Source of the DNA: a virus | Strand: one strand, 5' to 3' | Virus record (IMG/VR): IMGVR_UViG_3300025266_000004 | Span: 17,337-81,336 of that record | Length of the DNA stretch: 64,000 nucleotides | Shown: positions 1 to 64,000 of the stretch, piece by piece | Numbering within the stretch: position 1 is the first letter of the stretch | Layout of the letters: every line of letters begins with the position of its first letter | Notes under the pieces: generated by a model | The model's input: the letters and a program-made list of their open reading frames with translations, nothing else | What the model was told of the DNA's origin: nothing | Database searches by the model: none | Made by a program: the position numbers and the translations under genes

Positions 1-504
1 AACAGATAAAGTTCTATATGGTCTATCCTCTACAACCTTCTCAAGAAAGTTAGGACTTAAAGGAAATCCAGCTCTACCATTAAAATATATTACTTTAATG
101 TGAACTAGAGACTTTTCATATACACCTTCAAAAGCTTTAGCTATCATATCAAAGTACTGTTCCCAGTTCTTAGCTTTAGTACCAATACCTTTCTCAGGAA
201 ATACTGCGAAAGCTTCATAAATATGTTTTACTCTAGTATTAAAACCGTCTGCTTTCGTTTGATACTTAGCATCATCTTCATTAATTAGAAACTCTCTGTG
301 TATGTACTCTTTCCCATCAGTAGCTTTAAAATGAAAGTCTAAAACTTTCGACTCCTCTGAATCTTTGTTTGTAAATATATGTGATTTAACAGACAGTAAG
401 TAAGCCTTTGGAAAAATATATTTACCATCTTCTCCTTTATATGGAGGTTCAATAGGTGTTAAATTTCTTGACTTAGTTTCTGTTGTTATTCCAAAATTAC
501 TCAT
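1..504 (-). CDS. crAss-type SSB-like replication protein (3' end runs off the window)
   Basis: Open frame from ATG at 504 (MSNFGITTETKSRN...) to the window edge; not in the ORF track because it has no stop; sits in the replication cluster downstream of the RecT-like gene. Confidence 0.5.
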   Translation of the reverse strand, partial: MSNFGITTETKSRNLTPIEPPYKGEDGKYIFPKAYLLSVKSHIFTNKDSEESKVLDFHFKATDGKEYIHREFLINEDDAKYQTKADGFNTRVKHIYEAFAVFPEKGIGTKAKNWEQYFDMIAKAFEGVYEKSLVHIKVIYFNGRAGFPLSPNFLEKVVEDRPYRTLSV

Positions 505-552
505 ATTCTTTGTTTTTATATTATTTTTAACTATTATCTAACTACTTTAATG

Positions 553-589
553 TAATAAAGGTGCTATTGTTATTATAGCACCTTTATTA
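553..589. terminator. intrinsic terminator-like hairpin
   Basis: Perfect 14-bp inverted repeat TAATAAAGGTGCTA/TAGCACCTTTATTA just downstream of ORF 607-1050. Confidence 0.7.
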
Positions 590-606
590 TTATACAGAAT
601 CTTTAA

Positions 607-1050
607 TTACTCTGCTCCTTCTTCGTCTGAATCATCAGAACTTACACCTCTCTTAGACTTAGGCTTAATTTCACCTTTAACTAATACGAAATACTTATCT
701 CCTGACTCTTCATCTACTAAAGGATTTTCAACATCTAACGTATATTCATGTAAATTAGTTGGTTCACCTTCTAATTTTCTCCATGCGTTAGTCGAACTGA
801 AATTCAAACTAGCAGATTTACCAGCTAATTTAGAACCATTTCCTGCACCTGTTCCTTTACCAATAATCATACAATCAGCACCTTCTACTTCAGCATTGTG
901 CATTACTACATAATCTTCAGCTGAGACACCCATTAATTCAGCAGCTGCTTGAGATAATCTCATAGTTCCTTCAGTAGGACTAGTAGTTACGCTTGCAACT
1001 GTTGATTTAGGTGCTCTTGTATTCGTGATTTGGCTTTTAATTTTAAACAT
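607..1050 (-). CDS. hypothetical protein with acidic C-terminus, possibly nucleic-acid binding
   Basis: 147-aa ORF ending SSDDSDEEGAE; lies between the RecT-like and SSB-like genes. Confidence 0.6.
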   Translation of the reverse strand: MFKIKSQITNTRAPKSTVASVTTSPTEGTMRLSQAAAELMGVSAEDYVVMHNAEVEGADCMIIGKGTGAGNGSKLAGKSASLNFSSTNAWRKLEGEPTNLHEYTLDVENPLVDEESGDKYFVLVKGEIKPKSKRGVSSDDSDEEGAE

Positions 1051-1079
1051 AATTTTTAATTTTTAATTGTTATACTAAT

Positions 1080-1988
1080 TTACTTTTGTTCTTTATCCAG
1101 TTCGTCTGAATTTTTATTGTTGTGGTCTTCTATGATTACAGCATCTTCTATAACTACTTCTTCAACATCATTGTTTGTTTGTACACTCATTATTGGTGTC
1201 TCTTTTATTTCATACTTGATGTTATGCGAGTCTGTTATTTCTGAGGTTTCATATAAACCATTTAATACATCATCTGCTACGATTCTAAAACCAATAGCCA
1301 TTACTCTATTACGGAGCATTGTTTTTTTATTATTTTTCCAGTTGTCCTTTTCGTGTAAATTTTTAAACTCTGAATAATAATAAGTTAGAGTAGTATCTAA
1401 TATTTGACCATCTCCTAATGTTCTTTTAAAACGAATAGTTGTTTTATAGTCAATTACCTTACCCGAAACCTTAACTCTTAGTTTCTTTTGGTCTGCATCT
1501 TTAGGGTCTATATAAATCTGATGAAGTTCATCATCAAAATCTTCCTTTCTAATTACATTTTTATCTGCTGTTAAGTACCCATAAACAGGTTTGTAATCTT
1601 CTAATATTTCATAATGTACATTAGCCTTAATTGCAAGACTTGTCATAATATGAATACCAGTAGAACTAGAAGTATCTGATATATAATGTAGTTGCTCTAT
1701 TGAAGTAACAGGGTCTAAGCCTAGTGCTTTACCTTTCATTACAGCAAATATAGAGTTCTTGTTCAACTTCTTACCCATCATTAAACCACTAAGAGGATTA
1801 ATTCCTATTTCATGACTTAACATAATAGACGCTATAATATCTTGCGGATTATCATGTGGAATCATCTTTGACTTCGCTAAGTCCTCACTAACTTTCTCCA
1901 ACTGTATTGGAGTCATTTTAGTAAGGTCTAAGCTTGTCAATTCAGTAGTTAGACTGTTTGTAGATTTCTTATTTATTTCTTCTGCCAT
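1080..1988 (-). CDS. RecT/Bet-like ssDNA annealing protein
   Basis: GKALGLDPV...H-I segment and WKNNKKTMLRNRVMAIGFR motif typical of phage RecT-like proteins; acidic tail. Confidence 0.65.
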   Translation of the reverse strand: MAEEINKKSTNSLTTELTSLDLTKMTPIQLEKVSEDLAKSKMIPHDNPQDIIASIMLSHEIGINPLSGLMMGKKLNKNSIFAVMKGKALGLDPVTSIEQLHYISDTSSSTGIHIMTSLAIKANVHYEILEDYKPVYGYLTADKNVIRKEDFDDELHQIYIDPKDADQKKLRVKVSGKVIDYKTTIRFKRTLGDGQILDTTLTYYYSEFKNLHEKDNWKNNKKTMLRNRVMAIGFRIVADDVLNGLYETSEITDSHNIKYEIKETPIMSVQTNNDVEEVVIEDAVIIEDHNNKNSDELDKEQK

Positions 1989-2055
1989 TTTTTTATGATT
2001 TTATAATTAAACAGTAGTGTTTAGTTACTTTTAATTGCCATGTTTAAATCATACT

Positions 2056-2087
2056 CAAATATACGATATATATTTCGTTAAAAAAAA
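2056..2087 (-). promoter_or_regulatory. Bacteroidota sigma70-type promoter
   Basis: Minus strand TTTT-N20-TATATTTG matches the -33 TTTG / -7 TAnnTTTG consensus, upstream of the RecT-like gene. Confidence 0.55.
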
Positions 2088-2094
2088 CTTTATA

Positions 2095-2601
2095 TCACTT
2101 TTTTTGAATATTTTTTTTTAATTTTTCTATCTCATTCCAAAACTGTAGCTTTATAAAATCTGTAATACTTGGTAACCCTATATTCTCCTTTATAGCGTAT
2201 TTAACAAGTCGTTTAATTTTTGTATGCTTCACTTTAGAAAAATCTATTTCCTCAGTATACAGTATCTTAAATTGATACTTATCAATAGATTTTTGTTGTA
2301 TAGGATATATTTCATATATTTCATAAGCACCGTATTTATCTAATAAATACTTATTAAGTTTCTCAGTTGTTACATACTTATTAATCTCTGTAGTACTATT
2401 AGTCACTTTAAGTAAACCTCTAGCTACTAAATCATCTATATTTCTTTGTCCTATTGTCGTATTGTCATTAGAAGGGTATAAACCTATATATCTCCTTAGT
2501 AGACTGAACTTTTTAGTGTGCAAAGTGTACAAATAAAAAAACTGTACTTGTGTTATACCTAAATCTTCTAAAGTATCTACATATTCTTTTAAATTTATCA
2601 T
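2095..2601 (-). CDS. hypothetical protein with a possible winged-helix domain, coupled to the helicase
   Basis: 168-aa ORF overlapping the helicase stop; IDDLVARGLLKV wHTH-like segment. Confidence 0.55.
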   Translation of the reverse strand: MINLKEYVDTLEDLGITQVQFFYLYTLHTKKFSLLRRYIGLYPSNDNTTIGQRNIDDLVARGLLKVTNSTTEINKYVTTEKLNKYLLDKYGAYEIYEIYPIQQKSIDKYQFKILYTEEIDFSKVKHTKIKRLVKYAIKENIGLPSITDFIKLQFWNEIEKLKKNIQKK

Positions 2602-4028
2602 TTTATTTCATATTTTATTTCGTTAATTGTATTTACATTTATTATTTCGTGTATAGAACTGTATTGTCTACTAGTTAACCACTCTTGATCTTTAGTATGT
2701 TTAAAATATATGTTAATAAGTAGTGCTTTTTCATACTTACCGTCTTTATTAACCCTTTTAACTCTTCCGCCTCTTTGTTTATACTGTATAGGATTCGATG
2801 TACCACTAGTAGTAAGACCTAAATCAATATCATTTTCATCAAAACCTCTATCTAATGCACTTGCTGTACACATAATTCGAGCTACATTACTTCTAAACAA
2901 TTCAATAGCTCTTTTCTTTAGTCTAGTTATTCCATGTTTAGATACTTTACCAGTCTTAAGATTAGGTAACATCTGAGTTTGTAGATTACTATGATAAGCA
3001 ACACTCACAAGCTCATCTATTTCATCTTTCAGTTTGTCACAAAGTTCATCAGCGAAATCAGTTGATTGACTAAAACAAATAGTCTTCAAAGTATTAAACT
3101 TTTTAAGTACTTCTACAGCACAATCTAGCTTAGTATTAGAATTATATAACAACTCCTTTCTTTTCCTAGTATAAGCCATCAAAGACTTAGCGTACATAAT
3201 GATTGCAAAAGGACTCCAATTCTTATTTATTTCGTTATTCTCAGGAGTAGATGGTAAATTAGGTTTCCACCCGTTAGCTTCAGCCCACTTTCTACACCAT
3301 TCCATATTACGAAGTTCAACACCTCTTTCGTCCTTACCACCACCTAGACATTTAGTACTTAATGAAAATCCTTGGTCACCAAACATTTGAAGTAGTTCTG
3401 TAATAGATTCAGAATAGTGTTCATACTGTTTTCTTTCATCAGGCTTTAAATCAATTCCTAAATTGTATTCAATAAAGTTTGAAAGCCACCCTTCCTCAAT
3501 AGCTTCTTCTTCTGTTATATAATCAACAACAGGACAATACACATCAAGTATATCACTAACTTCCTTTCTATCTTTATATGTAGCAGTTAGTCCAAGTAGA
3601 AATTTAGTCATAACAATATCACCTCTTAATAAAGCTTGTCGGTCTTCATTGACGTACTCATGTATCTCATCGAGGATAGACATATAACAACTTACTCTTT
3701 CCAATGCACCCATAACTGTATTAATAACACGAATCTTGAAGTATTTTTCAAGTACTGCTTTACTATCAAAATAATCTAGTATTTTGTCTTCCCATTGTTC
3801 TTTCATAGGAACACTAGGTACAGTAATATGAAAAGTATAATCAAAATCATGCTCTATATTAGCTTCAATAATATTACTACATATTAATAAAGTAGTAAAC
3901 GTCTTACCAAAACCAGTAGGATATACAAGTGTACCGTGTCCATTCTTAATACTACCTTGTATCTTACTTGTCTTCCACTTCTGTCCACCTTGTACTTGTC
4001 GAGAAAATTTATCATCGTCTATCTTCAT
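2598..4028 (-). CDS. superfamily 2 (DExH) helicase
   Basis: Walker A PTGFGKT, DEIH, GLTAT, ALDRGFD and QRGGRVKR motifs. Confidence 0.9.
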   Translation of the reverse strand: MKIDDDKFSRQVQGGQKWKTSKIQGSIKNGHGTLVYPTGFGKTFTTLLICSNIIEANIEHDFDYTFHITVPSVPMKEQWEDKILDYFDSKAVLEKYFKIRVINTVMGALERVSCYMSILDEIHEYVNEDRQALLRGDIVMTKFLLGLTATYKDRKEVSDILDVYCPVVDYITEEEAIEEGWLSNFIEYNLGIDLKPDERKQYEHYSESITELLQMFGDQGFSLSTKCLGGGKDERGVELRNMEWCRKWAEANGWKPNLPSTPENNEINKNWSPFAIIMYAKSLMAYTRKRKELLYNSNTKLDCAVEVLKKFNTLKTICFSQSTDFADELCDKLKDEIDELVSVAYHSNLQTQMLPNLKTGKVSKHGITRLKKRAIELFRSNVARIMCTASALDRGFDENDIDLGLTTSGTSNPIQYKQRGGRVKRVNKDGKYEKALLINIYFKHTKDQEWLTSRQYSSIHEIINVNTINEIKYEIK

Positions 4029-4031
4029 ATA

Positions 4032-4325
4032 TTAAGCTTTTTTAAAATGGTGTGAAACAAACGGTTGTGTAGGGTATTCTTTCAAATATACAACACCACA
4101 ATTCATATCACTTAAATCGGCATTAACAAACTCTAATACATTATATGTTTTATCTTCTTTTATATTGTCGTATAAATCAGAATATAAATTTATTATATTA
4201 ACTTTGTCTTTAGCTTTAAATTCAGTATTCGGTATTTCTATTGGTTCTCTTCTTTTCAGAGGAGGATTTTTATATCCTTTAGCAGGTGGTTTTTTAATCT
4301 TTAATTTTATTTTTATTTTAGTCAT
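4032..4325 (-). CDS. hypothetical protein
   Basis: 97-aa ORF with ATGA coupling to the upstream gene. Confidence 0.6.
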   Translation of the reverse strand: MTKIKIKLKIKKPPAKGYKNPPLKRREPIEIPNTEFKAKDKVNIINLYSDLYDNIKEDKTYNVLEFVNADLSDMNCGVVYLKEYPTQPFVSHHFKKA

Positions 4326-5014
4326 AATTTTATTATATTATACTGTAGTCCGACACCAATGTAAATCTTAGGTGTAAAATCACTTGTTATACCGTAACTT
4401 ACATTCGGTCCAATACCAATCTTTTTATCTTTAAGTTTGATTCTATATGTTCTTGTATCTTTTACAGAACTATAAGGATTGTAATTAGTCACTTTAGCAT
4501 ATGGTAAACTCTTAAATAAAGAGATTTTCTCTCTACCTATTACTACACTATATTTATTCTTAACTTTGAAATTCAATAATGTACTATCTTTAGTAGCTAC
4601 TATATTATAATCAACCCATTTGTCATTGTATAAAGTTGTATATACAGCGTTAGAGTCTTTGTAAAATACATTAGTTACAGAAGACTTGTCTATATTAGTT
4701 TCACCTTCAAATACTGTAGCAGAACCACCTCTCTTAATTTCCTTCTTAAAATCATTCACTGTGTTCTGTAATTCTAGTATTAAAGAATCAGTTGTTTTAA
4801 ATCTTAGAAAGTTATTAATATCAGTAGTCTCTATAGCTTCTCTTTTAGTCACCTCTCTGTTGTATTTGTCTCTATACCGTGATATTTCACTATTAACGGC
4901 TGATACAACATTCGACATATCATTATATCTACTTGTTTTAACAGACAATAAGATATACAAAAGAATACTAACTACAGTACCTAAAATAGCTACATATTTA
5001 TATATTTTTTCCAT
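4322..5014 (-). CDS. putative spanin-like membrane protein
   Basis: N-terminal TM helix, coiled coil, and a C-terminal amphipathic beta-hairpin (IGIGPNVSYG...YIGVGLQYNI) of a type common in Bacteroidota phages. Confidence 0.5.
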   Translation of the reverse strand: MEKIYKYVAILGTVVSILLYILLSVKTSRYNDMSNVVSAVNSEISRYRDKYNREVTKREAIETTDINNFLRFKTTDSLILELQNTVNDFKKEIKRGGSATVFEGETNIDKSSVTNVFYKDSNAVYTTLYNDKWVDYNIVATKDSTLLNFKVKNKYSVVIGREKISLFKSLPYAKVTNYNPYSSVKDTRTYRIKLKDKKIGIGPNVSYGITSDFTPKIYIGVGLQYNIIKL

Positions 5015-5064
5015 AGTGGTTTCGTGGTTTTGTGGTTTTACAAATTGGTTCTTCTACGGTATTA

Positions 5065-7314
5065 TTACTTAGTCCAAGTGTCTTTCACTTCGTAGTCTGC
5101 GCCCATCTTAAAATTATGTAAATATCTATTAGAAACTTCACACATTTTATCAGCTATATATTGAGGGAAGAATTCATACTTCTTTGTGTCCTTAAAATCA
5201 TATATCAATTCATCATGTACTTGTCCTAACATATTACAATCCCAGTTATTCTTATCAATATCAGCTTGTATCTCTACCATTGCCTCTTTTAACATATCTG
5301 CCTGAGTTCCACTAATAGGAATATTTCGAGCCTGTCCATCGACTGCTATCTTATCCATAAAGTCTAACTCATAATTATACTTTTTAGCATCCAAAACTTT
5401 AGGAAACCAAATCCTAGAATTAGTTCTTCTATTAAGTACTAAGTAACCTTTATCTAAAGCTCTATTAACATTATTCTCAACCATTCTAAATGTGTCAGGT
5501 ATTTCAGATTTAATTGAAGCTATATAAATAGCACCTTCAAATTTAGGTATATTAAGAGTTTTTCCAGCTTTTTTATCATGACAACCGTAAACACTACCAA
5601 AAGTCAAGTTTTTACATGGTTTTCTATGTGATTTATTGTTGACTTTTTTGGATACTTCGAAATTCTTTGCTTTATCTAACAAATCCTTAATCATATCTCT
5701 ATTTTCAACAGTCTTTTGTAACTTTCCTGTCTCCCAGTCACTTTTTGCTTTCTTAAATCTATCGTGATATATCTTTTTCCACCCAGCCATAGCCATATGA
5801 GAGTGTATATCTTTACTAGACAACTCAAGTAGACGTGCATCTTGTGCTTTACTAGCCATTACAGTAATTTCTGCACCACTTAAATCACAAGTTATAACTT
5901 TATACCCTTCATCTGTACCAAAACATTCTCTTAAATCTATTTTAGCAGGTACATTTTGATTATTAAACTTGTCAGGTTCACTTCTACCACCTCCTGAATT
6001 AAGTCTACTATTAGCAGTAAAACACTGTCCAAAAGAAGTATGTAATTTACCAGTTATAGGATTAATCTTTTCAAGGTAATTCTCACCAAAGTTATTAATC
6101 TCTGTTTGAGCACCTTTATAAGTAGACAGTAGACCTAAGAAACCAGCCATAGGAGTATCAAAATTGGTAATCAAAAAAGCTTCTAACTCTTTAGAATTAG
6201 TAGTAAATTCATCACCTGATATCCTCTTAACTATCTTACCTTTAGTATTAATTGAAGGCACAGCATAATTACTTTTTTTAGTAGGTAGTGTTTGACCTAA
6301 TCTACTAAAGATTTCAACTATTTGTGTAGAACTACCGTAATTGATATTACCAACATTCTGTTTAGGTTTACTAGCAATACCAGTTAAAGCTTTTAAACTA
6401 ACAGGTTCACCAAATAGCCCTACATTGACTTGTGAAATAGGTTTATTTCTAACTCTATCAAACTTACCACCAACCATAAACAACCTCTCATTAGTACCTT
6501 TCAGTAAAGTATCTCTTAAAGTTCTTACAGTTTTATCTAGTTCACATTGTGTTTCATATACGATTTCTTTGTTCTTATTAATGTTCTCAGTCCACTTCTC
6601 TTTATTCAGTATATAACCTCTTAATTCAGCTAATCCTAAAACTCTTGACAAAGGAAACTCAATACCATCTAATAAAAAGTGCATATCATGTTTATCAATG
6701 AACACCATTTGAGCAAGTCTTAACTTGAATAAAGGAGCAATATCACCAGCAGCATATTCAATCTGATCATTAGTAAAAGAAAACCTGTCCTTATTACCAC
6801 CTACAAACTGCATACGAACATCTTTATCCATAGCTTCAGGTTTCTCTCTAAGTCTACGCATTAAAACATTATCTAATCTAGCACTTAAACCCATATTTTG
6901 TACAAGTCTTTGTTCAGCTAACATAGTATCATATATAATCTTGAAGTCTATATTCCAGTGTTGCTTAGACATCTTATAATCAAACTTAAGATTATGACCA
7001 AGAAGACAAACTTCGTCTTTATAATCATCTAATCTATCTGTTACATAAGCTCTTATAAAACTATCTGTACAGTCAATTATAAACTGATGTTCTTCATTAC
7101 CAAGAATAATCAATAAAGGATGACTCTTATAAGCATCTAAACCAGTAGTCTCTAAATCATACCCTAATAAAGGTTTACCATTGTGTTTGTGTTTTGCATT
7201 TATTATTAAATCATCTAAAAAATCATCCAAGATGTTTAAGTCTTTGGATGATTTTAAAGCGATAACTTCACTACTTTTTACAGTCTTGTTTTTATCTGAG
7301 TAGAAATATATCAT
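5065..7314 (-). CDS. polA: DNA polymerase family A with 3'-5' exonuclease domain
   Basis: Exonuclease motifs DLETTG, GHNLKFD, YAAGD; polymerase motifs A (DLSGAE), B (RKPCKNLTFGSVYG) and C (VHDE). Confidence 0.95.
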   Translation of the reverse strand: MIYFYSDKNKTVKSSEVIALKSSKDLNILDDFLDDLIINAKHKHNGKPLLGYDLETTGLDAYKSHPLLIILGNEEHQFIIDCTDSFIRAYVTDRLDDYKDEVCLLGHNLKFDYKMSKQHWNIDFKIIYDTMLAEQRLVQNMGLSARLDNVLMRRLREKPEAMDKDVRMQFVGGNKDRFSFTNDQIEYAAGDIAPLFKLRLAQMVFIDKHDMHFLLDGIEFPLSRVLGLAELRGYILNKEKWTENINKNKEIVYETQCELDKTVRTLRDTLLKGTNERLFMVGGKFDRVRNKPISQVNVGLFGEPVSLKALTGIASKPKQNVGNINYGSSTQIVEIFSRLGQTLPTKKSNYAVPSINTKGKIVKRISGDEFTTNSKELEAFLITNFDTPMAGFLGLLSTYKGAQTEINNFGENYLEKINPITGKLHTSFGQCFTANSRLNSGGGRSEPDKFNNQNVPAKIDLRECFGTDEGYKVITCDLSGAEITVMASKAQDARLLELSSKDIHSHMAMAGWKKIYHDRFKKAKSDWETGKLQKTVENRDMIKDLLDKAKNFEVSKKVNNKSHRKPCKNLTFGSVYGCHDKKAGKTLNIPKFEGAIYIASIKSEIPDTFRMVENNVNRALDKGYLVLNRRTNSRIWFPKVLDAKKYNYELDFMDKIAVDGQARNIPISGTQADMLKEAMVEIQADIDKNNWDCNMLGQVHDELIYDFKDTKKYEFFPQYIADKMCEVSNRYLHNFKMGADYEVKDTWTK

Positions 7315-7823
7315 TTTACATTTTTTAAATTAATAGAGTCTTTAGCAAAAATTACATAATTACTCCAATGTTTAATTATTTTTGTATCTTTTGGTAAATC
7401 ATAAGATAATTGTATAAATAAAGCATCTTCTAAAGCACCTTCATAAGAGTCCCATACTCCACCTAAATTAGGACCACAATGAACACTCCATCCTAAATTA
7501 GTGCCACCATCATGCTTACACATAGCCCAATAATAACCACTTGCGTTTCTATGTATCTCAATGTGTACACCTCTAGTCTCTCTAATGTATCTTTGTAAAA
7601 GTGATTGTGTAGGAGCTGTATAATAATTACTACATAAATGTTTATAATTGTGATTTTCAAACAAATCTTCTAAATCTACTCTAAAATCTACATCTGTACT
7701 ACTACCGTTTTCTAAGTAAGGTTCAAGTAATTTTCCATCTTTATAGTAATGTAAACATTCTATTTCAAACCCTTTTTCTTTAGCTAATTTAGCTGTCTTG
7801 AAACTAATTAATTCATCTTTCAT
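7311..7823 (-). CDS. conserved Bacteroidota-phage hypothetical protein
   Basis: SFKTAKLAKEKGF...APTQSLLQRYIRE motif recurrent in Bacteroidota phages. Confidence 0.65.
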   Translation of the reverse strand: MKDELISFKTAKLAKEKGFEIECLHYYKDGKLLEPYLENGSSTDVDFRVDLEDLFENHNYKHLCSNYYTAPTQSLLQRYIRETRGVHIEIHRNASGYYWAMCKHDGGTNLGWSVHCGPNLGGVWDSYEGALEDALFIQLSYDLPKDTKIIKHWSNYVIFAKDSINLKNVK

Positions 7824-8188
7824 TTTGTCTGTTTTAGTTTATCAATATATAAAGGATCTTCCGCATACCCGCGGTCAACTAAAAATGTATAGTAATCACC
7901 ACCTTTAAAGTGTCTCTTTTGCCATCTTGAATAATAGTCTACACTATCTTTCCAGTTATCAAACTTAATATACTGTTTCTTATAGTAGAATCCGAAAATA
8001 TTATTAACGTCTCTACTACAATTTACACACTTTAAATGACCTGTCTCTAATAGTATCTGCTTTAGTACTATATCCTTATGTTCAATTGTCGTACTATTCA
8101 AGTATTTTTCTACACTATCGCGGTTTTGCGAATAGCCTGTAATAGAAAGAATTGTGGTTGTCGACATTAATAATATTATCTTTTTCAT
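7820..8188 (-). CDS. secreted GH73 glucosaminidase-like peptidoglycan hydrolase
   Basis: Signal-peptide-like N-terminus; QILLETG catalytic Glu, NNIFG and GYAEDPLY motifs. Confidence 0.8.
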   Translation of the reverse strand: MKKIILLMSTTTILSITGYSQNRDSVEKYLNSTTIEHKDIVLKQILLETGHLKCVNCSRDVNNIFGFYYKKQYIKFDNWKDSVDYYSRWQKRHFKGGDYYTFLVDRGYAEDPLYIDKLKQTK

Positions 8189-8192
8189 ATTG

Positions 8193-8426
8193 TTATTTGT
8201 TATTTTTATAGAATATTGTATTAGTATTAGTAACTTCTATTTCTAATCCTTCTATAAAGAACCAATTATCTTTTGTTCTTACTATTTTAGTTACTCCTTT
8301 TTTACCAACTTCATAATCATCATACCAATCTTGGTAACCATCTTGTAGATTACCATTTTGATGCCAATTTGTTATTAATCTGATAATTTCTTTATTCTCT
8401 ATAATTTCTTCATAATCTTCATCCAT
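8193..8426 (-). CDS. hypothetical protein
   Basis: 77-aa ORF in a tightly packed operon. Confidence 0.6.
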   Translation of the reverse strand: MDEDYEEIIENKEIIRLITNWHQNGNLQDGYQDWYDDYEVGKKGVTKIVRTKDNWFFIEGLEIEVTNTNTIFYKNNK

Positions 8427-8428
8427 AA

Positions 8429-8656
8429 TTATACCATTTCAAATTTATACACTTTTCTTTCTCCTGCAATAGCTTGTGCAAGTTGTTTACAATTAGCATG
8501 ACTAGGGTTAAATTGACTACTTGGTGTAACTACTTGTTTCTCTTTACAATCACCTTGAATATCTAATTCTCCTAAATAGATAACTAACTTAGTACCACCA
8601 CTAGTCTTAGTTTTAACTTCATTCTCACTTGTTACTCCTTTTATTGTTTCTAACAT
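8429..8656 (-). CDS. hypothetical protein
   Basis: 75-aa ORF with an A-rich leader. Confidence 0.6.
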   Translation of the reverse strand: MLETIKGVTSENEVKTKTSGGTKLVIYLGELDIQGDCKEKQVVTPSSQFNPSHANCKQLAQAIAGERKVYKFEMV

Positions 8657-8670
8657 TTTATTTGTTTTTA

Positions 8671-10086
8671 TTATATAAATATATTTGCTTGTTTACTTGC
8701 TCTCGATAGAGCTACATACCATAATCTTAATCTGTCGTCTCTCTTTTTACATTTATTTAAGTTTTTACCATTAATAACTACATTTTTAAATGTACTTCCT
8801 TGAGTTTTATGTACAGTACAACAGTATCCATAATCTAAGTCCTTTTTAACTACTAGAATACCATCTTTTGTAATATCCGACATCACTAAATTGTCGTTCT
8901 TAAACTCGTAGTACTGTTTCCATGCTCTACTATTCTGTTTAGCTTCATTCAATTTCTCTATATGAAGCTCTGTAAATAGCTTATGTCCTCCAGGTGCTAC
9001 AATAAATATCTGTATATCCTTTCCTTTAGCTGGAATTAGAACAAGTTGATAACCTTTAATACCATACTTATTGATTTTAGGTGCATAAGTCTTAATAGTA
9101 TACTCTTCACTGTTGATTAAAGATAAATTTCCACTCTTATTTATGATACCTTTATAAGCCATTAGTAAATCATCATGTGTAACAATCAGTTTAGGATTAG
9201 TGAATATAATATTCCTAATGAAATCATTCCAATCGTTAACATTCTTATTTGTCCATCCTATATACTTAACAAACTCCTTATCATCATCATAAGCAGGTGA
9301 ATCTCTAAATAAATCAGTTATTGTACCTTCTAATTTTTTCTTATCATTAGTAATAATGTAACCTTCACCTTTATTATTAATATCTTCATTAGGTTTTGAT
9401 AAATCTATAATAGACTTATTAGTACCATTAATAATATCATTCCTAACTTTAGCTATCAACTCAAGTAGAGGGTTGCCTTTCTCTTGCCTAACAATCTCTG
9501 TCAGTACTTCAAGATTCTTTACTTTAGTAAAAGTAGAACTCATACTCTCATTAATAGGAGGTAGTTGGTAAGGATCACCTACATATAGTATTTTAACATT
9601 CCAAAACTGTGCCCTTGTCCTTGTCAATCTATCAAGTTCATAGTTTACCATTGAACATTCATCAATAATAATCAATTTATAATCTTGAATAAGCTCCTCA
9701 GCAAGTTGTGCAAAAACAGGCATATTAATATTATACTTGTCTAGCTCAACATTAGGTCTTAAACCTAGTAAGGATTGTAATGTTCTACCAGCTGTCTTAG
9801 TCTTTACAGATATTACTTTCTTAGCTTTGTGAGTAGGTGCTGTAACACATATATTACCTTTATTGTAGTACTTATACTTCTTAATAACTTCTTGTATATA
9901 TGAATCTACTAAGGTTGTTTTACCTGTACCTGCAAAACCTTGTAAAGTAAATACTACACTAGTATTATCTTTGTCAGACCATTCAATCATCTTTTTAAGT
10001 ACATCTTGTTGTGATGTTGTTAATGGTATTCCGTCTCTTGTTATGTATGTCTCTACTTCATTGTTAATTGTGTCTTTAATTTTCAT
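8671..10086 (-). CDS. superfamily 1B (Dda/RecD-like) DNA helicase
   Basis: GFAGTGKT, APTHKA, IIDECSM, GDPYQL, EIVRQ, TVHKTQGSTF and YVALSRA motifs. Confidence 0.93.
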   Translation of the reverse strand: MKIKDTINNEVETYITRDGIPLTTSQQDVLKKMIEWSDKDNTSVVFTLQGFAGTGKTTLVDSYIQEVIKKYKYYNKGNICVTAPTHKAKKVISVKTKTAGRTLQSLLGLRPNVELDKYNINMPVFAQLAEELIQDYKLIIIDECSMVNYELDRLTRTRAQFWNVKILYVGDPYQLPPINESMSSTFTKVKNLEVLTEIVRQEKGNPLLELIAKVRNDIINGTNKSIIDLSKPNEDINNKGEGYIITNDKKKLEGTITDLFRDSPAYDDDKEFVKYIGWTNKNVNDWNDFIRNIIFTNPKLIVTHDDLLMAYKGIINKSGNLSLINSEEYTIKTYAPKINKYGIKGYQLVLIPAKGKDIQIFIVAPGGHKLFTELHIEKLNEAKQNSRAWKQYYEFKNDNLVMSDITKDGILVVKKDLDYGYCCTVHKTQGSTFKNVVINGKNLNKCKKRDDRLRLWYVALSRASKQANIFI

Positions 10087-10651
10087 TTTTGTATGTTATT
10101 GGTAATATGTATTTACCTGTTTTATTATAGTGTAATATAGCTATAGCAGTAAGACAAGTTAAATAACTGTGACGTTCTAGTGGTTCGATATAAAATAACT
10201 TTAGTATTAAATCAGATATTCCATCTTTTCCTTTATAATAAAACAAATTATCAAAGTCTTTACCCTTTATAATGTTTATTGTATTAGTTATAATAGGTAA
10301 AGTTTTATATATAGTACCGTCAATCTTTTCACAATGTATTCTATTTGTTCTATATGTGACTCTTCTCTCTACATCTTCAGGTGTCTTACAATAAAACATA
10401 TTAATCTCTTTTATCTTATTAATAGTCAATGTAAAGTTGTGTGGACTCTCTCTTGTTACTTCGTTATATATATAAACATCTAATATACCTGCTACTGTCT
10501 TACTAGGAACATCAAAAAATTCAGATAGTTTAATAATATACTCTTTTTTGTCCATTTCTATAGACTGTAGACCCTCTGCATCCTTGATAGACTCTAAGAA
10601 TGAGTCGTAACTACTAGAATAGTACTCTAAATCGTTTCTCTCTCTTTTCAT
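10076..10651 (-). CDS. hypothetical protein
   Basis: Track ORF 10076-10699; the ATG at 10651 is the more plausible start. Confidence 0.6.
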   Translation of the reverse strand: MKRERNDLEYYSSSYDSFLESIKDAEGLQSIEMDKKEYIIKLSEFFDVPSKTVAGILDVYIYNEVTRESPHNFTLTINKIKEINMFYCKTPEDVERRVTYRTNRIHCEKIDGTIYKTLPIITNTINIIKGKDFDNLFYYKGKDGISDLILKLFYIEPLERHSYLTCLTAIAILHYNKTGKYILPITYKNEN

Positions 10652-10740
10652 GAATAATATAGTGTTTTTGGTGTTTGAGGTTCTTAAATTCGTGTACAAT
10701 CGTTCAAAAGATTTTGAATATTGAAACCTCAGCGACTTAA

Positions 10741-11091
10741 TTATTTGATTATATCTAGTATTTTAGTACTATCTACGTTATACATAATATAGTGTTTTTT
10801 AGTACCTTTATCACATACAAAGAACCTATAACCTGATTTTGATTTAATATCAACACTTACATTAGTCTTTGTACACTTAATTATAATAGAATTATCAACA
10901 AAGTTTTGAAAGTCTGTATCACAAGTCTGTACATAGTCCTTAATAATAGTCTTATTAAAGTCTGATATAGTTATGTCTTCATCTGTTGTAATAATGTAAT
11001 TATCAATATACTCTTTAGGTTTTTTGACTACTACCTTTCTTTCCTTTTTAGGTTTTTTGGTAGTAGTCAACATCTCTTTTATTTTAAACAT
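10741..11091 (-). CDS. hypothetical protein
   Basis: 116-aa ORF with a basic N-terminus. Confidence 0.6.
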   Translation of the reverse strand: MFKIKEMLTTTKKPKKERKVVVKKPKEYIDNYIITTDEDITISDFNKTIIKDYVQTCDTDFQNFVDNSIIIKCTKTNVSVDIKSKSGYRFFVCDKGTKKHYIMYNVDSTKILDIIK

Positions 11092-11098
11092 AAATTTA

Positions 11099-11467
11099 TT
11101 AATTTGTTATAGTTGTTATTACTGAGTTTTTTATTACAATAGTATAACCATCAATACTAATTTTACCATTACCATTCAGAATACCAATTTGATTTTCTAC
11201 CTCTTTAGTTAATATTTGTTTTTGAACACTCTCAATATCTAATTTTCCAACTCTTTCTAAATATCTTAATATAGCGTGTTCTGAAACTATTATTCCTTTG
11301 TCATTAACTAACTTAGTTTTTTCTTTTTCTCTAGCTTTAATTTCAGTGTTACAAATAGTCAATCTACGTTGTTCGTCTTTTATATTTGTTCTTAGTCTGT
11401 CTCTATGCTCATATGATATTCTTAAAGCAGTATTTATAGTCTTTAGTTTATTTCTATCTATTGACAT
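11099..11467 (-). CDS. coiled-coil protein with a RelE/DUF4258-like C-terminal domain
   Basis: SEHAILRYLER motif and terminal VITT strand. Confidence 0.5.
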   Translation of the reverse strand: MSIDRNKLKTINTALRISYEHRDRLRTNIKDEQRRLTICNTEIKAREKEKTKLVNDKGIIVSEHAILRYLERVGKLDIESVQKQILTKEVENQIGILNGNGKISIDGYTIVIKNSVITTITN

Positions 11468-11799
11468 ACTATTGACCCTCCTATCTCCATATTAAATACC
11501 TTACTATCGTCATTTCTAACAGGTTTATATTGACTAACATAAGTACCACCATTAGACTTATAATTAATGTAAAAACCTTTAATGTTATCGTATGTAGATT
11601 TAATCTTTATTGTCTTTGATTGTTGAGGTGATAAAGTAAATGTGAAATAATCACTTGATATAGTATAATCAGTAGTACATTTGTTACTAATGTTTACAGT
11701 ATATTCAATCTCTGTTACTTGTATCTGTCTCAATGGTTCAGTTTCTTTATTACAGGCTATTACTCCCAATAGCATTGCAAACATTATTAATTTTTTCAT
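11458..11799 (-). CDS. lipoprotein
   Basis: MKKLIMFAMLLGVIA-C lipobox followed by a beta-rich body. Confidence 0.7.
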   Translation of the reverse strand: MKKLIMFAMLLGVIACNKETEPLRQIQVTEIEYTVNISNKCTTDYTISSDYFTFTLSPQQSKTIKIKSTYDNIKGFYINYKSNGGTYVSQYKPVRNDDSKVFNMEIGGSIVCQ

Positions 11800-11807
11800 T
11801 TGTTTAT

Positions 11808-12299
11808 TTATTTTAAGATTTCTTTTGCTCTTGTTACTGTGTTATACGTTATACCACAATAAGTGTCTATTTTAATAAAATTACTAGATTGTTCTAATAA
11901 CATATCTGAATCATCGTCTAGTATAACATAAGATTCGATAGTTTCTTTAGTTTTTTTTAACCATGTTTGGATCTCGAACCCTCTAGGTAAACTTCCACCG
12001 ATTCCTGCAGGTGGGTATATCTTTGGTGTTTTATCTATTAATTCACCAGTTATTCCAACACCTTTCAACAATTCTTTTAAATCATTAACAGGAACACCTT
12101 GTCTCCATGTCGATGATAAGACTATTTTAGCGTTAGTTTCATCTGTTAATCTATTCACTAAAGCAACACATCTAGGATCAAACCATCTTCTTTTTTCGTG
12201 GTCTACTATACCACCACATAATTCTTTATATTCTTTCCAACCTTTAAACCAAATTTCATGATTTAATACTCCATCTATATCTAAAAATATTACCTTCAT
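11808..12299 (-). CDS. HAD phosphatase of the Swiss-Army-Knife RNA-repair type (HAD_SAK_2-like)
   Basis: FLDIDGVLN, IVLSSTWR, RGFEIQTWL and YVILDD motifs. Confidence 0.85.
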   Translation of the reverse strand: MKVIFLDIDGVLNHEIWFKGWKEYKELCGGIVDHEKRRWFDPRCVALVNRLTDETNAKIVLSSTWRQGVPVNDLKELLKGVGITGELIDKTPKIYPPAGIGGSLPRGFEIQTWLKKTKETIESYVILDDDSDMLLEQSSNFIKIDTYCGITYNTVTRAKEILK

Positions 12300-12312
12300 T
12301 GTCTTGTTTTAT

Positions 12313-12388
12313 AAAACCACCCGTTTAACCTGCTCCCTACACTATCTATTCCTAGGTGTATATCCGTGCAAAGGGTTTGGTGGTTTAT
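12313..12388 (-). ncRNA. structured intergenic RNA element (unclassified)
   Basis: Nested stems AAACCACC/GGUGGUUU, AACC/GGUU, UGC/GCA, UACAC/GUGUA and CUA-GGAA-UAG on the minus strand. Confidence 0.45.
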
Positions 12389-12398
12389 GTGTTAATTA

Positions 12399-12536
12399 TT
12401 AATATAAGCCTATACCTTTTATAACCATTAGTCCGTTAATAAAATCGTATAATTTTACTTGTCTTTTGGTCTTATCAAATTCACATCTTTTCCACGATGC
12501 TTTTATTATTGTATTTTCTAATTTAAAATATATCAT
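12399..12536 (-). CDS. small hypothetical protein (45 aa, below track cutoff)
   Basis: MIYFKLENTIIKASWKRCEF...GIGLY; ATGA overlap with the upstream gene. Confidence 0.5.
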   Translation of the reverse strand: MIYFKLENTIIKASWKRCEFDKTKRQVKLYDFINGLMVIKGIGLY

Positions 12537-12850
12537 ACTTCTACTAATTCTCTATGAAATAATTCTTCTAATTCGTTCTCTCCTAAATCATTAAATTCAG
12601 CACAATCTTTAGCTAACTCTAACAACTTTAAAAAGTTATCATGTGTAAACGAAAATCGTGCTAAGTTGTAACAGTTATAAGGTTCTAAATCATCTAATGA
12701 AATTTCTGATATTGTACAACCTAAAATACCTGCTTGGTTAACCATGTTATAAATGAATGTAATATGGTATATTTCACCCTCTACTACCCATTTATGTTGA
12801 GGTATCTCTTTAGGTTTATTTTTACTGTTATTACATCTACATTCTATCAT
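12533..12850 (-). CDS. hypothetical protein
   Basis: 105-aa ORF with ATGA coupling. Confidence 0.6.
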   Translation of the reverse strand: MIECRCNNSKNKPKEIPQHKWVVEGEIYHITFIYNMVNQAGILGCTISEISLDDLEPYNCYNLARFSFTHDNFLKLLELAKDCAEFNDLGENELEELFHRELVEV

Positions 12851-13269
12851 CCTTTGTTTTTTAGTTTATTGTACTCTTTCTTTAACTTCTCTAACTTCTC
12901 ATAATAATCTCTATCAATGAGCATACAATTCTCATCTTTAATCTGCTTTAATACATGGTGTAAATTACCAATCCTATGAGTATCTAATGTAGACAATTCT
13001 TTCGCTACGTCCTCAATTGATTGAATAACAGTGTTAGCAGTCTTATCATCTCTATTGTAAATCTCTTTGATGTCCCTGTCTACATTATGCTTACTCTCAA
13101 CTTTTAAAACATGAGCAGCGTTCTTACTTCTCCCATTAAATACACTAGTACCTCTAAGCTCTACTTGCATCTCAAATATAATATGTGATGCAAGTACCAT
13201 TTTTATATAGTTGTATCTTAGTTCGTTCCCTTTTTCACTCATCCTATAAAGATTTCCATAAGTATACAA
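12847..13269 (-). CDS. hypothetical protein
   Basis: ORF of up to 140 aa; start uncertain. Confidence 0.6.
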   Translation of the reverse strand: MYTYGNLYRMSEKGNELRYNYIKMVLASHIIFEMQVELRGTSVFNGRSKNAAHVLKVESKHNVDRDIKEIYNRDDKTANTVIQSIEDVAKELSTLDTHRIGNLHHVLKQIKDENCMLIDRDYYEKLEKLKKEYNKLKNKG

Positions 13270-13504
13270 CTACACAAATACAAATCACTATTAAAATAGT
13301 AACTACAGTGAATGGTTTCTTCATAGGTACTTGTTCGTACATTTCTATTGGTTTATGTAGTTGTATAGTCGTATTAGACCATTTACTTCTTACCATTATG
13401 CAGTCATCAGTAATACTCTCTAATACTACAGGTGTCTTACCTACTTTGTTACCGTACACATCTCTTACTCGAGCTGGTATTGTAAATTCTTCTCCTATTT
13501 CCAT
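13244..13504 (-). CDS. small membrane protein
   Basis: C-terminal TM helix. Confidence 0.6.
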   Translation of the reverse strand: MEIGEEFTIPARVRDVYGNKVGKTPVVLESITDDCIMVRSKWSNTTIQLHKPIEMYEQVPMKKPFTVVTILIVICICVVVYLWKSL

Positions 13505-13506
13505 AT

Positions 13507-13926
13507 CTATATTATTTTACTGTTAATAATTGTATAACTAAAATATAAATAACAAGTGTCTTCTTTGTCACCGTTACTATGTACTTTAATCTTACCTTCT
13601 TGTGCTATTTGCGTAAACTCCTCAATCTTTATAAAAGTGAAAGGTTTGTCTACTTTTTTACTTAGTTTTGATTCTAGTAATTGACTAACATTAGAACTGT
13701 TTAAATCAATATCTAAAATCTCTACATGAATTTGCCAATTGTTGGCTTTATATAGTTTTTCTCTTAGTGTTTTATTTCTATCAGAATACCCTCTTAAGTG
13801 GTACTTTAAATTACCCATTTCATCGACTCTTCTTTTAGTGTTCTCATCAAACTTTTCTTGTAATTTCTTTTGTCTTAATGCACTTGTCTTTATACTTACA
13901 AGTCCCATTGCTGTTAGTATTCCCAT
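13507..13926 (-). CDS. hypothetical protein
   Basis: 139-aa ORF downstream of a promoter-like motif. Confidence 0.6.
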   Translation of the reverse strand: MGILTAMGLVSIKTSALRQKKLQEKFDENTKRRVDEMGNLKYHLRGYSDRNKTLREKLYKANNWQIHVEILDIDLNSSNVSQLLESKLSKKVDKPFTFIKIEEFTQIAQEGKIKVHSNGDKEDTCYLYFSYTIINSKII

Positions 13927-13970
13927 AATGTCTTTCTTTTTAGTTTAAAATGTGTAATTCATTGATTTTC

Positions 13971-14003
13971 TGCAAGTTACAACTAAATTATAATATATCC
14001 TAA
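13971..14003 (-). promoter_or_regulatory. Bacteroidota-type promoter variant
   Basis: TTAGGATAT-N12-TTGTAACTTG; same layout as the copy at 25826-25857. Confidence 0.55.
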
Positions 14004-14010
14004 TACTATT

Positions 14011-14184
14011 TTAATTGTTTATTAGATAGTAATATACAGCCCAACTTACAGCACATGATATACTTGCGAATTTGTTATTCAATCTTTGTGTTTTGTAATA
14101 TGTTACTGTAGTACCTATATAATCAAGTGTAAACTTAATACAAATTAGGAATACTATTGCTTCTATTATTAGTTCTATGTTCAT
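14011..14184 (-). CDS. small membrane protein (57 aa, below track cutoff)
   Basis: MNIELIIEAIVFLICIKF...AVSWAVYYYLINN; starts 1 nt after the upstream stop codon. Confidence 0.5.
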   Translation of the reverse strand: MNIELIIEAIVFLICIKFTLDYIGTTVTYYKTQRLNNKFASISCAVSWAVYYYLINN

Positions 14185-14185
14185 G

Positions 14186-14404
14186 TTATACTATTTTATG
14201 TTGTGGATATTTAGTATCCATTGGTTTATAATTTTCTCCACTTGTTTTACCACAAGTTTTACATTCCATTTTAGGTATTACTTTACTATGAAAATAGGCA
14301 TCATCATAACCTGATACACCTTTTTCTTCAGTATTACAATGCTCACATACCATTATAGCTGTAAAATCTCTTCTATTTTGGTTAGTAATTTTCTTTATCT
14401 TCGT
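14186..14404 (-). CDS. zinc-ribbon protein with an apparent ACG start
   Basis: KIKKITNQNRRDFTAIMVCEHC...YDDAYFH...CKTC (two CxxC); no in-frame ATG after the upstream stop and before this domain. Confidence 0.55.
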   Translation of the reverse strand, partial: TKIKKITNQNRRDFTAIMVCEHCNTEEKGVSGYDDAYFHSKVIPKMECKTCGKTSGENYKPMDTKYPQHKIV

Positions 14405-14414
14405 CGTTTGTTTT

Positions 14415-14696
14415 TTAGTGGTAATCTCTATATATTTTATATTTACCGTACTTCTCTTCATATGTAGTAAGTAGTTTTCGTCTAATACCTTGTGCGACAT
14501 CTGCTTGACTACCACACAAACCAATAACTCCCCTTAGTATATGAATACTAGCTTCCATAGTTAGTATCTCTTGTAAAGCTTCAGCTTGTTCAACAGTCAC
14601 CATATCTACTGCACTACCATCACCGTCATAATCAATTTCTTTACCTTCTTTAGCAAAGTATTCATGTGCTAATGTTAACTCTAAATTTACTCTCAT
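14415..14696 (-). CDS. hypothetical protein
   Basis: 93-aa ORF with ATGA coupling. Confidence 0.6.
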   Translation of the reverse strand: MRVNLELTLAHEYFAKEGKEIDYDGDGSAVDMVTVEQAEALQEILTMEASIHILRGVIGLCGSQADVAQGIRRKLLTTYEEKYGKYKIYRDYH

Positions 14697-15163
14697 CGTT
14701 TATTTCTTTTTTGTGATTTACGTTTAGCTTTACGTTTAGCTTTGTTCTTAGCATTAGTTTTAGCTTCTTTTTCGTCGTTGTGTTTGTCGCCTATAATAGT
14801 ATCTAAATTGTGATTTGATTCAGGAATTAAATATCTTAGTACTTCATCATCACGACGTACTTCTTCAATAGTCTTTTCTTTACAGTTCATAAATATTACG
14901 TTTTTCTGTTGTTCTACTACTAATTCAGATAGTGTAGTAGTTAAATTAGTTCTACCATGATCTATATGACCAATTATTCCCATATTTTTCGGAAGTATAG
15001 GTAATGTAAAATCTAACTTACCACTATCTCTTAAAATACGACCAAAACGTTGTGGGTGTCTTCTTGCTTTATAATTTAAAAACCTAGTACGTGTACTAAT
15101 AATGTTTCTACCATAGTAACACTCAGGGTGGTCTTTCTCTGTCCATTCTTCAAAATTGTTCAT
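14693..15163 (-). CDS. hypothetical protein with an EF-Tu-like G1 peptide and basic tail
   Basis: NMGIIGHIDHGRTNLTT resembles EF-Tu NVGTIGHVDHGKTTLT; K/R-rich C-terminus. Confidence 0.6.
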   Translation of the reverse strand: MNNFEEWTEKDHPECYYGRNIISTRTRFLNYKARRHPQRFGRILRDSGKLDFTLPILPKNMGIIGHIDHGRTNLTTTLSELVVEQQKNVIFMNCKEKTIEEVRRDDEVLRYLIPESNHNLDTIIGDKHNDEKEAKTNAKNKAKRKAKRKSQKRNKR

Positions 15164-15166
15164 ATA

Positions 15167-15373
15167 CTATGTTATGTAATTAATTAATATTAAACTACTC
15201 AATACAAACAAAAGACTTTCAAGTGTTATGTCAGTAGTTTCTTTTTTTTCTTTAGTTCTATTTTTAAGCTCAGTGAATATTCTTTTAAGCTTAGTAAAGG
15301 TTACTATAAAACTAGTCACTGCTAGCATCATTATTACTGTCTCCATAGTTCTATAGGTTTTTAATTTCTTCAA
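15167..15373 (-). CDS. small two-TM membrane protein
   Basis: Two hydrophobic segments. Confidence 0.55.
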   Translation of the reverse strand: MKKLKTYRTMETVIMMLAVTSFIVTFTKLKRIFTELKNRTKEKKETTDITLESLLFVLSSLILINYIT

Positions 15374-15773
15374 TTACTTCTTCCCAGTATTGTATTATTA
15401 CTTTATTGTTTTTATGAAGAGATTCAATAACAACTTCAGCACATAAAACAGCTTGAACTTTAGCTGCTATTTGTTCTTTAATATGATCTTCTTTTGAGTA
15501 GTCAAATATATTGCCTCTAAAAAATTTATTACCTAGTTCGTTAGCTTTCTCTTTAGGTGTTAACACGTCATCCTTTTGATCTGAAGATTTATCCTGTATT
15601 ACAGCTTCAATAGGTTCTCTATCAAATAGTATTAAATAATATCTATTATCTGCTTCTAAATACTTTATAGGTTCAGATACATTAATAATATTCCAGCCTC
15701 TTTTACTCCATCCGTTTAACTCGTTGACAATGTCATCATCAATAGATACTTGTACATTTCTAAATTCTTTCAT
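15351..15773 (-). CDS. hypothetical protein
   Basis: N-terminal LNGWSKRGW segment; C-terminal TPKEKANEL...YWEEV module common in Bacteroidota phages. Confidence 0.6.
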   Translation of the reverse strand: MKEFRNVQVSIDDDIVNELNGWSKRGWNIINVSEPIKYLEADNRYYLILFDREPIEAVIQDKSSDQKDDVLTPKEKANELGNKFFRGNIFDYSKEDHIKEQIAAKVQAVLCAEVVIESLHKNNKVIIQYWEEVIEEIKNL

Positions 15774-15784
15774 AATTCTATAGT

Positions 15785-16210
15785 TTAATTGTTATCTTCT
15801 AAAAAGACATTTGTATGTCTCTTTTCTACTTTCTTGTTCCCTAAATCGTCCATTACACTACTTATATAATATAAAGTTACAATAGTTAATTGTATATCAG
15901 TTTCTTTATTAGTTACTCTAGTGAACATCTTCTTATACCTTCTTTTTCTACTATAAAATATATAGTACATTGGTATATGTTTGCAAAAACAATTTATAAT
16001 ACCTCTTTCTACTTTCCATTGCCTGCTTAATTTAGCTCTTCTAGAAAAGTCATACTCTAGTTCATGTGTTATATGAAAATGAATTATACCGACAATTACT
16101 AAAATAGACATTACTCCCATTAATATAAATGGTAAATAAGGGTGTATAAAATGTGATAAAAAAATCACACCCATTACTGATATTACTAATTCTCCTACTC
16201 CTAAATACAT
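15785..16210 (-). CDS. membrane protein
   Basis: Two N-terminal TM helices. Confidence 0.6.
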   Translation of the reverse strand: MYLGVGELVISVMGVIFLSHFIHPYLPFILMGVMSILVIVGIIHFHITHELEYDFSRRAKLSRQWKVERGIINCFCKHIPMYYIFYSRKRRYKKMFTRVTNKETDIQLTIVTLYYISSVMDDLGNKKVEKRHTNVFLEDNN

Positions 16211-16214
16211 AGTA

Positions 16215-16517
16215 TTATACTTTAGTTTGTCCTGTTAAAATAGGTGCTTTACCTGTCTTCACGTAATTTGTTACAGTCTTCGAATTGAATACATAACAAA
16301 TACTCGCTTTGTCATTGAATAAAATGATACTATTATCTTTGTCACCTATTATTTCACTGTATCTATTGAACGAGAAAGGAGTACTATCAAAATCTAGTTT
16401 AGTATCGTACATTCTCAACTCTCTTGACGCACCACCTACAAACATGAATTTCTTCATTACAGGCTTAGACACTATACCATTTTCTATTAATTTCTCTATT
16501 AGTTTTATTATATACAT
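16215..16517 (-). CDS. hypothetical protein
   Basis: 100-aa ORF. Confidence 0.6.
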   Translation of the reverse strand: MYIIKLIEKLIENGIVSKPVMKKFMFVGGASRELRMYDTKLDFDSTPFSFNRYSEIIGDKDNSIILFNDKASICYVFNSKTVTNYVKTGKAPILTGQTKV

Positions 16518-16549
16518 TATTTTATTGTTATTAGTTCTAGGTTCATAAT

Positions 16550-17449
16550 TTAATTAAATATCTCGTCTATTAATGTAAATAGTTTTGTCTGTTCTAATTT
16601 AAAACTATCTTTCTCCTTTGTTTGTACATTTCTTAGTACTTTTATTAGAGCACCAAAATAAGCTACGTCAACACCAATTAATTGTTCTTCTAAAACATTG
16701 ACATCGTTCAAGTCTAAAAGTGATATTTGGTACATTATTTTAAGGTACTCACCTGCACCTATTTTATATCCTCTTAAAATGAACTTTTTACTTCTTATTA
16801 TAGATGTTAAAGGATATAAAGAACCTTGGTATCCCAATTGTTTAGTTAAAAGTGACTCTACAGCTTCTTTATTAGTCACTAAACCATCTTCCATTGTGAA
16901 ATAATTAGTAGCATGAATAAAATCAAAGCTTTTATGTATCTCTTCAACAGTACCACTGAATCTTGTAACCACTTGAACGTCATTAGAAAGACTTATTGCA
17001 TTAGGTGAGAAATAATCAGGTGTGTATTTATTCTTTTCAATATCTTCAACCTTATTACTTTTGTTTACTCCAGTACCACCTTGATCACCACCTATAAGTA
17101 ATCTTACTTGTCCTTCTTTGAGGTTATCTACAGCCATAGTAAATTGATTACTTATACCGTATGAGTTATAAGCTTCTACTGTTGTGTAAACATCTTTTAA
17201 TATACTATTTAATACAGTTATATCTCTATGATTCTTAGTATAATAAATAGCTAGTCTTTCAAGTACGGATATATCCGTAATATAGACATCATAATCATTG
17301 ACATCTTCATTAAGAAATAAAGATGCTATACAACCACCACTGACAACTAGATTATCTCTAACATCTTTAGCTAGGTTTTTGTCTGTTATAGTAGACAACC
17401 ATTCAAACATCTTCTTTCTTATTACTTTTGTTATTGTTTTCTTTTGCAT
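16550..17449 (-). CDS. Pol-beta-superfamily nucleotidyltransferase-like protein
   Basis: VVSGGCIASL...VNDYDVY (GG...DxD) and FDF motif, as in CCA-adding/poly(A) polymerase-like heads. Confidence 0.7.
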   Translation of the reverse strand: MQKKTITKVIRKKMFEWLSTITDKNLAKDVRDNLVVSGGCIASLFLNEDVNDYDVYITDISVLERLAIYYTKNHRDITVLNSILKDVYTTVEAYNSYGISNQFTMAVDNLKEGQVRLLIGGDQGGTGVNKSNKVEDIEKNKYTPDYFSPNAISLSNDVQVVTRFSGTVEEIHKSFDFIHATNYFTMEDGLVTNKEAVESLLTKQLGYQGSLYPLTSIIRSKKFILRGYKIGAGEYLKIMYQISLLDLNDVNVLEEQLIGVDVAYFGALIKVLRNVQTKEKDSFKLEQTKLFTLIDEIFN

Positions 17450-17453
17450 AGTT

Positions 17454-17972
17454 CTATTTGTTTAACATGAGTATTATAAACCCAATGATTAATAAGTATG
17501 TAAGAATAGTTACATATCTGTATATTCTATTCTCTTTTACTTGTTTATCTATTTCTACACTAAATAAATCTTGTGTTATTTTATACTTTTGAATAGTATT
17601 ATCTTTAGCTTGCATGATACCATCTAATTTAATTAGTTCAATATTATGCTCTTCCTCTAGTCGTCTATTAGTTTTCATTAGTTGTCTATTAGTCTTAAGT
17701 AATTGTTCTAATTCAAACTCATGTGTGCCCTTTAATGTTATATCTTCTTTAAAGTCTACTTCTCTGTATGTTAAAGTAAGTATTGTGTTATCTTCTCTAC
17801 CTTCAAGTTCGATGTTTCTTTTACTGAATGTGAAAATAGGCTCTAAATTGTCCATTCCAATCTTTTTTATCAGATCACGAAGCATCATATCTTTTGTTAT
17901 AATCTCTGCTTTTTCAGGTGTAACAGACCGACCGATCTGATTTTCTATTATCTCTTCTATTATATGTTTCAT
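17454..17972 (-). CDS. coiled-coil protein with C-terminal TM anchor
   Basis: Heptad-rich middle and hydrophobic C-terminus. Confidence 0.6.
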   Translation of the reverse strand: MKHIIEEIIENQIGRSVTPEKAEIITKDMMLRDLIKKIGMDNLEPIFTFSKRNIELEGREDNTILTLTYREVDFKEDITLKGTHEFELEQLLKTNRQLMKTNRRLEEEHNIELIKLDGIMQAKDNTIQKYKITQDLFSVEIDKQVKENRIYRYVTILTYLLIIGFIILMLNK

Positions 17973-18157
17973 TTTATATTTAATTTAATTATTTTATAAT
18001 CATCATTTAACATAACACTCTTATATGAATTAGCACTTCTAAAACCTTTGAATATCTTAGCTTTGGTTACATCATCAGAAGTACAACTCACACCATCAGT
18101 GTTATAATATACAAATTCCTTTGTTGTTTTATGTATTATTATACGTAGGTCTAACAT
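17969..18157 (-). CDS. hypothetical protein
   Basis: 62-aa ORF with ATGA coupling. Confidence 0.55.
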   Translation of the reverse strand: MLDLRIIIHKTTKEFVYYNTDGVSCTSDDVTKAKIFKGFRSANSYKSVMLNDDYKIIKLNIK

Positions 18158-18165
18158 AGTTATAT

Positions 18166-18843
18166 TTAGTCTTGAAAGGGTATTCTACTGTTACCTTTAT
18201 GTTTGTCTTTGAATTTATGTATATTACTAACTTTCACAAGTTGTCTAGTATGGTGAAAAGGTGGTATACCTTCTATTATTACATATTTTTCTTCTTTTAT
18301 TATTAACACAAATAGTATTTTATGTGTTTGTATAAGACCACTAGTACTATTCAATACATTATCGTATACTTTAAGTTCCACGTAAGCATAATCAGTTGTA
18401 GTTTCTTTTAGTTTGGTTACTTCCTCTAGTCTGTCTTTCAGTTCTTTTACTGGGAATACATTAGTAGGTTTATATGGATTATAATCTACTAATTCTTTTA
18501 GTAAATCTACATCAACTATATCATCTATACTACCACCACTAGTTAACCACTCATTGTACCAATCCTCTGCCATTTTACTTTGAATAGGTGCATTAGTTAC
18601 TACTTCCTTAACTGGTTTGTCTAGTAATTTAGCTCTTATTGAGTATTCTATACTTTTACATTCAAGACTAAAACCATTATTTTTATATTCTATGAATACT
18701 GATTGACAATAGTCTTGTTTTGTTATCTTTAGAGGTTCTATAGTAATTAGACAATCAGGTGTTCTAAATTCTACAAAAATAGTATCTTTACTGTCTATTA
18801 TTCTTTGTATATCTTGTACTATTAAATCTGCTATTGTTGTCAT
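18166..18843 (-). CDS. hypothetical protein
   Basis: 225-aa ORF. Confidence 0.65.
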   Translation of the reverse strand: MTTIADLIVQDIQRIIDSKDTIFVEFRTPDCLITIEPLKITKQDYCQSVFIEYKNNGFSLECKSIEYSIRAKLLDKPVKEVVTNAPIQSKMAEDWYNEWLTSGGSIDDIVDVDLLKELVDYNPYKPTNVFPVKELKDRLEEVTKLKETTTDYAYVELKVYDNVLNSTSGLIQTHKILFVLIIKEEKYVIIEGIPPFHHTRQLVKVSNIHKFKDKHKGNSRIPFQD

Positions 18844-18886
18844 ATTATTGTGTGTTTATTAAATTATGTGATAAAGTTTTAAATTA

Positions 18887-19204
18887 TCATATATAATTAG
18901 GTACGTCTTTTTCTTCTCTCTTGTGTTCAAAAGTAATCACTAAATCAATGTAATCACCCACTATCGAATATGTTATAATATCGAACTTGTAATCAATCTC
19001 TTTGATAGCTGTAAGAATACGTTCTTCTTTAGTTGCTTTACCTTCTATTAAACGCCTTAGTTTATCTTGATGTTCATATACTCTTTTCTTTTGTTCACCT
19101 TCATATTCTCCAAATGATAATCTATCATCTGTTTTATGCCACTGTTCATCTCGTTTAAATCTAGTGTTATAATATTCTTCGTACCCTTCTAAATTAAATG
19201 TCAT
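18887..19204 (-). CDS. hypothetical protein
   Basis: 105-aa ORF preceded by the TTTAACAACAAA leader. Confidence 0.6.
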   Translation of the reverse strand: MTFNLEGYEEYYNTRFKRDEQWHKTDDRLSFGEYEGEQKKRVYEHQDKLRRLIEGKATKEERILTAIKEIDYKFDIITYSIVGDYIDLVITFEHKREEKDVPNYI

Positions 19205-19224
19205 AGTGTTTGTTGTTAAATGTG

Positions 19225-19503
19225 TTATAATAGTTCTGATATCTTATTTATTATATATAGTATTAATATCATTAATAGTACAATTGGTATTGCTATACCA
19301 ACCACGATACCTACTATTGGTGATAGTACTATTAAGAGTATCATATTAAACATTATCTCTGTATCATAGTGTTCATCTTTTCTTCGTCTTCTTTCAAGTA
19401 TTATTTGATATACTGCAAAACATATAACTATAAGAGAACCAATAATACTTATAATAATATGTATATTGTTATCGTTTATGAATATCATTTGTTCTTCTGT
19501 CAT
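19225..19503 (-). CDS. membrane protein
   Basis: Two to three TM segments; ATG at 19503 chosen because it avoids overlap with the upstream gene. Confidence 0.6.
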   Translation of the reverse strand: MTEEQMIFINDNNIHIIISIIGSLIVICFAVYQIILERRRRKDEHYDTEIMFNMILLIVLSPIVGIVVGIAIPIVLLMILILYIINKISELL

Positions 19504-19516
19504 TATGTGTTTTAAA

Positions 19517-19828
19517 TTATTTGTTAAGTGTTCTCCAATCATCAAATACAGCTATTACTTTATCTATTTCAAACTCTTTTGCAAAACTAAATGTTAAAAT
19601 ATCCATATCTTTAGGGTCTAAAATACTCTGTATATCATTATTTCTATATGCTTTAGCTCTCAGTCTACGTATAAATGTTCTAACTTTAATAATTAGTATC
19701 ATCTTATCTGTGTTACTATTACTTAAACGAACTTTAAACTCATTTATTTCATCTAAATATTCTTTTACATTTTTAAATACTATAATAGTCTCTGTAATAC
19801 TGTGTGGTATTTCATCATCTTTGTTCAT
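19517..19828 (-). CDS. hypothetical protein
   Basis: 103-aa ORF. Confidence 0.6.
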   Translation of the reverse strand: MNKDDEIPHSITETIIVFKNVKEYLDEINEFKVRLSNSNTDKMILIIKVRTFIRRLRAKAYRNNDIQSILDPKDMDILTFSFAKEFEIDKVIAVFDDWRTLNK

Positions 19829-19831
19829 AGT

Positions 19832-19993
19832 TTATCTGTTATATATTGCTAATGTATTTATTACTATTATTATTATACATAACCATGCTATTACACCCAT
19901 TGTTATCTCTACAAATCGTTTATATATTGTGTATGTCTTAAAAAAGAATAAATGGTATGTCGCTTCAAGGTATTTATATATGTATTTCTTCAT
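19832..19993 (-). CDS. small membrane protein
   Basis: MKKYIYKYL... with a C-terminal TM; ATG at 19993 follows an A-rich leader. Confidence 0.5.
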   Translation of the reverse strand: MKKYIYKYLEATYHLFFFKTYTIYKRFVEITMGVIAWLCIIIIVINTLAIYNR

Positions 19994-20033
19994 GTTATTG
20001 TTTATTGTTAAATGTGTTAATATAATGTTATAA

Positions 20034-20149
20034 AACACCAATCTAAATAGTACATCTTCTCTGTGCCTTAAATGTCTGACGGATGGTGTACTTTCAATAT
20101 ATACTTCAACGATTCAAAGCTCCATGTATATATCTATTAGATTGGTATT
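20034..20149 (-). ncRNA. three-way-junction structured RNA directly 3' of the tRNA-like element
   Basis: 13-bp closing helix AAUACCAAUCUAA/UUAGAUUGGUGUU (one U-G pair on the minus strand); inner stems AUAUAUAC/GUAUAUAU and AGUACA/UGUACU. Confidence 0.5.
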
Positions 20150-20157
20150 GTAATTAG

Positions 20158-20259
20158 TAGTCAAGACAGGATTCGAACCTGTAAAACTGCTACCTCGTAA
20201 GGTTTCGTCATAATACCCATGGATTTACATACTGCGTCTACCAGTTTCGCCACTTGACT
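20158..20259 (-). tRNA. tRNA-like element (Leu-type D arm, non-canonical anticodon region, no encoded CCA)
   Basis: Acceptor AGTCAAG/CTTGACT+A, D arm TGGCGAAACTGGTAGACGC, T arm ACAGG-TTCGAAT-CCTGT; ~50 nt between the D and T arms with no standard 5-bp/7-nt anticodon arm. Confidence 0.7.
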
Positions 20260-20274
20260 ATTATAATTAATACT

Positions 20275-20592
20275 CTATTTTATATATTTAAAGTTATGGT
20301 GATTGATATACTCTATATCATCTAATCTATTATCTCTTTCAACAAAGTCTTCTTTGTTAGTTACCTCTTTAAATTTATTAGTACGTACTACCTCATTACC
20401 ACCTCTATATATACCAAAGTATCTCCAACTTGTTAATTCATAGAATAACCTACTACAGTTTCTAATCTCATCTCTAGTAGTTACAGCGGTAACATTAGGC
20501 ACTGTTTCTTTAATTGTTTTAACAGTAGTAGTTTCAATATTTAATTCTGTTGTAGTCTCCTCTGTTGTACTATATACTATTATTGTTTGCAT
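20275..20592 (-). CDS. hypothetical protein
   Basis: 105-aa Thr-rich ORF with the conserved leader. Confidence 0.6.
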   Translation of the reverse strand: MQTIIVYSTTEETTTELNIETTTVKTIKETVPNVTAVTTRDEIRNCSRLFYELTSWRYFGIYRGGNEVVRTNKFKEVTNKEDFVERDNRLDDIEYINHHNFKYIK

Positions 20593-20616
20593 ATCTTTGG
20601 TTTATTTGTTGTTAAA

Positions 20617-21093
20617 TTATCCTATTGTCCATCTGTAGACTATACAAGATTCTGAACATTTGATTCTTTTCTCAGTATCACCATCTTTAACTATACGATA
20701 TTTAATATTATCAATAGTTACAGTTCTTAGTATAGTATATATTTCAGGTTTTCCGTATAGTTTACAACCACCACCTTTGTCTTCATATGATATATTCTCT
20801 TCTATATCAGAACTAGTAGCAGTCTTTTCTCTTTGTCTAATTTCAGCTTTTTCTTCTAGTATAATCTCACCTTTATAAATATTATATTCCTTACTCTTTG
20901 AACTGTGCCATTGAATAGCAAATATATCAAAACTAATCTTATACATAGATTTGATGATATCTTCAACTAATTCACAACCAATGAAATCATTATGAGTAAG
21001 ACCTACTTCCTCCCATTCTCCACTATCATTGAGAATATGTGATATAATATATTTAGAATACTTTACTCTGTTGTTTATGTCTGTTATTTCCAT
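20617..21093 (-). CDS. hypothetical protein
   Basis: 158-aa ORF with the conserved leader. Confidence 0.6.
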   Translation of the reverse strand: MEITDINNRVKYSKYIISHILNDSGEWEEVGLTHNDFIGCELVEDIIKSMYKISFDIFAIQWHSSKSKEYNIYKGEIILEEKAEIRQREKTATSSDIEENISYEDKGGGCKLYGKPEIYTILRTVTIDNIKYRIVKDGDTEKRIKCSESCIVYRWTIG

Positions 21094-21121
21094 TATTATT
21101 TGTGTTTGTTGTTAAAATATA

Positions 21122-21268
21122 ATATAAACTCTCTTATCTACTATCAATTGTAGATGTACATAAAGACTAATAACTCATACTACTTGAATCTAGTACTTAG
21201 TCACAAGAATTGAACTTGACTCTCTCTAGATATAGACCACTACTTGTGTTATTAAAGAGAGTTTATAT
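21122..21268 (-). ncRNA. multibranched RNA with a T-loop hairpin (unclassified)
   Basis: 14-bp perfect closing helix; inner UAAUAAC/GUUAUUA, UCUAG/CUAGA, CAAG-UUCAAUU-CUUG and AUCUAC/GUAGAU stems. Confidence 0.55.
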
Positions 21269-21289
21269 AATATGTTGTAATACTATTTG

Positions 21290-21360
21290 TTACAGTATTG
21301 TAAATAGTATTATAAACACCATTGTAAAATCTACACCAATATAGACTGTTAAATGTTATA
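21290..21360 (-). repeat. dispersed early-region repeat, copy A
   Basis: Shares TATAAACACCATTGTAAAAT and the GTAAAATCTACAC...AAATGTTATA segment with copy B. Confidence 0.75.
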
Positions 21361-21577
21361 ATTTGTACACTTTAATTATATACTCTATTTCCTTTTTCCA
21401 AAATCTTACAGGATTGTTTAAATCATTAGCTACAATAAATGTCTTATTGTTAATTGCTTTAATAGAGTCTTTCCAATATTTAATATAATTATTATAATGA
21501 CTTGTATTATGTCTTAAATCAAAGTCTTTTTTCTTTTGTAATTTGATCTTATAATTATCTACTTGTCCATTGTCCAT
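21356..21577 (-). CDS. hypothetical protein
   Basis: 73-aa ORF with the conserved leader. Confidence 0.55.
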   Translation of the reverse strand: MDNGQVDNYKIKLQKKKDFDLRHNTSHYNNYIKYWKDSIKAINNKTFIVANDLNNPVRFWKKEIEYIIKVYKL

Positions 21578-21610
21578 TTTATTTGTTGTTAAATCCGTTG
21601 TTATAATATG

Positions 21611-22081
21611 TTATAAATATGGTGTTGTATCATTACTTACAACATATTTAAGAGTATCTTTCATCGAATCCATTTCAGCTTCAAATTCCTCTATTTCTTT
21701 GTCTGTGTGATTACCTGAATAAATACATTTATTATCAACGAATAAACTACAACCAGGTCTGTACTGTTTATTGTATAGTAAATGACTACGAAGATTAGTA
21801 GCTTTAACGCCATTAATAACATGACCTCCATTACCATATAATCTTAGTACAGAATGTATTGTTTCACTAGAATTTACATCTAAAATACTATTCTTAATTA
21901 TATACTCTCTACAATTTTGTATTGCAACTGTTCTTGCGTGTGCTTCTCTCTCTGCTACATCAGGTATAGGATTTTTTACTACTATACCACTTAAAAAATG
22001 TGTACTAAAAAATAGATGAATGTCAGAGCCATTAGCATCAGGTTTGATATGTAGTTTATACAATTCTATTAGTTCTTTCAT
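21611..22081 (-). CDS. hypothetical protein
   Basis: 156-aa ORF with the conserved leader. Confidence 0.65.
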   Translation of the reverse strand: MKELIELYKLHIKPDANGSDIHLFFSTHFLSGIVVKNPIPDVAEREAHARTVAIQNCREYIIKNSILDVNSSETIHSVLRLYGNGGHVINGVKATNLRSHLLYNKQYRPGCSLFVDNKCIYSGNHTDKEIEEFEAEMDSMKDTLKYVVSNDTTPYL

Positions 22082-22105
22082 GTTGTTAAATATTATTTGT
22101 TATAT

Positions 22106-22214
22106 TACTTATTACAGCAGTGTAAATGTCACTATAAACACCATTGTAAAATTGTACAACTATTATTTGTACTTTTGTAAAATCTACACTAATATACACT
22201 GTAAAATGTTATAA
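22106..22214 (-). repeat. dispersed early-region repeat, copy B
   Basis: TACTTATTACAGCAGTGTAAAT identical to copy C; remainder similar to copies A and C. Confidence 0.75.
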
Positions 22215-22552
22215 AATGACAATACACAACAAACACTTATTCGCTTGTTAGTGTATTATACAGTTTAGGTCTATTAAATCCCTTATAAATTAATTCTTAT
22301 TGTAACTATTTTCATGGTGCACAAAGTTATTATTAGAACGCAGAATATTACCACTTGTAGCTCTGTTAAACAGTCACTACTACCTTTACTTAATAAATGT
22401 CTAAGTAATTATTAGAGTACTTTAGTCTCTCTATTTATGTGCTTATATAATTGACCATTCTGATATGTAGTGTAATCTAGTTACAGTAATTGTTAATTTA
22501 TAATTTGATAATCCCTCTATTTAGGAGGTTTAATCTGTTGCGTATTGTCATT
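22215..22552 (-). ncRNA. ~340-nt large structured RNA (unclassified)
   Basis: 17-bp closing helix with a single G-U pair on the minus strand; nested 11-bp and 8-bp helices and several inner stems; no ORF in the track. Confidence 0.6.
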
Positions 22553-22583
22553 AAATGTATTATTGTGTACTTATTAATTGTAG

Positions 22584-22695
22584 TACTTATTACAGCAGTG
22601 TAAATAGTACTATAAGTAGCATTGTGTAATTATTAAACTATTACGAAGCCTTTTGTGTAATATGTCGTAAAAACCACTAAACTATGTGATAAAAT
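22584..22695 (-). repeat. dispersed early-region repeat, copy C
   Basis: 22-nt exact match to copy B, then degenerate similarity. Confidence 0.7.
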
Positions 22696-22781
22696 ATGAC
22701 TAAAATGGTGAAATAATCGTGATTTGAGTATTAGGAACGTATGAAAAGGTGTATATTTATAATAGAGTGGTATAATAGGAG

Positions 22782-22846
22782 CTAGAGGGTTTGGTTTCTA
22801 AGCGACCAGCGGGAGCTGGTGTCCGTCGGTATACCATCCCCTCTAG
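22782..22846. ncRNA. GC-rich stem-loop element
   Basis: CTAGAGGG/CCCTCTAG outer stem and inner ACCAGC-GGGA-GCTGGT hairpin. Confidence 0.45.
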
Positions 22847-22877
22847 TATCCCAAGCATCTAATTATTCACCCAAATT

Positions 22878-23624
22878 TCAATCTGCAAATTCAACTCTCC
22901 CAAAATTAACTGTATAATCAACACCACCTACTCTATAATGGTACTCACCTTTTACATTATCAACAGCAGTTACTTTAGCTACTCTTTCTGCATCTTCTTT
23001 CCAGTATATCCAATGATCCACTAAATCGTGCTTTCTATCAACATTTTCACACTTATCTCCACCTTTATCTTCGTCTACTAATTTAGTAAATCTAGAATGT
23101 GTATTACGAAGCATCTTTCCCTTATAATAATGATATATATGTTCACCATATTCAATGTGTTCAGTAGTTCCAACTCCGTGAATAGTAAATGTACCTTCGT
23201 TAAGTAGTGTAAACCCTCTACCTACTAAACTATGTGTTCTACTAATCACTCCAGGTGTTAATTCGTCTTTATTAACAGGTACATAAACATCATCCTCACT
23301 ATGTATCCCAAGAGTATCAGCTTGTCCTTTTAAACCTTCAGCGTATTCAGCATTACTAACTTCAATTGCTTTACCCATCTTTTGATATGTAGTTTCACAT
23401 AAATCTAAGTCAGGTGATTTCAGTACTGTAATATCAAACAAAGCTATAAGTATTATATGTGCAAAATCATCTATAATCAATATAAGTTTAAAATCATTAC
23501 TTTTAGATTGATGGACAGCATCTAAAACACCTTTAAAAGTCATCCCACTGTTCTTTTCTTCAATTTCCACTGTAGAACCTACTAAACTATTTAGTTTCTC
23601 TACTATTATATCTCTTGTATTCAT
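22878..23624 (-). CDS. hypothetical early protein
   Basis: 248-aa ORF with an A-rich leader. Confidence 0.65.
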   Translation of the reverse strand: MNTRDIIVEKLNSLVGSTVEIEEKNSGMTFKGVLDAVHQSKSNDFKLILIIDDFAHIILIALFDITVLKSPDLDLCETTYQKMGKAIEVSNAEYAEGLKGQADTLGIHSEDDVYVPVNKDELTPGVISRTHSLVGRGFTLLNEGTFTIHGVGTTEHIEYGEHIYHYYKGKMLRNTHSRFTKLVDEDKGGDKCENVDRKHDLVDHWIYWKEDAERVAKVTAVDNVKGEYHYRVGGVDYTVNFGRVEFAD

Positions 23625-23652
23625 ATCTCTTTATTTATTTGTTTTTAAAATC

Positions 23653-23718
23653 ATAACAAGCAAGTATTACACCACTATAATGTACACTAAAACCAACTAC
23701 TACATTACTACTTGTTAT
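23653..23718. other. intergenic stem-loop
   Basis: ATAACAAG/CTTGTTAT outer stem and TAATGTA/TACATTA inner stem. Confidence 0.4.
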
Positions 23719-23807
23719 AAATACTAATTCACCATTCTCATTAATCTTATAACTACTCATATCTTTATTTGTTGAAATCTAAGCCACAGTATACCAGTAA
23801 ATACTAG

Positions 23808-23957
23808 TTAACCTACTAGCATTACTTGACTATACATCTCTGTTAGCCCTGTTATTTCTGTCTTTACGAATTTAGGTGTGTCAACTCTTAACATACCATT
23901 AGTATCAACAACGAGATTACCCATTGTTAATACTTCAGTTTCTTTCTTCTTTCTCAT
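23808..23957 (-). CDS. small hypothetical protein (49 aa, below track cutoff)
   Basis: MRKKKETEVLTMGNLVVDTNG...; TAATG overlap with the upstream gene. Confidence 0.45.
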   Translation of the reverse strand: MRKKKETEVLTMGNLVVDTNGMLRVDTPKFVKTEITGLTEMYSQVMLVG

Positions 23958-24226
23958 TAGTTACAAGCTATCATTTCATTTATGGTAAACTTGTTATTGT
24001 ACCATTTCTCAATGTGGAACACACCCTTACGAATATATCCTCTAACCTCAACTAAATGAGGTATTGCTTTGATATCACCTCTGTTGAACACAGCAGGTAT
24101 GAAATCACTATTATTTTCAATATTATTAACGTCACTATTATTGACATCAACAATACCATCAGTATATACTACTCTAATCCTAGGTAATACTCTATTTATT
24201 TTCTTTGGTTCTTTATTATTTGACAT
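23957..24226 (-). CDS. hypothetical protein
   Basis: Track ORF 23957-24253; ATG at 24226 (MSNNKEPK) preferred. Confidence 0.55.
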   Translation of the reverse strand: MSNNKEPKKINRVLPRIRVVYTDGIVDVNNSDVNNIENNSDFIPAVFNRGDIKAIPHLVEVRGYIRKGVFHIEKWYNNKFTINEMIACN

Positions 24227-24245
24227 AATGTGGTAAATTAGTTGG

Positions 24246-24329
24246 TTAAACAAAAGCTATAAGTATAGTTACAGTGCTCATAGCACCTGCAAGTATCCCA
24301 AGCATAAAATGTATCTTAGATTCATTCAT
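24246..24329 (-). CDS. 27-aa single-TM micropeptide
   Basis: MNESKIHFMLGILAGAMSTVTILIAFV; fills the gap between the hairpins and the next gene. Confidence 0.4.
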   Translation of the reverse strand: MNESKIHFMLGILAGAMSTVTILIAFV

Positions 24330-24393
24330 AATAAGCAGTATTTAGGTATTAAAACAATAACTACACTATAGTATTACCTATAGCATAGTTATT

Positions 24394-24580
24394 ATAAACA
24401 CTTACAAGGTTCTCATCCTTGAATTACTCAGGTGATTAATAAAGTTCGTCAGCCTCTCTTGGTTAGTTGGTAGAATATAACTTGTTGTACATTTCTTTAC
24501 CTATGTACACATTATATTCTACTGATTGTTTAACTTTATTAATTTGCACCTCAACCCTCTATGATTGGGTAAATGTTTAT
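24394..24580. ncRNA. ~190-nt rod/multibranch structured RNA (unclassified)
   Basis: 12-bp closing helix; ATTAATAAAGTT/AACTTTATTAAT, GTAGAATATAA/TTATATTCTAC, TGTACAT/ATGTACA stems and two side hairpins. Confidence 0.55.
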
Positions 24581-24593
24581 TATTTAAATGATA

Positions 24594-25022
24594 TTAGAAA
24601 GGCATATCATCATCACCTTTATCAGCAGATGCTACAGGAGCACTTGGTTGAGCTATTGCTTGACGCATTGCTACATCAATCAATTGATTAGTAGCTCTAG
24701 TACTCAATGCAATAGATTCATTAGTATTCTTTGGAAAGTCTTTTCCGTATACTCCTTCTTCGCCGTCCTTCTTAATATAAGTATCCCCAGCTTTCACATT
24801 CTCTACATCCATTGACATAGTACTACCACCAGTCTGTACTAAAAGCTTTAATACGAAAGCATTTGGTGCACCACATCTAGTAGCTAGTCTAGCTAGTTGT
24901 CCACTAGATTGTTTGAATACACCAGTAGCACTTGGATTGTCTGCTGATTTGTTTGTTACAATTACACCAGTACCGTCAGCGTTAATTTGAATTTCTTTGA
25001 TTGTTAATGTTACATTTTTCAT
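24594..25022 (-). CDS. SSB-like protein with a bacterial SSB C-terminal tip
   Basis: Beta-rich N-terminus, Ala/Pro linker, ends DDDMPF (compare SSB-Ct DDDIPF). Confidence 0.6.
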   Translation of the reverse strand: MKNVTLTIKEIQINADGTGVIVTNKSADNPSATGVFKQSSGQLARLATRCGAPNAFVLKLLVQTGGSTMSMDVENVKAGDTYIKKDGEEGVYGKDFPKNTNESIALSTRATNQLIDVAMRQAIAQPSAPVASADKGDDDMPF

Positions 25023-25258
25023 AAGTCTTAAAGTTTAAAAGTTAATAAGTTATTATATTATTCTACTACCTATTCGTTATAAGTAGATTTTGAGGATTAA
25101 AAACACCATCGGGGTGATTCAATCCAAAATTTAGTGAGGGGGGATGAATGGAGGTGGTTCTCGCTTCGACATATATCCCCACTTTTATTTCTACAAATTT
25201 TTATTTTTTATATCCACTTTACCATCATCCAATACGTCGCCTAGTATATATGCCAGAG

Positions 25259-25490
25259 AGTCTCCTAATATCTTGTGTTTAATATCTTGTGTCATCTATG
25301 TCTAATATCTCCCGATTTATCATTTGTAGAGTCTCCGAATAGTCTCAATTTCACCATGTTGTAAAGTCTCCAAATAGTCGCTAAGTCGGCATGTCGAATA
25401 GTCTCCAGAATCTCACTTTATATAGTCTCCAATCAGCAGTCTAAAAATCTCAATTATCACCACCTTGTACAGTCTTTACAATCTCCAGTT
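25259..25490. repeat. iteron-like AGTCTCC repeat cluster (candidate origin or terminus)
   Basis: Five AGTCTCC copies plus AGTCT variants, two adjacent 35-nt units (25324-25358, 25359-25393), and tandem TAATATCTTGTGT, all in the strand-switch gap. Confidence 0.6.
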
Positions 25491-25825
25491 ATATACCACT
25501 CTATACACTTGTAAAACCACCATTGTAGATTGTACTATATAGAGACACCGTGACACCATTTTTTCATTAACGGCTAGACACCAAGTAGAGCAGTCTAAAT
25601 AGTTGTTCAATATTTAGAGTAGGATTTGGGATGGGATTTGGAGTGCTCTAAAAGATGATACTTTAGATACCAAAGATGAACCTATAATAAACACCATGTG
25701 GACTGCTATAAATTGTTATATAGTATATGGTGCATTGGTGACTCCACGAGTGGGTATAAAAAATCCCATATACATTGGTGTAGTATATAGGTGTGGTGTT
25801 TTCTTGTTACCTTGAATAAGATATT

Positions 25826-25857
25826 TAAAGGTACAAGAAATTCCTGACATATCCTAA
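25826..25857 (-). promoter_or_regulatory. leftward Bacteroidota-type promoter variant
   Basis: TTAGGATAT-N12-TTGTACCTTTA on the minus strand, matching the 13971 copy. Confidence 0.5.
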
Positions 25858-25977
25858 TTTTGTCGTACATTATTTCAAATTAAATTTGGCGTATCAGCCT
25901 GTAATGTAGAAAATAGTGACGTGGTGGTTCTACTATTTGGAGGTATTTAAAAATAATGAAATAAAGACTATACATAA

Positions 25978-26009
25978 TTAGGTTTTACGGTTTATTGTCT
26001 ATATATTAG
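25978..26009 (+). promoter_or_regulatory. rightward Bacteroidota-type promoter variant
   Basis: TTAG-N20-TATATTAG, ~30 nt upstream of the first plus-strand gene. Confidence 0.5.
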
Positions 26010-26038
26010 TGTATCTTTAGGCAGAAGAACTCACAGCA

Positions 26039-26473
26039 ATGAAATTAGATACTACAATACAGCATATTTTAGACGTTATTAATCGTGAGGTTAATGATGA
26101 GATGGATATAGATTTAGACGATGACACTGTCTTAGATATTATTAATAGTCAATTCAGTGGTATTGCTGGATATACAAAAGACAAGAAAGTCGTTAAGCTA
26201 GACTACTTCGGTAAATTTAAGATTGCTGATGGTCGGGAAGATTACGTAACAAAAGGTAGATTAAAGAACATTATGGTATATTTAGGAAACATTGAAATAC
26301 TACCTGATTATAGGTATGTTATTGAAGACAGAGAAGAGGTTGATTATCATTCTATAGTTAAGTTTGTAGATAGTCAGCTTAAGAGTAAGATTGGTATTGC
26401 TACTATAGTTGATAAAATTAAGGTTGTAATAGATGGTGTTAATACACCTTTAAAACACTTAACAAATGATTAA
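26039..26473 (+). CDS. HU/IHF-like DNA-binding protein
   Basis: Helical N-terminus followed by KVVKLDYFGKFKI, an HU-like GxF turn. Confidence 0.55.
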   Translation: MKLDTTIQHILDVINREVNDEMDIDLDDDTVLDIINSQFSGIAGYTKDKKVVKLDYFGKFKIADGREDYVTKGRLKNIMVYLGNIEILPDYRYVIEDREEVDYHSIVKFVDSQLKSKIGIATIVDKIKVVIDGVNTPLKHLTND

Positions 26474-27149
26474 GATATTTAATGTCTCACGGACTAATGA
26501 ACTAACTATTGATTTAGCTGTTGTTAAATCTATTCCTGAGTTCAAGAAGATAGTAACTAGAGATAAGGGAAGTTCGGGTGATTCTGATGGTAGAAAGAAG
26601 TATAGAGCAGACAAAGAAATGATCTATGTATACTACTTAGCTGATTTAAGGAGTCCTCCTAGACTTGATGGTAAGAGTGAGAGAGATATACATGATTACG
26701 CTGTTACTTCTGCTGGTTTAGAAGAAAGCTATCAGGTGGATGAGGTAATTGAGATTGCTATAGCAAAGTATAAAGAGATACAGTTGGACACACCTGAACT
26801 TAGACTTTTAAATTCACTTTTAAGGGGTCTTGTTATGTCTAGTAAAGTTGTAGACGTTATTACTGATAAGATAGAGACTGATTTAGATTTTTACGCTAAT
26901 GGTGGCTTGGCTACAACAGCTGAGACTTTAGCAGACTTAGAGAGTGACAGTGTAGAACTTAAACCTGATGCTAGTGCAATGCTTTCTAACTTGATTGGAA
27001 ATATGAATGAAATCAGTAAGATGGGTAGTTCTGTAAACAAGGCTATCACAACTGTTAAAGATGTATACGAGAAAGTTAAGCAACAAATGAGTGAAGACGA
27101 TGCTATAAGAGGTGGTGGAACAATCAACCCAAGAGAAATGCCAAATTAA
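26466..27149 (+). CDS. conserved crAss-like protein (possible terminase small subunit)
   Basis: RDK...KEMIYVYY motif, coiled-coil tail with RGG; lies upstream of TerL. Confidence 0.45.
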   Translation: MIKIFNVSRTNELTIDLAVVKSIPEFKKIVTRDKGSSGDSDGRKKYRADKEMIYVYYLADLRSPPRLDGKSERDIHDYAVTSAGLEESYQVDEVIEIAIAKYKEIQLDTPELRLLNSLLRGLVMSSKVVDVITDKIETDLDFYANGGLATTAETLADLESDSVELKPDASAMLSNLIGNMNEISKMGSSVNKAITTVKDVYEKVKQQMSEDDAIRGGGTINPREMPN

Positions 27150-27167
27150 TATTAAATAAATAGATAT

Positions 27168-27911
27168 ATGAATTATTATTTAGACACAGAATTTCACGAG
27201 TACAAAAAGAAGCCTTTTATAGGTAAAGCTATAGATACTATAGAACTTATTTCAATAGGTATTGTAGCAGAAGATGATAGAGAGTATTATGCTGTTAGTA
27301 ACGAGTTTGATTTAAAAGCTACTTGGAGTAATGAATGGTTAAGAGATAACGTACTATTAAATATTGTACACGACTTAGCTAGAAAAGATTACAAAGAGAA
27401 AGACGCTTATATGCACGATTTCGGTAGTTATACAAATTGGTTAAAGTATATAAAAAAAGGGAATAACTGGGAAAAAACATGGTACAAGAGAAGTAAAGAA
27501 CTTATTAATAAGTATGGTAAATCAAGAGAACAAATAGCTACTGAGATTAAAGAGTTTGTGACAATGTCAAATGTACTAACCTTCGAACTTAGTCCTAATA
27601 GTATTAGTCCTGTTAATATGACACCTATTAATTTCTACGCATACTACGCTGACTATGATTGGGTAGTATTCTGTTGGTTATTTGGACGTATGATTGACCT
27701 ACCAAAAGGATTCCCAATGTACTGTATAGATTTAAAGCAAGAGTTAGACAATAAGGCTATTGATTTTGAAAAAGAGAGTTGGATTGGGAAAGGTAATGGA
27801 GTGGAATATCTTAAAGATAGAATAGAGTATCCTAAACAAGATAACGAACATAATGCTCTTGACGATGCTAAATGGAATTTAAAACTACATAAGTTTATAC
27901 AATCACTATGA
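27168..27911 (+). CDS. DEDDh 3'-5' exoribonuclease (Rv2179c/DUF5051-like)
   Basis: YLDTEF, LISIGIV, YADYDWV and HNALDDA motifs. Confidence 0.85.
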   Translation: MNYYLDTEFHEYKKKPFIGKAIDTIELISIGIVAEDDREYYAVSNEFDLKATWSNEWLRDNVLLNIVHDLARKDYKEKDAYMHDFGSYTNWLKYIKKGNNWEKTWYKRSKELINKYGKSREQIATEIKEFVTMSNVLTFELSPNSISPVNMTPINFYAYYADYDWVVFCWLFGRMIDLPKGFPMYCIDLKQELDNKAIDFEKESWIGKGNGVEYLKDRIEYPKQDNEHNALDDAKWNLKLHKFIQSL

Positions 27912-28930
27912 GTACTATAAATTACACTGAAAAACGTATTATACAATTCGACGAACCTTCTCATACTTATACAGATGAAAGGGGAAATGAATATACATCT
28001 GCTACTACACTTATAGGTAAGTATCAGAAACCTTTTGACAGAAGATACTATCTAATGTGGACAGCTTTAAAAAGAAACAACTACAAGTTAAAATATAGTG
28101 ATACTAATGCTACACAGCATATTATTACGATTAGAACTACGGGTGGTTTTAAAGACTTCAAACTTAAGTATCTTTATGATAACGAAAAGAGGATTTTAAA
28201 CATATCTACTGATGCAGTTGCGGCTGAGTGGGAACATACAACTGATATAGCTTGTGACAAAGGTAACGATAAGCATAATTTCTTAGAGGATGAAATAAAT
28301 AAATTTAGTTCTACACAGAATATACAATTAGATGCTCTACGTAAAGCTCAATCAGATATTAATTTCACTGGTAATTCTCTTAATAGAAAAGCACTTGATA
28401 ATAGTGCTATAAGAAATAAACACCCTGAGATTTACAGTCTTTTAGTTAAGTACTTAAATGAAGGTTGGACTATACACGCAGAGAAGAGAGTATATAGTGC
28501 TTATCTTCTTGTAGCAGGTATGATTGATGTTCTTTTAACTAAGGGCAATAAATTCAAGATACTTGATTGGAAAACTAATAAGAATGAGTTGCATTTTGAA
28601 GCAGGTTATTATAAGAAGGATTTGAATGGTGTTGTATCTAAAGAATGGGTTAGAAAGAATGACACGTTCCTGTTCCCTATAAATAATGTAAGTTACTGTA
28701 AAGGTAAAGTGTACACATTACAATTAAGTCTGTACGCACATATATTAGAGCTATGGGGATTTGAATGTGACGAACTAATACTCTGCCATATAAGAGATAT
28801 ACCGAATGGTAATAAGTTTGGAGTAGTGAATGAACAGACTGAATTTAAGGTGAAGTTCTATGATATAAAGTTCTTAAAGACAGATATACGTAAGATGCTT
28901 ACACACTTTATAAAGACAGGTAGGAAGTAG
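27908..28930 (+). CDS. PD-(D/E)XK exonuclease
   Basis: FDEPSHTY, E...AGMID...ILDWKT and YTLQLSLY motifs. Confidence 0.85.
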   Translation: MSTINYTEKRIIQFDEPSHTYTDERGNEYTSATTLIGKYQKPFDRRYYLMWTALKRNNYKLKYSDTNATQHIITIRTTGGFKDFKLKYLYDNEKRILNISTDAVAAEWEHTTDIACDKGNDKHNFLEDEINKFSSTQNIQLDALRKAQSDINFTGNSLNRKALDNSAIRNKHPEIYSLLVKYLNEGWTIHAEKRVYSAYLLVAGMIDVLLTKGNKFKILDWKTNKNELHFEAGYYKKDLNGVVSKEWVRKNDTFLFPINNVSYCKGKVYTLQLSLYAHILELWGFECDELILCHIRDIPNGNKFGVVNEQTEFKVKFYDIKFLKTDIRKMLTHFIKTGRK

Positions 28931-29002
28931 TAATGTCAACACTTGTAGTTAATCATATTACAGGCTTAGACACAAATAGTAAATAACAAATAAATAAATA
29001 AG

Positions 29003-29479
29003 ATGAAAAATTACATTGGAACAAAACAACTATTAGCAAAGCCTATGACATTAGGTGAATATAATAAGTACAGAGGATGGGATTTACCTACTGATGAAGA
29101 CGGTAATAAAAAAGGTTATTTAGTAGAGTACGTAGATAGTACAGACGCTAATCACCCTGATCATAAAGGATATATTTCTTGGAGTCCTGTAGAAGCTTTT
29201 GAAAAAGCATATAGAACTACTGACGGTTTGACATTTGGATTAGCTATAGAAGCTCTTAAACAAGGTAAGAAAGTAGCTAGAAAAGGATGGAATGGAAAAG
29301 GAATGTGGTTAAGATATATTAATCCTTACCATAATACACAATATTCAATAGCCGAATTATCAGACATTGAAGGTACATTAATGCCATATATTGCAATGAA
29401 AACTGTAGATAACGGTCTAATACCTTGGTTAGCTAATCAAACGGATATTATAATTGAAGATTGGATAATAGTTGAATAA
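29003..29479 (+). CDS. two-domain protein: YIGTK/SWSP domain plus DUF2829 (Tad2-like) domain
   Basis: C-terminal LTFGLAIEALKQGKKVARKGWNGKGMWL...PWLANQTDIIIEDW is the DUF2829 signature. Confidence 0.75.
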   Translation: MKNYIGTKQLLAKPMTLGEYNKYRGWDLPTDEDGNKKGYLVEYVDSTDANHPDHKGYISWSPVEAFEKAYRTTDGLTFGLAIEALKQGKKVARKGWNGKGMWLRYINPYHNTQYSIAELSDIEGTLMPYIAMKTVDNGLIPWLANQTDIIIEDWIIVE

Positions 29480-29482
29480 GAT

Positions 29483-30112
29483 ATGAGTAAATATATATAT
29501 TTATTAGATGCAGGTCACGGTGGTATAGATGATAATAACGTCTATACCACTAGTGGTAAAAGGAGTCCTATTTGGAAAGATACAAATGAACAGTATTTCG
29601 AAGGAGAAGGTAATAGAATAATAAGAGACGAATTAGCTGTTGAACTAAGTCGTAAAGGTATTAAGTATCATTACGTTTCAGTAGGTAGTAAGGATGTCGG
29701 TTTAAAAGAACGTGTTGCTGTAATCAATGCTTATTGTGATGCTTACGGTAAAGACAATGTGATACTTATTTCTATACATTCTAACGGTGCTTCAAACCCT
29801 CTTGGACAAGGATGGGAAGTATATACTAGTAGAGGACAAACTAAGAGTGATCCTATAGCTACTGTATTTTACAATGAAGCCTTACAAGAGTTTCCACGTA
29901 GAAAGTTTAGAAAAGATACTAAGGATGGTGATGTTGATAAAGAAGCTAATTTTTATATTATAGCAAAGAGTAAATGTCGTGCTATACTAACAGAGAATTT
30001 CTTTATGACAAATAAGTATGAATGTCAGAATATTTTACTAACTAAATCAGGTCTAAGTAAAATAGCAAACTTACACCTCAACGGAATATTACAAGTAGAA
30101 AAGAAATTATAA
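29483..30112 (+). CDS. N-acetylmuramoyl-L-alanine amidase (Amidase_3) endolysin
   Basis: LDAGHGG, zinc-binding E, SIHSN and catalytic LTENFF motifs. Confidence 0.92.
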   Translation: MSKYIYLLDAGHGGIDDNNVYTTSGKRSPIWKDTNEQYFEGEGNRIIRDELAVELSRKGIKYHYVSVGSKDVGLKERVAVINAYCDAYGKDNVILISIHSNGASNPLGQGWEVYTSRGQTKSDPIATVFYNEALQEFPRRKFRKDTKDGDVDKEANFYIIAKSKCRAILTENFFMTNKYECQNILLTKSGLSKIANLHLNGILQVEKKL

Positions 30113-30113
30113 A

Positions 30114-32207
30114 ATGGCTATTAGTTACGAGAACGGTTTATATAAGAATGATGATGATTTAACATTTGTTAATATGGAGTACTTTCGTGAACCTGCGAAG
30201 TACTTTTTAAAGCATGGTGTTTATACACACGAACCGTTTGGTTCTCCTAGATACCTTGCGTATTGGGACGAACAAGATAAAAGATGTAGAGAAGGATATA
30301 CTGTAGGTGGTGTTACTTTAACAGGTGAACATTATGGGTATTTAAACTTTGCACAAATCAAGGTAACACAAGATGCTAATAAGTCTGCTTATAAAGAAGC
30401 TAAGAAGGATGGACATACTCAAAAAGCAAAGAGACAATCAGCTGAGAAGAAAGTTACTTTTCCTGATTTCTATGATGGTGATTACCATTACTTTAAAGCT
30501 AAGGAGTTCGCTAGGGAACAAGGTCTTCATTTATGTGTAGGTAAAGCTAGACGTAAGGGATACTCATATAAGAATGGTTGGATTGGTGCTAACAGGTATA
30601 ACTTATATCCACAGAGTATTACTGTGATAGGTGCATTCTCTAGTAGTTATCTATATCCTCGTGGTACTATGTCGATGGTTAAAGAATATCTTGATTTTCT
30701 TAATAAACATACTGATTGGGAAAAGAAGAGACTACTTAGTAATATGTCTCATATGAAGTCTGGTTATAAGTATGTAGGACAAGATGAAGAGCATGGTTTC
30801 TTAAGTGAGGTTATTGCTGTTAGTTTTGGACCTGCTAATCCAGGTGCAGCTAGGGGTAAAGATGGTACTCTATTTATGTTTGAAGAAGCAGGTAAGTTTC
30901 CTAATCTAATTGAGAGTTTAACATCTACTGCTCCTGCTGTAGAGGATGGTGTCTTTGTTACTGGTCAAATACTTATATTTGGTACTGGTGGAGATGATGC
31001 TTCTAACTGGGATGGGTTCGAGGAAATATTCTATGACCCTGAGACTTATAATATGCTTGCTTTTGATAATATATGGGATGACAATGCTGAAGGTACTTCA
31101 TGTGGTTTCTTTGTACCTCAAATAAGAAACCTCCCAGGTTTTATAGATAAGGACGGTAATAGTTTAACTGCTGCTGCTTTAGAACATGAGACATCTATTA
31201 GAGATAGTATTAAGAAGACATCTAAAACTAGTACTAAGTTAAGTGGTTACCAAATGGAGTACCCTAACAAACCTAGTGAAGCTTTTGCAAGGAATACAAA
31301 TAACATCTTCCCTACTATTGAGATTGATGCACAACTAAAGCTAGTACAGAATGATGGTAATATTAAATACCTAGGTAGACAAGGTGTTTATAAAGATACT
31401 GCAAAAGGTGTTATACTAGTACAAGAAGATACAAAAGGAAAAGATTATGAATACATTAAAGAATTTCCACTTAAAAAAGGTAGCCATGTCGATGTTGATG
31501 GGTGTATTGTTGAATTTCAACCTCCTTACACTTTACCTGATGGTAGAATACCTCAAGGTTTATATAGGATATGGAATGACCCTTATGCACAGGACAAAGA
31601 CACTGATGCGATAACTACAAAGGATTCTCTAGGAGCTACTTATGTATATGAGGTTACTAATAGGTTTACAGGAAGTAAAGGAGATATTCTAGTAGCTGCT
31701 TATGTAGGTAGACCACCGTCTATGGATGCGTACAATAAACAACTATATCTTTTAGCTAAGAGATACGGTGGTGCCCCAGGTATGGTACAGTTCGAGAATG
31801 ATAGGGGTGATGTAAAGAATTACTTTAAGAAGATGAAAGCATATCATTTACTTGCTGACGAACCTGAGGTAACATGGAAACGAGAACTCCAATCAGCTAA
31901 GACTGGAAGGGTTAAAGGTATCATGATGAATGCTAAGAGAAAAGGTACTGCCGCAATCTATTTAAGGGATTGGCTTTTAGATAAGAGAGGAGAAGACGAG
32001 AACGGCAACGATGTTTTGAATTTAAACTATATATACGACGAAGGACTACTAAAAGAGTTGCTAAAGTGGCATATAAAAGGTAACTTCGATAGAGTTTCGG
32101 CAATGCTTGTTGGTATGTTCGATTATAGAGAGGTTGAGACACAGGAAGAAATACAGGCTACGGGTGGTGCTCAGAATAATTTTTTCAGTAAGAGTTTATT
32201 TAAATAA
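30114..32207 (+). CDS. terL: terminase large subunit
   Basis: crAss-type KARRKGYSY Walker A, FEEAGKF Walker B, GTGG, nuclease DPY...GNFDRVSA. Confidence 0.93.
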   Translation: MAISYENGLYKNDDDLTFVNMEYFREPAKYFLKHGVYTHEPFGSPRYLAYWDEQDKRCREGYTVGGVTLTGEHYGYLNFAQIKVTQDANKSAYKEAKKDGHTQKAKRQSAEKKVTFPDFYDGDYHYFKAKEFAREQGLHLCVGKARRKGYSYKNGWIGANRYNLYPQSITVIGAFSSSYLYPRGTMSMVKEYLDFLNKHTDWEKKRLLSNMSHMKSGYKYVGQDEEHGFLSEVIAVSFGPANPGAARGKDGTLFMFEEAGKFPNLIESLTSTAPAVEDGVFVTGQILIFGTGGDDASNWDGFEEIFYDPETYNMLAFDNIWDDNAEGTSCGFFVPQIRNLPGFIDKDGNSLTAAALEHETSIRDSIKKTSKTSTKLSGYQMEYPNKPSEAFARNTNNIFPTIEIDAQLKLVQNDGNIKYLGRQGVYKDTAKGVILVQEDTKGKDYEYIKEFPLKKGSHVDVDGCIVEFQPPYTLPDGRIPQGLYRIWNDPYAQDKDTDAITTKDSLGATYVYEVTNRFTGSKGDILVAAYVGRPPSMDAYNKQLYLLAKRYGGAPGMVQFENDRGDVKNYFKKMKAYHLLADEPEVTWKRELQSAKTGRVKGIMMNAKRKGTAAIYLRDWLLDKRGEDENGNDVLNLNYIYDEGLLKELLKWHIKGNFDRVSAMLVGMFDYREVETQEEIQATGGAQNNFFSKSLFK

Positions 32208-32216
32208 TAATATAGT

Positions 32217-34538
32217 ATGAATGTATTTCCAAAACAGAAGGTTAAGACTTCTGAAAAACTTAAGATAAATAAAGGTGACGACTTTCCTCAATGGGGTAAG
32301 GATAACATGGATTTTCTTATAGATAACATTGGTAGTGATTATGAGAAGCTAGAAATGCAATCTTTAATGCGTGTAGCAGAAGGGTACATTGACCAAGAGT
32401 TATATAGTTATGTATTGAATCCTTATAATACTGATACAGGTAAGAATAGAAACTTTCCTGCAAGACTGAGAAACTATGATATAATTAGTCCTGTTATATA
32501 TAGTTTTCTAGGTGAGAAGAGTAAGAAGCCTAATAACTTTCAAGTAGTTGCTGTTAATGAGGATGCACCAAATATGTTTACTGAGAAGTTACATGGTGAA
32601 ATGTCTAAGTTATTAAATCAGCAGTTTATTAATAATCTTAATGAGCTTGGTGTTGATACTGGGATGCAGAGTAAAGAAGGTACACCAAGTGCTCAAGATT
32701 TCTATAAAGAGTTTGCTACTTCTTATAGTGATGCAAGAGCTATAAAGGGACAGGAATCACTCAATATATTGAAGTATGATCTTGACATCAAAGATAAAAT
32801 GCAGACAGCTTTCTATTACTGGCTAGTACTCGGAAGGGTCATTACATATAAGGACGTACACAGAAATGATGTTAGCTACGATGTAGTTCACCCTATTGAA
32901 ATGACTTACTCTAAGAGTCCTAATTTACCATACATAGAAGATGGTAACTGGGCATTGAGAAAGTTTAAGATGAATGTTAATGATGTTATTGATAGATGGA
33001 GAGACGACTTAGATGATAAAACTATTGACCTATTAGAGAACTTAGGTGACTCTTTACATAACAGTGAAATCAATCACTTTAATGAGATTGCTACTAATAG
33101 TCAATTCAATCATGATTCAGATGGTTTGTTAGATGTTTATCACGGTACTTGGAAGTCATTTAAGTTAATAGGTATATTAAAGTATAGTGACGAACTAGGA
33201 ATTGAGAGAGAGAAAGAAGTTGATGAGAAGTATAAAATAGATAAAAGCATAGGTGATTTAAGTATTAAATGGGAATGGATAAACGAAGTTTGGGAATGTT
33301 GGAGAATAGATGAAAGTATCTACTTAGACTGTAGACCTATTAAAGTACAAAGAGATGAAATGAATAACAGCTCTGTATGTAAACTACCTTATAATGGTAG
33401 AACTTGGTTTAGTGAAACAAATAATATTAAGTCTGTTCTTAAAGAAGGTATTGATTATCAAACTCTATATAATATATATCACTATAGAGCTGAAATGACA
33501 ATGGCTAGAAATAAGGATAAACTACTTATGATGCCAATGGGTATTTTACCAAAGGAATGGGGTGATGATGCAATGGAGAATTTTATGTACTATGCGGAAG
33601 CTACAGGAATAGGTTGGATAGATGAGAGTAGACCAGGTGCTATGGCTGCTTTACAATCTATTAAAGCAGTAGATTTATCACTGTCTCAATATTTCTCTGC
33701 TATGTATGAAGCTATGCAAGCTATAAAACAAGAGTGGTGGGATAGTGTTGGAATGAACAGACAGAGATATGGAGATACTAAAGCTAGTGATGGTAAAGGT
33801 GTTAATGAACAAGCAATCTTTAGAAGCTCTGTAATAACAGAGGAGTTGTTTAGACAATTTGGTAAGTTCGAAGAGAAGGATTTAAATGGTCTATTAGACT
33901 ATTCTAAGTTAGCTTGGATTGACGGTAAAAGAGGTTCTTATATAGGTAGTGACGGTAGAGCTGAATTATATGATGTCGATAGTCTTCAACACATGGAGAG
34001 TCAGTACGGTATATTTGCTAAAGATCAAAGTGATGAGAATGAGAAACTAGAGACTATGAAGAGTATTGCTTTAACGTTTGCTCAAAATGGTAGTAAGCCA
34101 GGTCTTATATCAGAGATAATAGATAGTAGTAACTTTAGTCAAACAAAGACTCATTTAGCTAACTTAGATAAGATGGAAGATGAGAGATTGAAAGCTGAAC
34201 AAAAAGCTGAACAAGAATCTAATGAACGTATTCAACAAATGGTTAATGAGAATGACGAGAAAAATAGAGAAGCCGCTAAGTATAAAGTCGATATGGATTA
34301 TAAACGACATATTGATGGTAAGAAGATAGATGCTAAATTAGCTATTAACTTGAAAGACGATATTGCACCTGTAGATGATACTTTAGATTATTTAAAAGAG
34401 AGTAATCAAAATGCTACAAATAGAGAACAGATGCAAAGAACTAGCGACTTAGAGAATAAGAAACTAGACATTGAAAGAGAAGGAATGCGTAGTGCTGAAA
34501 ATATAGCTAGAGAGAATAAAAATAAACACGATAAGTAA
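32217..34538 (+). CDS. portal protein
   Basis: 773 aa directly after TerL; FPxQK start, NYDII..GE and GMNRQRYG motifs of crAss portals. Confidence 0.88.
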   Translation: MNVFPKQKVKTSEKLKINKGDDFPQWGKDNMDFLIDNIGSDYEKLEMQSLMRVAEGYIDQELYSYVLNPYNTDTGKNRNFPARLRNYDIISPVIYSFLGEKSKKPNNFQVVAVNEDAPNMFTEKLHGEMSKLLNQQFINNLNELGVDTGMQSKEGTPSAQDFYKEFATSYSDARAIKGQESLNILKYDLDIKDKMQTAFYYWLVLGRVITYKDVHRNDVSYDVVHPIEMTYSKSPNLPYIEDGNWALRKFKMNVNDVIDRWRDDLDDKTIDLLENLGDSLHNSEINHFNEIATNSQFNHDSDGLLDVYHGTWKSFKLIGILKYSDELGIEREKEVDEKYKIDKSIGDLSIKWEWINEVWECWRIDESIYLDCRPIKVQRDEMNNSSVCKLPYNGRTWFSETNNIKSVLKEGIDYQTLYNIYHYRAEMTMARNKDKLLMMPMGILPKEWGDDAMENFMYYAEATGIGWIDESRPGAMAALQSIKAVDLSLSQYFSAMYEAMQAIKQEWWDSVGMNRQRYGDTKASDGKGVNEQAIFRSSVITEELFRQFGKFEEKDLNGLLDYSKLAWIDGKRGSYIGSDGRAELYDVDSLQHMESQYGIFAKDQSDENEKLETMKSIALTFAQNGSKPGLISEIIDSSNFSQTKTHLANLDKMEDERLKAEQKAEQESNERIQQMVNENDEKNREAAKYKVDMDYKRHIDGKKIDAKLAINLKDDIAPVDDTLDYLKESNQNATNREQMQRTSDLENKKLDIEREGMRSAENIARENKNKHDK

Positions 34539-34613
34539 TATAAAAAAATAATATAGAATAAGAACCTATATAATAAATTGTAAATATCAAAACAAATACA
34601 TAAATTTAGAAAT

Positions 34614-35903
34614 ATGAAAATTAACGGAACAAATAAGGCATTTAATAAGCCACTTGTGAACTATGGTGACGTAGTGTTTAGAAGAGAAGATATAGAGATA
34701 GGTAGTCTATTAGATGGTGACGCTTTTAGTGGTAATGAAAGTGGAGGTAATAGTAATACTGAGGACACTACTAACACTAATACTAATACTGAGGATAATC
34801 AAAATACTAATACGAATGTCAATCAAGAGGATAATAATCAAGAGGACAATCAAAATACTAACACTGAGCAAAATACAGACACTGAGCAGGGTACTAACAC
34901 TGAGCAAGCTGTTGATTTAACAGATGAAGAATTTAAAGCTGAATTACTAGAAAAGTACAAAGGTACAGATGTTGATGAAGAAGGTAACATTGTAGATGAT
35001 AAGGGAGAGATTATAAAGAAGGTAGATGAAATTGAAGAATACGCTAGTGACGAAGTACCTTTTATTAATGAGATACAAACTACTTTAGGGTATGAGATAC
35101 TTGGTGAAGATGGTGCTCCTGTACAGTACGAAGATACTACTGAAGGTATTGCACAATATGTGTCTGATTCAGCAGGTCAACAAGCTACTAGTCAAATAAA
35201 TAAATTTTTAGATACTTTCCCTGAGCTTACAGACTTACATAATCATCTTGCAACTGGTGGTAATGTAAATAACTTTTATGCTACTGAACAAGATTGGTCA
35301 AATACTGAATTAGATAAGTCTAATAAATCACAGTTAAGGTCTGTTATAAAAGAAGATTTCTTATCCAAAGGAATGGATGAAGGGACGATTGATACTATGT
35401 TAGATACTTTTGACGACACTGGTAAATTGTTTGAGATGTCCAAAGTAAGTAAACAAGCTAGGATTGATACTAAACTTGAAACTGCTAGAGTTAACCAACA
35501 AAAAGTAGACAAGCAAAAAGAAGATAGACAAAATAATATTGTTGCACACTGGAATGAAATTAAGACAGTTGTAACAAATGGTAAGTTAAAGAACATTAAT
35601 ATACCTAAAGCAGAACAAGACGATTTCTATAACTATGTATCTAAAGCTGTTGACAGTAATGGTAATAGTCAAGATATGGTTGACAGACAAAAAGAAGACA
35701 AAGAAACTACTTTAATGATGTCTTTTTGGAGATACAAAGGATATGACTTAAATAAACTTGTTAAATCTATGGTAGCACAAGAGAAAGCTACTTCTATGAG
35801 ACAACGTATTACTAAGAACGTACCTAAGCATAAACGAAATGTTATTAAGAAACCTATATCAGGTGCTCAAAATACAGACATTAATATAAACAATTTTCAA
35901 TAG
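34614..35903 (+). CDS. acidic scaffold-like capsid assembly protein
   Basis: Acidic and helical, between portal and MCP; low-complexity N/T/E/D N-terminus. Confidence 0.65.
   Translation: MKINGTNKAFNKPLVNYGDVVFRREDIEIGSLLDGDAFSGNESGGNSNTEDTTNTNTNTEDNQNTNTNVNQEDNNQEDNQNTNTEQNTDTEQGTNTEQAVDLTDEEFKAELLEKYKGTDVDEEGNIVDDKGEIIKKVDEIEEYASDEVPFINEIQTTLGYEILGEDGAPVQYEDTTEGIAQYVSDSAGQQATSQINKFLDTFPELTDLHNHLATGGNVNNFYATEQDWSNTELDKSNKSQLRSVIKEDFLSKGMDEGTIDTMLDTFDDTGKLFEMSKVSKQARIDTKLETARVNQQKVDKQKEDRQNNIVAHWNEIKTVVTNGKLKNINIPKAEQDDFYNYVSKAVDSNGNSQDMVDRQKEDKETTLMMSFWRYKGYDLNKLVKSMVAQEKATSMRQRITKNVPKHKRNVIKKPISGAQNTDININNFQ
34755..34908 (+). repeat. coding low-complexity repeats (NTEQ, EDNQNTN)
   Basis: Repeated ACTAACACTGAGCA and GAGGAYAATCAAAATACTAA units. 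Confidence 0.7.
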
Positions 35904-35933
35904 TAAATAATAAATATAAACAAATAAACAAAA

Positions 35934-37418
35934 ATGAACGGAAGCAACTCAACTAATGCTAGAGTCTTGTATCACGATAGACATGACTCTACAGGGTTTA
36001 CAAATGAGAATACATTAGCTAATGCCTTACTCTCAAAACCAGATCAATTAAATCCTGTAATCACTCACCTACAAGGTAGAGAAGATAATAGGTTTCCATT
36101 GTCTTTTATGACAGAAGGACAAAAAGGTGGAACACGAACTATTGAACTTAATGATGTACAATATGATTGGAATACTTTTAGAAGATTAAGAACTACTGAT
36201 ACAGTTGTTTCTAGTGCATATACTTCTTCTAGTAAAGCAGGTATTGGTCACGGTTACTTCTATGTTACTTTTAAAGAGAACTGGTTAAAGCAACAAAGAA
36301 CTGTTGAATCACCTAATGGTACTCGTGCTAGAATCATGGGTAAAGCAATGCAAGATGGTAGTAATTTTAAATATACTTTACAAATTATTACAACTGATAT
36401 TGGAGCATTTGTAGATCCTACTCAATTTGCTGCTGGAACTATATGGGGTTCTGTAGGTGGATCGTCTGTTTCTGAATCATACTCTAAGGGTAATGAAAGT
36501 AATGTTACAACTCCAGGTAAAATAAAGAATCAAATTAACTTCTTAAGAAAGAGTTATGAGATAGGTGGAAATTTAGCTAACAAGACTGTCGAAGTTCAGT
36601 TTAATGTTAATGGTAAAATGACTAACTACTGGATTGATTTCGAGAGATGGCAACATATGATTGATTGGAAAGCTTCTTGTGAAGAGGAGTACTGGTATTC
36701 TACTTATAATAGAAACTCTAGTGGTGTTGTTACAATGAATGACCCTGATACTGGATTACCTATTCCAATGGGAGCTGGTTTATTAGATCAAATTCCTAAT
36801 CATGATACGTATAGTGAATTGACTGCACAGAAGATTAAAAGAACTGTTGCTGATGTTATGTATGGTGCTACTGATACAGGTAACATGGACATTACTTTAT
36901 ATACTGGTGAAGGTGGAGCTGAAGAGTTTGACAACGCTATGAAAGATGAAGCTAGTGGATTCAATCTTGTAGCTAACGCTAATGTAGGTGATAAATTCGT
37001 TAAAGGTGGTACTGGAAGTAGAAACTTAATGTATGGTGCTTACTTTACTCAATATCAACACGTAGATGGACATACAGTTACTCTTAAAAAGGTTAACTTA
37101 TTCGATCATGGTGGTAGAGCTGCTGTATCTAACAGACATCCTGTTACAGGTAAACCTCTTGAATCATATAGAATGGTATTTGTGGATCAATCTGTTTACG
37201 ATGGTGAAAGAAATGTTCAAATGGTTACTCAAAAAGGAAGAGGAATGATTACTGGTATACTTAAGGGTATGGCGCCGACTCCTTATGACTTTAAAGGTAA
37301 CAACGATATGAACATCGCTACTGATCAAGATAAGTCTAGTGTACATTTCTTATCTGCTAAGGGTGTTGCTATTAGACGTAATACACATTGTTTCCAATTA
37401 ACGTGTGATATTTCATAA
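35934..37418 (+). CDS. major capsid protein
   Basis: 494 aa, crAss MCP-like (GAGLLDQI, TGEGG..F, Y.HVDGH motifs); followed by a terminator. Confidence 0.9.
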   Translation: MNGSNSTNARVLYHDRHDSTGFTNENTLANALLSKPDQLNPVITHLQGREDNRFPLSFMTEGQKGGTRTIELNDVQYDWNTFRRLRTTDTVVSSAYTSSSKAGIGHGYFYVTFKENWLKQQRTVESPNGTRARIMGKAMQDGSNFKYTLQIITTDIGAFVDPTQFAAGTIWGSVGGSSVSESYSKGNESNVTTPGKIKNQINFLRKSYEIGGNLANKTVEVQFNVNGKMTNYWIDFERWQHMIDWKASCEEEYWYSTYNRNSSGVVTMNDPDTGLPIPMGAGLLDQIPNHDTYSELTAQKIKRTVADVMYGATDTGNMDITLYTGEGGAEEFDNAMKDEASGFNLVANANVGDKFVKGGTGSRNLMYGAYFTQYQHVDGHTVTLKKVNLFDHGGRAAVSNRHPVTGKPLESYRMVFVDQSVYDGERNVQMVTQKGRGMITGILKGMAPTPYDFKGNNDMNIATDQDKSSVHFLSAKGVAIRRNTHCFQLTCDIS

Positions 37419-37442
37419 GAATAAATAATAATTATAATGTAT

Positions 37443-37469
37443 AAGGGTGTAGGAGACTACACCCTTTTT
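37443..37469 (+). terminator. intrinsic terminator after MCP
   Basis: AAGGGTGTAG-GAGA-CTACACCCTT followed by a T run. Confidence 0.85.
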
Positions 37470-37486
37470 AAACAAAAATTAAAACG

Positions 37487-38374
37487 ATGGAAGAAAAGAT
37501 AGTTTATATAAGAAGAAAAGAAGGAATTAAAAGCTCATTAGGAGAAGACACAACTGACCATATTTGGAAGATCGGTTCATCTTTTAAAGGTACTATGCCA
37601 TTAAAGGGTTTAACTATTGAAGAAGAGAATAAATATTTACCTGAGATACTAGGTATAAATGCAGGTTCAGCTGAATGGGGTAAACAAGTTAGAAATTACT
37701 GGAAAAACATTAGTGCTATTATACCAGCAGGAGAAGGTAAAAAACTTGATATAACAACAGAAAAAGGTGTTCCTGTAAATATAGTTGAATACATCTTATG
37801 GAAGTATTGTTTAGTATATAGTAAAGTAGCTAATTCAAAAGAAGATTTAGCAAAGAGTCCAAAGATTAGATTTTTTATCTATAGCAGTGAAGAAGAACAA
37901 GCTAAGAAATTAGTTAACTTTAAAGTAATGAAAAAAGCTAATAAGTTGTTCCTTGACCTTGAAAGTAAAAAGGATAATGCTTTTGCTGTATTACGTATTT
38001 TTACAAGTGAGCGTTACCTATTAGAAGAAGCTAATTTACCAATACATAATATTGATAAGGTTTCACAAGATGCAAAAGATATGTTATTATATGATATATC
38101 AATTAATAAAATCACTGTTAATAGATTCATCGAAATAGCAGAAGACAAACACTTGTTAACACAATCATTTATTGAAGAATGTATAGAGTATAGCACATTA
38201 CAAAGAGTAGCTAATACAACTACTATTATAATGGACAAAACAACTATTGGTAATACAATGGACGAAGCTATTGCTTTTATAACTGATAAATCTAATTCTA
38301 AAACTTTATTAGAGTTGAAAGCAAAAATGAATAACATGACTAATAAGAATTATAATGAGTCTAAAGATAAATAA
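37487..38374 (+). CDS. conserved crAss post-MCP protein
   Basis: 295 aa; synteny with crAss-like capsid modules. Confidence 0.6.
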   Translation: MEEKIVYIRRKEGIKSSLGEDTTDHIWKIGSSFKGTMPLKGLTIEEENKYLPEILGINAGSAEWGKQVRNYWKNISAIIPAGEGKKLDITTEKGVPVNIVEYILWKYCLVYSKVANSKEDLAKSPKIRFFIYSSEEEQAKKLVNFKVMKKANKLFLDLESKKDNAFAVLRIFTSERYLLEEANLPIHNIDKVSQDAKDMLLYDISINKITVNRFIEIAEDKHLLTQSFIEECIEYSTLQRVANTTTIIMDKTTIGNTMDEAIAFITDKSNSKTLLELKAKMNNMTNKNYNESKDK

Positions 38375-38378
38375 CTAA

Positions 38379-39437
38379 ATGTTAGTACAAGAAATGCACA
38401 TAGGTGTTGATGTAGGGGTACAGAAACTAAACACCGATACTTTGGATAATATATCACCTGAGCAAAAAGATTGGATTCTTAATGAGGCTCAGTTAAGGTT
38501 TGTAAAGAACCGTGTTAATCCTAAATCTAATCCCAAAAATGAAGGTTTTGAAATGACTTTTAAAAGGTATGAAGATTTAGAGGACATATACGAACACAAA
38601 CCTTTAGACGTGTATATTGAAGATAACGAAGTGCAATTCAGCGTACTACCATATAACTATTTTCTCCCTATTGAAGGAGAACCTAGTGTTATATATAATT
38701 GTAATAATGTAACAAAAAGTATAGTATCAGTCATAGAACTGAATTGTGTAGTACCTTTCTTAAACGATTCTTCTGCCACTCCCTTTAACGGGTTTAGAAT
38801 TACTCTACTACAAGGTGTTACACAAACTATACTTTTTGACATTAATGATTATAAGTTTACTAGTAATGTTGCTAATGGACAAATCAATTCTACTGAGGAA
38901 CGATTTTATATTGTTCATCATATTATTGAAGTTATTAATAGAACTAGAACAGATATTGAAGTATATTGGGAGACGTACAAAAATGTATATACTCCCAATT
39001 CTTTTATCTTTGTTAGTAAAGATGTTACTTTAACATCTATTCAAGTTGGTAGTACAGTGTACAATTTTACACAAGTTAGTTTAAATGTTTACCAAACAAC
39101 TGATAATAATATAGGTAAACAACCTGCTAGATTGGTTACAACAAAGACTAGGGAACTTTTAAAGCACCCTTTTTTAACAACTAAGTATGATAGTCCTATA
39201 TTTAACATTAGTAATAAAATGATTAAAACCTATCACAATCAAAGGTTTATATTACACACTTTTTACTTATCTTATATTAGGAAACCTAGACTAATAAGCT
39301 TATCTTTAGAACAATCATGTGAGCTTAATAGTAACTTTCATGAAGAGATTGTTGATATTGCTGTACAACTTATAAAATCAAGAATCGAAGCTAAGGATTA
39401 TGGTAGTATTATCAATGAGAATCTACTTAAAGAATAA
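38379..39437 (+). CDS. tail ring / head-tail protein
   Basis: PEQKDWILNEAQ, GFE...R.EDL, YIRKP and HEEIVDIAV motifs of crAss ring proteins. Confidence 0.7.
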   Translation: MLVQEMHIGVDVGVQKLNTDTLDNISPEQKDWILNEAQLRFVKNRVNPKSNPKNEGFEMTFKRYEDLEDIYEHKPLDVYIEDNEVQFSVLPYNYFLPIEGEPSVIYNCNNVTKSIVSVIELNCVVPFLNDSSATPFNGFRITLLQGVTQTILFDINDYKFTSNVANGQINSTEERFYIVHHIIEVINRTRTDIEVYWETYKNVYTPNSFIFVSKDVTLTSIQVGSTVYNFTQVSLNVYQTTDNNIGKQPARLVTTKTRELLKHPFLTTKYDSPIFNISNKMIKTYHNQRFILHTFYLSYIRKPRLISLSLEQSCELNSNFHEEIVDIAVQLIKSRIEAKDYGSIINENLLKE

Positions 39438-39458
39438 ACAAATATAAATAATAGAAAA

Positions 39459-40412
39459 ATGAAAAAAATAATAGTATTAAAAAACCTTGCGCTAAATGCA
39501 GGTGTCACAGATATTAATGATGTAAATTCAATAACTGAAGGTGCATTAGCTATTTTTACTGATAAAAATGTACTTTTAACAGTTGGTAATGTTGTAGCTA
39601 GTATGTCTGATGTAAAATCAATTAGGTATGTTACTAAGTACGATGGTACAATGCACTGGAGTAATGAGATTGTAAGAGAACACGCATCAGTTGATGCACA
39701 AGCTTCTAGAGTTGCTGTTAAACCTATTATCTATGTAGGTAATGATTTAGCTACTGGAGCATTGAATTTACCTGGTACTTTAATACCTGGAACAATTGCT
39801 TTTATACGTATTGTAAAAGAGATTCCAATTAGAGAGGTTGGACTAGAGAAACAAAGATTTGAATACGTAGTTAAAACAGGTGATACTGCGGCAACTGTAT
39901 TAACTGCTATTGTTGCACAGATTAACGGTCGTAGTGATAGATTTGTAGATGCTGCTGTAGTAACTGGTAATGTAGGTATTAAATTAACAGTTAGAGACGA
40001 TGATACTGCTGTTACTGTAGGATTAGATGGTATTTTTGGTAACTCTACTGTTATTAAAGATGGTACTAGTAACTCTATAGCATTAGATTACGGTGCAGGA
40101 ACTTTCAAACAGATTCAAGAGTTAGAAGAGTTTTATAGTCCTTCTAGTGGTAATACTAGTAAAATGTATTTAGCATCATACTACTTTAGTAGACAAAATG
40201 TAGCTATTACAGGATTGGCTTATGATACTTATACAATCAATTTCCAAAGAAGACACATGAGTGCTTCATCTACAGAGTTTGCAACTAACCAAGTATTGGT
40301 TGTAGCAATGCCTAAGGGAGCTACTTTACAAACAGGTTTCGAAACTATCCAAACTGCTATCTATGGATTAGCTGGTGGTAATGAAGAAACTGGTAATGAC
40401 ACAGCAGTCTAA
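39459..40412 (+). CDS. virion structural protein (auxiliary capsid-like)
   Basis: 317 aa, Ala/Gly/Thr-rich; GxGT..QI..LE motif; synteny. Confidence 0.55.
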   Translation: MKKIIVLKNLALNAGVTDINDVNSITEGALAIFTDKNVLLTVGNVVASMSDVKSIRYVTKYDGTMHWSNEIVREHASVDAQASRVAVKPIIYVGNDLATGALNLPGTLIPGTIAFIRIVKEIPIREVGLEKQRFEYVVKTGDTAATVLTAIVAQINGRSDRFVDAAVVTGNVGIKLTVRDDDTAVTVGLDGIFGNSTVIKDGTSNSIALDYGAGTFKQIQELEEFYSPSSGNTSKMYLASYYFSRQNVAITGLAYDTYTINFQRRHMSASSTEFATNQVLVVAMPKGATLQTGFETIQTAIYGLAGGNEETGNDTAV

Positions 40413-40427
40413 TAAATAATAAAATAG

Positions 40428-42026
40428 ATGAAACTAAGATTTCAAATACTTAGTCCTAATAACACTGGAACACCTGACTACAATATCTGTAGTCAGGCTT
40501 CTAGTAATGTAGCATTAACAAACACTTCTTTAAAGGTTGTTATAGATGGTACTACTATATTAGATACTACTAATTTAGCTACATACACTTTACCTAATGG
40601 TACTATAACTACTACTACTAATAGCATTGCTGTTTCAAGCATTCAAAGAGTAAATACAAACTTTATTGAAATGACTATAGCAATGACTACTATTCAAGAG
40701 ATTGATGCTATTATTAATGTAAGTAAAGTAGGTTACCTCCCATATAATAACATATTTAAGTTATTCGGATATGATTTAGGTAACAATCTTAATCAGAATA
40801 ATACAGGTGGTACTGCTATTACCTATAATCCTAATATGGATATTTACCTCGTCAACGAAACAAATAACGTTGTAGGTGGTAATCAAACAAAAGCGTTTTC
40901 TGTTTTTACACACTATAGAAAACCTTTTACTAATGATATTTATCTATATAATTTATCTAGTACACAAGGTGCTATAAAATATGTAGACGCGAATAGTGAT
41001 AATTTACTTACTGTTCCAAATGGTTTTATAACCGAAAAAGCAACTATAGATATACAACAAGTGGTTGAGATTAGTGGATATATTAATGGTGTTTATTCTA
41101 CAATCTCCAGTTGTAGTACATTATTATTAACGGCTAGCAGTGAAGACTACATACCAACATATGAAGTGAGTACTAATTGTGAAACTAATTGTGGTATTAA
41201 TGAATGTAGTACTACTATTGATTCTTTAAACAAAGCTAGTACTTTTATTGATTACAGTGGTGTTGTACAATTGTATATTAATGATGCTATTTCGTACCCT
41301 TATCCAACACAAACAATAGAATATAGTTTAATAGATTTTACAGGTAATGAAATAAATAGTCAAGCTTATAGTTTTACATTAACTTCACCAACATCTTATG
41401 TATATAACCATTCAACATACGATTGGTCTAATTTTCCAATACCTGAAGTAGGTGATTATGTATTACAGATAAAAATAGGTTCACCTAATATTTATACTTG
41501 TACTAAGACACTTAAAATAAAAAGTTGTAATTGGTTCGAAATACAACAAACTAGTTGTGACGAATATACTATTACTAATAATTCTTTTGATGATTTAAGT
41601 CTTGTTATTACTAAGTTAAATGATACTAAAGTTTTTGAAGCTTATAAGACTATTGTATTTGGTAATTTGAGTTCTGTTAAAGAAGTTTTAGCAACTGATG
41701 GTTTATATAAATTCAGTGTTACTAGAAACTCTAAAGAATACTCTTTTATAGTTGTTAATTACTGTGCTATAAAGAACTGTCTAATTAAATATATATCGAG
41801 TATCCTATGTCCAGAAGATTGTGGTTGTGAAGAGAATAAGGACACGACTAATTTTAATAGTACTGTAATGTTAGCTATAACATTCTTTAATATGTTGAAC
41901 TCAGAGTATAATTTTAATTATATTTATGAAAGTATTGAATCAGATAAATTAGATAGTTTATTTGAGATTTCTACAGTACTTAATAAACTTAATGAAAATT
42001 GTGCTGATAATGACTGTGATTGTTAA
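40428..42026 (+). CDS. tail hub/structural protein
   Basis: Beta-rich Ig-like repeats and a Cys-rich C-terminus. Confidence 0.55.
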   Translation: MKLRFQILSPNNTGTPDYNICSQASSNVALTNTSLKVVIDGTTILDTTNLATYTLPNGTITTTTNSIAVSSIQRVNTNFIEMTIAMTTIQEIDAIINVSKVGYLPYNNIFKLFGYDLGNNLNQNNTGGTAITYNPNMDIYLVNETNNVVGGNQTKAFSVFTHYRKPFTNDIYLYNLSSTQGAIKYVDANSDNLLTVPNGFITEKATIDIQQVVEISGYINGVYSTISSCSTLLLTASSEDYIPTYEVSTNCETNCGINECSTTIDSLNKASTFIDYSGVVQLYINDAISYPYPTQTIEYSLIDFTGNEINSQAYSFTLTSPTSYVYNHSTYDWSNFPIPEVGDYVLQIKIGSPNIYTCTKTLKIKSCNWFEIQQTSCDEYTITNNSFDDLSLVITKLNDTKVFEAYKTIVFGNLSSVKEVLATDGLYKFSVTRNSKEYSFIVVNYCAIKNCLIKYISSILCPEDCGCEENKDTTNFNSTVMLAITFFNMLNSEYNFNYIYESIESDKLDSLFEISTVLNKLNENCADNDCDC

Positions 42027-42538
42027 TGTTTTTACGTGTAAATAAAACTACGGTACTTGAAGAGAAACTAGATAAGGTATTTACTTACTTTAGAAAGAGA
42101 TTGGTGAACTTACACACTAAAGAAATTAATCAGGACAACCTATTTGGTACTAGTGATATACATAAAGAAGTACAGATTATTTATATTGCTATTCTTTTAG
42201 GTGCTATTGAATACGATAATACACTTAAGATTGAAGATTATGTAGTTGATACTACTAAGTTCAAGGGCGTACTAGCCTGTAATAGTGTTGACTTATTGGA
42301 GGTATATAGATTGTTTGGTTTATTGAATGACGACACTATAGGTATTAATACTGTTAGTATAGAGACTACTCATGTTGTCGAACCTAATGTATTTGAAGAT
42401 ACTACTATATATACAAAACACGATATAAAAGAACTATTAAATACTAATGATAGTTGTAAATACGTTACAACTGGTGAAGAGTTCCATTTAATAGTAGGAA
42501 GAGATATTAATAATAACGAAATACATTTAGAAATATAA
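42020..42538 (+). CDS. tail structural protein
   Basis: ORF in the tail operon. Confidence 0.5.
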   Translation: MLMFLRVNKTTVLEEKLDKVFTYFRKRLVNLHTKEINQDNLFGTSDIHKEVQIIYIAILLGAIEYDNTLKIEDYVVDTTKFKGVLACNSVDLLEVYRLFGLLNDDTIGINTVSIETTHVVEPNVFEDTTIYTKHDIKELLNTNDSCKYVTTGEEFHLIVGRDINNNEIHLEI

Positions 42539-42539
42539 A

Positions 42540-43244
42540 ATGGTAGAAGGTAAAAAATTGTTAGAACTAGATTTACAAACAAATCCTAATGATAATGATG
42601 GTATATATATATACGATAGTATCACTAAAACTAGTAAAAGAACTACTTTGTCTTATATACAAAGTTATATTAATATTCAAAGTGGTGTACCTCCTGTGAC
42701 ACCTACACAAGTTAGTCAGAGGTTTGAGTCTGCTAGTAATTATGATATTATTTACACAGGTGCTAATTTAAATACTGTTGAAACATTACCAACACCTATT
42801 ACAACTACTGCTATACCGTATAATTTCTTTAAAGATGTTGGATCTATTGTAGAGATAGATTTAGAATGGGATGTACTATTGACTGTTGTAAATTTTAATT
42901 TATTTGATAAAGTTAGTATAAAAGGGAATATAAATGGAACAGCTGTTGCTTTTAGTACTTACGGTAACGGACAAACAAAAGTATTAAATAGTGTAAAAAT
43001 AAAATTAATAAATATAGACGGTTCTATATTAAAAGGATTTATAGAGAATACTGATGTTACTACTTTCGCAGCCAGTGGAGGTGTACGTATGGAAAAGAAA
43101 AGAGTAACTTTTAGTCCTACTAGCGATTTAATACTTACAATAGATAGTTTTGAGACTGCAATAACTAATTTAACAACTGATACTGCTGTAGTGACTATCT
43201 TTAGCTCAACTATGAAAGCATTTAACCCACTTAAACTAACATAA
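42540..43244 (+). CDS. tail fibre-like structural protein
   Basis: N-terminal KKLLEL...IYIYD..SKRTTL fibre-shaft motif; beta-rich. Confidence 0.5.
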   Translation: MVEGKKLLELDLQTNPNDNDGIYIYDSITKTSKRTTLSYIQSYINIQSGVPPVTPTQVSQRFESASNYDIIYTGANLNTVETLPTPITTTAIPYNFFKDVGSIVEIDLEWDVLLTVVNFNLFDKVSIKGNINGTAVAFSTYGNGQTKVLNSVKIKLINIDGSILKGFIENTDVTTFAASGGVRMEKKRVTFSPTSDLILTIDSFETAITNLTTDTAVVTIFSSTMKAFNPLKLT

Positions 43245-43246
43245 CA

Positions 43247-43804
43247 ATGTCAGAACCATATAGACAAGCAAAGGAAGAAGAATTAGTAAGTACACAAGAT
43301 AGAATTAACTGGAATACAAATAGTACTAAAATGGGGTGGGTTGATTATAATGACTTAAACACAAGTACGAACCCTATTTCAGTTATAGGTGGTTTAGATT
43401 TTGTTGATATAACTAATGACGGAGAAGGAGCTTTTACAAATGTTAACTACCTTCCTTCTAATATTACTAGTATATATAACGAAAATACAAATGAATTTAA
43501 TTGGACACAGTTAAAATTAGGTGATACTATTGACATACGCTTAGATTTAGAAATTACAACTATCAGTACAAATACAGAAATAGATATTTATTTGTTGATG
43601 TCAATAGGTCAAAATCCATATCCTACACCATTTGTAACAGAAAAAAACTATAAAACAGTTGGTACTTATAATATAAATGTACTAAATGGTATATATATGG
43701 GCGATTTAAATACTTTTAATGGTCCTGCTAAATTTCAAATAAAGTCTGATAAAACCTGTACAATTAAAGTCAGAGGATGGTACTGTAAAATAATTAGATA
43801 TTAA
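43247..43804 (+). CDS. tail-associated beta-sandwich protein
   Basis: GWVDYND...LKLGDTIDIRLDL motif; tail operon context. Confidence 0.5.
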   Translation: MSEPYRQAKEEELVSTQDRINWNTNSTKMGWVDYNDLNTSTNPISVIGGLDFVDITNDGEGAFTNVNYLPSNITSIYNENTNEFNWTQLKLGDTIDIRLDLEITTISTNTEIDIYLLMSIGQNPYPTPFVTEKNYKTVGTYNINVLNGIYMGDLNTFNGPAKFQIKSDKTCTIKVRGWYCKIIRY

Positions 43805-43818
43805 ATAATATTACGACA

Positions 43819-44700
43819 ATGACAGTAAAAGAATATAGAGAGTTCTTTCTAAGAAACTCACAAGTAAACTCAGGAAGTAAAGTAGACAAAGAATTAGGTT
43901 TTGATACAACTTATATAATTGAAAATAAGACTGTGTTTAATAGGTTCTTAAAGGGGAATTATCCTAATGCAGAAGTGTATAAGAAACTGTTCGAATCTGT
44001 TACTTTTAAACTTAATGTAGAAGATACTGCACAAGAAGGTGTACAAGGACTTGTTAAATTGTCTACTCAGGCACAGTTTGATGCAGGTAACGACTCCGAT
44101 GCAGACAGTTTTTCATTACAGGCTAAGACAACACAGGTAAAAGCTCACGTAGCAGCGAGTATAACAACTGCTGTAGGTAACAGACAGTACACACATCAAA
44201 ATAATATATCAAATGGCGAGACTGTAACTGCCTCTTTAAATGGTTTAGATCAAGCGGTACAAACTACTGAAACAAGTATAAATACGATTAATACTACTCT
44301 TACTACTTTATTACCTGTAGGTTCTATTATAATGTGGGCTGGTACTACTGCTCCAACAGGTTGGAATTTGTGTGATGGGACTAATAGTACACCTAATTTA
44401 AAAGGTAGATTTATAGTTGGTTACGATACATCGAATGGAGATTACAATGCAATAGGTAATATAGGTGGTGCAATGGATGTTACATTAACTGAAGCTCAGT
44501 TACCCGCACATTCACACGCACTTAAACAAACTCCAGGTAGTTTAGGTACAGGTACTAATGTCGATGTTTTAACTGCTGCTGCAACTACCAGTCAATTAAC
44601 TTTTAAATCAAATACAACTACAGGTAGTACAGCTGGTAGTGGAAACTCTCATGAGAATAGACCACCTTACTATACATTAGCTTATATACAAAAAGCGTAA
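43819..44700 (+). CDS. tail fibre protein with collar domain
   Basis: PVGSIIMW...PTGWNLCDG...PNLKGRF...HENRPPYYTLAYI collar signature. Confidence 0.85.
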   Translation: MTVKEYREFFLRNSQVNSGSKVDKELGFDTTYIIENKTVFNRFLKGNYPNAEVYKKLFESVTFKLNVEDTAQEGVQGLVKLSTQAQFDAGNDSDADSFSLQAKTTQVKAHVAASITTAVGNRQYTHQNNISNGETVTASLNGLDQAVQTTETSINTINTTLTTLLPVGSIIMWAGTTAPTGWNLCDGTNSTPNLKGRFIVGYDTSNGDYNAIGNIGGAMDVTLTEAQLPAHSHALKQTPGSLGTGTNVDVLTAAATTSQLTFKSNTTTGSTAGSGNSHENRPPYYTLAYIQKA

Positions 44701-44702
44701 TT

Positions 44703-44999
44703 ATGAAAGAGATAATTTTAAATAATATTAATCCAATTGATTTTACGGCATACTATATATTAGCTGTAATAGGTCTATCATTTAGTTTGTTTTTAGAAGC
44801 TTATGATACTAAAACAAAAGTAAATATTAAAGATTGGTTTAAAGAGAACAAAAAAAGAATAATAATAAACTTAGTTACAATTGTATTTGGAGTATTATTT
44901 ACAGAGAATATTAGTGGTGTAGAGTTAAACAGTTACACTTCTTTTTTAGCTGGTTTTACTACTGATAAGATAATTAAGGTACTGAATAATAAAAAATAA
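44703..44999 (+). CDS. holin-like membrane protein
   Basis: Up to three TM segments, FLAGF motif, basic C-terminus. Confidence 0.55.
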   Translation: MKEIILNNINPIDFTAYYILAVIGLSFSLFLEAYDTKTKVNIKDWFKENKKRIIINLVTIVFGVLFTENISGVELNSYTSFLAGFTTDKIIKVLNNKK

Positions 45000-45000
45000 G

Positions 45001-45240
45001 ATGGGAAAAATGATTGGAACATATGTTGACTACTTAAAAGAACATTATATCGGAGGTACATTTGGATCTATTAGTGCGGTAGGAATAAGTTATTTAGACT
45101 TGAATGTTAAAGAGGTTTATGAGATGCTATTAGAAGTATTAAGATTTATAATACTTCTATTTGGTGCGGTTACTGCTATATTAGCATTTTATGGTAGATA
45201 TATTAAAAAAGTAAAAACAAAAAAAAATAAAAAGAAATGA
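45001..45240 (+). CDS. holin-like membrane protein
   Basis: Two TM segments, poly-Lys tail, closely spaced dual Met start (MGKM). Confidence 0.55.
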   Translation: MGKMIGTYVDYLKEHYIGGTFGSISAVGISYLDLNVKEVYEMLLEVLRFIILLFGAVTAILAFYGRYIKKVKTKKNKKK

Positions 45241-45464
45241 GTAGAGAAACAGAAGCTAGATTAGATGTTCTTATTGCACAAGTTGATAAGTTACTTAATC
45301 CTGACCTTAATAAGTCGTTAGCACATAGTACTTTGTCAGGTGGGGAGAAGCAAATAATAATAGACTATACAAATCTAAAAGGTGCTGATATTAAAAGACG
45401 TACTTTGCTGTATGATACAGCTGAAAATTTAGTGAGTGATACATACATATTAGCACCTTATTAA
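45237..45464 (+). CDS. hypothetical protein
   Basis: 75-aa ORF with ATGA overlap. Confidence 0.55.
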   Translation: MSRETEARLDVLIAQVDKLLNPDLNKSLAHSTLSGGEKQIIIDYTNLKGADIKRRTLLYDTAENLVSDTYILAPY

Positions 45465-45470
45465 AATACT

Positions 45471-46271
45471 ATGGAATATACTAACTTAACTACAGGTGAT
45501 ATAGAATCTGTATATACTAGAAACTACCCCGACCCACTTAACAATAAAGGAGAATTAATATATCCTTTATTTGCACAAGGTGGTAGTTACGATGAAGACG
45601 GTTTAAGACTGTATTTAAATAGTGGAATTTCTGATTCGTACAGTGGAACAGGTGTTGATTGGTTTGATTTAACATCAAATAGTTTTGATGCTTTATTATA
45701 TAATGATCCAGTGTACTCGACAAATAACGGTGGACTACTTGCTTTAAATGGAGTAGATAATTACGCAGATGTTGACCCTACTTTTGAGGTAGATTTGAGT
45801 AAAGAGTTTACTGTTCGTATGATAGTTAATCCTAGTTCTTTGGCTACAAGTAGACACGCATTAGCTACCTTTAAGACATCTGCTGGAACATCTTTTACAA
45901 TATTTATATTTGCTTCTAATAATCAAGTTTTGGTAACTAGTATGGGTAACAATATTGTTAATAGTAGAACTGTTACCCCTCTTATAGCTGACACTTTTAA
46001 TGAAGTTCTTATAAAGTACAATAATGGAGGTATTACTTTATTAGGTTCTTTTGAGATATACATAAATCAAGTTGAAGACAGTAGAGCGTCTGGTGCTAAT
46101 CTTGGGAATGGTACTAATATTACAACTATTGGTGCTGTACCTATAGGTACTGGTAGGTTTTTCCTTTGGAGAGGTTATATACCTAAAGTCGAAGTGTTTG
46201 ATAAATTAACAACTACAGCAGAAGATTTAAGTAGATATAATGCTGATAAACTAATATACAATTTACCATAA
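45471..46271 (+). CDS. LamG/concanavalin-A-like virion protein
   Basis: GLRLYLN...SYSGTG..WFDLT and NGVDNY motifs; C-terminal GYI.KV.VFDK.LT LamG signature. Confidence 0.75.
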   Translation: MEYTNLTTGDIESVYTRNYPDPLNNKGELIYPLFAQGGSYDEDGLRLYLNSGISDSYSGTGVDWFDLTSNSFDALLYNDPVYSTNNGGLLALNGVDNYADVDPTFEVDLSKEFTVRMIVNPSSLATSRHALATFKTSAGTSFTIFIFASNNQVLVTSMGNNIVNSRTVTPLIADTFNEVLIKYNNGGITLLGSFEIYINQVEDSRASGANLGNGTNITTIGAVPIGTGRFFLWRGYIPKVEVFDKLTTTAEDLSRYNADKLIYNLP

Positions 46272-46525
46272 TGACAAAATACGGAATAATAAAGATAAAC
46301 CAACTACCAAAGATATACTTCTCAGAACTACATCAAACTAGTTTTGAGAGTTCTACTAAATCTAAGAATAAAAAGAAGCTAATTATATCTTTTGATATTG
46401 AACCTAGTTTCTTTAATGATATAGTATTTGAGGACATTTTCGGACGTACTTTATTTAGTGGCGAAGAGGTATCTCAGTTCCCTAAGTTGTTACCGTCTTC
46501 AATGATAAATGAGTGGTTGGTGTAA
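46271..46525 (+). CDS. small protein accompanying the LamG protein
   Basis: TAATG-coupled; FSELHQTS...S motif seen after LamG genes in aquatic phages. Confidence 0.5.
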   Translation: MTKYGIIKINQLPKIYFSELHQTSFESSTKSKNKKKLIISFDIEPSFFNDIVFEDIFGRTLFSGEEVSQFPKLLPSSMINEWLV

Positions 46526-46546
46526 TTAAAATTAAATATAAGAAAG

Positions 46547-47419
46547 ATGAAAATATTATCAATATCAGGAGGAGAGACAAAACTTAGTGGTTTAGTAGGT
46601 ATAGCAAGATCAGTAGTAGTAGAAAAAGGTTATAAACCTGATATTATTACTGGTAATTCTGCTAGTGCTTTAGCGGTTGTACTAGTAGCTATGGGTTTAT
46701 GGGAGACATTGAAAGTTGCTAGTGTTGATTTAACATTAGATTCTATATTCAGTGTTAAACCTATTAATAAGAAAAGAAAGTTAACATTTAAAGCAATACT
46801 TAGAGTTGTTAGTAGTAAAGAGAGTATATCAGTAATGGATAACCTTGAAACGACTATTAAGAAATACATAAGTGAGGGTACTTTTAATAGGTACATAGCA
46901 GGTAATTACCCAGCTACTTATGTGAATACTACAGACTTTAAAACAGGAGCTAGAATTGTATATAATTTAAAAAATGTATCTTATCATAAGTTTATAAAGA
47001 TTGTTAAGGCTAGTTCTAGTGTTCCTATGTTAGGTGAAGCTGTACATCTTGACAATGGTTATCATTTAGATGGAGGTATTAGAACTACAATACTATCTGC
47101 ATGGGCTATAGATAAGTTTAAAGATGAGGTTAAAACTCATGTATCTATATACTCTAGACCTGATGATTTAACAAACATTCTTGATGAGTGGAAACCAAGT
47201 AACGTCGTAGCTACTGCTGGAAGAACTGCAAAAATAGCTCTATTGACTATCTCTAAAAAAGACGAATTAGTAGAGGACTTAATGTGTGATAAATACCAAG
47301 TTGAACAACATAAATTATATCTACCTAAACTTAGTAATCAAGCTTTTAATGTAGATAAAAAACATCTATTAGACTTATATGAAAGTGGTATTAAAGTTGG
47401 TAGAAGAATAAAATTATAA
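46547..47419 (+). CDS. patatin-like phospholipase
   Basis: LSISGGETK, ITGNSAS nucleophile elbow, ASSSVP and DGG motifs. Confidence 0.85.
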   Translation: MKILSISGGETKLSGLVGIARSVVVEKGYKPDIITGNSASALAVVLVAMGLWETLKVASVDLTLDSIFSVKPINKKRKLTFKAILRVVSSKESISVMDNLETTIKKYISEGTFNRYIAGNYPATYVNTTDFKTGARIVYNLKNVSYHKFIKIVKASSSVPMLGEAVHLDNGYHLDGGIRTTILSAWAIDKFKDEVKTHVSIYSRPDDLTNILDEWKPSNVVATAGRTAKIALLTISKKDELVEDLMCDKYQVEQHKLYLPKLSNQAFNVDKKHLLDLYESGIKVGRRIKL

Positions 47420-47420
47420 T

Positions 47421-48071
47421 ATGGCAACACTAAATGAAATAGCATACTCTTTAGCTGATACAATGGGACAACCATTGAATCATATGTTAATCGAGAGATT
47501 GAAGTTTACTATAAAGTATTATAGAGCTGAATTTATTAGACAAGATATTACTAAGAATGGTAATAGTACAGAGTATTTACAGACTGTTAGAATCGACTTG
47601 ATATTAGTAGATGAACTAGACGATTGTATGGTAAGTACGGGATGTAAGGTTTTGAGAAGTAAAGACAAAGTGCCCAAGCCTGTAAGAAAAAACTATATTG
47701 TGCCTTTTAAGTATGTTGGTTTTATGGGGTTCAAAGGTGCTTTCACACATAGACAAGGACAAGCTGAACAATTTGCAAAGTTTAATAAATTTACTTCCTG
47801 TACAGTTGGATATGACTATAAAAATGGTTATATTTATGTAACCAATACAACTAAATTAAAGCACGCTCTTATACAAGATGCTTTTGTTGACCCTGAGGAT
47901 GTTAATAGTTTTTGTAGTTCAGAAGATGGAAGTAATTGTTATAATGACGATATGGCTTTTCCTATTCCTGAAGATATGCTAAGAACTATTACTGATAGTA
48001 TTAGAAGAGGTGAACTTAGAGTTGTTGGTCGAGATGATAAAGAGATAGAAATTAAAGAAGATAAACCTTAA
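47421..48071 (+). CDS. tail ring protein
   Basis: MATLNEIAY..., F.DP.D and D..FPIP motifs of crAss ring proteins. Confidence 0.7.
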   Translation: MATLNEIAYSLADTMGQPLNHMLIERLKFTIKYYRAEFIRQDITKNGNSTEYLQTVRIDLILVDELDDCMVSTGCKVLRSKDKVPKPVRKNYIVPFKYVGFMGFKGAFTHRQGQAEQFAKFNKFTSCTVGYDYKNGYIYVTNTTKLKHALIQDAFVDPEDVNSFCSSEDGSNCYNDDMAFPIPEDMLRTITDSIRRGELRVVGRDDKEIEIKEDKP

Positions 48072-48073
48072 AT

Positions 48074-48874
48074 ATGACTACTGTTACTACTAAAGATTAC
48101 TGTAATGCTTATAACGATAAGACAAAAATAAGAATTATAGAACTTAAAAGCAAAGTAAAGACCTTTACTAAAATAAAGAAATTAGTAGTAACAACAATAG
48201 AGTATAACAACAAGAGTTTAAAACAGTATTTCGGAGTTGAGGTAAAAGATGTAATTGATGCTGTAGTATGTAATTTATCCTCCTTAGAATCGAAAATTCC
48301 GTTCTATATCTTACCCTTAGATGGTTTATCGAAGCCTGAGCTACTTGTGGAAGTCGAAAAATTAGCAGGACTCAATAAAAAACTAGATAATTTGAATAAC
48401 CAAATAACTAAGGAAGAAACAAATCTTATTAGTTATAAATTGTATAAGTTTATAATCAGTACGTTTAATAAGGAGTTAGTTAATGAAATTATTAAGGGTT
48501 ACGAGTTTAATGCAGGTTATGGTATATCTACTATAAGAATACAAAAGAAGAAAAGAGATTTAACTAGAGATGTTATTAATTGGGGTGCATCTTTAAAAAG
48601 GAAAAGAGAGATTATAGCAGAAGGTAAAGTCCCTTATGCAGTAATAGAAAGAGACGCACAAAGATTAATAACTAAAGATAATGGTGGTGTTCCATATTTT
48701 ATTTATATGGTAGATGATTATTCTTACTGGTGGTATTGGAATAAGAAGAACTCTAATTTACCTAATGAATTAGTATATTCTTTTTCACCTGTTAAAGGTA
48801 AAGGTTGTATTATTAAAAAACTACATAAGTATAGAGAAGATAACCCCCAAGTAACCTTAAATTATAGAATGTAA
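48074..48874 (+). CDS. IHF-like protein of the crAss tail cluster
   Basis: IISTFNKELVNEIIKGYEF..G.G...I.K..R...INW motif. Confidence 0.6.
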   Translation: MTTVTTKDYCNAYNDKTKIRIIELKSKVKTFTKIKKLVVTTIEYNNKSLKQYFGVEVKDVIDAVVCNLSSLESKIPFYILPLDGLSKPELLVEVEKLAGLNKKLDNLNNQITKEETNLISYKLYKFIISTFNKELVNEIIKGYEFNAGYGISTIRIQKKKRDLTRDVINWGASLKRKREIIAEGKVPYAVIERDAQRLITKDNGGVPYFIYMVDDYSYWWYWNKKNSNLPNELVYSFSPVKGKGCIIKKLHKYREDNPQVTLNYRM

Positions 48875-49599
48875 TGGCTGTATATAAATTAGTAAGTAGT
48901 GGTAATATAATAAGTAAGTTTTATAGAGATTTTCGACCTTCCAGTGACGAGTGGGTTGGTAATGCTGTTGAATGGATTGGAGAAGCTTTAGAAATAATAG
49001 GCTTCTTTGCTGGTTATGAGTCTTATACTTGGTGTCTTGATGTCAAGGAACACAGAGTTAAAATACCATGTGCTTTAGAGACTATATCAGGAATTGAATA
49101 TGATAACACTAGATTACCTAAAAAAGGTGGTATAAACTTATATAAAAAATGTAATGTAGACTTGCCTAATCATGTGTCTGAGTCGTATAGATTAAATCCT
49201 AATTATATATTCACTTCTTTCGAGAAAGGAAAGATTACAGTATATGGTGAACGAGTACCTGTAGATGATAAGGGTTTTCCTATGATACCTGATAAGATAC
49301 AATTTAAAGAAGCAATAACTTACTATGTATTAAGACAGATGATGCTTAGTGGATTTAAGCACCAAGTTTTAACACTTAAAGATGTTATAGCACTATGGGA
49401 AACACACCAAGTTAGAGCATTTAATGTTGGTATGTATCCAAGTATTGAAGACTATGAGAAATTTAAGGATAGTTGGTGTAATGTAATAATAGATGTTAAT
49501 AAAGCTAAAAAGTTCTTTGATGTAGATTTAGAAGAGACTATAAGTATAGCTCAACCTCCTGGTTCTTTAGTACTTAGTGATTTTAGTATTCAAAGATAG
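48874..49599 (+). CDS. tail tubular/ring protein
   Basis: VEWIGEALEIIG, I.TSFE.G and PVDDKGFPMIPD motifs; precedes the muzzle gene. Confidence 0.75.
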   Translation: MAVYKLVSSGNIISKFYRDFRPSSDEWVGNAVEWIGEALEIIGFFAGYESYTWCLDVKEHRVKIPCALETISGIEYDNTRLPKKGGINLYKKCNVDLPNHVSESYRLNPNYIFTSFEKGKITVYGERVPVDDKGFPMIPDKIQFKEAITYYVLRQMMLSGFKHQVLTLKDVIALWETHQVRAFNVGMYPSIEDYEKFKDSWCNVIIDVNKAKKFFDVDLEETISIAQPPGSLVLSDFSIQR

Positions 49600-49601
49600 A
49601 T

Positions 49602-52600
49602 ATGAATATACAAAAAGGATTTAGAACAGATGAGAGACCGTATAATCAAATAGATGGCAGTTGGAGATACGCAAAGAATGTTATTATTAATGGTAACTCA
49701 ATTAACAATGAAGAAGGTTTTGACTTAATTGAAGCTCTAACTAAACCTGTTATAGGTTCTGTACAAGATGGTGTGACTACAATTATCTTCTCTACTGATA
49801 ATACATTTAGTGAAATAGGTATATTAGATATTAATAACGTATATACTACAATTGTTAATAGTGCTTATATTGGATTCAATTTAGAGAACCCTATTGAAGG
49901 TCGTTCTAAAAGGAATTTCAAAGATGAGACAATTGTTACTTGGATAAGTGGTTTAAATACTAGTGCAAAACCACCTTCAATACTTAATTTACAGAACCTT
50001 CCTTTTGCTTTAAATAGTAATATGGAATTAGTTAATCCTAGTGAGGTTGTAAAAATATACCTTAAGCCTGAGATTAAAGTACCCGAAATTGATTCTATTA
50101 TAGAATACACTGGTAATATTCCTACAGGTTCTATACAATTTGCTATAGCATATTTAATTAATGATATTGATGTAACTGAATTTGTTTATATTAGTGACTC
50201 ATTTCATAATAAAGAAGACAAAGGTAGAGGAGTTAAAATACAATTAAAGAACTTAGATAATAGATATGATAAGTACAGAATAGTTGTCATAAATAGGAAA
50301 AATACTACTACAGAAATATTTCATATAGGAGATATTGATACTAATATAAATAGTTTTGTTTATGTTGGTCAAAATTTCGTACACAGTTATACCTTAAATG
50401 ATATTATTATACCTACTGCTTCTTTTGATAGAGTACAAGCTATAACTACTGTTAAAGATCAGTTGATATATGGTAATTTTAAGACTACTGAAATTGATTA
50501 TCAATGTTATGCAAATAATATTAACGTAAAATGGGATGTTATTAGTTCTACTAGTTACTTAATAGATAGATGTATTGACTTATCTGAAAGTGGTTTTACT
50601 GACTTTAATGAGAATAGTGTTACATATGATTTCTTTGGTAGGACATTTAAACCTAATGAAGTCTATGCTTTGTATATTGCTTTAGTAAATAAAGATGGTA
50701 GTGAATCTAAAGGTTATCATATACCTGGAAGAGATATTTTACCGTATACTGTAAATATAATTAAAGCTCATAGTTTTCCAAGTACTTTTTTATCAACTTA
50801 CGAAGCTGTTACAAATGACAATGGTGTAGTTACTATTTCAGTTACTAGTTCTTCTGCTGATCCAGTATCTACTACGCTACTATCAAATACTAGAGAATAC
50901 ATTATTAATTTGAATGGTAATCATTACGAAATGGAATGTGCTAGATTTGAATTAACTGGTGGTTCTAGTCCTATAAGGAATACTTATATCACACTTAAAG
51001 GAACATACGTTGTATTCCCTGAACCTAATAACGGTTTAATAGATATATTATATGATGCTTCACTTAAAGAGAATAGAATTATAACACACGGAGCAATTGA
51101 TTCTAGATTTTTATCTAATTATCATTTAGCAGATACATCGAATGGTACTACTGGTATCTTAGGCTACTGGGAAAATAAGAATGAAGTTTATCCTAATACA
51201 GATGATTTTAATATATGTGATTTAACTGGTGTAATTGGGAATATAAAAGGTAAGAATGTTAGACATCATAGAATGCCTACATATGCAACCATTAAAACCA
51301 AAGCTGATACAGATTCAATAGGTGATTTTTTATTCACTTTACGTCTAGAGAATGTTATTATACCTGATGAGATAAAAGATAAGGTACAAGGTTATAGATT
51401 ATATTTTGCTCAGAAGGATAACAATAATCAAACTGTTGTCTCAGAAGGAAACGGAATAAGACAGACAGATAATATTATTGATGGTGGTACTACTATACCA
51501 AATTCTACTGACAGATTTAGATACTATTCTAAAGAGACTTTGGATTACAAACCAAGTCTGAATAACAATAATATGTACATTAGATATAGCAAAGAGCGCA
51601 ATAATACTACTTTTAATGGTACTGTATTAAATGCAATAAGTAGTATTAGTTATGTACCACAAGGTAATAGTACAGCTAATCCCAATAGAGAGGAACATAT
51701 TGCTATTAGAACTATTACTAACATACCGTCTAATTCTATTTTTAGTATTGAACAAGTACTATCTGATGTACATTTAAAATATGAAAATCAAACTACTGTT
51801 GACACAGGGTTGATGTTTTTAACTAATGACACAGACAATGTATACAATAGTGGTGACATATTAGGTGGAGATACATACGAAAGAACTGAGACAGTAGCAG
51901 TGCATAGTTATAATGAGCCAGATGTTATTACAAATAGAGTAAAAAAGATATATACATTTTTATCACATAGTTCTTATTCGACTGATTTACCACATTTTGT
52001 GAATGAGGATAGAGTTGTTAATATAATGTTTATTACACTTAATAACATCAAACCTTTATCAATTAACGACGGATTAACTAGAACAACAAATACATTTGCA
52101 TACAGAATAGCTAGGAGTTTAAAAGACTTTGATGAAACTTTAACAATAGGTTGGAGAAAGTTTCTAATAAATAGTTATTATGATATGCCTAGAACTAAAG
52201 GTGAAGTATGGAAACTAGAGAATGTAAATAGAGTTTTATATATTCAGCACAAGTATACTGTATATGTCGCTTCTATAAAAGATGTATTACAAACTAGTAA
52301 TATTACTGCTTTTCTAGGAGATGGTGATTTATTTGATAGACAACCTGACGAAATAATAACTACTGAAAATGGGTATATCGGTTGTCAATCTAAGTTTGCT
52401 GCTTTTACTACTAAAGTTGGATATTGTGTTGTAGATCAGAATCAAGGTAAGATATTCCTTATATCAGGTACTACGCCAAAAGAGATTAGTAGTAATGGTT
52501 TAAGAAACTTCTTTAGAGATAACTTAGGTTTAGCAACTGAGATAGATAATCCTTTTAATGGTATTGGAATCTTAGGTGTATATGATGAGAAATGGAATAG

Positions 52601-53282
52601 GATTTTAATTACTAAGAATATCAAGAGAACTACTGAGACTGAAACTGACTATTCATTTACGTTTAGTTATAGTCCTGTCAATGACAGTTGGATTGCTCTA
52701 CATGATTACATACCTGATGCTATATTTAATACTAGAAATAAAGTATTCTCAGTTAATAACACATCTACAGGTAATGTATATTTACATAACATAGAGAGTA
52801 AGAGAGGAAGATTCTACGATCAAAGTGTAGACAGTGAAAGTATAATTGATATTGTTTTTAATAGTAATAGAATTGAATCTAAACTTATTACTTCTATTAA
52901 TTGGGTAAGTGATAGTATAGAAAGTAATAATAATACTGAACTAAAAGATACAATAACACATATAATGATATATAATAATTATCAATGTAGTGGTATTATT
53001 CCTTTACAGTTAGTACCTACTTGGTTTAATGAGATTAAAGATATAAAGGAAGAAGAGTGGTCATTTAATAAATTTAGTGACGTTGTTGTTAATAGAAATT
53101 TACCTTTTATAGATAGTAAGTTTGATGTTATTAGTAGTAACGTATCAAATAATAAAAGTTGGTTTAGAAAAAATAAATTCATTGGAAAGTTTGTTATTGT
53201 CAGATTTATTTACGATAATAGTAGTCAGAATGATTTTTTCTTGAACGATGTTAAAGTCAATGGTAGAATTTCAGATAGATAA
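49602..53282 (+). CDS. tail stabilization / muzzle protein
   Basis: 1226 aa, beta-propeller-like; FKPNEVYA, NVRHHRMP, GCQSK and W...HDY.P motifs. Confidence 0.8.
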   Translation: MNIQKGFRTDERPYNQIDGSWRYAKNVIINGNSINNEEGFDLIEALTKPVIGSVQDGVTTIIFSTDNTFSEIGILDINNVYTTIVNSAYIGFNLENPIEGRSKRNFKDETIVTWISGLNTSAKPPSILNLQNLPFALNSNMELVNPSEVVKIYLKPEIKVPEIDSIIEYTGNIPTGSIQFAIAYLINDIDVTEFVYISDSFHNKEDKGRGVKIQLKNLDNRYDKYRIVVINRKNTTTEIFHIGDIDTNINSFVYVGQNFVHSYTLNDIIIPTASFDRVQAITTVKDQLIYGNFKTTEIDYQCYANNINVKWDVISSTSYLIDRCIDLSESGFTDFNENSVTYDFFGRTFKPNEVYALYIALVNKDGSESKGYHIPGRDILPYTVNIIKAHSFPSTFLSTYEAVTNDNGVVTISVTSSSADPVSTTLLSNTREYIINLNGNHYEMECARFELTGGSSPIRNTYITLKGTYVVFPEPNNGLIDILYDASLKENRIITHGAIDSRFLSNYHLADTSNGTTGILGYWENKNEVYPNTDDFNICDLTGVIGNIKGKNVRHHRMPTYATIKTKADTDSIGDFLFTLRLENVIIPDEIKDKVQGYRLYFAQKDNNNQTVVSEGNGIRQTDNIIDGGTTIPNSTDRFRYYSKETLDYKPSLNNNNMYIRYSKERNNTTFNGTVLNAISSISYVPQGNSTANPNREEHIAIRTITNIPSNSIFSIEQVLSDVHLKYENQTTVDTGLMFLTNDTDNVYNSGDILGGDTYERTETVAVHSYNEPDVITNRVKKIYTFLSHSSYSTDLPHFVNEDRVVNIMFITLNNIKPLSINDGLTRTTNTFAYRIARSLKDFDETLTIGWRKFLINSYYDMPRTKGEVWKLENVNRVLYIQHKYTVYVASIKDVLQTSNITAFLGDGDLFDRQPDEIITTENGYIGCQSKFAAFTTKVGYCVVDQNQGKIFLISGTTPKEISSNGLRNFFRDNLGLATEIDNPFNGIGILGVYDEKWNRILITKNIKRTTETETDYSFTFSYSPVNDSWIALHDYIPDAIFNTRNKVFSVNNTSTGNVYLHNIESKRGRFYDQSVDSESIIDIVFNSNRIESKLITSINWVSDSIESNNNTELKDTITHIMIYNNYQCSGIIPLQLVPTWFNEIKDIKEEEWSFNKFSDVVVNRNLPFIDSKFDVISSNVSNNKSWFRKNKFIGKFVIVRFIYDNSSQNDFFLNDVKVNGRISDR

Positions 53283-53288
53283 GATATT

Positions 53289-55283
53289 ATGAAAATGAGA
53301 AGAAAAATAGTTAAAAAGAAAGGTAAAAAGAAGCCTAATTATCTACAAACTGGAGGTAATGTTTATGATAATGACAAATCTGCATTTGCTAACTACATAG
53401 AACAAGGTAACGAAGACTATGAAACAGCTTATGCTGATATAGACAAAGGCATAGCAGGTATACAAGATAGACCTGATGTGACTACAGGAGAACAAGCATT
53501 AGGTTTTGGTGCTGCTGGTTTGCAAGGTTTCGCAACAGGTTCACAATTCGGTCCACTAGGAGGTATTATTGGTGCTGGTGTAGGTATTGGAACAAGAGCT
53601 TTAAATAATAACAAAAGAGCTGTCGCTGAAAGTGGTGCAGAAGCTAGTGCAATAGAAGAAGCTAGATTCAGGAAAAAAGAACTTAAAGGAAAACAAGAAC
53701 AGTTCCAAAAAGATGCTTATGCTAATGTCTTAGAAGGAGCTAATACAGAAGGTTCTAACAATGTAAGTTACTTTGCAGGAGGTGGTAATTTACCTAAGCG
53801 TGGTATGTACGCTGAGACTGGTGGAAATCTTAATGAAATCGCTGAGGGTGTAGACAAGGTAGAAGGGAATTCCCATGCACAGGGCGGAGTTGATTTAGCC
53901 GTTAATAATGAAATTGTAGCAGAGGTGGAGGACAAAGAAATCATAATGGATGATGATATGGTATTTAGTGATAAGTTAGGTTATGCTAAAGAAGCTGAGA
54001 AGTTAGCTAAGAAGAAAGCTAAGTTTGAAGGTGATTTAAAGAGTAACAATACACAAACTAAGAATACTGCTATTAGAATGACTGCTCAAATAGACATGAA
54101 AATGGAGAGACTGTTTGAACACCAAGAAGCTACAAAGCCAAATGAAACAAAGACTCTAGCTAATGGTGGTAATTTACCTCCAAGTGAAGGTGTCGCACCA
54201 TCTCAGTTTCCATTATTACAGGCTAGTACGCTATTTAATGAAATCAACACTTCTCCACGTGCTAGACTAGAATATGAACTAGCTAATCCTGAGGAAGAGG
54301 AATACGGTTCTTTTGAGATACCTGAAATAGAAGATCAAAGTTATAAGTTAGAGAAACTTGAGTTACCTAAGATGGACACATATGAACCACCTAGGACTTA
54401 TACTGCTCCGAGACAACGATTTGCTACAGGTGGAAATTTAAATAAGATTAATAAAGGATTACAATTTGCTTTACCTTTAGCAGAGAATTTATATAATGCT
54501 AGTTTAATTAATAAAACACCTAGTTTACCAAAGAGGGAAGAATTACGTCCTAATTTACTTCAACCAGCTGAGCTAGAAACAGATGTAAATATTAACCCAC
54601 AGTTAGCTCAAATACAACAAAGTACTAGAGAATTTAACACAGGTGTTGATAGAAGTACAAATAACGCTAATGTCGGAAGAGCGAATAAATTAGCAGCACA
54701 TATTAAAGGACTTGAACAAGCTAATACTGTAAGAGGACAAAAAGAGAACATTGAAACTGACTTAAGAAATAAAGATAAACTTAATAGACAGTCTGTACAA
54801 GCACAGAATTTAGCTAATATTAACGCATATGATAGACAAGGTGCAGAAGGTAGATATTCAGATGCTTTATTAGAAACTCAACAAGCTAATGAAATCACAA
54901 GTTTGAAATCTCAGAATGTAGCTAAGTTGACGGAAGATGTTTTAGGTGGAATTAGACAAGGTAATCAAGAGAAACTAGATAAGAGAAAAATAGATTTAGA
55001 TTTATTGCAATACGGTACTGGTGTTCAAGGTAAATTACTACAGGATCCAACATTTGTTAATGAACTTAAAGGAGATAAGAGTAGACAAGATGCTTTTAAA
55101 GAACTAATAAAAGATAGACCTGACTTTCAAGAACAATGGAATGAATTGTTTCCAAATAATAAAGCTTTTAGTGAGAAGTTAAAACAGAAAAGTAGACAAG
55201 GTGTAAGAGGTATTCAGAGGAGACCTACACAATCAGTACGTACACAAACAAGTGGAGAATTAGCTTTACCAAATAATATATAA
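53289..55283 (+). CDS. internal cargo/ejection protein with a glycine-zipper TM
   Basis: GPLGGIIGAGVG zipper, GNSHAQGGV and EVEDKE motifs, repeated xxGGNL. Confidence 0.65.
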   Translation: MKMRRKIVKKKGKKKPNYLQTGGNVYDNDKSAFANYIEQGNEDYETAYADIDKGIAGIQDRPDVTTGEQALGFGAAGLQGFATGSQFGPLGGIIGAGVGIGTRALNNNKRAVAESGAEASAIEEARFRKKELKGKQEQFQKDAYANVLEGANTEGSNNVSYFAGGGNLPKRGMYAETGGNLNEIAEGVDKVEGNSHAQGGVDLAVNNEIVAEVEDKEIIMDDDMVFSDKLGYAKEAEKLAKKKAKFEGDLKSNNTQTKNTAIRMTAQIDMKMERLFEHQEATKPNETKTLANGGNLPPSEGVAPSQFPLLQASTLFNEINTSPRARLEYELANPEEEEYGSFEIPEIEDQSYKLEKLELPKMDTYEPPRTYTAPRQRFATGGNLNKINKGLQFALPLAENLYNASLINKTPSLPKREELRPNLLQPAELETDVNINPQLAQIQQSTREFNTGVDRSTNNANVGRANKLAAHIKGLEQANTVRGQKENIETDLRNKDKLNRQSVQAQNLANINAYDRQGAEGRYSDALLETQQANEITSLKSQNVAKLTEDVLGGIRQGNQEKLDKRKIDLDLLQYGTGVQGKLLQDPTFVNELKGDKSRQDAFKELIKDRPDFQEQWNELFPNNKAFSEKLKQKSRQGVRGIQRRPTQSVRTQTSGELALPNNI

Positions 55284-55287
55284 TAAT

Positions 55288-58200
55288 ATGCCAGAATTAA
55301 CACCGCAATTAAGTTATGCTAGAACTGTTGATACATATGTCGGACAACCAGTTAATGAGATAAAAGCATTGACTAGTGAATTAGATGATAGACATAAAAG
55401 TAACAGAGGTGATGCAGATAAATTAGAAATATTAGCGTATAATACTAAAGTATTAGATAATGATAATGATAATGAAATTAAGTCAGAAGCATTTAGCAAT
55501 ATAAAACAAGGTTTAAATGATTTCGATTATGGGAATAATTGGGAAGATGCAGACGAGAAGGTAAGAAGTCTTACAAAAGGTTTTGCAATGAATAGTGCCT
55601 TAAATAAGGCTAAACAAAATAAACTAGCTAGAGATTCAGGTGTTGCTGAGTTACAAGAAGCTACAGCTGAAGGTAAGATTCCAAAAGAATGGATGAACTA
55701 TGAGATAATGAGAGCTGATGAAGGTTATCAAGGTGTATCTATGAACGAAGAAACTGGAGAGTTTGAAGGTACGTATGGACTTAATAGACCTAGTGATTAC
55801 ATTGACATAGGTAAAGAGATGTGGGATTTAGCTAAGGATGTTAAGGCTGGAAAAGAACCTTTATGGTTAGATAAAACAGATGGAACTAGAGATTATATTA
55901 TTCATACAGAAAAAGGTTATTTATATGAAGGTACTTTAAAGAGTGTTGAACCTGATAAGATACAAGGTGCTTTGAGAGGTATGATAATGAATAATGAGAA
56001 CTACAAAGGACAAATTAAGTATGAGAATGATTTGTTGAAATGGAAGATGACAAGAACAGGTGTAAAAGAACAACCTAATAGACCTCTAAATTCAGACGAT
56101 TTTAGGTCTCTACAAGCATCTAATGTAATAAATAATAAAGACTTACAAATAGCATTAAGTTCTTTTGGTGAAGATGTTAGAGTTGAAGACCTCGAAGCTG
56201 AAGGATATTTAGATAGTTTCTTTGATGCTGTAATGTATGGTAAAAAAGTAGATAGTTTTATTGATCCTGCTGCTATTGGACAATCATTCTCTGAAATGGA
56301 TGTAAGTAGTAAGAAAGATTTCATTTCAGCTGAGGCTATTAAGTATAATAGAACTAGGAAAGACGAACTAGCTGAAGAGAATAAGGACAAAGCTGCTTAT
56401 ATACTATCTTCTCATGGTATTAAAATACATAACCCTACACAACTTAATTCAGAAGTTCAAAATAATGGTGAACTAGGTATTACAAATGAGACTAAAGATT
56501 TAAACTCTAGTCTTAAGACATTAGAAAGTTCTATTACTAATAATTATAAGATAATTGATAATAAGAATGCTAGTGTTGAAGACGTTGAGACAGCTAAGAA
56601 AAGTAATGAGGATTTATTAAGTCAGTTTTACACTAATAAAAATAGACGTGACTATCTTAATGAAGTATCTAATGAACAGTATTGGAAACACTTATACGAA
56701 ACTAATAAAATATCCAAAGACGAATATAATGCTAAAGTTGATGGTATAGATAGTAAATCAATACAGATAGAAAAGGATAAAACTAATATTGATAAGAAAC
56801 TAAATACAATATTTGATGAATTTTCATTAGAAGGTAAAGCTTTCCATATTGGTGGTGCTCTTCCATACGTTAGAGATCTTGATACAGAGGAGATAGTTAA
56901 TTACTTAAAGACTGGTGATGGTGATAGTGAAGGAAGAAGACAATACTTTGTATTAAAAGACTTAATAAGTCAAGGTAAAATACCTAAAGATATATTAAAC
57001 GAATTAGAAGGTGTTAGTTCTTCTGTTAAAGCTAAGGATAAAACTAATGAGATTTTTGAAAATAAAGATTTATTTAAGAAGTATTTAGATACTAAGATTG
57101 ATGAAGCTTATGAACCTGCTGTATTCGATTTTAGTACTAATGTTAAAAACCCTGAAAAGTTATCTTTCTTAAGTCAGACTTTATCTAATCACGTTAAACG
57201 TAATAAAAATGGTTATATAGTATACGATCAAGATGGACAACAAACTAACTTAGATAGTGATGAATCGCCATTGTATAATCAAAATGATATTACTATTACA
57301 GGTTCTACAGACTTTGTACCAAATCAAGGTATAATGTTGAAGGGTTATGTTGACGTAACAAAAGAGAATAGTAGTACTGGCAAACTAGAGAAAACAGGAG
57401 AGAGAAGAGAGATACTTTTAAAACCTAGAGAGAGTAATCAAGAAGCTAGAATGGTTATTCAAAATTCTCTTAGAAAGGATTACAACAAATGGGATTTAGC
57501 AAAAGGTGAAAATGCTACTTATGGTAATGGTGTTGAGTATGCTGATGCTATTGTCCAAACTGATATCGAATCACAAGGAGATATATTTAGAAGAACAAAG
57601 ATATATGAAGGTGAAGAACAAAAGCAACAGTATAATTTAGGTGCAGATTTATCAGCTAATGTAATTAAAAAGAAAGTTAATGGTAAAGATTACTATACAG
57701 TTAATGTTGAAGAGTTTAATATTAATAGTGATTTACAAGGTAGCCTAAATGAAACACAAACTAGAGACAATGATTCTTTACAGTTTGGTAGAAAAGGTGC
57801 TATAACAACACAACACACAGGTGATGCTAGAAGTAATGCTGTATTCTATGATTTACCAAGTATGGAAGCTGCTCTAGAAGAGATTACTAAAACACATAAT
57901 GGTCTTACTACAACAAAGATTGATAAATCTATTCCTCGTTCACTGAGAAATAACAATCCTTTAGCTATGACAACAGCAGTTGCTAAATCTCTTGGATTTG
58001 TAGAGGGTGTAGATTACGTTGATAATAATGATACATTTGGTAGTTCTGATGGGAATAAGACTTATACGACAGCTACTTTTACAGGTAGTGGTAGTCCTGT
58101 TGACAAGTTGGTTTCACAATTTGATAAGGTAGCCCTAGCCGATAATAGTAATATATTTACAACTGGTGGTGGTAAACCTCGATGGTCTTATCTAAAGGAG

Positions 58201-58317
58201 AAGTTTGGAAAGGTTTTTACCAACAAGGATTGGTTATCTCTAACGGAGACTGAAAAGTACAATATAATAAAGGAGATGAGCATTGTCGAAGGCGGTGGTA
58301 ATGTCTTTAAGCTTTAA
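55288..58317 (+). CDS. large cargo protein with a C-terminal lysozyme-like domain
   Basis: 1009 aa; RNNNPLA motif near the C-terminus. Confidence 0.6.
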   Translation: MPELTPQLSYARTVDTYVGQPVNEIKALTSELDDRHKSNRGDADKLEILAYNTKVLDNDNDNEIKSEAFSNIKQGLNDFDYGNNWEDADEKVRSLTKGFAMNSALNKAKQNKLARDSGVAELQEATAEGKIPKEWMNYEIMRADEGYQGVSMNEETGEFEGTYGLNRPSDYIDIGKEMWDLAKDVKAGKEPLWLDKTDGTRDYIIHTEKGYLYEGTLKSVEPDKIQGALRGMIMNNENYKGQIKYENDLLKWKMTRTGVKEQPNRPLNSDDFRSLQASNVINNKDLQIALSSFGEDVRVEDLEAEGYLDSFFDAVMYGKKVDSFIDPAAIGQSFSEMDVSSKKDFISAEAIKYNRTRKDELAEENKDKAAYILSSHGIKIHNPTQLNSEVQNNGELGITNETKDLNSSLKTLESSITNNYKIIDNKNASVEDVETAKKSNEDLLSQFYTNKNRRDYLNEVSNEQYWKHLYETNKISKDEYNAKVDGIDSKSIQIEKDKTNIDKKLNTIFDEFSLEGKAFHIGGALPYVRDLDTEEIVNYLKTGDGDSEGRRQYFVLKDLISQGKIPKDILNELEGVSSSVKAKDKTNEIFENKDLFKKYLDTKIDEAYEPAVFDFSTNVKNPEKLSFLSQTLSNHVKRNKNGYIVYDQDGQQTNLDSDESPLYNQNDITITGSTDFVPNQGIMLKGYVDVTKENSSTGKLEKTGERREILLKPRESNQEARMVIQNSLRKDYNKWDLAKGENATYGNGVEYADAIVQTDIESQGDIFRRTKIYEGEEQKQQYNLGADLSANVIKKKVNGKDYYTVNVEEFNINSDLQGSLNETQTRDNDSLQFGRKGAITTQHTGDARSNAVFYDLPSMEAALEEITKTHNGLTTTKIDKSIPRSLRNNNPLAMTTAVAKSLGFVEGVDYVDNNDTFGSSDGNKTYTTATFTGSGSPVDKLVSQFDKVALADNSNIFTTGGGKPRWSYLKEKFGKVFTNKDWLSLTETEKYNIIKEMSIVEGGGNVFKL

Positions 58318-58336
58318 ATAATCTAAATTAAATATA

Positions 58337-58365
58337 AATCCACTTGCATAAGTGGATTTTTTTTT
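58337..58365 (+). terminator. intrinsic terminator overlapping a promoter-like motif
   Basis: AAATCCACTT-GCAT-AAGTGGATTT plus T run; CTTG-N20-TATCTTAA at 58343-58374. Confidence 0.75.
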
Positions 58366-58410
58366 ATATCTTAAAGTATTAAAATTAATAATAAACTATT
58401 ATATATATAT

Positions 58411-61400
58411 ATGCCTGATTATAACGACATCTTAAAAAAACACGCTAATACAAAACTAGAAAGTGTTGAACCTACAGACGAATCACTATACAGTATTGAT
58501 GGTTTAGAGAAGGATGAAATCGCTAAGGAAACAAAAGACACTTCTATTGCTGATATACTACAGAAACATTCTGGAAATAGAACACAGTTAAAAGAAGGTG
58601 TACAAACTGAGGTTGGTATTAGTGAATACGAACCTTATATTCCTGGGTTTAGTGCTACTAAAGAACTTGATGAATTGAATCAGGCGAGAGCTAACAATCA
58701 ATCAAACTGGGAAAAAGCTGGTAGTGTAGGTAAACAGATGCTTGGAGAGATTGTTGGTGGTAGTATTAGTGGACTTGGTTCAATATTTGAATTACCCGAT
58801 GCTATTATAGATGAAATGTCAGGTGAAAGTGCTGATTTTAATAACTTTTTGATTGAATGGGGTGAGGGTATTAAAGAATATGCTAAAGATAGCGGTAAAA
58901 TTTATAGAACTAACCCTGATAAAGCATTTGATTTTGGTGACTTTGGTTGGTGGGCTGAAAATGGTGTTAGTTTATCAAGTACAATAGGTCTAATGATACC
59001 TGCTACAGCTGGTGTTAAAGGATTAGGTTTAATTTCAGACGTATTAAAGATCACTGATAAAGTTAGTGATACAGCTAAATATTGGAGTAAGTTGTCAACT
59101 TCTTCTGCTATTATGCGTAATGCTGAAAACATGACTGAAAGTTTATCTATTTCACACAAGTCAAGAGAGTTCGCAATGAAACAATTTGAGAACGAGGAAG
59201 AGTTCCAAAAAGTAATTGATAGTGAACTAGGTACAGAACTACGAAATAACGGTAAAGCTTTAACAAAGGAAAATGTTGCTGATTTAATTGCTGCAAAAGC
59301 TGGTTGGAGATCATACAAAGTGAATAGTGCGAATATTGTTTTTGATATGGTACAAATGGCACCTTTATTTAAAGGTTTCAAAGCTGGTACAAGAACTAAC
59401 AAAGTAGTTAGTAGTAAAGTAGATAAAGCAATTAAAGGACATGGTTTTGACAGCTTTGGTAAAGTAACTAAAGTAAGTAAGATAAGTAGATATTTTAATC
59501 CTATTATTTCACCTATTGCTAGACAATCTACAGAGGGTATTGAAGAGGGTATTAACTTTATTGGCGGTGCTGAGGGTGAATACTATGGTAAGACTCTAGC
59601 AGGTGGTAAAGATACTAATTTTGGTGAGAGATTGTCAGGATATTTAACTGATGGTCATTTTTATGAAAGTGCGGCATGGGGTGTTGCAGGTGGTGTAGTC
59701 TTTGACGGTGCTACTGGTTTACTAAAGAGAACACAAGGTTATAAAGATAACACTGATGATAATAAAATAAAAGAGATTGAGCAAAGAAAGCAAACTATAA
59801 ATAGTTATAAACAAGCTCATAAAGAAATCTTAGATAACGAAGAATCGACACCTAATCAAAAAGCTGAATCTGTATCACAATTACAAGATGAAATGGCTAC
59901 TGATTTAGCTATGAGAGCTAGTGCTGTAGGTAACGTTGACTTATTACTTAATCAAATAGAAACACCACAATTTGGTGAACAGTTAGTAGAAGCTGGATTA
60001 GCTGATGCAGATAAGATTCAAGATAATGTTATAAAGCTAAAAGAAACTATCTTACAAACAGAAGACTTATATAAACAATACTATAACAAATTCTTTGTAG
60101 GTAATGAGACACAAACTGTAAAGAATCATTTAATCACTGAGTCAATCAAACTTGAAAGAGCTATAACTAGACATTCTAAACAAGCTGATAAATTAAATAG
60201 TACTGTTTTAGATACTAAATCTAAAGACAGAGTGTACCAAAACAATTTAGAGAAAGGTTTAGATGGTACTATAAAAGCACAAGCAATTAATAATGCAATG
60301 GAGTTGTTAAAGTCTGCTGGTTTTGCTGATAGAGTTCCTAACTTAGAACAAAGATTAAAAGAGAACAAAGTAAAGTATGAAGGTACTGTTGAATTTGCAG
60401 GTCTCAATGAGAAACTTATTACTAAGATCAATCCTGCTATTATAGAAGGATTAACTGAACAAATTGCTATAGAAGAAGCACTTAACTTTCACGATGAGAA
60501 ACTTAAAGAGATTAATACTCCTGAGTATAAAGAGAAATTAAATGCTGATTACTTAAAGGAAGTAGCTAAGGAAGAAAAAGAAGCTAAGAAGGAAGCAGAG
60601 AAAGTTAAGAAAGATGAAGTTAAAAAGTCTGTTAAGGAGAAAGCTAAAGAGGTAGTTAGAAAAGCTAAAGAGAAAGTAACTGGTAAAAAAGATACTACAG
60701 AAGAAACAGAACAACCTACAGAACAACCTACAGAAGCTGAAGAATCAACTACTGAGTTTGAATATCCTAATGATCCTGCTGTATATAATGATTCAAAATA
60801 TAAAAATGATGAAGAGTTTCAATTAGCACTTAGTCAACCTGATAGTATTGATACATGGTTAGAAGTGTATAACCCTGACCAACCTTTCGCTACTTCACCT
60901 AATGAAGAAAAGTATAAGATATTACAGAACAAAAAAGCAGAGATTGAGAATAACATCCAAAATAGTATCTTTGGTTTGAATGAACAAGATACTCAAACTG
61001 CTACAGATACTTATGGTGATTTAGATAAAGAGACATTTTATACAGAAGATAATAATAAGACTGTTAAAGGTGAACAAGAGACTATTGACGGTGACTTAGA
61101 AACATCTGTTGATAATGTCGAATATACAGAAGATAATCAACCTGTAAAAAGAGACGAAGGAGATAGTAGAGTTGTATCAGGATATAATATACTTGCTTAT
61201 TTGTCACGTGGTTATGAAGATGTTATAAGTACTCTAAATGATGGTACACAAAGTTTAACTAAGGAAGATATAGATGATTCTTTGAATGAGAATTTACTAG
61301 ATAAAAATATACTTAATCCTAATGAATATCAAATAGGTGATGAATTGACTGTCCAACTAGATAAATCATATAACGTCGACAGTGCTACATTTTCATCATT

Positions 61401-64000
61401 ACAGGCTAGTGAGACAACCACAAATTCTCTAGTACCTATAGTTATACTTAAAAACAATAAGAAAGTAGCTTATCTACATGATACAAATTGGATTAATGAG
61501 AATAACGTAGCAGGTGATATCGAGGTACAGAAAAAGAAACTTCAAGAAGTTAGAGATACAATTGCTAATTCTACTGAACCAATAACTATTAAAATTACTA
61601 ATAGGAACTATGGTGTATTAGCTAAGACAAAAGACAACAGACAAATAGATACTATTAATGCTTTTCCTGACAAAAATCTTAAGTTTGGTATAGGAAAGAA
61701 TGGTAAATTATTCAATACTAGAGAGACTGAAACATCTGATGTTGTATTGAACAAAGACTTCAATGAAGGTGCTGTTTATGCTGTTGCTCAAGTAGGTACT
61801 AAAGATGGTAAGAAACAACATATAGGACTGCCATTAAGACGTAAGACTGTAAACCCTGTTATTTCTAAGTCTATTAGAAAAGCTGTAAAGTTATACTTAG
61901 GTAATGACAAAGAAAGTAAAGAAGTTAAAGATGTTTACGATAATTATGGGTACAATTTAACAACTATAAAAGGACTTAGAGATTATATCAACAACTTTGT
62001 TAACGTATATTCACTTGATAGCGATACCAATTTAAAGGATAAATTAAATACTTTAGATTCAAATGTAAATTTATTGACAGTTACGACTAATTCAATTGAT
62101 TTTGGAGGTGGTAAAGGTGTTAATTACAATTCTATATCAAGAGAAAGTCCTGAGTACTCAATTGACGAGTTATTAAACAACTTAGAGAAACATTTAAGTG
62201 GAGTTTTTGTTGACTTTGATTTAGATAAGATAAATACAGGTGAATTTAATATTCCTTTATTAAACGAAAGTAGTGAAGATATAGGTGAATTAAGTTATGA
62301 TAATTATAATGACTTTGTAAAGAGTAATACATCTACTAATTTACTATCTTTTGATTTAGGTAACGGTAATTTTGCTTATACTATTCAGCCTGTAATAGAA
62401 ACAAATGTAGGTAGTATAGAGAAGAAGATTACACCAGTTGCATCTACAACAAGTGAAACAAATGATATAGAGATACAAAGACGAGAAGAATTAATACGAA
62501 CAACTCCTGGGGTTAATAGAACTCAAAAGCTAAAAGTACAAAAAGCTTTAATTGATAACGATATTGATACTTTTATAGCTATACTTGGGAAAAACCAATT
62601 ACATGCTTTCTCTTATAATATAAGAGAAAGAAAAAGAATCAATGATAAATACGATAGAGAGTCAAAAGATAATCAACAACCTACTACACAATTAACATCT
62701 GACGATGATATGTTAGGTGACGATTTTTCTCCTAGTCCTGAAGACTCAGATATATATAAAGCTTTACAGCAAGAGATAGAAGAAACTGTACTAATCAAAG
62801 GTTTTACAGCTTCTAAACAATCTATTTTAGTTGATGCTATTGCTTATGATATTAATGAACAAGTTATTAATAGTGGAAAATTACAACAAAGTCAAGTTTT
62901 TAACAACTGGTTGACATACTTTAAAGAACAAAGAAGTGTGTTCTCTGAACAAGGGAGAGATAAAGTAGTTGCTGAGTTTGATAAAATTATTGATAGTTTT
63001 GATAGTATTAAACTATTTACTTTAAAGAAGGTAGGTAAGATTAATGGTATTCAAATTAAAGCAGACACTACTGTAGATGGTTTACGTGATTTAGAAACAC
63101 ACTTAGAAAAGACTAACTTCAATGATGAAGCTACATTACAATTAGACTCTAAAGATACTGTAAGTGTTAAATTAAAGAGATTCTTTAGTGGTGTTAACGA
63201 ATTAGACGAAAATGGTAAAGCAATTAAGCCTTATATGGGTCTTAAGAAATACGTACCATTTGATGTTGTATATAACGAAGTATCAGCTTTACTAGCTAAT
63301 ACACCTGCTGATTTTGGTTCAATGGTTGATATACTTGAACAGTATACTCAATCTAAGCCTTATTTAGAATCTCTAATAGCTAAGTTACAAAATACTGAAC
63401 AACAAACTAAAGATGAGTTCGTTGTTGCTATGTCGAAACATAAAGTAGATATGGTTTTTCTATTATGGGCACTAAATAAAAAACAGATTAAAGACTCTAA
63501 TGGTAATATTGTTAGAGAAGCAAGTGGAAAACCTAAAGTAAAAAAAGAGTACAGTATGATTACTCAAAACAGTAATTCTAATGACATAGCTACAGCTGTA
63601 GCAGACAATTGGTATGAAGGTTTAAAATCTAGTAAGTATGTAACTAAAAATAGTGATAATGAACTAGTTTTAAGTGCTGATATATCTAATGTAATTGAGA
63701 AATTAAAGAAATTCTCAAAAGATGAACCAAAGATCGATGAATTAGGTGACTTTTTAAAGAGTATAGGTATAGATATTGACCCTAGAACTTTGAATGACTT
63801 AAAAACTAATGGATTAAGAAGTAGAGGTAAACGTTTAGAGTATAAGCAACTGTTTAATACAGCTAATGGTGTGTTTAATATTATGTTGAACAACTTAGAA
63901 AAGACTAAACAATCTAATTTAGTAGATAACAATCCTTTTAAAGATACATCTATTAAATCTCTTGCAATTGCAGAAGCTAAATACAACACCAAAGAGTTTA
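58411..64000 (+). CDS. giant virion cargo protein (virion RNA polymerase locus), 3' end runs off the window
   Basis: Frame from ATG 58411 with no closed plus-strand ORF in the track (>1860 codons); RANNQSNWEK start, EGIEEG motif and TM-like Gly-rich segments typical of crAss giant proteins; no RNAP catalytic motif seen within the window. Confidence 0.7.
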   Translation, partial: MPDYNDILKKHANTKLESVEPTDESLYSIDGLEKDEIAKETKDTSIADILQKHSGNRTQLKEGVQTEVGISEYEPYIPGFSATKELDELNQARANNQSNWEKAGSVGKQMLGEIVGGSISGLGSIFELPDAIIDEMSGESADFNNFLIEWGEGIKEYAKDSGKIYRTNPDKAFDFGDFGWWAENGVSLSSTIGLMIPATAGVKGLGLISDVLKITDKVSDTAKYWSKLSTSSAIMRNAENMTESLSISHKSREFAMKQFENEEEFQKVIDSELGTELRNNGKALTKENVADLIAAKAGWRSYKVNSANIVFDMVQMAPLFKGFKAGTRTNKVVSSKVDKAIKGHGFDSFGKVTKVSKISRYFNPIISPIARQSTEGIEEGINFIGGAEGEYYGKTLAGGKDTNFGERLSGYLTDGHFYESAAWGVAGGVVFDGATGLLKRTQGYKDNTDDNKIKEIEQRKQTINSYKQAHKEILDNEESTPNQKAESVSQLQDEMATDLAMRASAVGNVDLLLNQIETPQFGEQLVEAGLADADKIQDNVIKLKETILQTEDLYKQYYNKFFVGNETQTVKNHLITESIKLERAITRHSKQADKLNSTVLDTKSKDRVYQNNLEKGLDGTIKAQAINNAMELLKSAGFADRVPNLEQRLKENKVKYEGTVEFAGLNEKLITKINPAIIEGLTEQIAIEEALNFHDEKLKEINTPEYKEKLNADYLKEVAKEEKEAKKEAEKVKKDEVKKSVKEKAKEVVRKAKEKVTGKKDTTEETEQPTEQPTEAEESTTEFEYPNDPAVYNDSKYKNDEEFQLALSQPDSIDTWLEVYNPDQPFATSPNEEKYKILQNKKAEIENNIQNSIFGLNEQDTQTATDTYGDLDKETFYTEDNNKTVKGEQETIDGDLETSVDNVEYTEDNQPVKRDEGDSRVVSGYNILAYLSRGYEDVISTLNDGTQSLTKEDIDDSLNENLLDKNILNPNEYQIGDELTVQLDKSYNVDSATFSSLQASETTTNSLVPIVILKNNKKVAYLHDTNWINENNVAGDIEVQKKKLQEVRDTIANSTEPITIKITNRNYGVLAKTKDNRQIDTINAFPDKNLKFGIGKNGKLFNTRETETSDVVLNKDFNEGAVYAVAQVGTKDGKKQHIGLPLRRKTVNPVISKSIRKAVKLYLGNDKESKEVKDVYDNYGYNLTTIKGLRDYINNFVNVYSLDSDTNLKDKLNTLDSNVNLLTVTTNSIDFGGGKGVNYNSISRESPEYSIDELLNNLEKHLSGVFVDFDLDKINTGEFNIPLLNESSEDIGELSYDNYNDFVKSNTSTNLLSFDLGNGNFAYTIQPVIETNVGSIEKKITPVASTTSETNDIEIQRREELIRTTPGVNRTQKLKVQKALIDNDIDTFIAILGKNQLHAFSYNIRERKRINDKYDRESKDNQQPTTQLTSDDDMLGDDFSPSPEDSDIYKALQQEIEETVLIKGFTASKQSILVDAIAYDINEQVINSGKLQQSQVFNNWLTYFKEQRSVFSEQGRDKVVAEFDKIIDSFDSIKLFTLKKVGKINGIQIKADTTVDGLRDLETHLEKTNFNDEATLQLDSKDTVSVKLKRFFSGVNELDENGKAIKPYMGLKKYVPFDVVYNEVSALLANTPADFGSMVDILEQYTQSKPYLESLIAKLQNTEQQTKDEFVVAMSKHKVDMVFLLWALNKKQIKDSNGNIVREASGKPKVKKEYSMITQNSNSNDIATAVADNWYEGLKSSKYVTKNSDNELVLSADISNVIEKLKKFSKDEPKIDELGDFLKSIGIDIDPRTLNDLKTNGLRSRGKRLEYKQLFNTANGVFNIMLNNLEKTKQSNLVDNNPFKDTSIKSLAIAEAKYNTKEF

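What the first reader, a model, noticed from the sequence alone, without database searches (positions are those of the whole stretch)
21290..25109. Four 33-nt ATG...TAA cassettes: 10-aa hydrophobic micropeptides or virion-RNAP early promoters
Seen on the minus strand: 21322-21290 MVFIILFTIL*, 22144-22112 MVFIVTFTLL*, 22622-22590 MLLIVLFTLL* and 25109-25077 MVFLILKIYL*. All have identical length, and each ends 20-55 nt upstream of a structured RNA or gene. The first three sit in longer degenerate repeats with ~12-nt TAAA periodicity; the fourth shares only ATGGTGTTT and the spacing. Inference: either leader peptides/micropeptides, or a bipartite promoter (ATGGTGTTT-N19-TRTAA) unlike the host consensus and thus a candidate virion RNAP promoter.
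Basis: partly seen in the sequence, partly recalled or inferred. Interest (0 to 1): 0.7.

Follow-up and report, generated by a model that had tools for sequence, protein, structure and literature searches.

The report
Repeated promoter-type modules, crAss-like phage
Three of the four tiny "genes" are copies of one non-coding control module that sits in front of two structured RNAs and one gene in the first-expressed region of an uncultured marine crAss-like phage; the fourth is a chance look-alike, and none looks like a real peptide gene.

Summary
All four 33-nt ATG...TAA frames exist as described, but 60 such ten-codon frames occur in the window. Copies A (21322), B (22144) and C (22622) are one gap-free DNA repeat of about 65-125 nt, found only three times in the 81-kb genome (nhmmer E 4.5e-15 to 3.1e-17). 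The fourth (25109) is not a member: E 7, and about 40 unrelated positions match as well.

The window is a marine crAss-like phage with a DFDLD giant polymerase ORF. A, B and C head a 338-nt structured RNA, a 156-aa gene and a 157-nt structured RNA.

Against peptides:
- Conservation runs past the ORF ends.
- Ten of 11 codon differences change the residue.
- Start contexts are poor.
- The frame at the fourth site is broken in the nearest reachable relative.

Best reading (0.5): promoter-bearing regulatory modules. Each has, 11-53 nt before its ATG, a box TAnnTTRGTG that also precedes three other transcription units (6 in 3.6 kb non-coding versus 0.4 expected). It resembles the Bacteroidota -7 element.

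A virion-polymerase promoter is not excluded (0.15). No RNA data and no close relative could be reached. The scan has noted candidate early-promoter boxes in other crAss-like phages; none shares this sequence.

The parts
21290..21322 (-). Cassette A (33-nt ATG...TAA frame), the core of module A
   Evidence: sequence, translation; nhmmer E 4.5e-15
21270..21346 (-). Module A: box U TATATTGGTG (21343-21334) directly followed by the core; dyad ATACTATTT..AAATAGTAT around TTTACA-N4-TGTAA
   Evidence: DNA hairpin -10.3 kcal/mol, z -3.7; 12-nt period
22112..22144 (-). Cassette B, the core of module B
   Evidence: nhmmer E 3.1e-17
22092..22217 (-). Module B: box U TATATTAGTG (22196-22187), a 31-nt insertion relative to A, then the core; ends 30 nt before ATG 22081
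   Evidence: (D2); no stable hairpin (-2.4 kcal/mol, z +1.6)
22590..22622 (-). Cassette C, the core of module C
   Evidence: nhmmer E 1e-16
22570..22695 (-). Module C: box U-like TAGTTTAGTG (22684-22675), spacer, then the core
   Evidence: (D2: 71% to module B over 125 nt); hairpin -6.7 kcal/mol, z -1.2
22215..22552 (-). Non-coding region downstream of C: about 338-nt fold closed by a long stem joining its two ends
   Evidence: MFE -79.7, z -2.95, 0 of 100 shuffles; no ORF of 50 aa or more inside it under table 11, TAG=Q or table 4; no Rfam match
21117..21273 (-). Non-coding region downstream of A: about 157-nt fold closed by a stem of about 19 bp, followed by a short U run
   Evidence: MFE -38.5, z -2.09, 6 of 200 shuffles; no Rfam match
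21611..22081 (-). 156-aa early ORF directly downstream of module B
   Evidence: phrog_14040 (unknown function) E 1.8e-15
25077..25109 (-). Cassette D: not a member of the repeat family; lies inside the control region of the first leftward gene (ATG 25022)
   Evidence: (E 7.1); frame not kept in L058
25126..25141 (-). G+C-rich box CCCCTCACTAAATTTT just upstream of cassette D, conserved with relatives L058/L059/L060
   Evidence: alignment A3; single exact copy in the window; one copy in each of L058-L060
26002..26011 (+). Box U copy TATATTAGTG 27 nt before the first rightward gene (ATG 26039)
   Evidence: L058 has TATATTTGTG, with TTG 19 nt upstream, at the equivalent place
25771..25780 (+). Box U copy TACATTGGTG in the divergent control region
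20036..20045 (-). Box U copy TAGATTGGTG 42 nt before ATG 19993

Best explanation
A, B and C are three paralogous copies of a lineage-specific, non-coding regulatory module in the hypervariable first-expressed (leftward) region of a crAss-like phage.

Each module has two parts:
- an upstream box, TAnnTTRGTG (here 'box U');
- 1, 39 and 43 nt further on, a conserved core of about 60 nt, which contains the ATG...TAA frame, a TATART word and a partial dyad TTTACA-N4-TGTAA.

Proposed mechanism: box U acts as the -10/-7 element of a promoter. By its likeness to the Bacteroidota-type -7 box, and because it is shared with the head of the late operon, it is most likely read by the host RNA polymerase. 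Transcription would start a few bases downstream and run leftward. It would produce a 338-nt structured RNA (after C), the mRNA of the 156-aa and 73-aa ORFs (after B) and a 157-nt structured RNA (after A). The core would then be the conserved first stretch of each transcript and/or an operator overlapping the start site. The ten-codon frames are by-products of these DNA/RNA signals.

Shown: the repeat, its copy number, its position and orientation, the enrichment of box U in non-coding DNA, and the poor coding signature.

Inferred: promoter activity, the start site, which polymerase reads it, and that the downstream folds are real RNAs.
For: Genome context:
- Crassvirales-type TerL, portal and MCP, with TerL hits to crAss-like, Bacteroides and Flavobacterium phages at 35% identity or less.
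- An ORF of more than 1863 aa with DFDLD.
- Genes run leftward from 25022 and rightward from 26039.

The repeat:
- Only three copies in 81,336 bases, all on the sense strand of the leftward genes and all in non-coding DNA.
- Each copy sits at the 5' side of a unit.
- Sequence similarity stops about 50 nt after the ATG, where the three downstream sequences become unrelated. This is what shared start signals in front of different products would give.

Box U:
- 6 matches in 3,609 non-coding bases against 0.40 +/- 0.63 in 2000 shuffles, none reaching 4. There are 5 matches in 60,391 coding bases.
- The three matches outside A/B/C are all oriented towards the next gene: 42 nt before ATG 19993, 27 nt before ATG 26039, and at 25771.
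- At the place equivalent to 26002, relative L058 has TTG-N19-TATATTTG. This is the pattern I read upstream of the four phi14:2 middle genes, whose promoters the preprint reports as used by host-type RNAP (passages of bioRxiv 10.1101/2020.03.07.982082).

Precedent: in phi14:2, two long intergenic regions early in the same module are transcribed more strongly than most genes, from the earliest time point and without later decline (same preprint, passages).

Coding signature absent: and 57/58.
Against: - No transcript data exist. The only run holding this DNA is its likely source.
- No close relative could be reached, so conservation of the module is untested. The similarity of the three copies could reflect recent duplication alone.
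- Box U was defined from A, B and C and then searched, so its enrichment is partly post hoc. With A/B/C counted once it rests on three further sites.
- None of the own-genome box U sites has TTG at the 20-nt spacing seen in phi14:2. Position 7 of the box is A or G, not the T of the consensus.
- The full Bacteroidota pattern is not enriched in this genome: 13 against 11.9 +/- 4.3.
- In L058 the loosened box is at chance level: 3 against 5.1.
- Only 6 of 46 relatives have a canonical match in the 1.5 kb before the homologue of the second rightward gene, the 227-aa ORF at 26466-27149.
- E. coli-type -35/-10 matches inside the core (for example TTTACA-N16-TACAAT, 10 of 12) are no more frequent in this region than in shuffles: 49 against 41.2 +/- 6.4.
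- The core is better conserved than box U, which a pure promoter model does not explain.
- On the opposite strand the core also offers TTACAG-N15-TATAAR, so the orientation of the two RNAs is inferred, not shown.
Confidence: 0.5

Rival explanations
1. The core itself is an early promoter read by the injected giant (virion) RNA polymerase. Recognition would be through the dyad or small hairpin TTACA-N4-TGTAA, or through sequence blocks in the core. The polymerase would start the RNAs at the 3' edge of the core.
For: - The phage encodes a crAss-type giant polymerase ORF with DFDLD.
- The modules lie 2.5-3.8 kb into the leftward module that corresponds in position to the early genes of phi14:2.
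- gp66 of phi14:2 transcribes single-stranded or denatured DNA, and no promoter motif for it was found (preprint passages). My searches found no later paper defining one.
- The inner 5-bp dyad with a 4-nt loop is present in all three copies and nowhere else in the window without mismatch.
- The core lacks the Bacteroidota -7 word.
- There are three copies, as for N4 P1-P3 (PMC4496689, passages).
Against: - The hairpin is not a kept feature: DNA folding gives -10.3 (z -3.7) for A, -6.7 (z -1.2) for C, and -2.4 (z +1.6) for B.
- It is A+T-rich with a 4-nt loop, unlike the G+C-rich, 3-nt-loop N4 hairpins.
- The very first leftward gene, which an injected polymerase must reach first, has no copy. 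Its upstream block, conserved with L058, is a different sequence.
- A host-type box sits just upstream in every module.
- The phi14:2 intergenic RNAs do not decline late, unlike other early transcripts.
Confidence: 0.15
2. The frames are translated into 10-residue hydrophobic micropeptides, or act as leader or upstream ORFs that control the downstream unit.
For: - ATG and TAA are kept in all three copies, and all replacements but one (L/T) keep hydrophobic residues.
- T occupies codon position 2 in 8 of 10 codons of A.
- If transcription starts after box U, the frames lie in the 5' part of the transcripts.
- C has an acceptable start context, at the 34th percentile of real starts.
Against: - Two of the three copies precede non-coding RNA, not a gene.
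- 10 of 11 pairwise codon differences are non-synonymous, and variable columns are 5/1/3 at codon positions 1/2/3.
- Conservation continues beyond both ends of the frame.
- ATG and TAA are each explained by a DNA word that recurs outside any frame.
- A and B have start contexts at the 3rd and 4th percentile of 70 real starts, within the bulk of all ATGs.
- Sixty such frames occur in the window by chance.
- The D frame is broken in L058.
Confidence: 0.07
3. The modules are binding arrays or operators for a phage or host DNA-binding protein, or a shared RNA element bound by a protein. They would have no promoter of their own. The roughly 12-nt degenerate units and the dyad would be the binding sites.
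For: - 12-nt periodicity in A and shifted self-matches.
- A partial dyad.
- Related words, TACAA(N0-2)TGGTG three times and GGAGACT five times, crowd the divergent control region 25265-25540.
Against: - A 12-nt period does not match the DNA helical repeat.
- Periodicity is detectable by TRF only in A.
- The outer dyad is lost in B.
- No DNA-binding domain was found among 26 neighbouring ORFs in Pfam.
- The reading does not explain why each copy sits exactly at the head of a unit.
Confidence: 0.13
4. The three copies are recent segmental duplications or recombination scars with no present function of the core. They would resemble the T4-type promoter/stem-loop cassettes that shuffle ORFan genes, but possibly be inert here.
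For: - The region is hypervariable. Of 13 leftward ORFs tested, only the first (142 aa) has a homologue in the nearest reachable relatives, which have TerL at 62%.
- B and C share an insertion that A lacks.
- No other genome holds the element.
Against: - At 82% identity with scattered substitutions the copies are not very recent.
- Similarity peaks in a defined core and box rather than decaying from one breakpoint.
- All three keep the same orientation and the same position relative to downstream units.
Confidence: 0.1

Closest known systems
Long intergenic RNAs and middle promoters of Cellulophaga crAss-like phage phi14:2 (bioRxiv 10.1101/2020.03.07.982082; passages read; sequence read from NC_021806)
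   Same: - The genome plan is the same, with divergent early and late modules.
- Long non-coding stretches lie a few kb into the early module (phi14:2 2904-4602; here 22082-22877 and 21094-21355).
- The phi14:2 middle promoters carry TAnnTTTGT(A/G), close to box U.
- A TACCTTTGTA lies 25 nt after g004 at the head of the phi14:2 non-coding stretch.
   Different: - There is no sequence similarity between the regions.
- phi14:2 shows no comparable repeated module there.
- Its promoters have TTG exactly 20 nt upstream, which the modules here lack.
- Expression is measured in phi14:2 and only inferred here.
PeSL (promoter-early stem-loop) cassettes of T4-type phages (PMC2839356, abstract and outline read; PMC4122927, listing only)
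   Same: Short conserved regulatory cassettes, repeated in a hyperplastic region rich in ORFans and heading small units. They would offer homology for modular shuffling.
   Different: - PeSLs pair a strong sigma70 promoter with an effective terminator stem-loop. Here no G+C-rich terminator is part of the repeat.
- There are only three copies.
- No evidence of recombination between copies could be sought.
Early promoters P1-P3 of coliphage N4, read by its injected RNA polymerase (PMC4496689, passages read)
   Same: Three copies near the start of the early region of a phage that injects its own polymerase, with an inverted repeat in each copy.
   Different: - N4 has a G+C-rich heptamer centred at -11 in a 3-nt-loop hairpin that is required and kept in all three promoters. 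Here the dyad is A+T-rich with a 4-nt loop, and it is unstable in B.
- The N4 polymerase is T7-like, whereas the crAss enzyme is a two-barrel type (preprint abstract).
A+T-rich pre-early promoter motif of Thermus phage P23-45 virion RNAP (bioRxiv 10.1101/2022.12.01.518664, passages read)
   Same: A conserved A+T-rich motif upstream of the first-expressed units of a phage carrying a virion two-barrel polymerase.
   Different: - That motif heads 14 mapped start sites and coincides with ChIP-seq of the enzyme.
- I could not see its sequence, because only the figure legend was available.
- Here there are three copies and no mapping.

Membership tests
Translated small ORF (micropeptide or leader peptide) | Substitutions biased to synonymous / third codon positions | tested here: not met
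   Variable columns are 5/1/3 at codon positions 1/2/3, and 10 of 11 pairwise codon differences are non-synonymous (sequences).
Translated small ORF (micropeptide or leader peptide) | Conservation bounded by the ORF | tested here: not met
   Identity is 0.82 in the ORF, still 0.65/0.45/0.75 in the next 20 nt, and 0.67 (B/C) in the 33 nt before it.
Translated small ORF (micropeptide or leader peptide) | Start context like that of the genome's real genes | tested here: not met
   A PWM from 70 ORFs of 100 aa or more places A, B and D at the 3rd, 4th and 1st percentile, and C at the 34th.
Translated small ORF (micropeptide or leader peptide) | Frame and length kept in relatives | tested here: inconclusive
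   A/B/C have no counterpart in any reachable relative. For D, the L058 clade has a 2-nt length difference and a 4-codon frame.
Bacteroidota-type host promoter (TTG, about 20 nt, TAnnTTTG; motif recalled, then seen upstream of phi14:2 g070, g075, g108, g110) | -7 box TAnnTTTG | tested here: inconclusive
   The core has none. Box U matches 7 of 8 specified positions (TTGG or TTAG in place of TTTG) in A, B and C and at three other intergenic sites.
Bacteroidota-type host promoter (TTG, about 20 nt, TAnnTTTG; motif recalled, then seen upstream of phi14:2 g070, g075, g108, g110) | TTG about 19-21 nt upstream of the -7 box | tested here: not met
   None of the six own-genome box U sites has it: the strict pattern matches none of them, and the sequences show that the only TTG near B lies 23 nt away. 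L058 has it at 19 nt.
E. coli-type sigma70 promoter | -35/-10 hexamers at 16-18 nt, more than chance gives | tested here: inconclusive
   TTTACA-N16-TACAAT in C scores 10 of 12, but the region has 49 such sites against 41.2 +/- 6.4 in shuffles.
N4-type hairpin promoter of a virion RNAP | A stable small hairpin kept in every copy, G+C-rich, with a 3-nt loop | tested here: not met
   A 5-bp A+T stem with a 4-nt loop. The folds are -10.3, -2.4 and -6.7 kcal/mol, with z -3.7, +1.6 and -1.2. N4 features are from PMC4496689.
crAss-type virion-RNAP promoter | No defining sequence is published (searches; preprint passage) | not testable with these tools
   It needs transcription assays or rifampicin-resistant 5' ends.
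PeSL-like mobile regulatory cassette | Promoter plus terminator stem-loop, repeated in an ORFan-rich plastic region, with recombination between copies | tested here: inconclusive
   Plastic ORFan region: met, since 1 of 13 leftward ORFs is shared with the nearest reachable relatives. A terminator stem-loop within the repeat was not seen. Recombination is not testable without close relatives.
CRISPR-repeat mimic (solitary repeat unit) | Same word present as arrays in bacterial genomes | tested here: not met
   A 22-nt degenerate core pattern gave 6 single hits and no arrays in 596 billion bases of genome contigs.

The most novel reading that the evidence does not exclude
The conserved core, not box U, is the start signal of the injected crAss-type giant RNA polymerase, or a promoter-proximal element that this enzyme needs. 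It would launch abundant structured non-coding RNAs in the first minutes of infection. That would give a first sequence-defined promoter class for this enzyme family and tie it to phage long non-coding RNAs of unknown role.
Probability: 0.15. Interest if true: 0.7.

Novelty: new member of a known kind. Interest (0 to 1): 0.35.

Why it matters
crAss-like phages are among the most abundant viruses known, yet how their first genes are switched on is open. The one studied phage (phi14:2) gave no promoter motif for its injected polymerase, and it showed highly expressed early intergenic RNAs of unknown function (preprint passages).

A repeated module placed exactly in front of two such candidate RNAs gives a small, synthesizable test object of about 125 nt. 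It can be used to ask which polymerase makes these RNAs and when.

The result also clears away a tempting but unsupported set of four 'micropeptide genes'. It shows that the fourth site belongs to a different control block, conserved across phages, in front of the first early gene.

Tried and rejected
1. Close relatives:
   - Megablast and blastn of the region and tblastn of the 248-aa ORF against 50,697 phage records gave no match.
   - A 28-nt degenerate core pattern in IMG/VR gave 0 hits. A 22-nt dyad pattern gave 41 single hits, and only 2 of the 53 loci then held (L004-L056, which include those 41) scored E of 0.01 or less with the core profile, both just around the searched word.
   - TerL as a single query in IMG/VR and in JGI metagenomes returned only relatives at 38% or less.
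   - A 20-sequence TerL alignment gave 80 loci (957,591 bases), the best at 62%. No core-profile hit was below E 0.4, there were no exact core words, and DNA similarity was confined to the first early gene.
   - TerL relatives at 74% exist only in sources whose DNA I could not fetch.
2. Sequencing runs: one holder, probably the source, was listed, and no RNA holder was listed. Laying it showed the source contig only and no variants.
3. Rfam: nothing in the region but a tRNA-like hit at 20158-20259.
4. Alternative genetic codes (TAG=Q, table 4) open no long frame in the non-coding stretches.
5. CRISPR-repeat mimic: rejected.
6. GTCTATAT as a shared word: over-represented (14 against 5.2) but scattered through coding DNA, so dropped.
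7. YTTWTA-N16-TRTAAY, a sigma70-like reading that includes D: 9 sites against 3.3 +/- 1.6, and the 4 intergenic sense ones are the cassettes. Since A/B/C are one family, this is one family plus one site, so it is not counted.
8. Distant TerL relatives (33%) are not colinear upstream of TerL and gave nothing.
9. The 248-aa ORF next to the non-coding stretch:
   - a sub-threshold Sm-ATX hit (E 9.4e-4, 19.8 bits against a cut-off of 29.8);
   - no homologue;
   - no PDB sequence match;
   - a single-sequence AlphaFold model of pLDDT 32.5, unusable and not searched.
10. RNA hairpins of the cores are not better than shuffles: z -1.9, +0.1 and -1.1.
11. Earlier notes of this scan: none for this genome or for look-alikes.
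12. The published Nature version of the phi14:2 paper is not held, and bioRxiv supplements (primer-extension table, promoter file) are closed. They may list early 5' ends that bear on the comparison.

Full report
**What the window is.** PHROGs assign 30114-32207 to a large terminase, 32217-34538 to a portal and 35934-37418 to a major head protein. tblastn of the terminase finds 152 phage records, all below 60% identity. They are dominated by uncultured crAss-like phages and by Bacteroides and Flavobacterium phages. The ORF 58411-63999, which runs off the window, has 1863 or more codons and carries DFDLD at residue 1268. This corresponds to the DFDID catalytic motif of phi14:2 gp66 (preprint abstract). 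The record is an 81,336-base IMG/VR virus, 93% complete by CheckV. The one run holding it is labelled marine metagenome. G+C is about 30%, and strand skews flip near 25-26 kb. Genes run leftward from 25022 and rightward from 26039. This is the crAss plan: a leftward replication/early module and a rightward structural module, separated by a 1-kb control region.

**The observation.** The four frames are exactly as described. The window contains 60 ten-codon ATG...stop frames, 33 on the + strand and 27 on the - strand, so such a frame alone means little. A, B and C are different from the rest:
- They are gap-free copies of one repeat: 0.82 identity over the 33 nt in all three pairs, extending to 125 nt between B and C (D2).
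- A profile built from them finds only these three places in the whole genome, at E 3.1e-17, 1e-16 and 4.5e-15. The next hits are at E 0.26 and 0.32.

D scores E 7.1 in that search. Its 20/33 identity to A includes the 12 positions by which it was chosen. Over 44 nt it reaches 26 matches, a value equalled or beaten at 53 other positions, about 40 of them unrelated to the modules. D is therefore a chance look-alike.

The 12-nt periodicity is detectable by TRF only in A: 3.1 copies, 76% matches, score 46.

**Are they peptide genes?** The evidence is against it:
- Similarity continues past the stop (0.65/0.45/0.75 over 20 nt) and before the ATG.
- Of 9 variable columns, 5 are at first, 1 at second and 3 at third codon positions. 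Of 11 pairwise codon differences, 10 change the residue.
- The ATG is the end of the word TACAATG(GTG), which recurs in the control region outside any such frame.
- The TAA is the right arm of TTTACA-N4-TGTAA, present without mismatch only in the three copies.
- A start-context matrix built from 70 ORFs of 100 aa or more (A-rich leaders, no Shine-Dalgarno word) puts A, B and D at the 3rd, 4th and 1st percentile of real starts, and C at the 34th.
- Two of the three copies precede non-coding DNA. No frame opens there under table 11, TAG=Q or table 4.

**What lies downstream.**
- After C comes a 338-nt stretch that folds with a long stem joining its ends: -79.7 kcal/mol, z -2.95, 0 of 100 shuffles as good.
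- After A comes a 157-nt stretch closed by a stem of about 19 bp: z -2.09, 6 of 200 shuffles as good.
- After B, 30 nt on, comes the 156-aa ORF.
- Rfam has nothing for these stretches.

In phi14:2 the equivalent part of the early module holds 1.7 kb without genes. The preprint reports two intergenic regions there that are transcribed above most genes, from the earliest time point and without later decline (passages).

**An upstream box.** Ten to forty-eight nt before the word TACAATG, each module has TAnnTTRGTG: TATATTGGTG in A, TATATTAGTG in B and TAGTTTAGTG in C.
- The same pattern occurs at three other non-coding sites, each pointing at the next gene: 20045 (42 nt before ATG 19993), 26002 (27 nt before the first rightward gene) and 25771. 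The six sites align without gaps.
- That is 6 matches in 3,609 non-coding bases, against 0.40 +/- 0.63 in 2000 shuffles (none reaching 4) and 5 in 60,391 coding bases.
- The pattern was derived from A/B/C, so the independent support is the three extra sites.
- The box resembles the -7 element I read upstream of the four phi14:2 middle genes (TATATTTGTA, TACTTTTGTG, TAGTTTTGTA, TATCTTTGTA, each with TTG 20 nt upstream). The preprint assigns those promoters to host-type RNAP.
- In the nearest reachable relatives (L058-L060, TerL 62%), the site before the first rightward gene reads TTG-N19-TATATTTG.

Against a simple host-promoter reading:
- None of the six own sites has TTG at the right distance.
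- The full pattern is not enriched in this genome: 13 against 11.9.
- Only 6 of 46 relatives show it in the 1.5 kb before the homologue of the second rightward gene, the 227-aa ORF at 26466-27149.

**The virion-polymerase idea.** The core lacks the host word and carries a small dyad. However, single-strand DNA folding gives a convincing hairpin only in A (-10.3 kcal/mol, z -3.7), a marginal one in C (z -1.2) and none in B (z +1.6). RNA folding is no better. N4-type promoters need a kept, G+C-rich hairpin with a 3-nt loop (PMC4496689), so this element is not of that kind.

The first leftward gene has no copy of the module. Its upstream region instead shares with L058-L060 a different, G+C-rich block, ACCACCT...CCCCCTYACTAAATTTT...CCCCG. 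Cassette D lies at the 3' edge of that block, and there the relatives differ by 2 nt in length and have a 4-codon frame. If any sequence here is the first signal used after injection, that block is at least as good a candidate as A/B/C. No paper in the library defines a crAss virion-RNAP promoter, so membership cannot be tested.

**Relatives.** The module is absent from every collection I could search. The leftward region is hypervariable: of 13 leftward ORFs, only the first has a homologue (55% aa) in L058-L060. TerL relatives at 74% exist, but their DNA was out of reach. This is the main gap, because it leaves recent duplication without function as a live alternative. The situation resembles the PeSL cassettes of T4-type phages, which are promoter/stem-loop repeats in ORFan-rich plastic regions (PMC2839356, abstract).

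**Verdict.** Three of the four cassettes are real and non-random, but as DNA repeats rather than genes.
- The most likely function is a promoter-bearing regulatory module that launches two candidate structured RNAs and one small operon (0.5). Within that reading, the host polymerase is favoured over the injected one.
- The virion-polymerase promoter reading remains possible (0.15).
- Micropeptides are unlikely (0.07).
- Earlier notes of this scan describe candidate early-promoter boxes in other crAss-like phages. None overlaps this sequence, and I did not test them.

Noticed in passing
window 25058-25200 (-), with L058 6490-6600 (-): A control block upstream of the first leftward gene is conserved between this phage and the TerL-62% clade in otherwise unalignable DNA: an A-tract, ACCACCT, the box CCCCCTYACTAAATTTT, CCCCG, TTAATCC and AWATCTA. 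It is G+C-rich in a 30% G+C genome and is a candidate for the true first early signal.
   Followed up: partly
window 25265-25540: The divergent control region is packed with short repeats: GGAGACT five times on the minus strand (11 in the genome against 3.7 expected), a 35-nt tandem x2.4 at 25324-25407 (TRF score 91), a 14-nt tandem at 25266-25292, and TACAA(N0-2)TGGTG three times. They could be iterons or operator arrays, and the cumulative G-C skew minimum lies here.
   Followed up: partly
window 20158-20259 (-): A tRNA-like gene (Rfam tRNA, 37.8 bits) with a 37-nt insertion where the anticodon arm and variable region should be. ARAGORN calls no tRNA in the window. It may be an intron-bearing or decoy tRNA.
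   Followed up: no
window 22777-22853 (-): A G+C-rich long hairpin of about 75 nt lies right after the stop of the 248-aa ORF and 150 nt before module C. It is far richer in G+C than its surroundings and has no Rfam match.
   Followed up: no
window 22878-23624 (-): The 248-aa ORFan bordering the non-coding stretch has a sub-threshold hit of its N-terminus to an Sm-fold family (Ataxin-2 SM, E 9.4e-4). There is no homologue in 5.8 billion proteins and the AlphaFold model is unusable, so an RNA-binding role next to the candidate RNAs is only a lead.
   Followed up: partly
window 29003-29479 (+), 27168-27911 (+), 11808-12299 (-): A Thoeris anti-defence Tad2-like domain (E 1.2e-24), an Rv2179c-like 3'-5' exoribonuclease domain (E 1.1e-8) and a HAD domain of 'Swiss Army Knife' RNA-repair proteins (E 2.8e-28).
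   Followed up: no
genome G000:C1 1-1949 and 79607-81336 (window end): The two ends of the record overlap over about 1.9 kb at 97.5-99% identity. The genome is therefore circularly closed, but the assembly joins two slightly different strains. The giant polymerase ORF runs across this junction.
   Followed up: partly
window 22514-22528 (+): A terminator-like hairpin with a T run lies on the plus strand inside the 338-nt non-coding stretch. In L058 a box-U-like word also lies on the plus strand of its non-coding stretch. An antisense (rightward) transcript is therefore not excluded.
   Followed up: no
window, 5' leaders of many leftward genes (e.g. 21094-21116, 21578-21593, 20601-20616): A recurring leader word TTTAACAAC(AAA) lies just before start codons. 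The L058 clade has its own version (TTAAACTTTACAACTATG) repeated before several early genes.
   Followed up: no

What the first reader, a model, noticed from the sequence alone, without database searches (positions are those of the whole stretch)
22215..22552. ~340-nt large structured ncRNA candidate
Seen on the minus strand: AAUGACAAUACGCAACA/UGUUGUGUAUUGUCAUU (17 bp), CCUC/GAGG, UUAUAAAUUAA/UUAAUUUAUAA, UGUAACUA/UAGUUACA, AUGGU/ACCAU, GCACA/UGUGC, UUACUUAG/UUAAGUAA, a GUAG..CUG/CAG..CUAC arm, and a possible crossing CAGAAU/AUUCUG pairing. It is flanked on both sides by repeat copies B and C. Inference: size and complexity fit a ribozyme or RNP scaffold; no full group I, RNase P or tmRNA signature was recognised. 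The flanking repeats could make it an exchangeable cassette.
Basis: partly seen in the sequence, partly recalled or inferred. Interest (0 to 1): 0.75.

Follow-up and report, generated by a model that had tools for sequence, protein, structure and literature searches.

The report
Conserved structured RNA of crAss-like phages
A 338-base gene-free stretch in the early region of a marine crAss-like phage folds into a branched structure and has a shorter relative in one other phage that keeps the same core letters while its closing stem has changed completely but still pairs, so it is probably a new functional non-coding RNA of unknown role.

Summary
No reading frame is open and no Rfam family matches.

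The window is part of an 81-kb distant crAss-like phage.

The main new result is a homologue of 195 nt in one other IMG/VR phage (L022:150-344, minus strand; TerL 62% identical). It shares four identical blocks in the same order: UUAAACCUC, 7-nt loop, GAGGGAUUAUCAAAU, AGGGAUUUAAU, GCGAAUAAGUG. Its terminal helix has an unrelated sequence that still pairs: of 16 aligned pairs, 9 changed on both sides and none is broken. The neighbouring genes are not homologous. The relative folds much better on the sense strand (-48.4 against -33.9 kcal/mol).

My reading is a conserved multi-helix junction RNA with variable outer helices. Its function is unknown.

Limits:
- Only two members were found.
- No expression data exist.
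- In this window the antisense strand folds equally well.
- A DNA-level role is not excluded.

The "exchangeable cassette" idea is not supported. The flanking repeats look like promoters and do not flank the relative's copy. The scan holds no note of this element on other DNA.

The parts
22536..22552 (-). P1, 5' arm of the closing helix (AAUGACAAUACGCAACA)
   Evidence: MFE; inverted repeat I4 (17 nt, 94%); 17 consecutive pairs, one of them G-U. The relative has a 16-bp helix of unrelated sequence at the same place.
22215..22231 (-). P1, 3' arm of the closing helix (UGUUGUGUAUUGUCAUU)
22525..22533 (-). conserved block 1, UUAAACCUC; its last four bases are the 5' strand of hairpin P2
   Evidence: identical in L022
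22503..22517 (-). conserved block 2, GAGGGAUUAUCAAAU; its first four bases are the 3' strand of hairpin P2. The 7-nt loop lies at 22518-22524.
   Evidence: 15 of 15 identical in L022, while only 1 of 7 loop positions is identical. Hairpin is in the MFE of both sequences.
   Evidence: (I1). Not alignable with the relative except for a 4-bp closing helix whose pairs all differ.
22273..22283 (-). conserved block 3, AGGGAUUUAAU
   Evidence: identical in L022
22234..22244 (-). conserved block 4, GCGAAUAAGUG
   Evidence: identical in L022
22571..22695 (-). promoter-like repeat copy C, upstream of the element; sigma-70-like hexamers TTTACA-16-TACAAT at 22604..22577
   Evidence: (D2). Promoter activity is inferred, not shown.
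22093..22217 (-). promoter-like repeat copy B, between the element and the ATG of the 156-aa ORF at 22081
22782..22846 (-). G+C-rich 65-nt hairpin about 30 nt after the stop of ORF 22878-23624; it may end the upstream transcription unit
   Evidence: z -4.64 minus, -3.94 plus. No U tract follows. Its role is inferred.

Best explanation
The stretch encodes a structured non-coding RNA read from the minus (sense) strand of the phage's leftward arm of small genes. Two marine crAss-like phages share it.

Proposed fold: a multi-helix junction. A long terminal helix P1 (16-17 bp, extendable to about 20) brings the two ends together. From the junction come a short hairpin P2 (CCUC, 7-nt loop, GAGG) and a central domain P3 of free length and sequence, with a 3' segment carrying the last two blocks. 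The strictly conserved letters (UUAAACCUC, GAGGGAUUAUCAAAU, AGGGAUUUAAU, GCGAAUAAGUG) lie in P2 and in the strands joining the helices.

Inferred mechanism: the RNA is made early, from promoter-like repeat C or by read-through from upstream. P1 defines and protects its ends, possibly as a double-strand-specific processing site, as in rRNA precursors. The conserved junction is the surface that binds a host or phage factor, or forms a catalytic or ligand pocket.

Shown: the fold signal, homology with a second phage, maintenance of the helix through compensatory change, and absence of coding capacity.

Inferred: transcription, the strand in this window, processing, and any partner.
For: 1. Fold signal in two phages. 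This element has z -4.15. The relative has z -4.19, with 0 of 200 shuffles as stable.

2. Homology. Four identical blocks lie in the same order in both. The chain of exact blocks of 11 nt or more is 37 nt. It was reached by 0 of 4000 dinucleotide shuffles (max 36) and 0 of 396 real windows of the own genome (max 24). nhmmer profiles of the 5' and 3' modules hit L022 at E 7.2e-7 and 4e-6 among 109 loci (1.28 Mb), and nothing else that carries both modules.

3. P1 is kept by structure, not sequence. Of 16 pairs aligned from the inner end, 5 are the same, 2 changed on one side, 9 changed on both sides and 0 are broken. The P3 closing pairs all differ and still pair in 4 of 4. The helix around P2 is GAU/AUC in one and GGU/AUC in the other.

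4. The P2 loop is free (1 of 7 positions identical) while 24 of 24 stem and flank positions are identical.

5. It is an island of conservation. Of 13 leftward ORFs tested around it, only the 142-aa first gene (24594-25022) has a tblastn match in the relative. The only nucleotide matches between the two arms are that gene and its leader, two short matches (28 nt in ORF 16550-17449, E 4e-4; 40 nt in the divergent region, E 0.001), and the element.

6. Strand. The relative folds at -48.4 kcal/mol on the sense strand against -33.9 on the antisense. In the shared helices all non-Watson-Crick pairs are G-U on the sense strand and none is A-C.

7. Not coding, not known, not repeated. Stops fill all frames. 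No Rfam match to this element or to the relative. No second copy in the genome. No similarity to any of 511 ORFs of the genome.

8. Precedent. In the crAss-like Cellulophaga phage phi14:2, two long intergenic regions among early genes are transcribed above most genes from the earliest time point, and are called long non-coding RNAs of unknown function (passages of bioRxiv 10.1101/2020.03.07.982082).
Against: - Only two sequences exist, so no statistical covariation test (R-scape) is possible. Any two perfect helices score as compensatory in any register.
- No RNA data. The single public run holding the stretch is a DNA metagenome that may be its source.
- In this window the antisense strand folds as well (-75.0 against -74.0). 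The whole-fold G-U count favours the antisense strand (5 sense, 14 antisense). Over five structured gaps of the arm the count is 4 sense against 6 antisense.
- No terminator follows the element in either phage. The simple scan finds no sigma-70-like promoter in the 700 nt around the relative's copy, so an own promoter is not a shared feature.
- The fold is not unique in the genome (3 and 11 of 624 windows as extreme).
- Three conserved blocks can also be read as one DNA word in three copies, one of them inverted (GAGG(G)AUU...). That also fits protein-binding sites on DNA.
- The element is absent from the next relatives. Among 50 whole records of TerL relatives, only the L022 record has the 15-mer, allowing up to 2 mismatches, in a credible place.
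- The phi14:2 regions share no sequence with it. In 283-nt tiles they show no comparable fold signal (z +1.95 to -2.03 on the transcribed strand).
Confidence: 0.45

Rival explanations
1. A cis-acting RNA element of the early polycistronic transcript. In this reading it is a structured intergenic spacer or leader whose long closing helix serves as a processing site for a double-strand-specific RNase, or as a stability barrier. That would be like the RNase III sites between T7 early genes (recalled knowledge). It would not be a separate RNA with its own target.
For: - In the relative the element lies 69 nt after an upstream ORF and 18 nt before the ATG of a small ORF, with no promoter-like site found.
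- No terminator follows it in either phage.
- Four other gaps in the same arm are closed by long helices with significant folds: 20034-20149 z -3.36, 21114-21276 z -2.46, 22782-22846 z -4.64, 24394-24580 z -4.82.
- The 21114-21276 element starts right after promoter-like copy A and ends 20 nt before a gene's ATG.
Against: - A pure processing or stability stem needs no sequence conservation, yet 46 nt inside are identical between phages whose P1 and neighbouring genes have diverged completely.
- The downstream genes differ, so it does not regulate one particular gene.
- The other structured gaps have no detectable counterpart in the relative.
Confidence: 0.25
2. A DNA-level element. It could be a replication origin or single-strand initiation signal activated by nearby transcription, as at the T7 primary origin or T4 oriF/oriG (recalled knowledge). 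Or it could be a cluster of binding sites for a conserved phage DNA-binding protein.
For: - Both strands of this window's copy fold equally well, and G-U counts do not favour the sense strand here.
- It is unique in the genome, AT-rich (28% G+C), and set between two promoter-like repeats.
- Blocks 1, 2 and 3 are versions of one word, with block 1 inverted (reading).
Against: - Inverted repeats 300 nt apart do not extrude easily from duplex DNA. Keeping P1 through 9 two-sided changes points to folding of a single strand.
- The relative's copy folds 14.5 kcal/mol better on the sense strand.
- The divergent region 25023-26038 holds many iteron-like repeats and lies at the minimum of cumulative GC skew, so it is a better origin candidate. 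That skew is confounded with gene direction.
- The blocks occur nowhere else in either genome.
Confidence: 0.15
3. No function. On this reading it is chance inverted repeats in AT-rich spacer DNA, a decayed gene, or a small mobile insertion with terminal inverted repeats.
For: - Other windows of the genome fold as well.
- Only two members were found, and only in two related phages.
- The central 219 nt, with its 26-nt imperfect inverted repeat, is lineage-specific and could be an insertion.
- An ATG opens at the first bases of P1 in both phages, giving 17 and 7 codons.
Against: - The block conservation is beyond chance.
- The helices are kept through change.
- No similarity to any ORF of the genome, and stops fill every frame.
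- Single copy, and closing helices of different sequence in each structured gap, so it is not a repeated transposon family.
- The two short ORFs share neither length nor sequence.
Confidence: 0.1
4. A diverged member of a known RNA family with paired ends: a Y RNA for a Ro60/TROVE protein, a retron msr-msd RNA, or a large phage-associated RNA such as GOLLD or ROOL.
For: - The ends pair in a long stem around a branched interior, as in Y RNAs and retron RNAs (recalled knowledge).
- The crAss-like phage crAss001 has a TROVE-domain protein among its early genes (passage of PMC8375218).
Against: - No Rfam model reaches even E 0.6 in 21000-23000, and none matches the relative at E up to 10.
- No TROVE match in this phage, the relative, L026's record or phi14:2 (controls positive).
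- No reverse transcriptase in this phage or the relative (controls positive).
Confidence: 0.03

Closest known systems
Early long non-coding RNAs of Cellulophaga phage phi14:2 (g004-g005 and g005-g006 intergenic regions; bioRxiv 10.1101/2020.03.07.982082, passages read)
   Same: Both are in a marine crAss-like phage. Both are long ORF-free stretches among small genes near the arm that enters transcription first, in the sense orientation. Function is unknown in both.
   Different: No sequence or block similarity. 283-nt tiles of the phi14:2 region show no comparable fold signal. Expression is shown for phi14:2 and unknown here. Conservation and a covarying helix are shown here and not reported there.
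Y RNA / YrlA with Ro60 (TROVE) protein
   Same: The 5' and 3' ends pair in a long stem that closes a branched interior. A TROVE protein is an early gene product of crAss001 (PMC8375218, passage read).
   Different: No TROVE gene in this phage or its relative. No Rfam match. The Ro-binding helix motif was not examined.
Retron msr-msd non-coding RNA
   Same: Inverted repeats at the two ends close the RNA (recalled knowledge).
   Different: No reverse transcriptase gene in either phage. The downstream genes are unrelated small ORFs.
RNase III processing stems (T7 early mRNA sites, rRNA precursor stems; recalled knowledge)
   Same: A helix of 16-20 bp is formed by sequences flanking a unit inside a longer early transcript. 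Several such closed units lie in the same arm.
   Different: Here the enclosed RNA has a strictly conserved core, which a mere cleavage site does not need. Cleavage was not tested.
Junction-centred structured RNAs in general (riboswitch aptamers, small ribozymes)
   Same: Invariant nucleotides concentrate at a multi-helix junction, while peripheral helices vary in length and sequence and keep pairing.
   Different: No match to any curated family. No ligand, cleavage site or expression platform was identified. Only two sequences.

Membership tests
Any Rfam 15 family | covariance-model score at or above the family's gathering score | tested here: not met
   one match in 64 kb, a tRNA at 20158-20259, and none in the element; 4 matches at E up to 10 in 21000-23000, all far below gathering; the only one inside the element is K10_TLS at 16.3 bits against 43; none for the relative's copy.
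New structured-RNA family (general criteria) | homologues in other genomes with conserved sequence blocks | tested here: met
   One homologue, L022:150-344(-). Searches (0 of 4000 shuffles, 0 of 396 genome windows; E 7.2e-7 and 4e-6).
New structured-RNA family (general criteria) | statistically supported covariation in the proposed helices | tested here: inconclusive
   P1: 9 of 16 pairs changed on both sides and 0 broken. P3 closing helix: 4 of 4 differ and pair. With two sequences no significance test is possible.
New structured-RNA family (general criteria) | expression as RNA from the proposed strand | not testable with these tools
   No RNA run listed. Only contigs of one DNA metagenome could be laid.
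Y RNA / Ro60 RNP | Ro60 (TROVE) protein gene in the same genome | tested here: not met
   PF05731: 0 matches in the own record, and 0 in 4 other records. Controls were positive in 2 of 14 genomes.
Y RNA / Ro60 RNP | terminal stem formed by the 5' and 3' ends | tested here: met
   (predicted folds only).
Retron msr-msd | adjacent reverse transcriptase gene | tested here: not met
   PF00078: 0 of 3 records. Controls were positive in 4 of 14 genomes.
phi14:2-type early lncRNA | long ORF-free stretch among small genes of the early arm of a crAss-like phage | tested here: met
   That this arm is 'early' is inferred from gene content and position, not shown.
phi14:2-type early lncRNA | sequence or structural similarity to the phi14:2 regions | tested here: not met
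Mobile cassette or MITE | several copies sharing terminal inverted repeats; target-site duplication; forms with and without the insert | tested here: not met
   Single copy. The closing helices of the five structured gaps differ in sequence. No credible deleted form in the one metagenome. The relative's copy is not flanked by the repeats.
Transcription-primed replication origin (T7 / T4 type) | promoter followed by an AT-rich unwinding region where replication starts | tested here: inconclusive
   Promoter-like repeats on both sides and 28% G+C. No such promoter at the relative's copy. Initiation cannot be tested here.
RNase III processing stem | about two turns of double-stranded RNA formed by the flanks, cleaved by RNase III | not testable with these tools
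   Helix length is 17 bp (extendable by 3) here, and 16 plus 5 bp in the relative. Cleavage is untested.

The most novel reading that the evidence does not exclude
This is the founding pair of a new class of phage RNA. It would be a compact junction RNA, made at the start of infection by marine crAss-like phages, whose invariant core binds and disables a host factor (for example a defence sensor, a nuclease or the translation apparatus) or is itself catalytic. Its variable outer helices would serve only to close and protect it. The several other closed structures in the same arm would then be further, unrelated members of an early 'RNA arsenal'.
Probability: 0.15. Interest if true: 0.85.

Novelty: new variant of a known kind. 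Interest (0 to 1): 0.6.

Why it matters
crAss-like phages are among the most abundant viruses of Bacteroidota. Their early regions consist almost entirely of unknowns.

The only transcriptome of a marine member (phi14:2) showed that unexplained non-coding RNAs are among its most abundant early products. Here a non-coding element in such a region is shown, for the first time as far as my two literature searches reach, to be conserved between phages. It keeps an invariant core and a helix maintained through compensatory change, while every neighbouring gene but one has been replaced.

That makes it a defined, short (195-338 nt) object that can be synthesised, probed, pulled down and deleted. It gives a direct handle on what early phage RNAs do.

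Tried and rejected
**Decayed gene or paralogue.** tblastn of 511 ORFs of 40 aa or more from the genome against the 796-nt gap gave only self hits and cross hits between repeats B and C. Stop reassignment is ruled out.

**Helicase remnant.** The hairpin block reads K-P-...-R-D-Y-Q in one frame, and three pattern hits in IMG/VR lie in ORFs with that peptide. This genome has no other R[DE][YF]Q. The variation between the two phages is not codon-like. I treat the resemblance as coincidence.

**Close DNA relatives.**
- phages collection: megablast and blastn found none. A 56-nt query at E up to 10 gave 8 records, all E 1 or more, inside genes of unrelated phages.
- Viral contigs: 0 hits for the promoter core. 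The 17-mer of P1 gave 15 chance hits; the best, L011, lies across a stop/start junction of two ORFs.
- Metagenome contigs: 3 chance hits lacking blocks 3 and 4.
- Genome contigs: 2 chance hits lacking the hairpin.

**Flanking proteins as anchors.** No relatives were found.

**Expression.** No RNA holder is listed. Contigs of the single DNA run show no variant. The one 'joint' rests on 21-nt sides of a 313-nt contig, and I disregard it.

**Partner proteins.** TROVE and RT are absent. A KH_2 protein occurs only in the relative. The upstream ORF 22878-23624 has a sub-threshold SM-ATX hit (E 9.4e-4, 19.8 bits against a cut-off of 29.8). Its single-sequence AlphaFold model failed (mean pLDDT 32.5), so no fold search was run.

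**Alternative pairing of block 1 with block 3.** It costs 7.5 and 4.2 kcal/mol over the MFE. It is not favoured and cannot be tested by covariation.

**Alignment tools.** A MAFFT alignment of the two full elements misplaced the 3' half, so I anchored on the blocks in scripts. RNAalifold on that anchored alignment missed P1 because the arm spacers differ by 2-3 nt.

**Not run or not seen.**
- No covariance model was built: 338 columns would exceed the calibration limit, and two sequences add little over nhmmer.
They may bear on whether repeats A-C resemble its middle promoters.

Full report
**Context**

The window is bases 17337-81336 of an 81,336-bp IMG/VR virus record estimated 93% complete, with about 30% G+C.
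- PHROG profiles identify a large terminase, a portal, a DNA polymerase and a Dda-like helicase.
- The terminase is about 35% identical to those of gut crAss-like phages, and also matches Flavobacterium and Bacteroides phages.
- Genes run leftward from 25022 and rightward from 26039.
- The finding lies in the leftward arm, among small ORFs without known families. It sits in a 796-nt ORF-free gap (22082-22877) between ORF 22878-23624 and ORF 21611-22081.

**The observation**

The repeat finder independently reports the 17-nt closing repeat and a 26-nt inner repeat.

Two cautions apply.
- The plus strand folds as well (-75.0, z -4.45).
- Against 624 tiled windows of the whole genome, corrected for G+C, 3 (plus) and 11 (minus) are at least as extreme.

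The proposed crossing pair CAGAAU/AUUCUG is no more than chance: 36 complementary 6-mer pairs were observed against 34.9 +/- 8.7 expected.

The stretch is not coding. There are 9-13 stops per 112 codons in each of six frames, of two or three kinds. It resembles none of the genome's 511 ORFs, and it is single-copy. Rfam gives nothing.

**The flanking repeats**

Copies B and C (125 nt, 71% identical), and a third copy A at 21263-21342, share a core that is identical over 21 nt in B and C. The core has sigma-70-like hexamers TTTACA-16 nt-TAYAAY.
- B ends 12 nt before the ATG of the 156-aa ORF.
- A is followed at once by another closed structure (21114-21276) and then a gene.
- C ends 18 nt before the element.

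I read them as promoters. This is an inference. The phi14:2 paper describes tripartite middle promoters with -35 and -10-like blocks, but its logos are in figures and supplements that I could not see.

**Search for relatives**

Direct DNA searches, and searches with the two flanking proteins, found nothing.

A terminase search in the large protein collection showed that relatives do exist. Two are at 74% identity (P0003, P0004; Logan/ENA only) and three at 61-62%.

An alignment of 11 terminases retrieved 80 IMG/VR loci. L022, L023 and L024 appear to be one phage at 62% TerL identity, and L026 is at 53%.

The relative has the same two-arm layout. Of 13 leftward ORFs of this window that were tested, only the first gene (24594-25022, 55% identical) has a counterpart.

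**The homologue**

blastn gave a borderline hit of element bases 14-50 to L022 321-285 (E 0.007 in 1.06 Mb). Reading that place on the sense strand shows a 195-nt element, L022:150-344, with these features in the same order as here:
1. a long terminal helix,
2. R-UUAAACCUC, 7 nt, GAGGGAUUAUCAAAU,
3. a central stretch,
4. AGGGAUUUAAU,
5. 15 nt (28 here),
6. GCGAAUAAGUG-Y-UU,
7. the other arm of the terminal helix.

Statistics for the homology:
- The chain of exact blocks of 11 nt or more (37 nt) was reached by 0 of 4000 dinucleotide shuffles (max 36) and 0 of 396 real windows of this genome (max 24).
- With blocks of 9 nt or more the plain length statistic is weak: 44 of 4000 shuffles reach it. 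The composition-weighted statistic is reached by 1 of 4000 shuffles and 0 of 396 windows.
- nhmmer profiles of the 5' and 3' modules find L022 at E 7.2e-7 and 4e-6 among 109 loci. Otherwise they find only the loci that my own pattern scans had fetched, and none of those has both modules.

No further member was found:
- IMG/VR (5 stretches, of which 1 is the L022 contig and 4 are chance; that contig only),
- JGI metagenomes,
- GTDB genomes,
- 50 whole records of terminase relatives (7 matches with up to 2 mismatches against 2 for the reversed control; only the L022 record is exact, and of the other six the four I located lie inside or just beyond the terminase gene or outside the early arm; the two in G026 were not examined),
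- phi14:2.

**Structure shared by the two**

The relative's element folds at -48.4 kcal/mol on the sense strand (z -4.19, 0 of 200 shuffles) and at -33.9 on the antisense strand (z -2.88).

- **P1.** Aligned from the inner end, P1 has 16 comparable pairs: 5 identical, 2 changed on one side, 9 changed on both sides, none broken.
- **P2.** It is identical in stem and flanks (24 of 24 positions), with a free loop (1 of 7).
- **Helix enclosing P2.** A 3-bp helix is GAU/AUC here and GGU/AUC there.
- **P3.** The central domain is closed by 10 bp here and by 4 bp in the relative. All four of those pairs differ from ours. Enforcing them costs 2.2 kcal/mol.
- **Overall.** The invariant letters therefore sit in P2 and in the strands joining the helices, while P1 and P3 are free in sequence and, for P3, in length (219 against 70 nt).

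This is the pattern of a junction-centred functional RNA. It argues against recent transfer, because then the helices would be alike too. It also argues against neutral spacer.

In the shared helices every non-canonical pair is G-U on the sense strand. Over the whole MFE folds the counts are mixed: here 5 sense against 14 antisense, and in the relative 9 against 5.

**What it is not**

- It is not a known Rfam family.
- A Y RNA for a phage Ro60 is unlikely. A TROVE protein is an early product of crAss001 (PMC8375218, passage), but no TROVE gene is found here, in the relative, in L026's record or in phi14:2.
- It is not a retron (no RT).
- It is not a repeated mobile element.
- No RNA-binding protein is shared by the two phages next to it. 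A KH_2 protein occurs only in the relative. A weak Sm-like hit occurs only here, is absent from the relative, and the protein's model failed.

**Mechanism**

I commit to a sense-strand non-coding RNA whose ends are defined and protected by P1 and whose conserved junction is the working surface (confidence 0.45).

The nearest rival is a cis-acting processing or stability element of the early transcript (0.25). It is favoured by three things: no promoter-like site at the relative's copy, no terminator in either phage, and four more closed structures in this arm. It is disfavoured by the invariant core.

A DNA-level role (0.15) cannot be excluded. The fold in this window is strand-symmetric, and three blocks can be read as one word in direct and inverted copies. 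The divergent region 25023-26038, full of iteron-like repeats, is a better origin candidate.

The phi14:2 long non-coding RNAs are a positional precedent only. There is no similarity and no comparable fold signal in tiles.

**Verdict**

This is a real, conserved, structured non-coding element, most likely an RNA. It is new as a family, with two members. Function, expression and strand in this phage remain to be shown.

Noticed in passing
window 20158-20259 (-): A 102-nt tRNA-like sequence. Rfam tRNA scores 37.8 bits over the full model, yet ARAGORN calls no tRNA anywhere in the window. Its fold is not unusual (z -1.03). It may be a tRNA with an insertion in the anticodon region.
   Followed up: partly
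window 20034-20149, 21114-21276, 22782-22846, 24394-24580 (-): Four more intergenic stretches of the same arm are closed by 8-22-bp terminal helices and fold better than shuffles (z -3.36, -2.46, -4.64, -4.82 on the minus strand, similar on the plus). Their closing helices differ in sequence. No counterpart was detected in the relative's gaps.
   Followed up: partly
window 25023-26038: The 1-kb divergent region between the two arms carries many short repeated words (GGAGACT..., GAGACTATTCG, TACAATGGTG, CACAAGATATTA) and lies at the minimum of cumulative GC skew. A stretch before the first leftward gene (CCCCCTCACTAAATTTT...) is conserved in the relative. It is a candidate origin or regulatory region.
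   Followed up: no
window 21263-21342, 22093-22217, 22571-22695 (-): Three copies of a promoter-like repeat: upstream block ACAATGGTGTTTATAGT, then TTTACA-16 nt-TAYAAY.
   Followed up: partly
window 22878-23624 (-): The 248-aa ORF just upstream of the gap has a sub-threshold match to the Ataxin-2 Sm domain (residues 11-49, E 9.4e-4, 19.8 bits against a cut-off of 29.8). It is absent from the relative and from L026's record. The single-sequence structure model was unusable (pLDDT 32.5).
   Followed up: partly
L105 5676-6131 (-) = L022 3929-4384: The related phage encodes a 151-aa protein with a KH_2 RNA-binding domain (E 6e-14, above cut-off) in its arm of small leftward genes. This window's phage has none.
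   Followed up: partly
L022 4784-5310 (-): The related phage has a further gap of about 520 nt without ORFs, holding several G+C-richer hairpin-like segments and a TATAACAAATAATA word shared with promoter-like copy B.
   Followed up: no
window 25023-25050; L022 4385-4415 and 1982-2018: A leader word TATTAACYTTTAAACTTTA just before the ATG is shared by genes of both phages. Several genes of this window instead start after TTTAACAAC. Shine-Dalgarno sequences are not evident, as expected for a Bacteroidota host (recalled knowledge).
   Followed up: no
protein P0030 (terminase relative, 1087 aa): One terminase homologue (50% identical, 78% of the query covered) is about 390 residues longer than the rest and carries PF14528 by the precomputed annotation. 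This suggests an inserted homing-endonuclease or intein-type domain.
   Followed up: no
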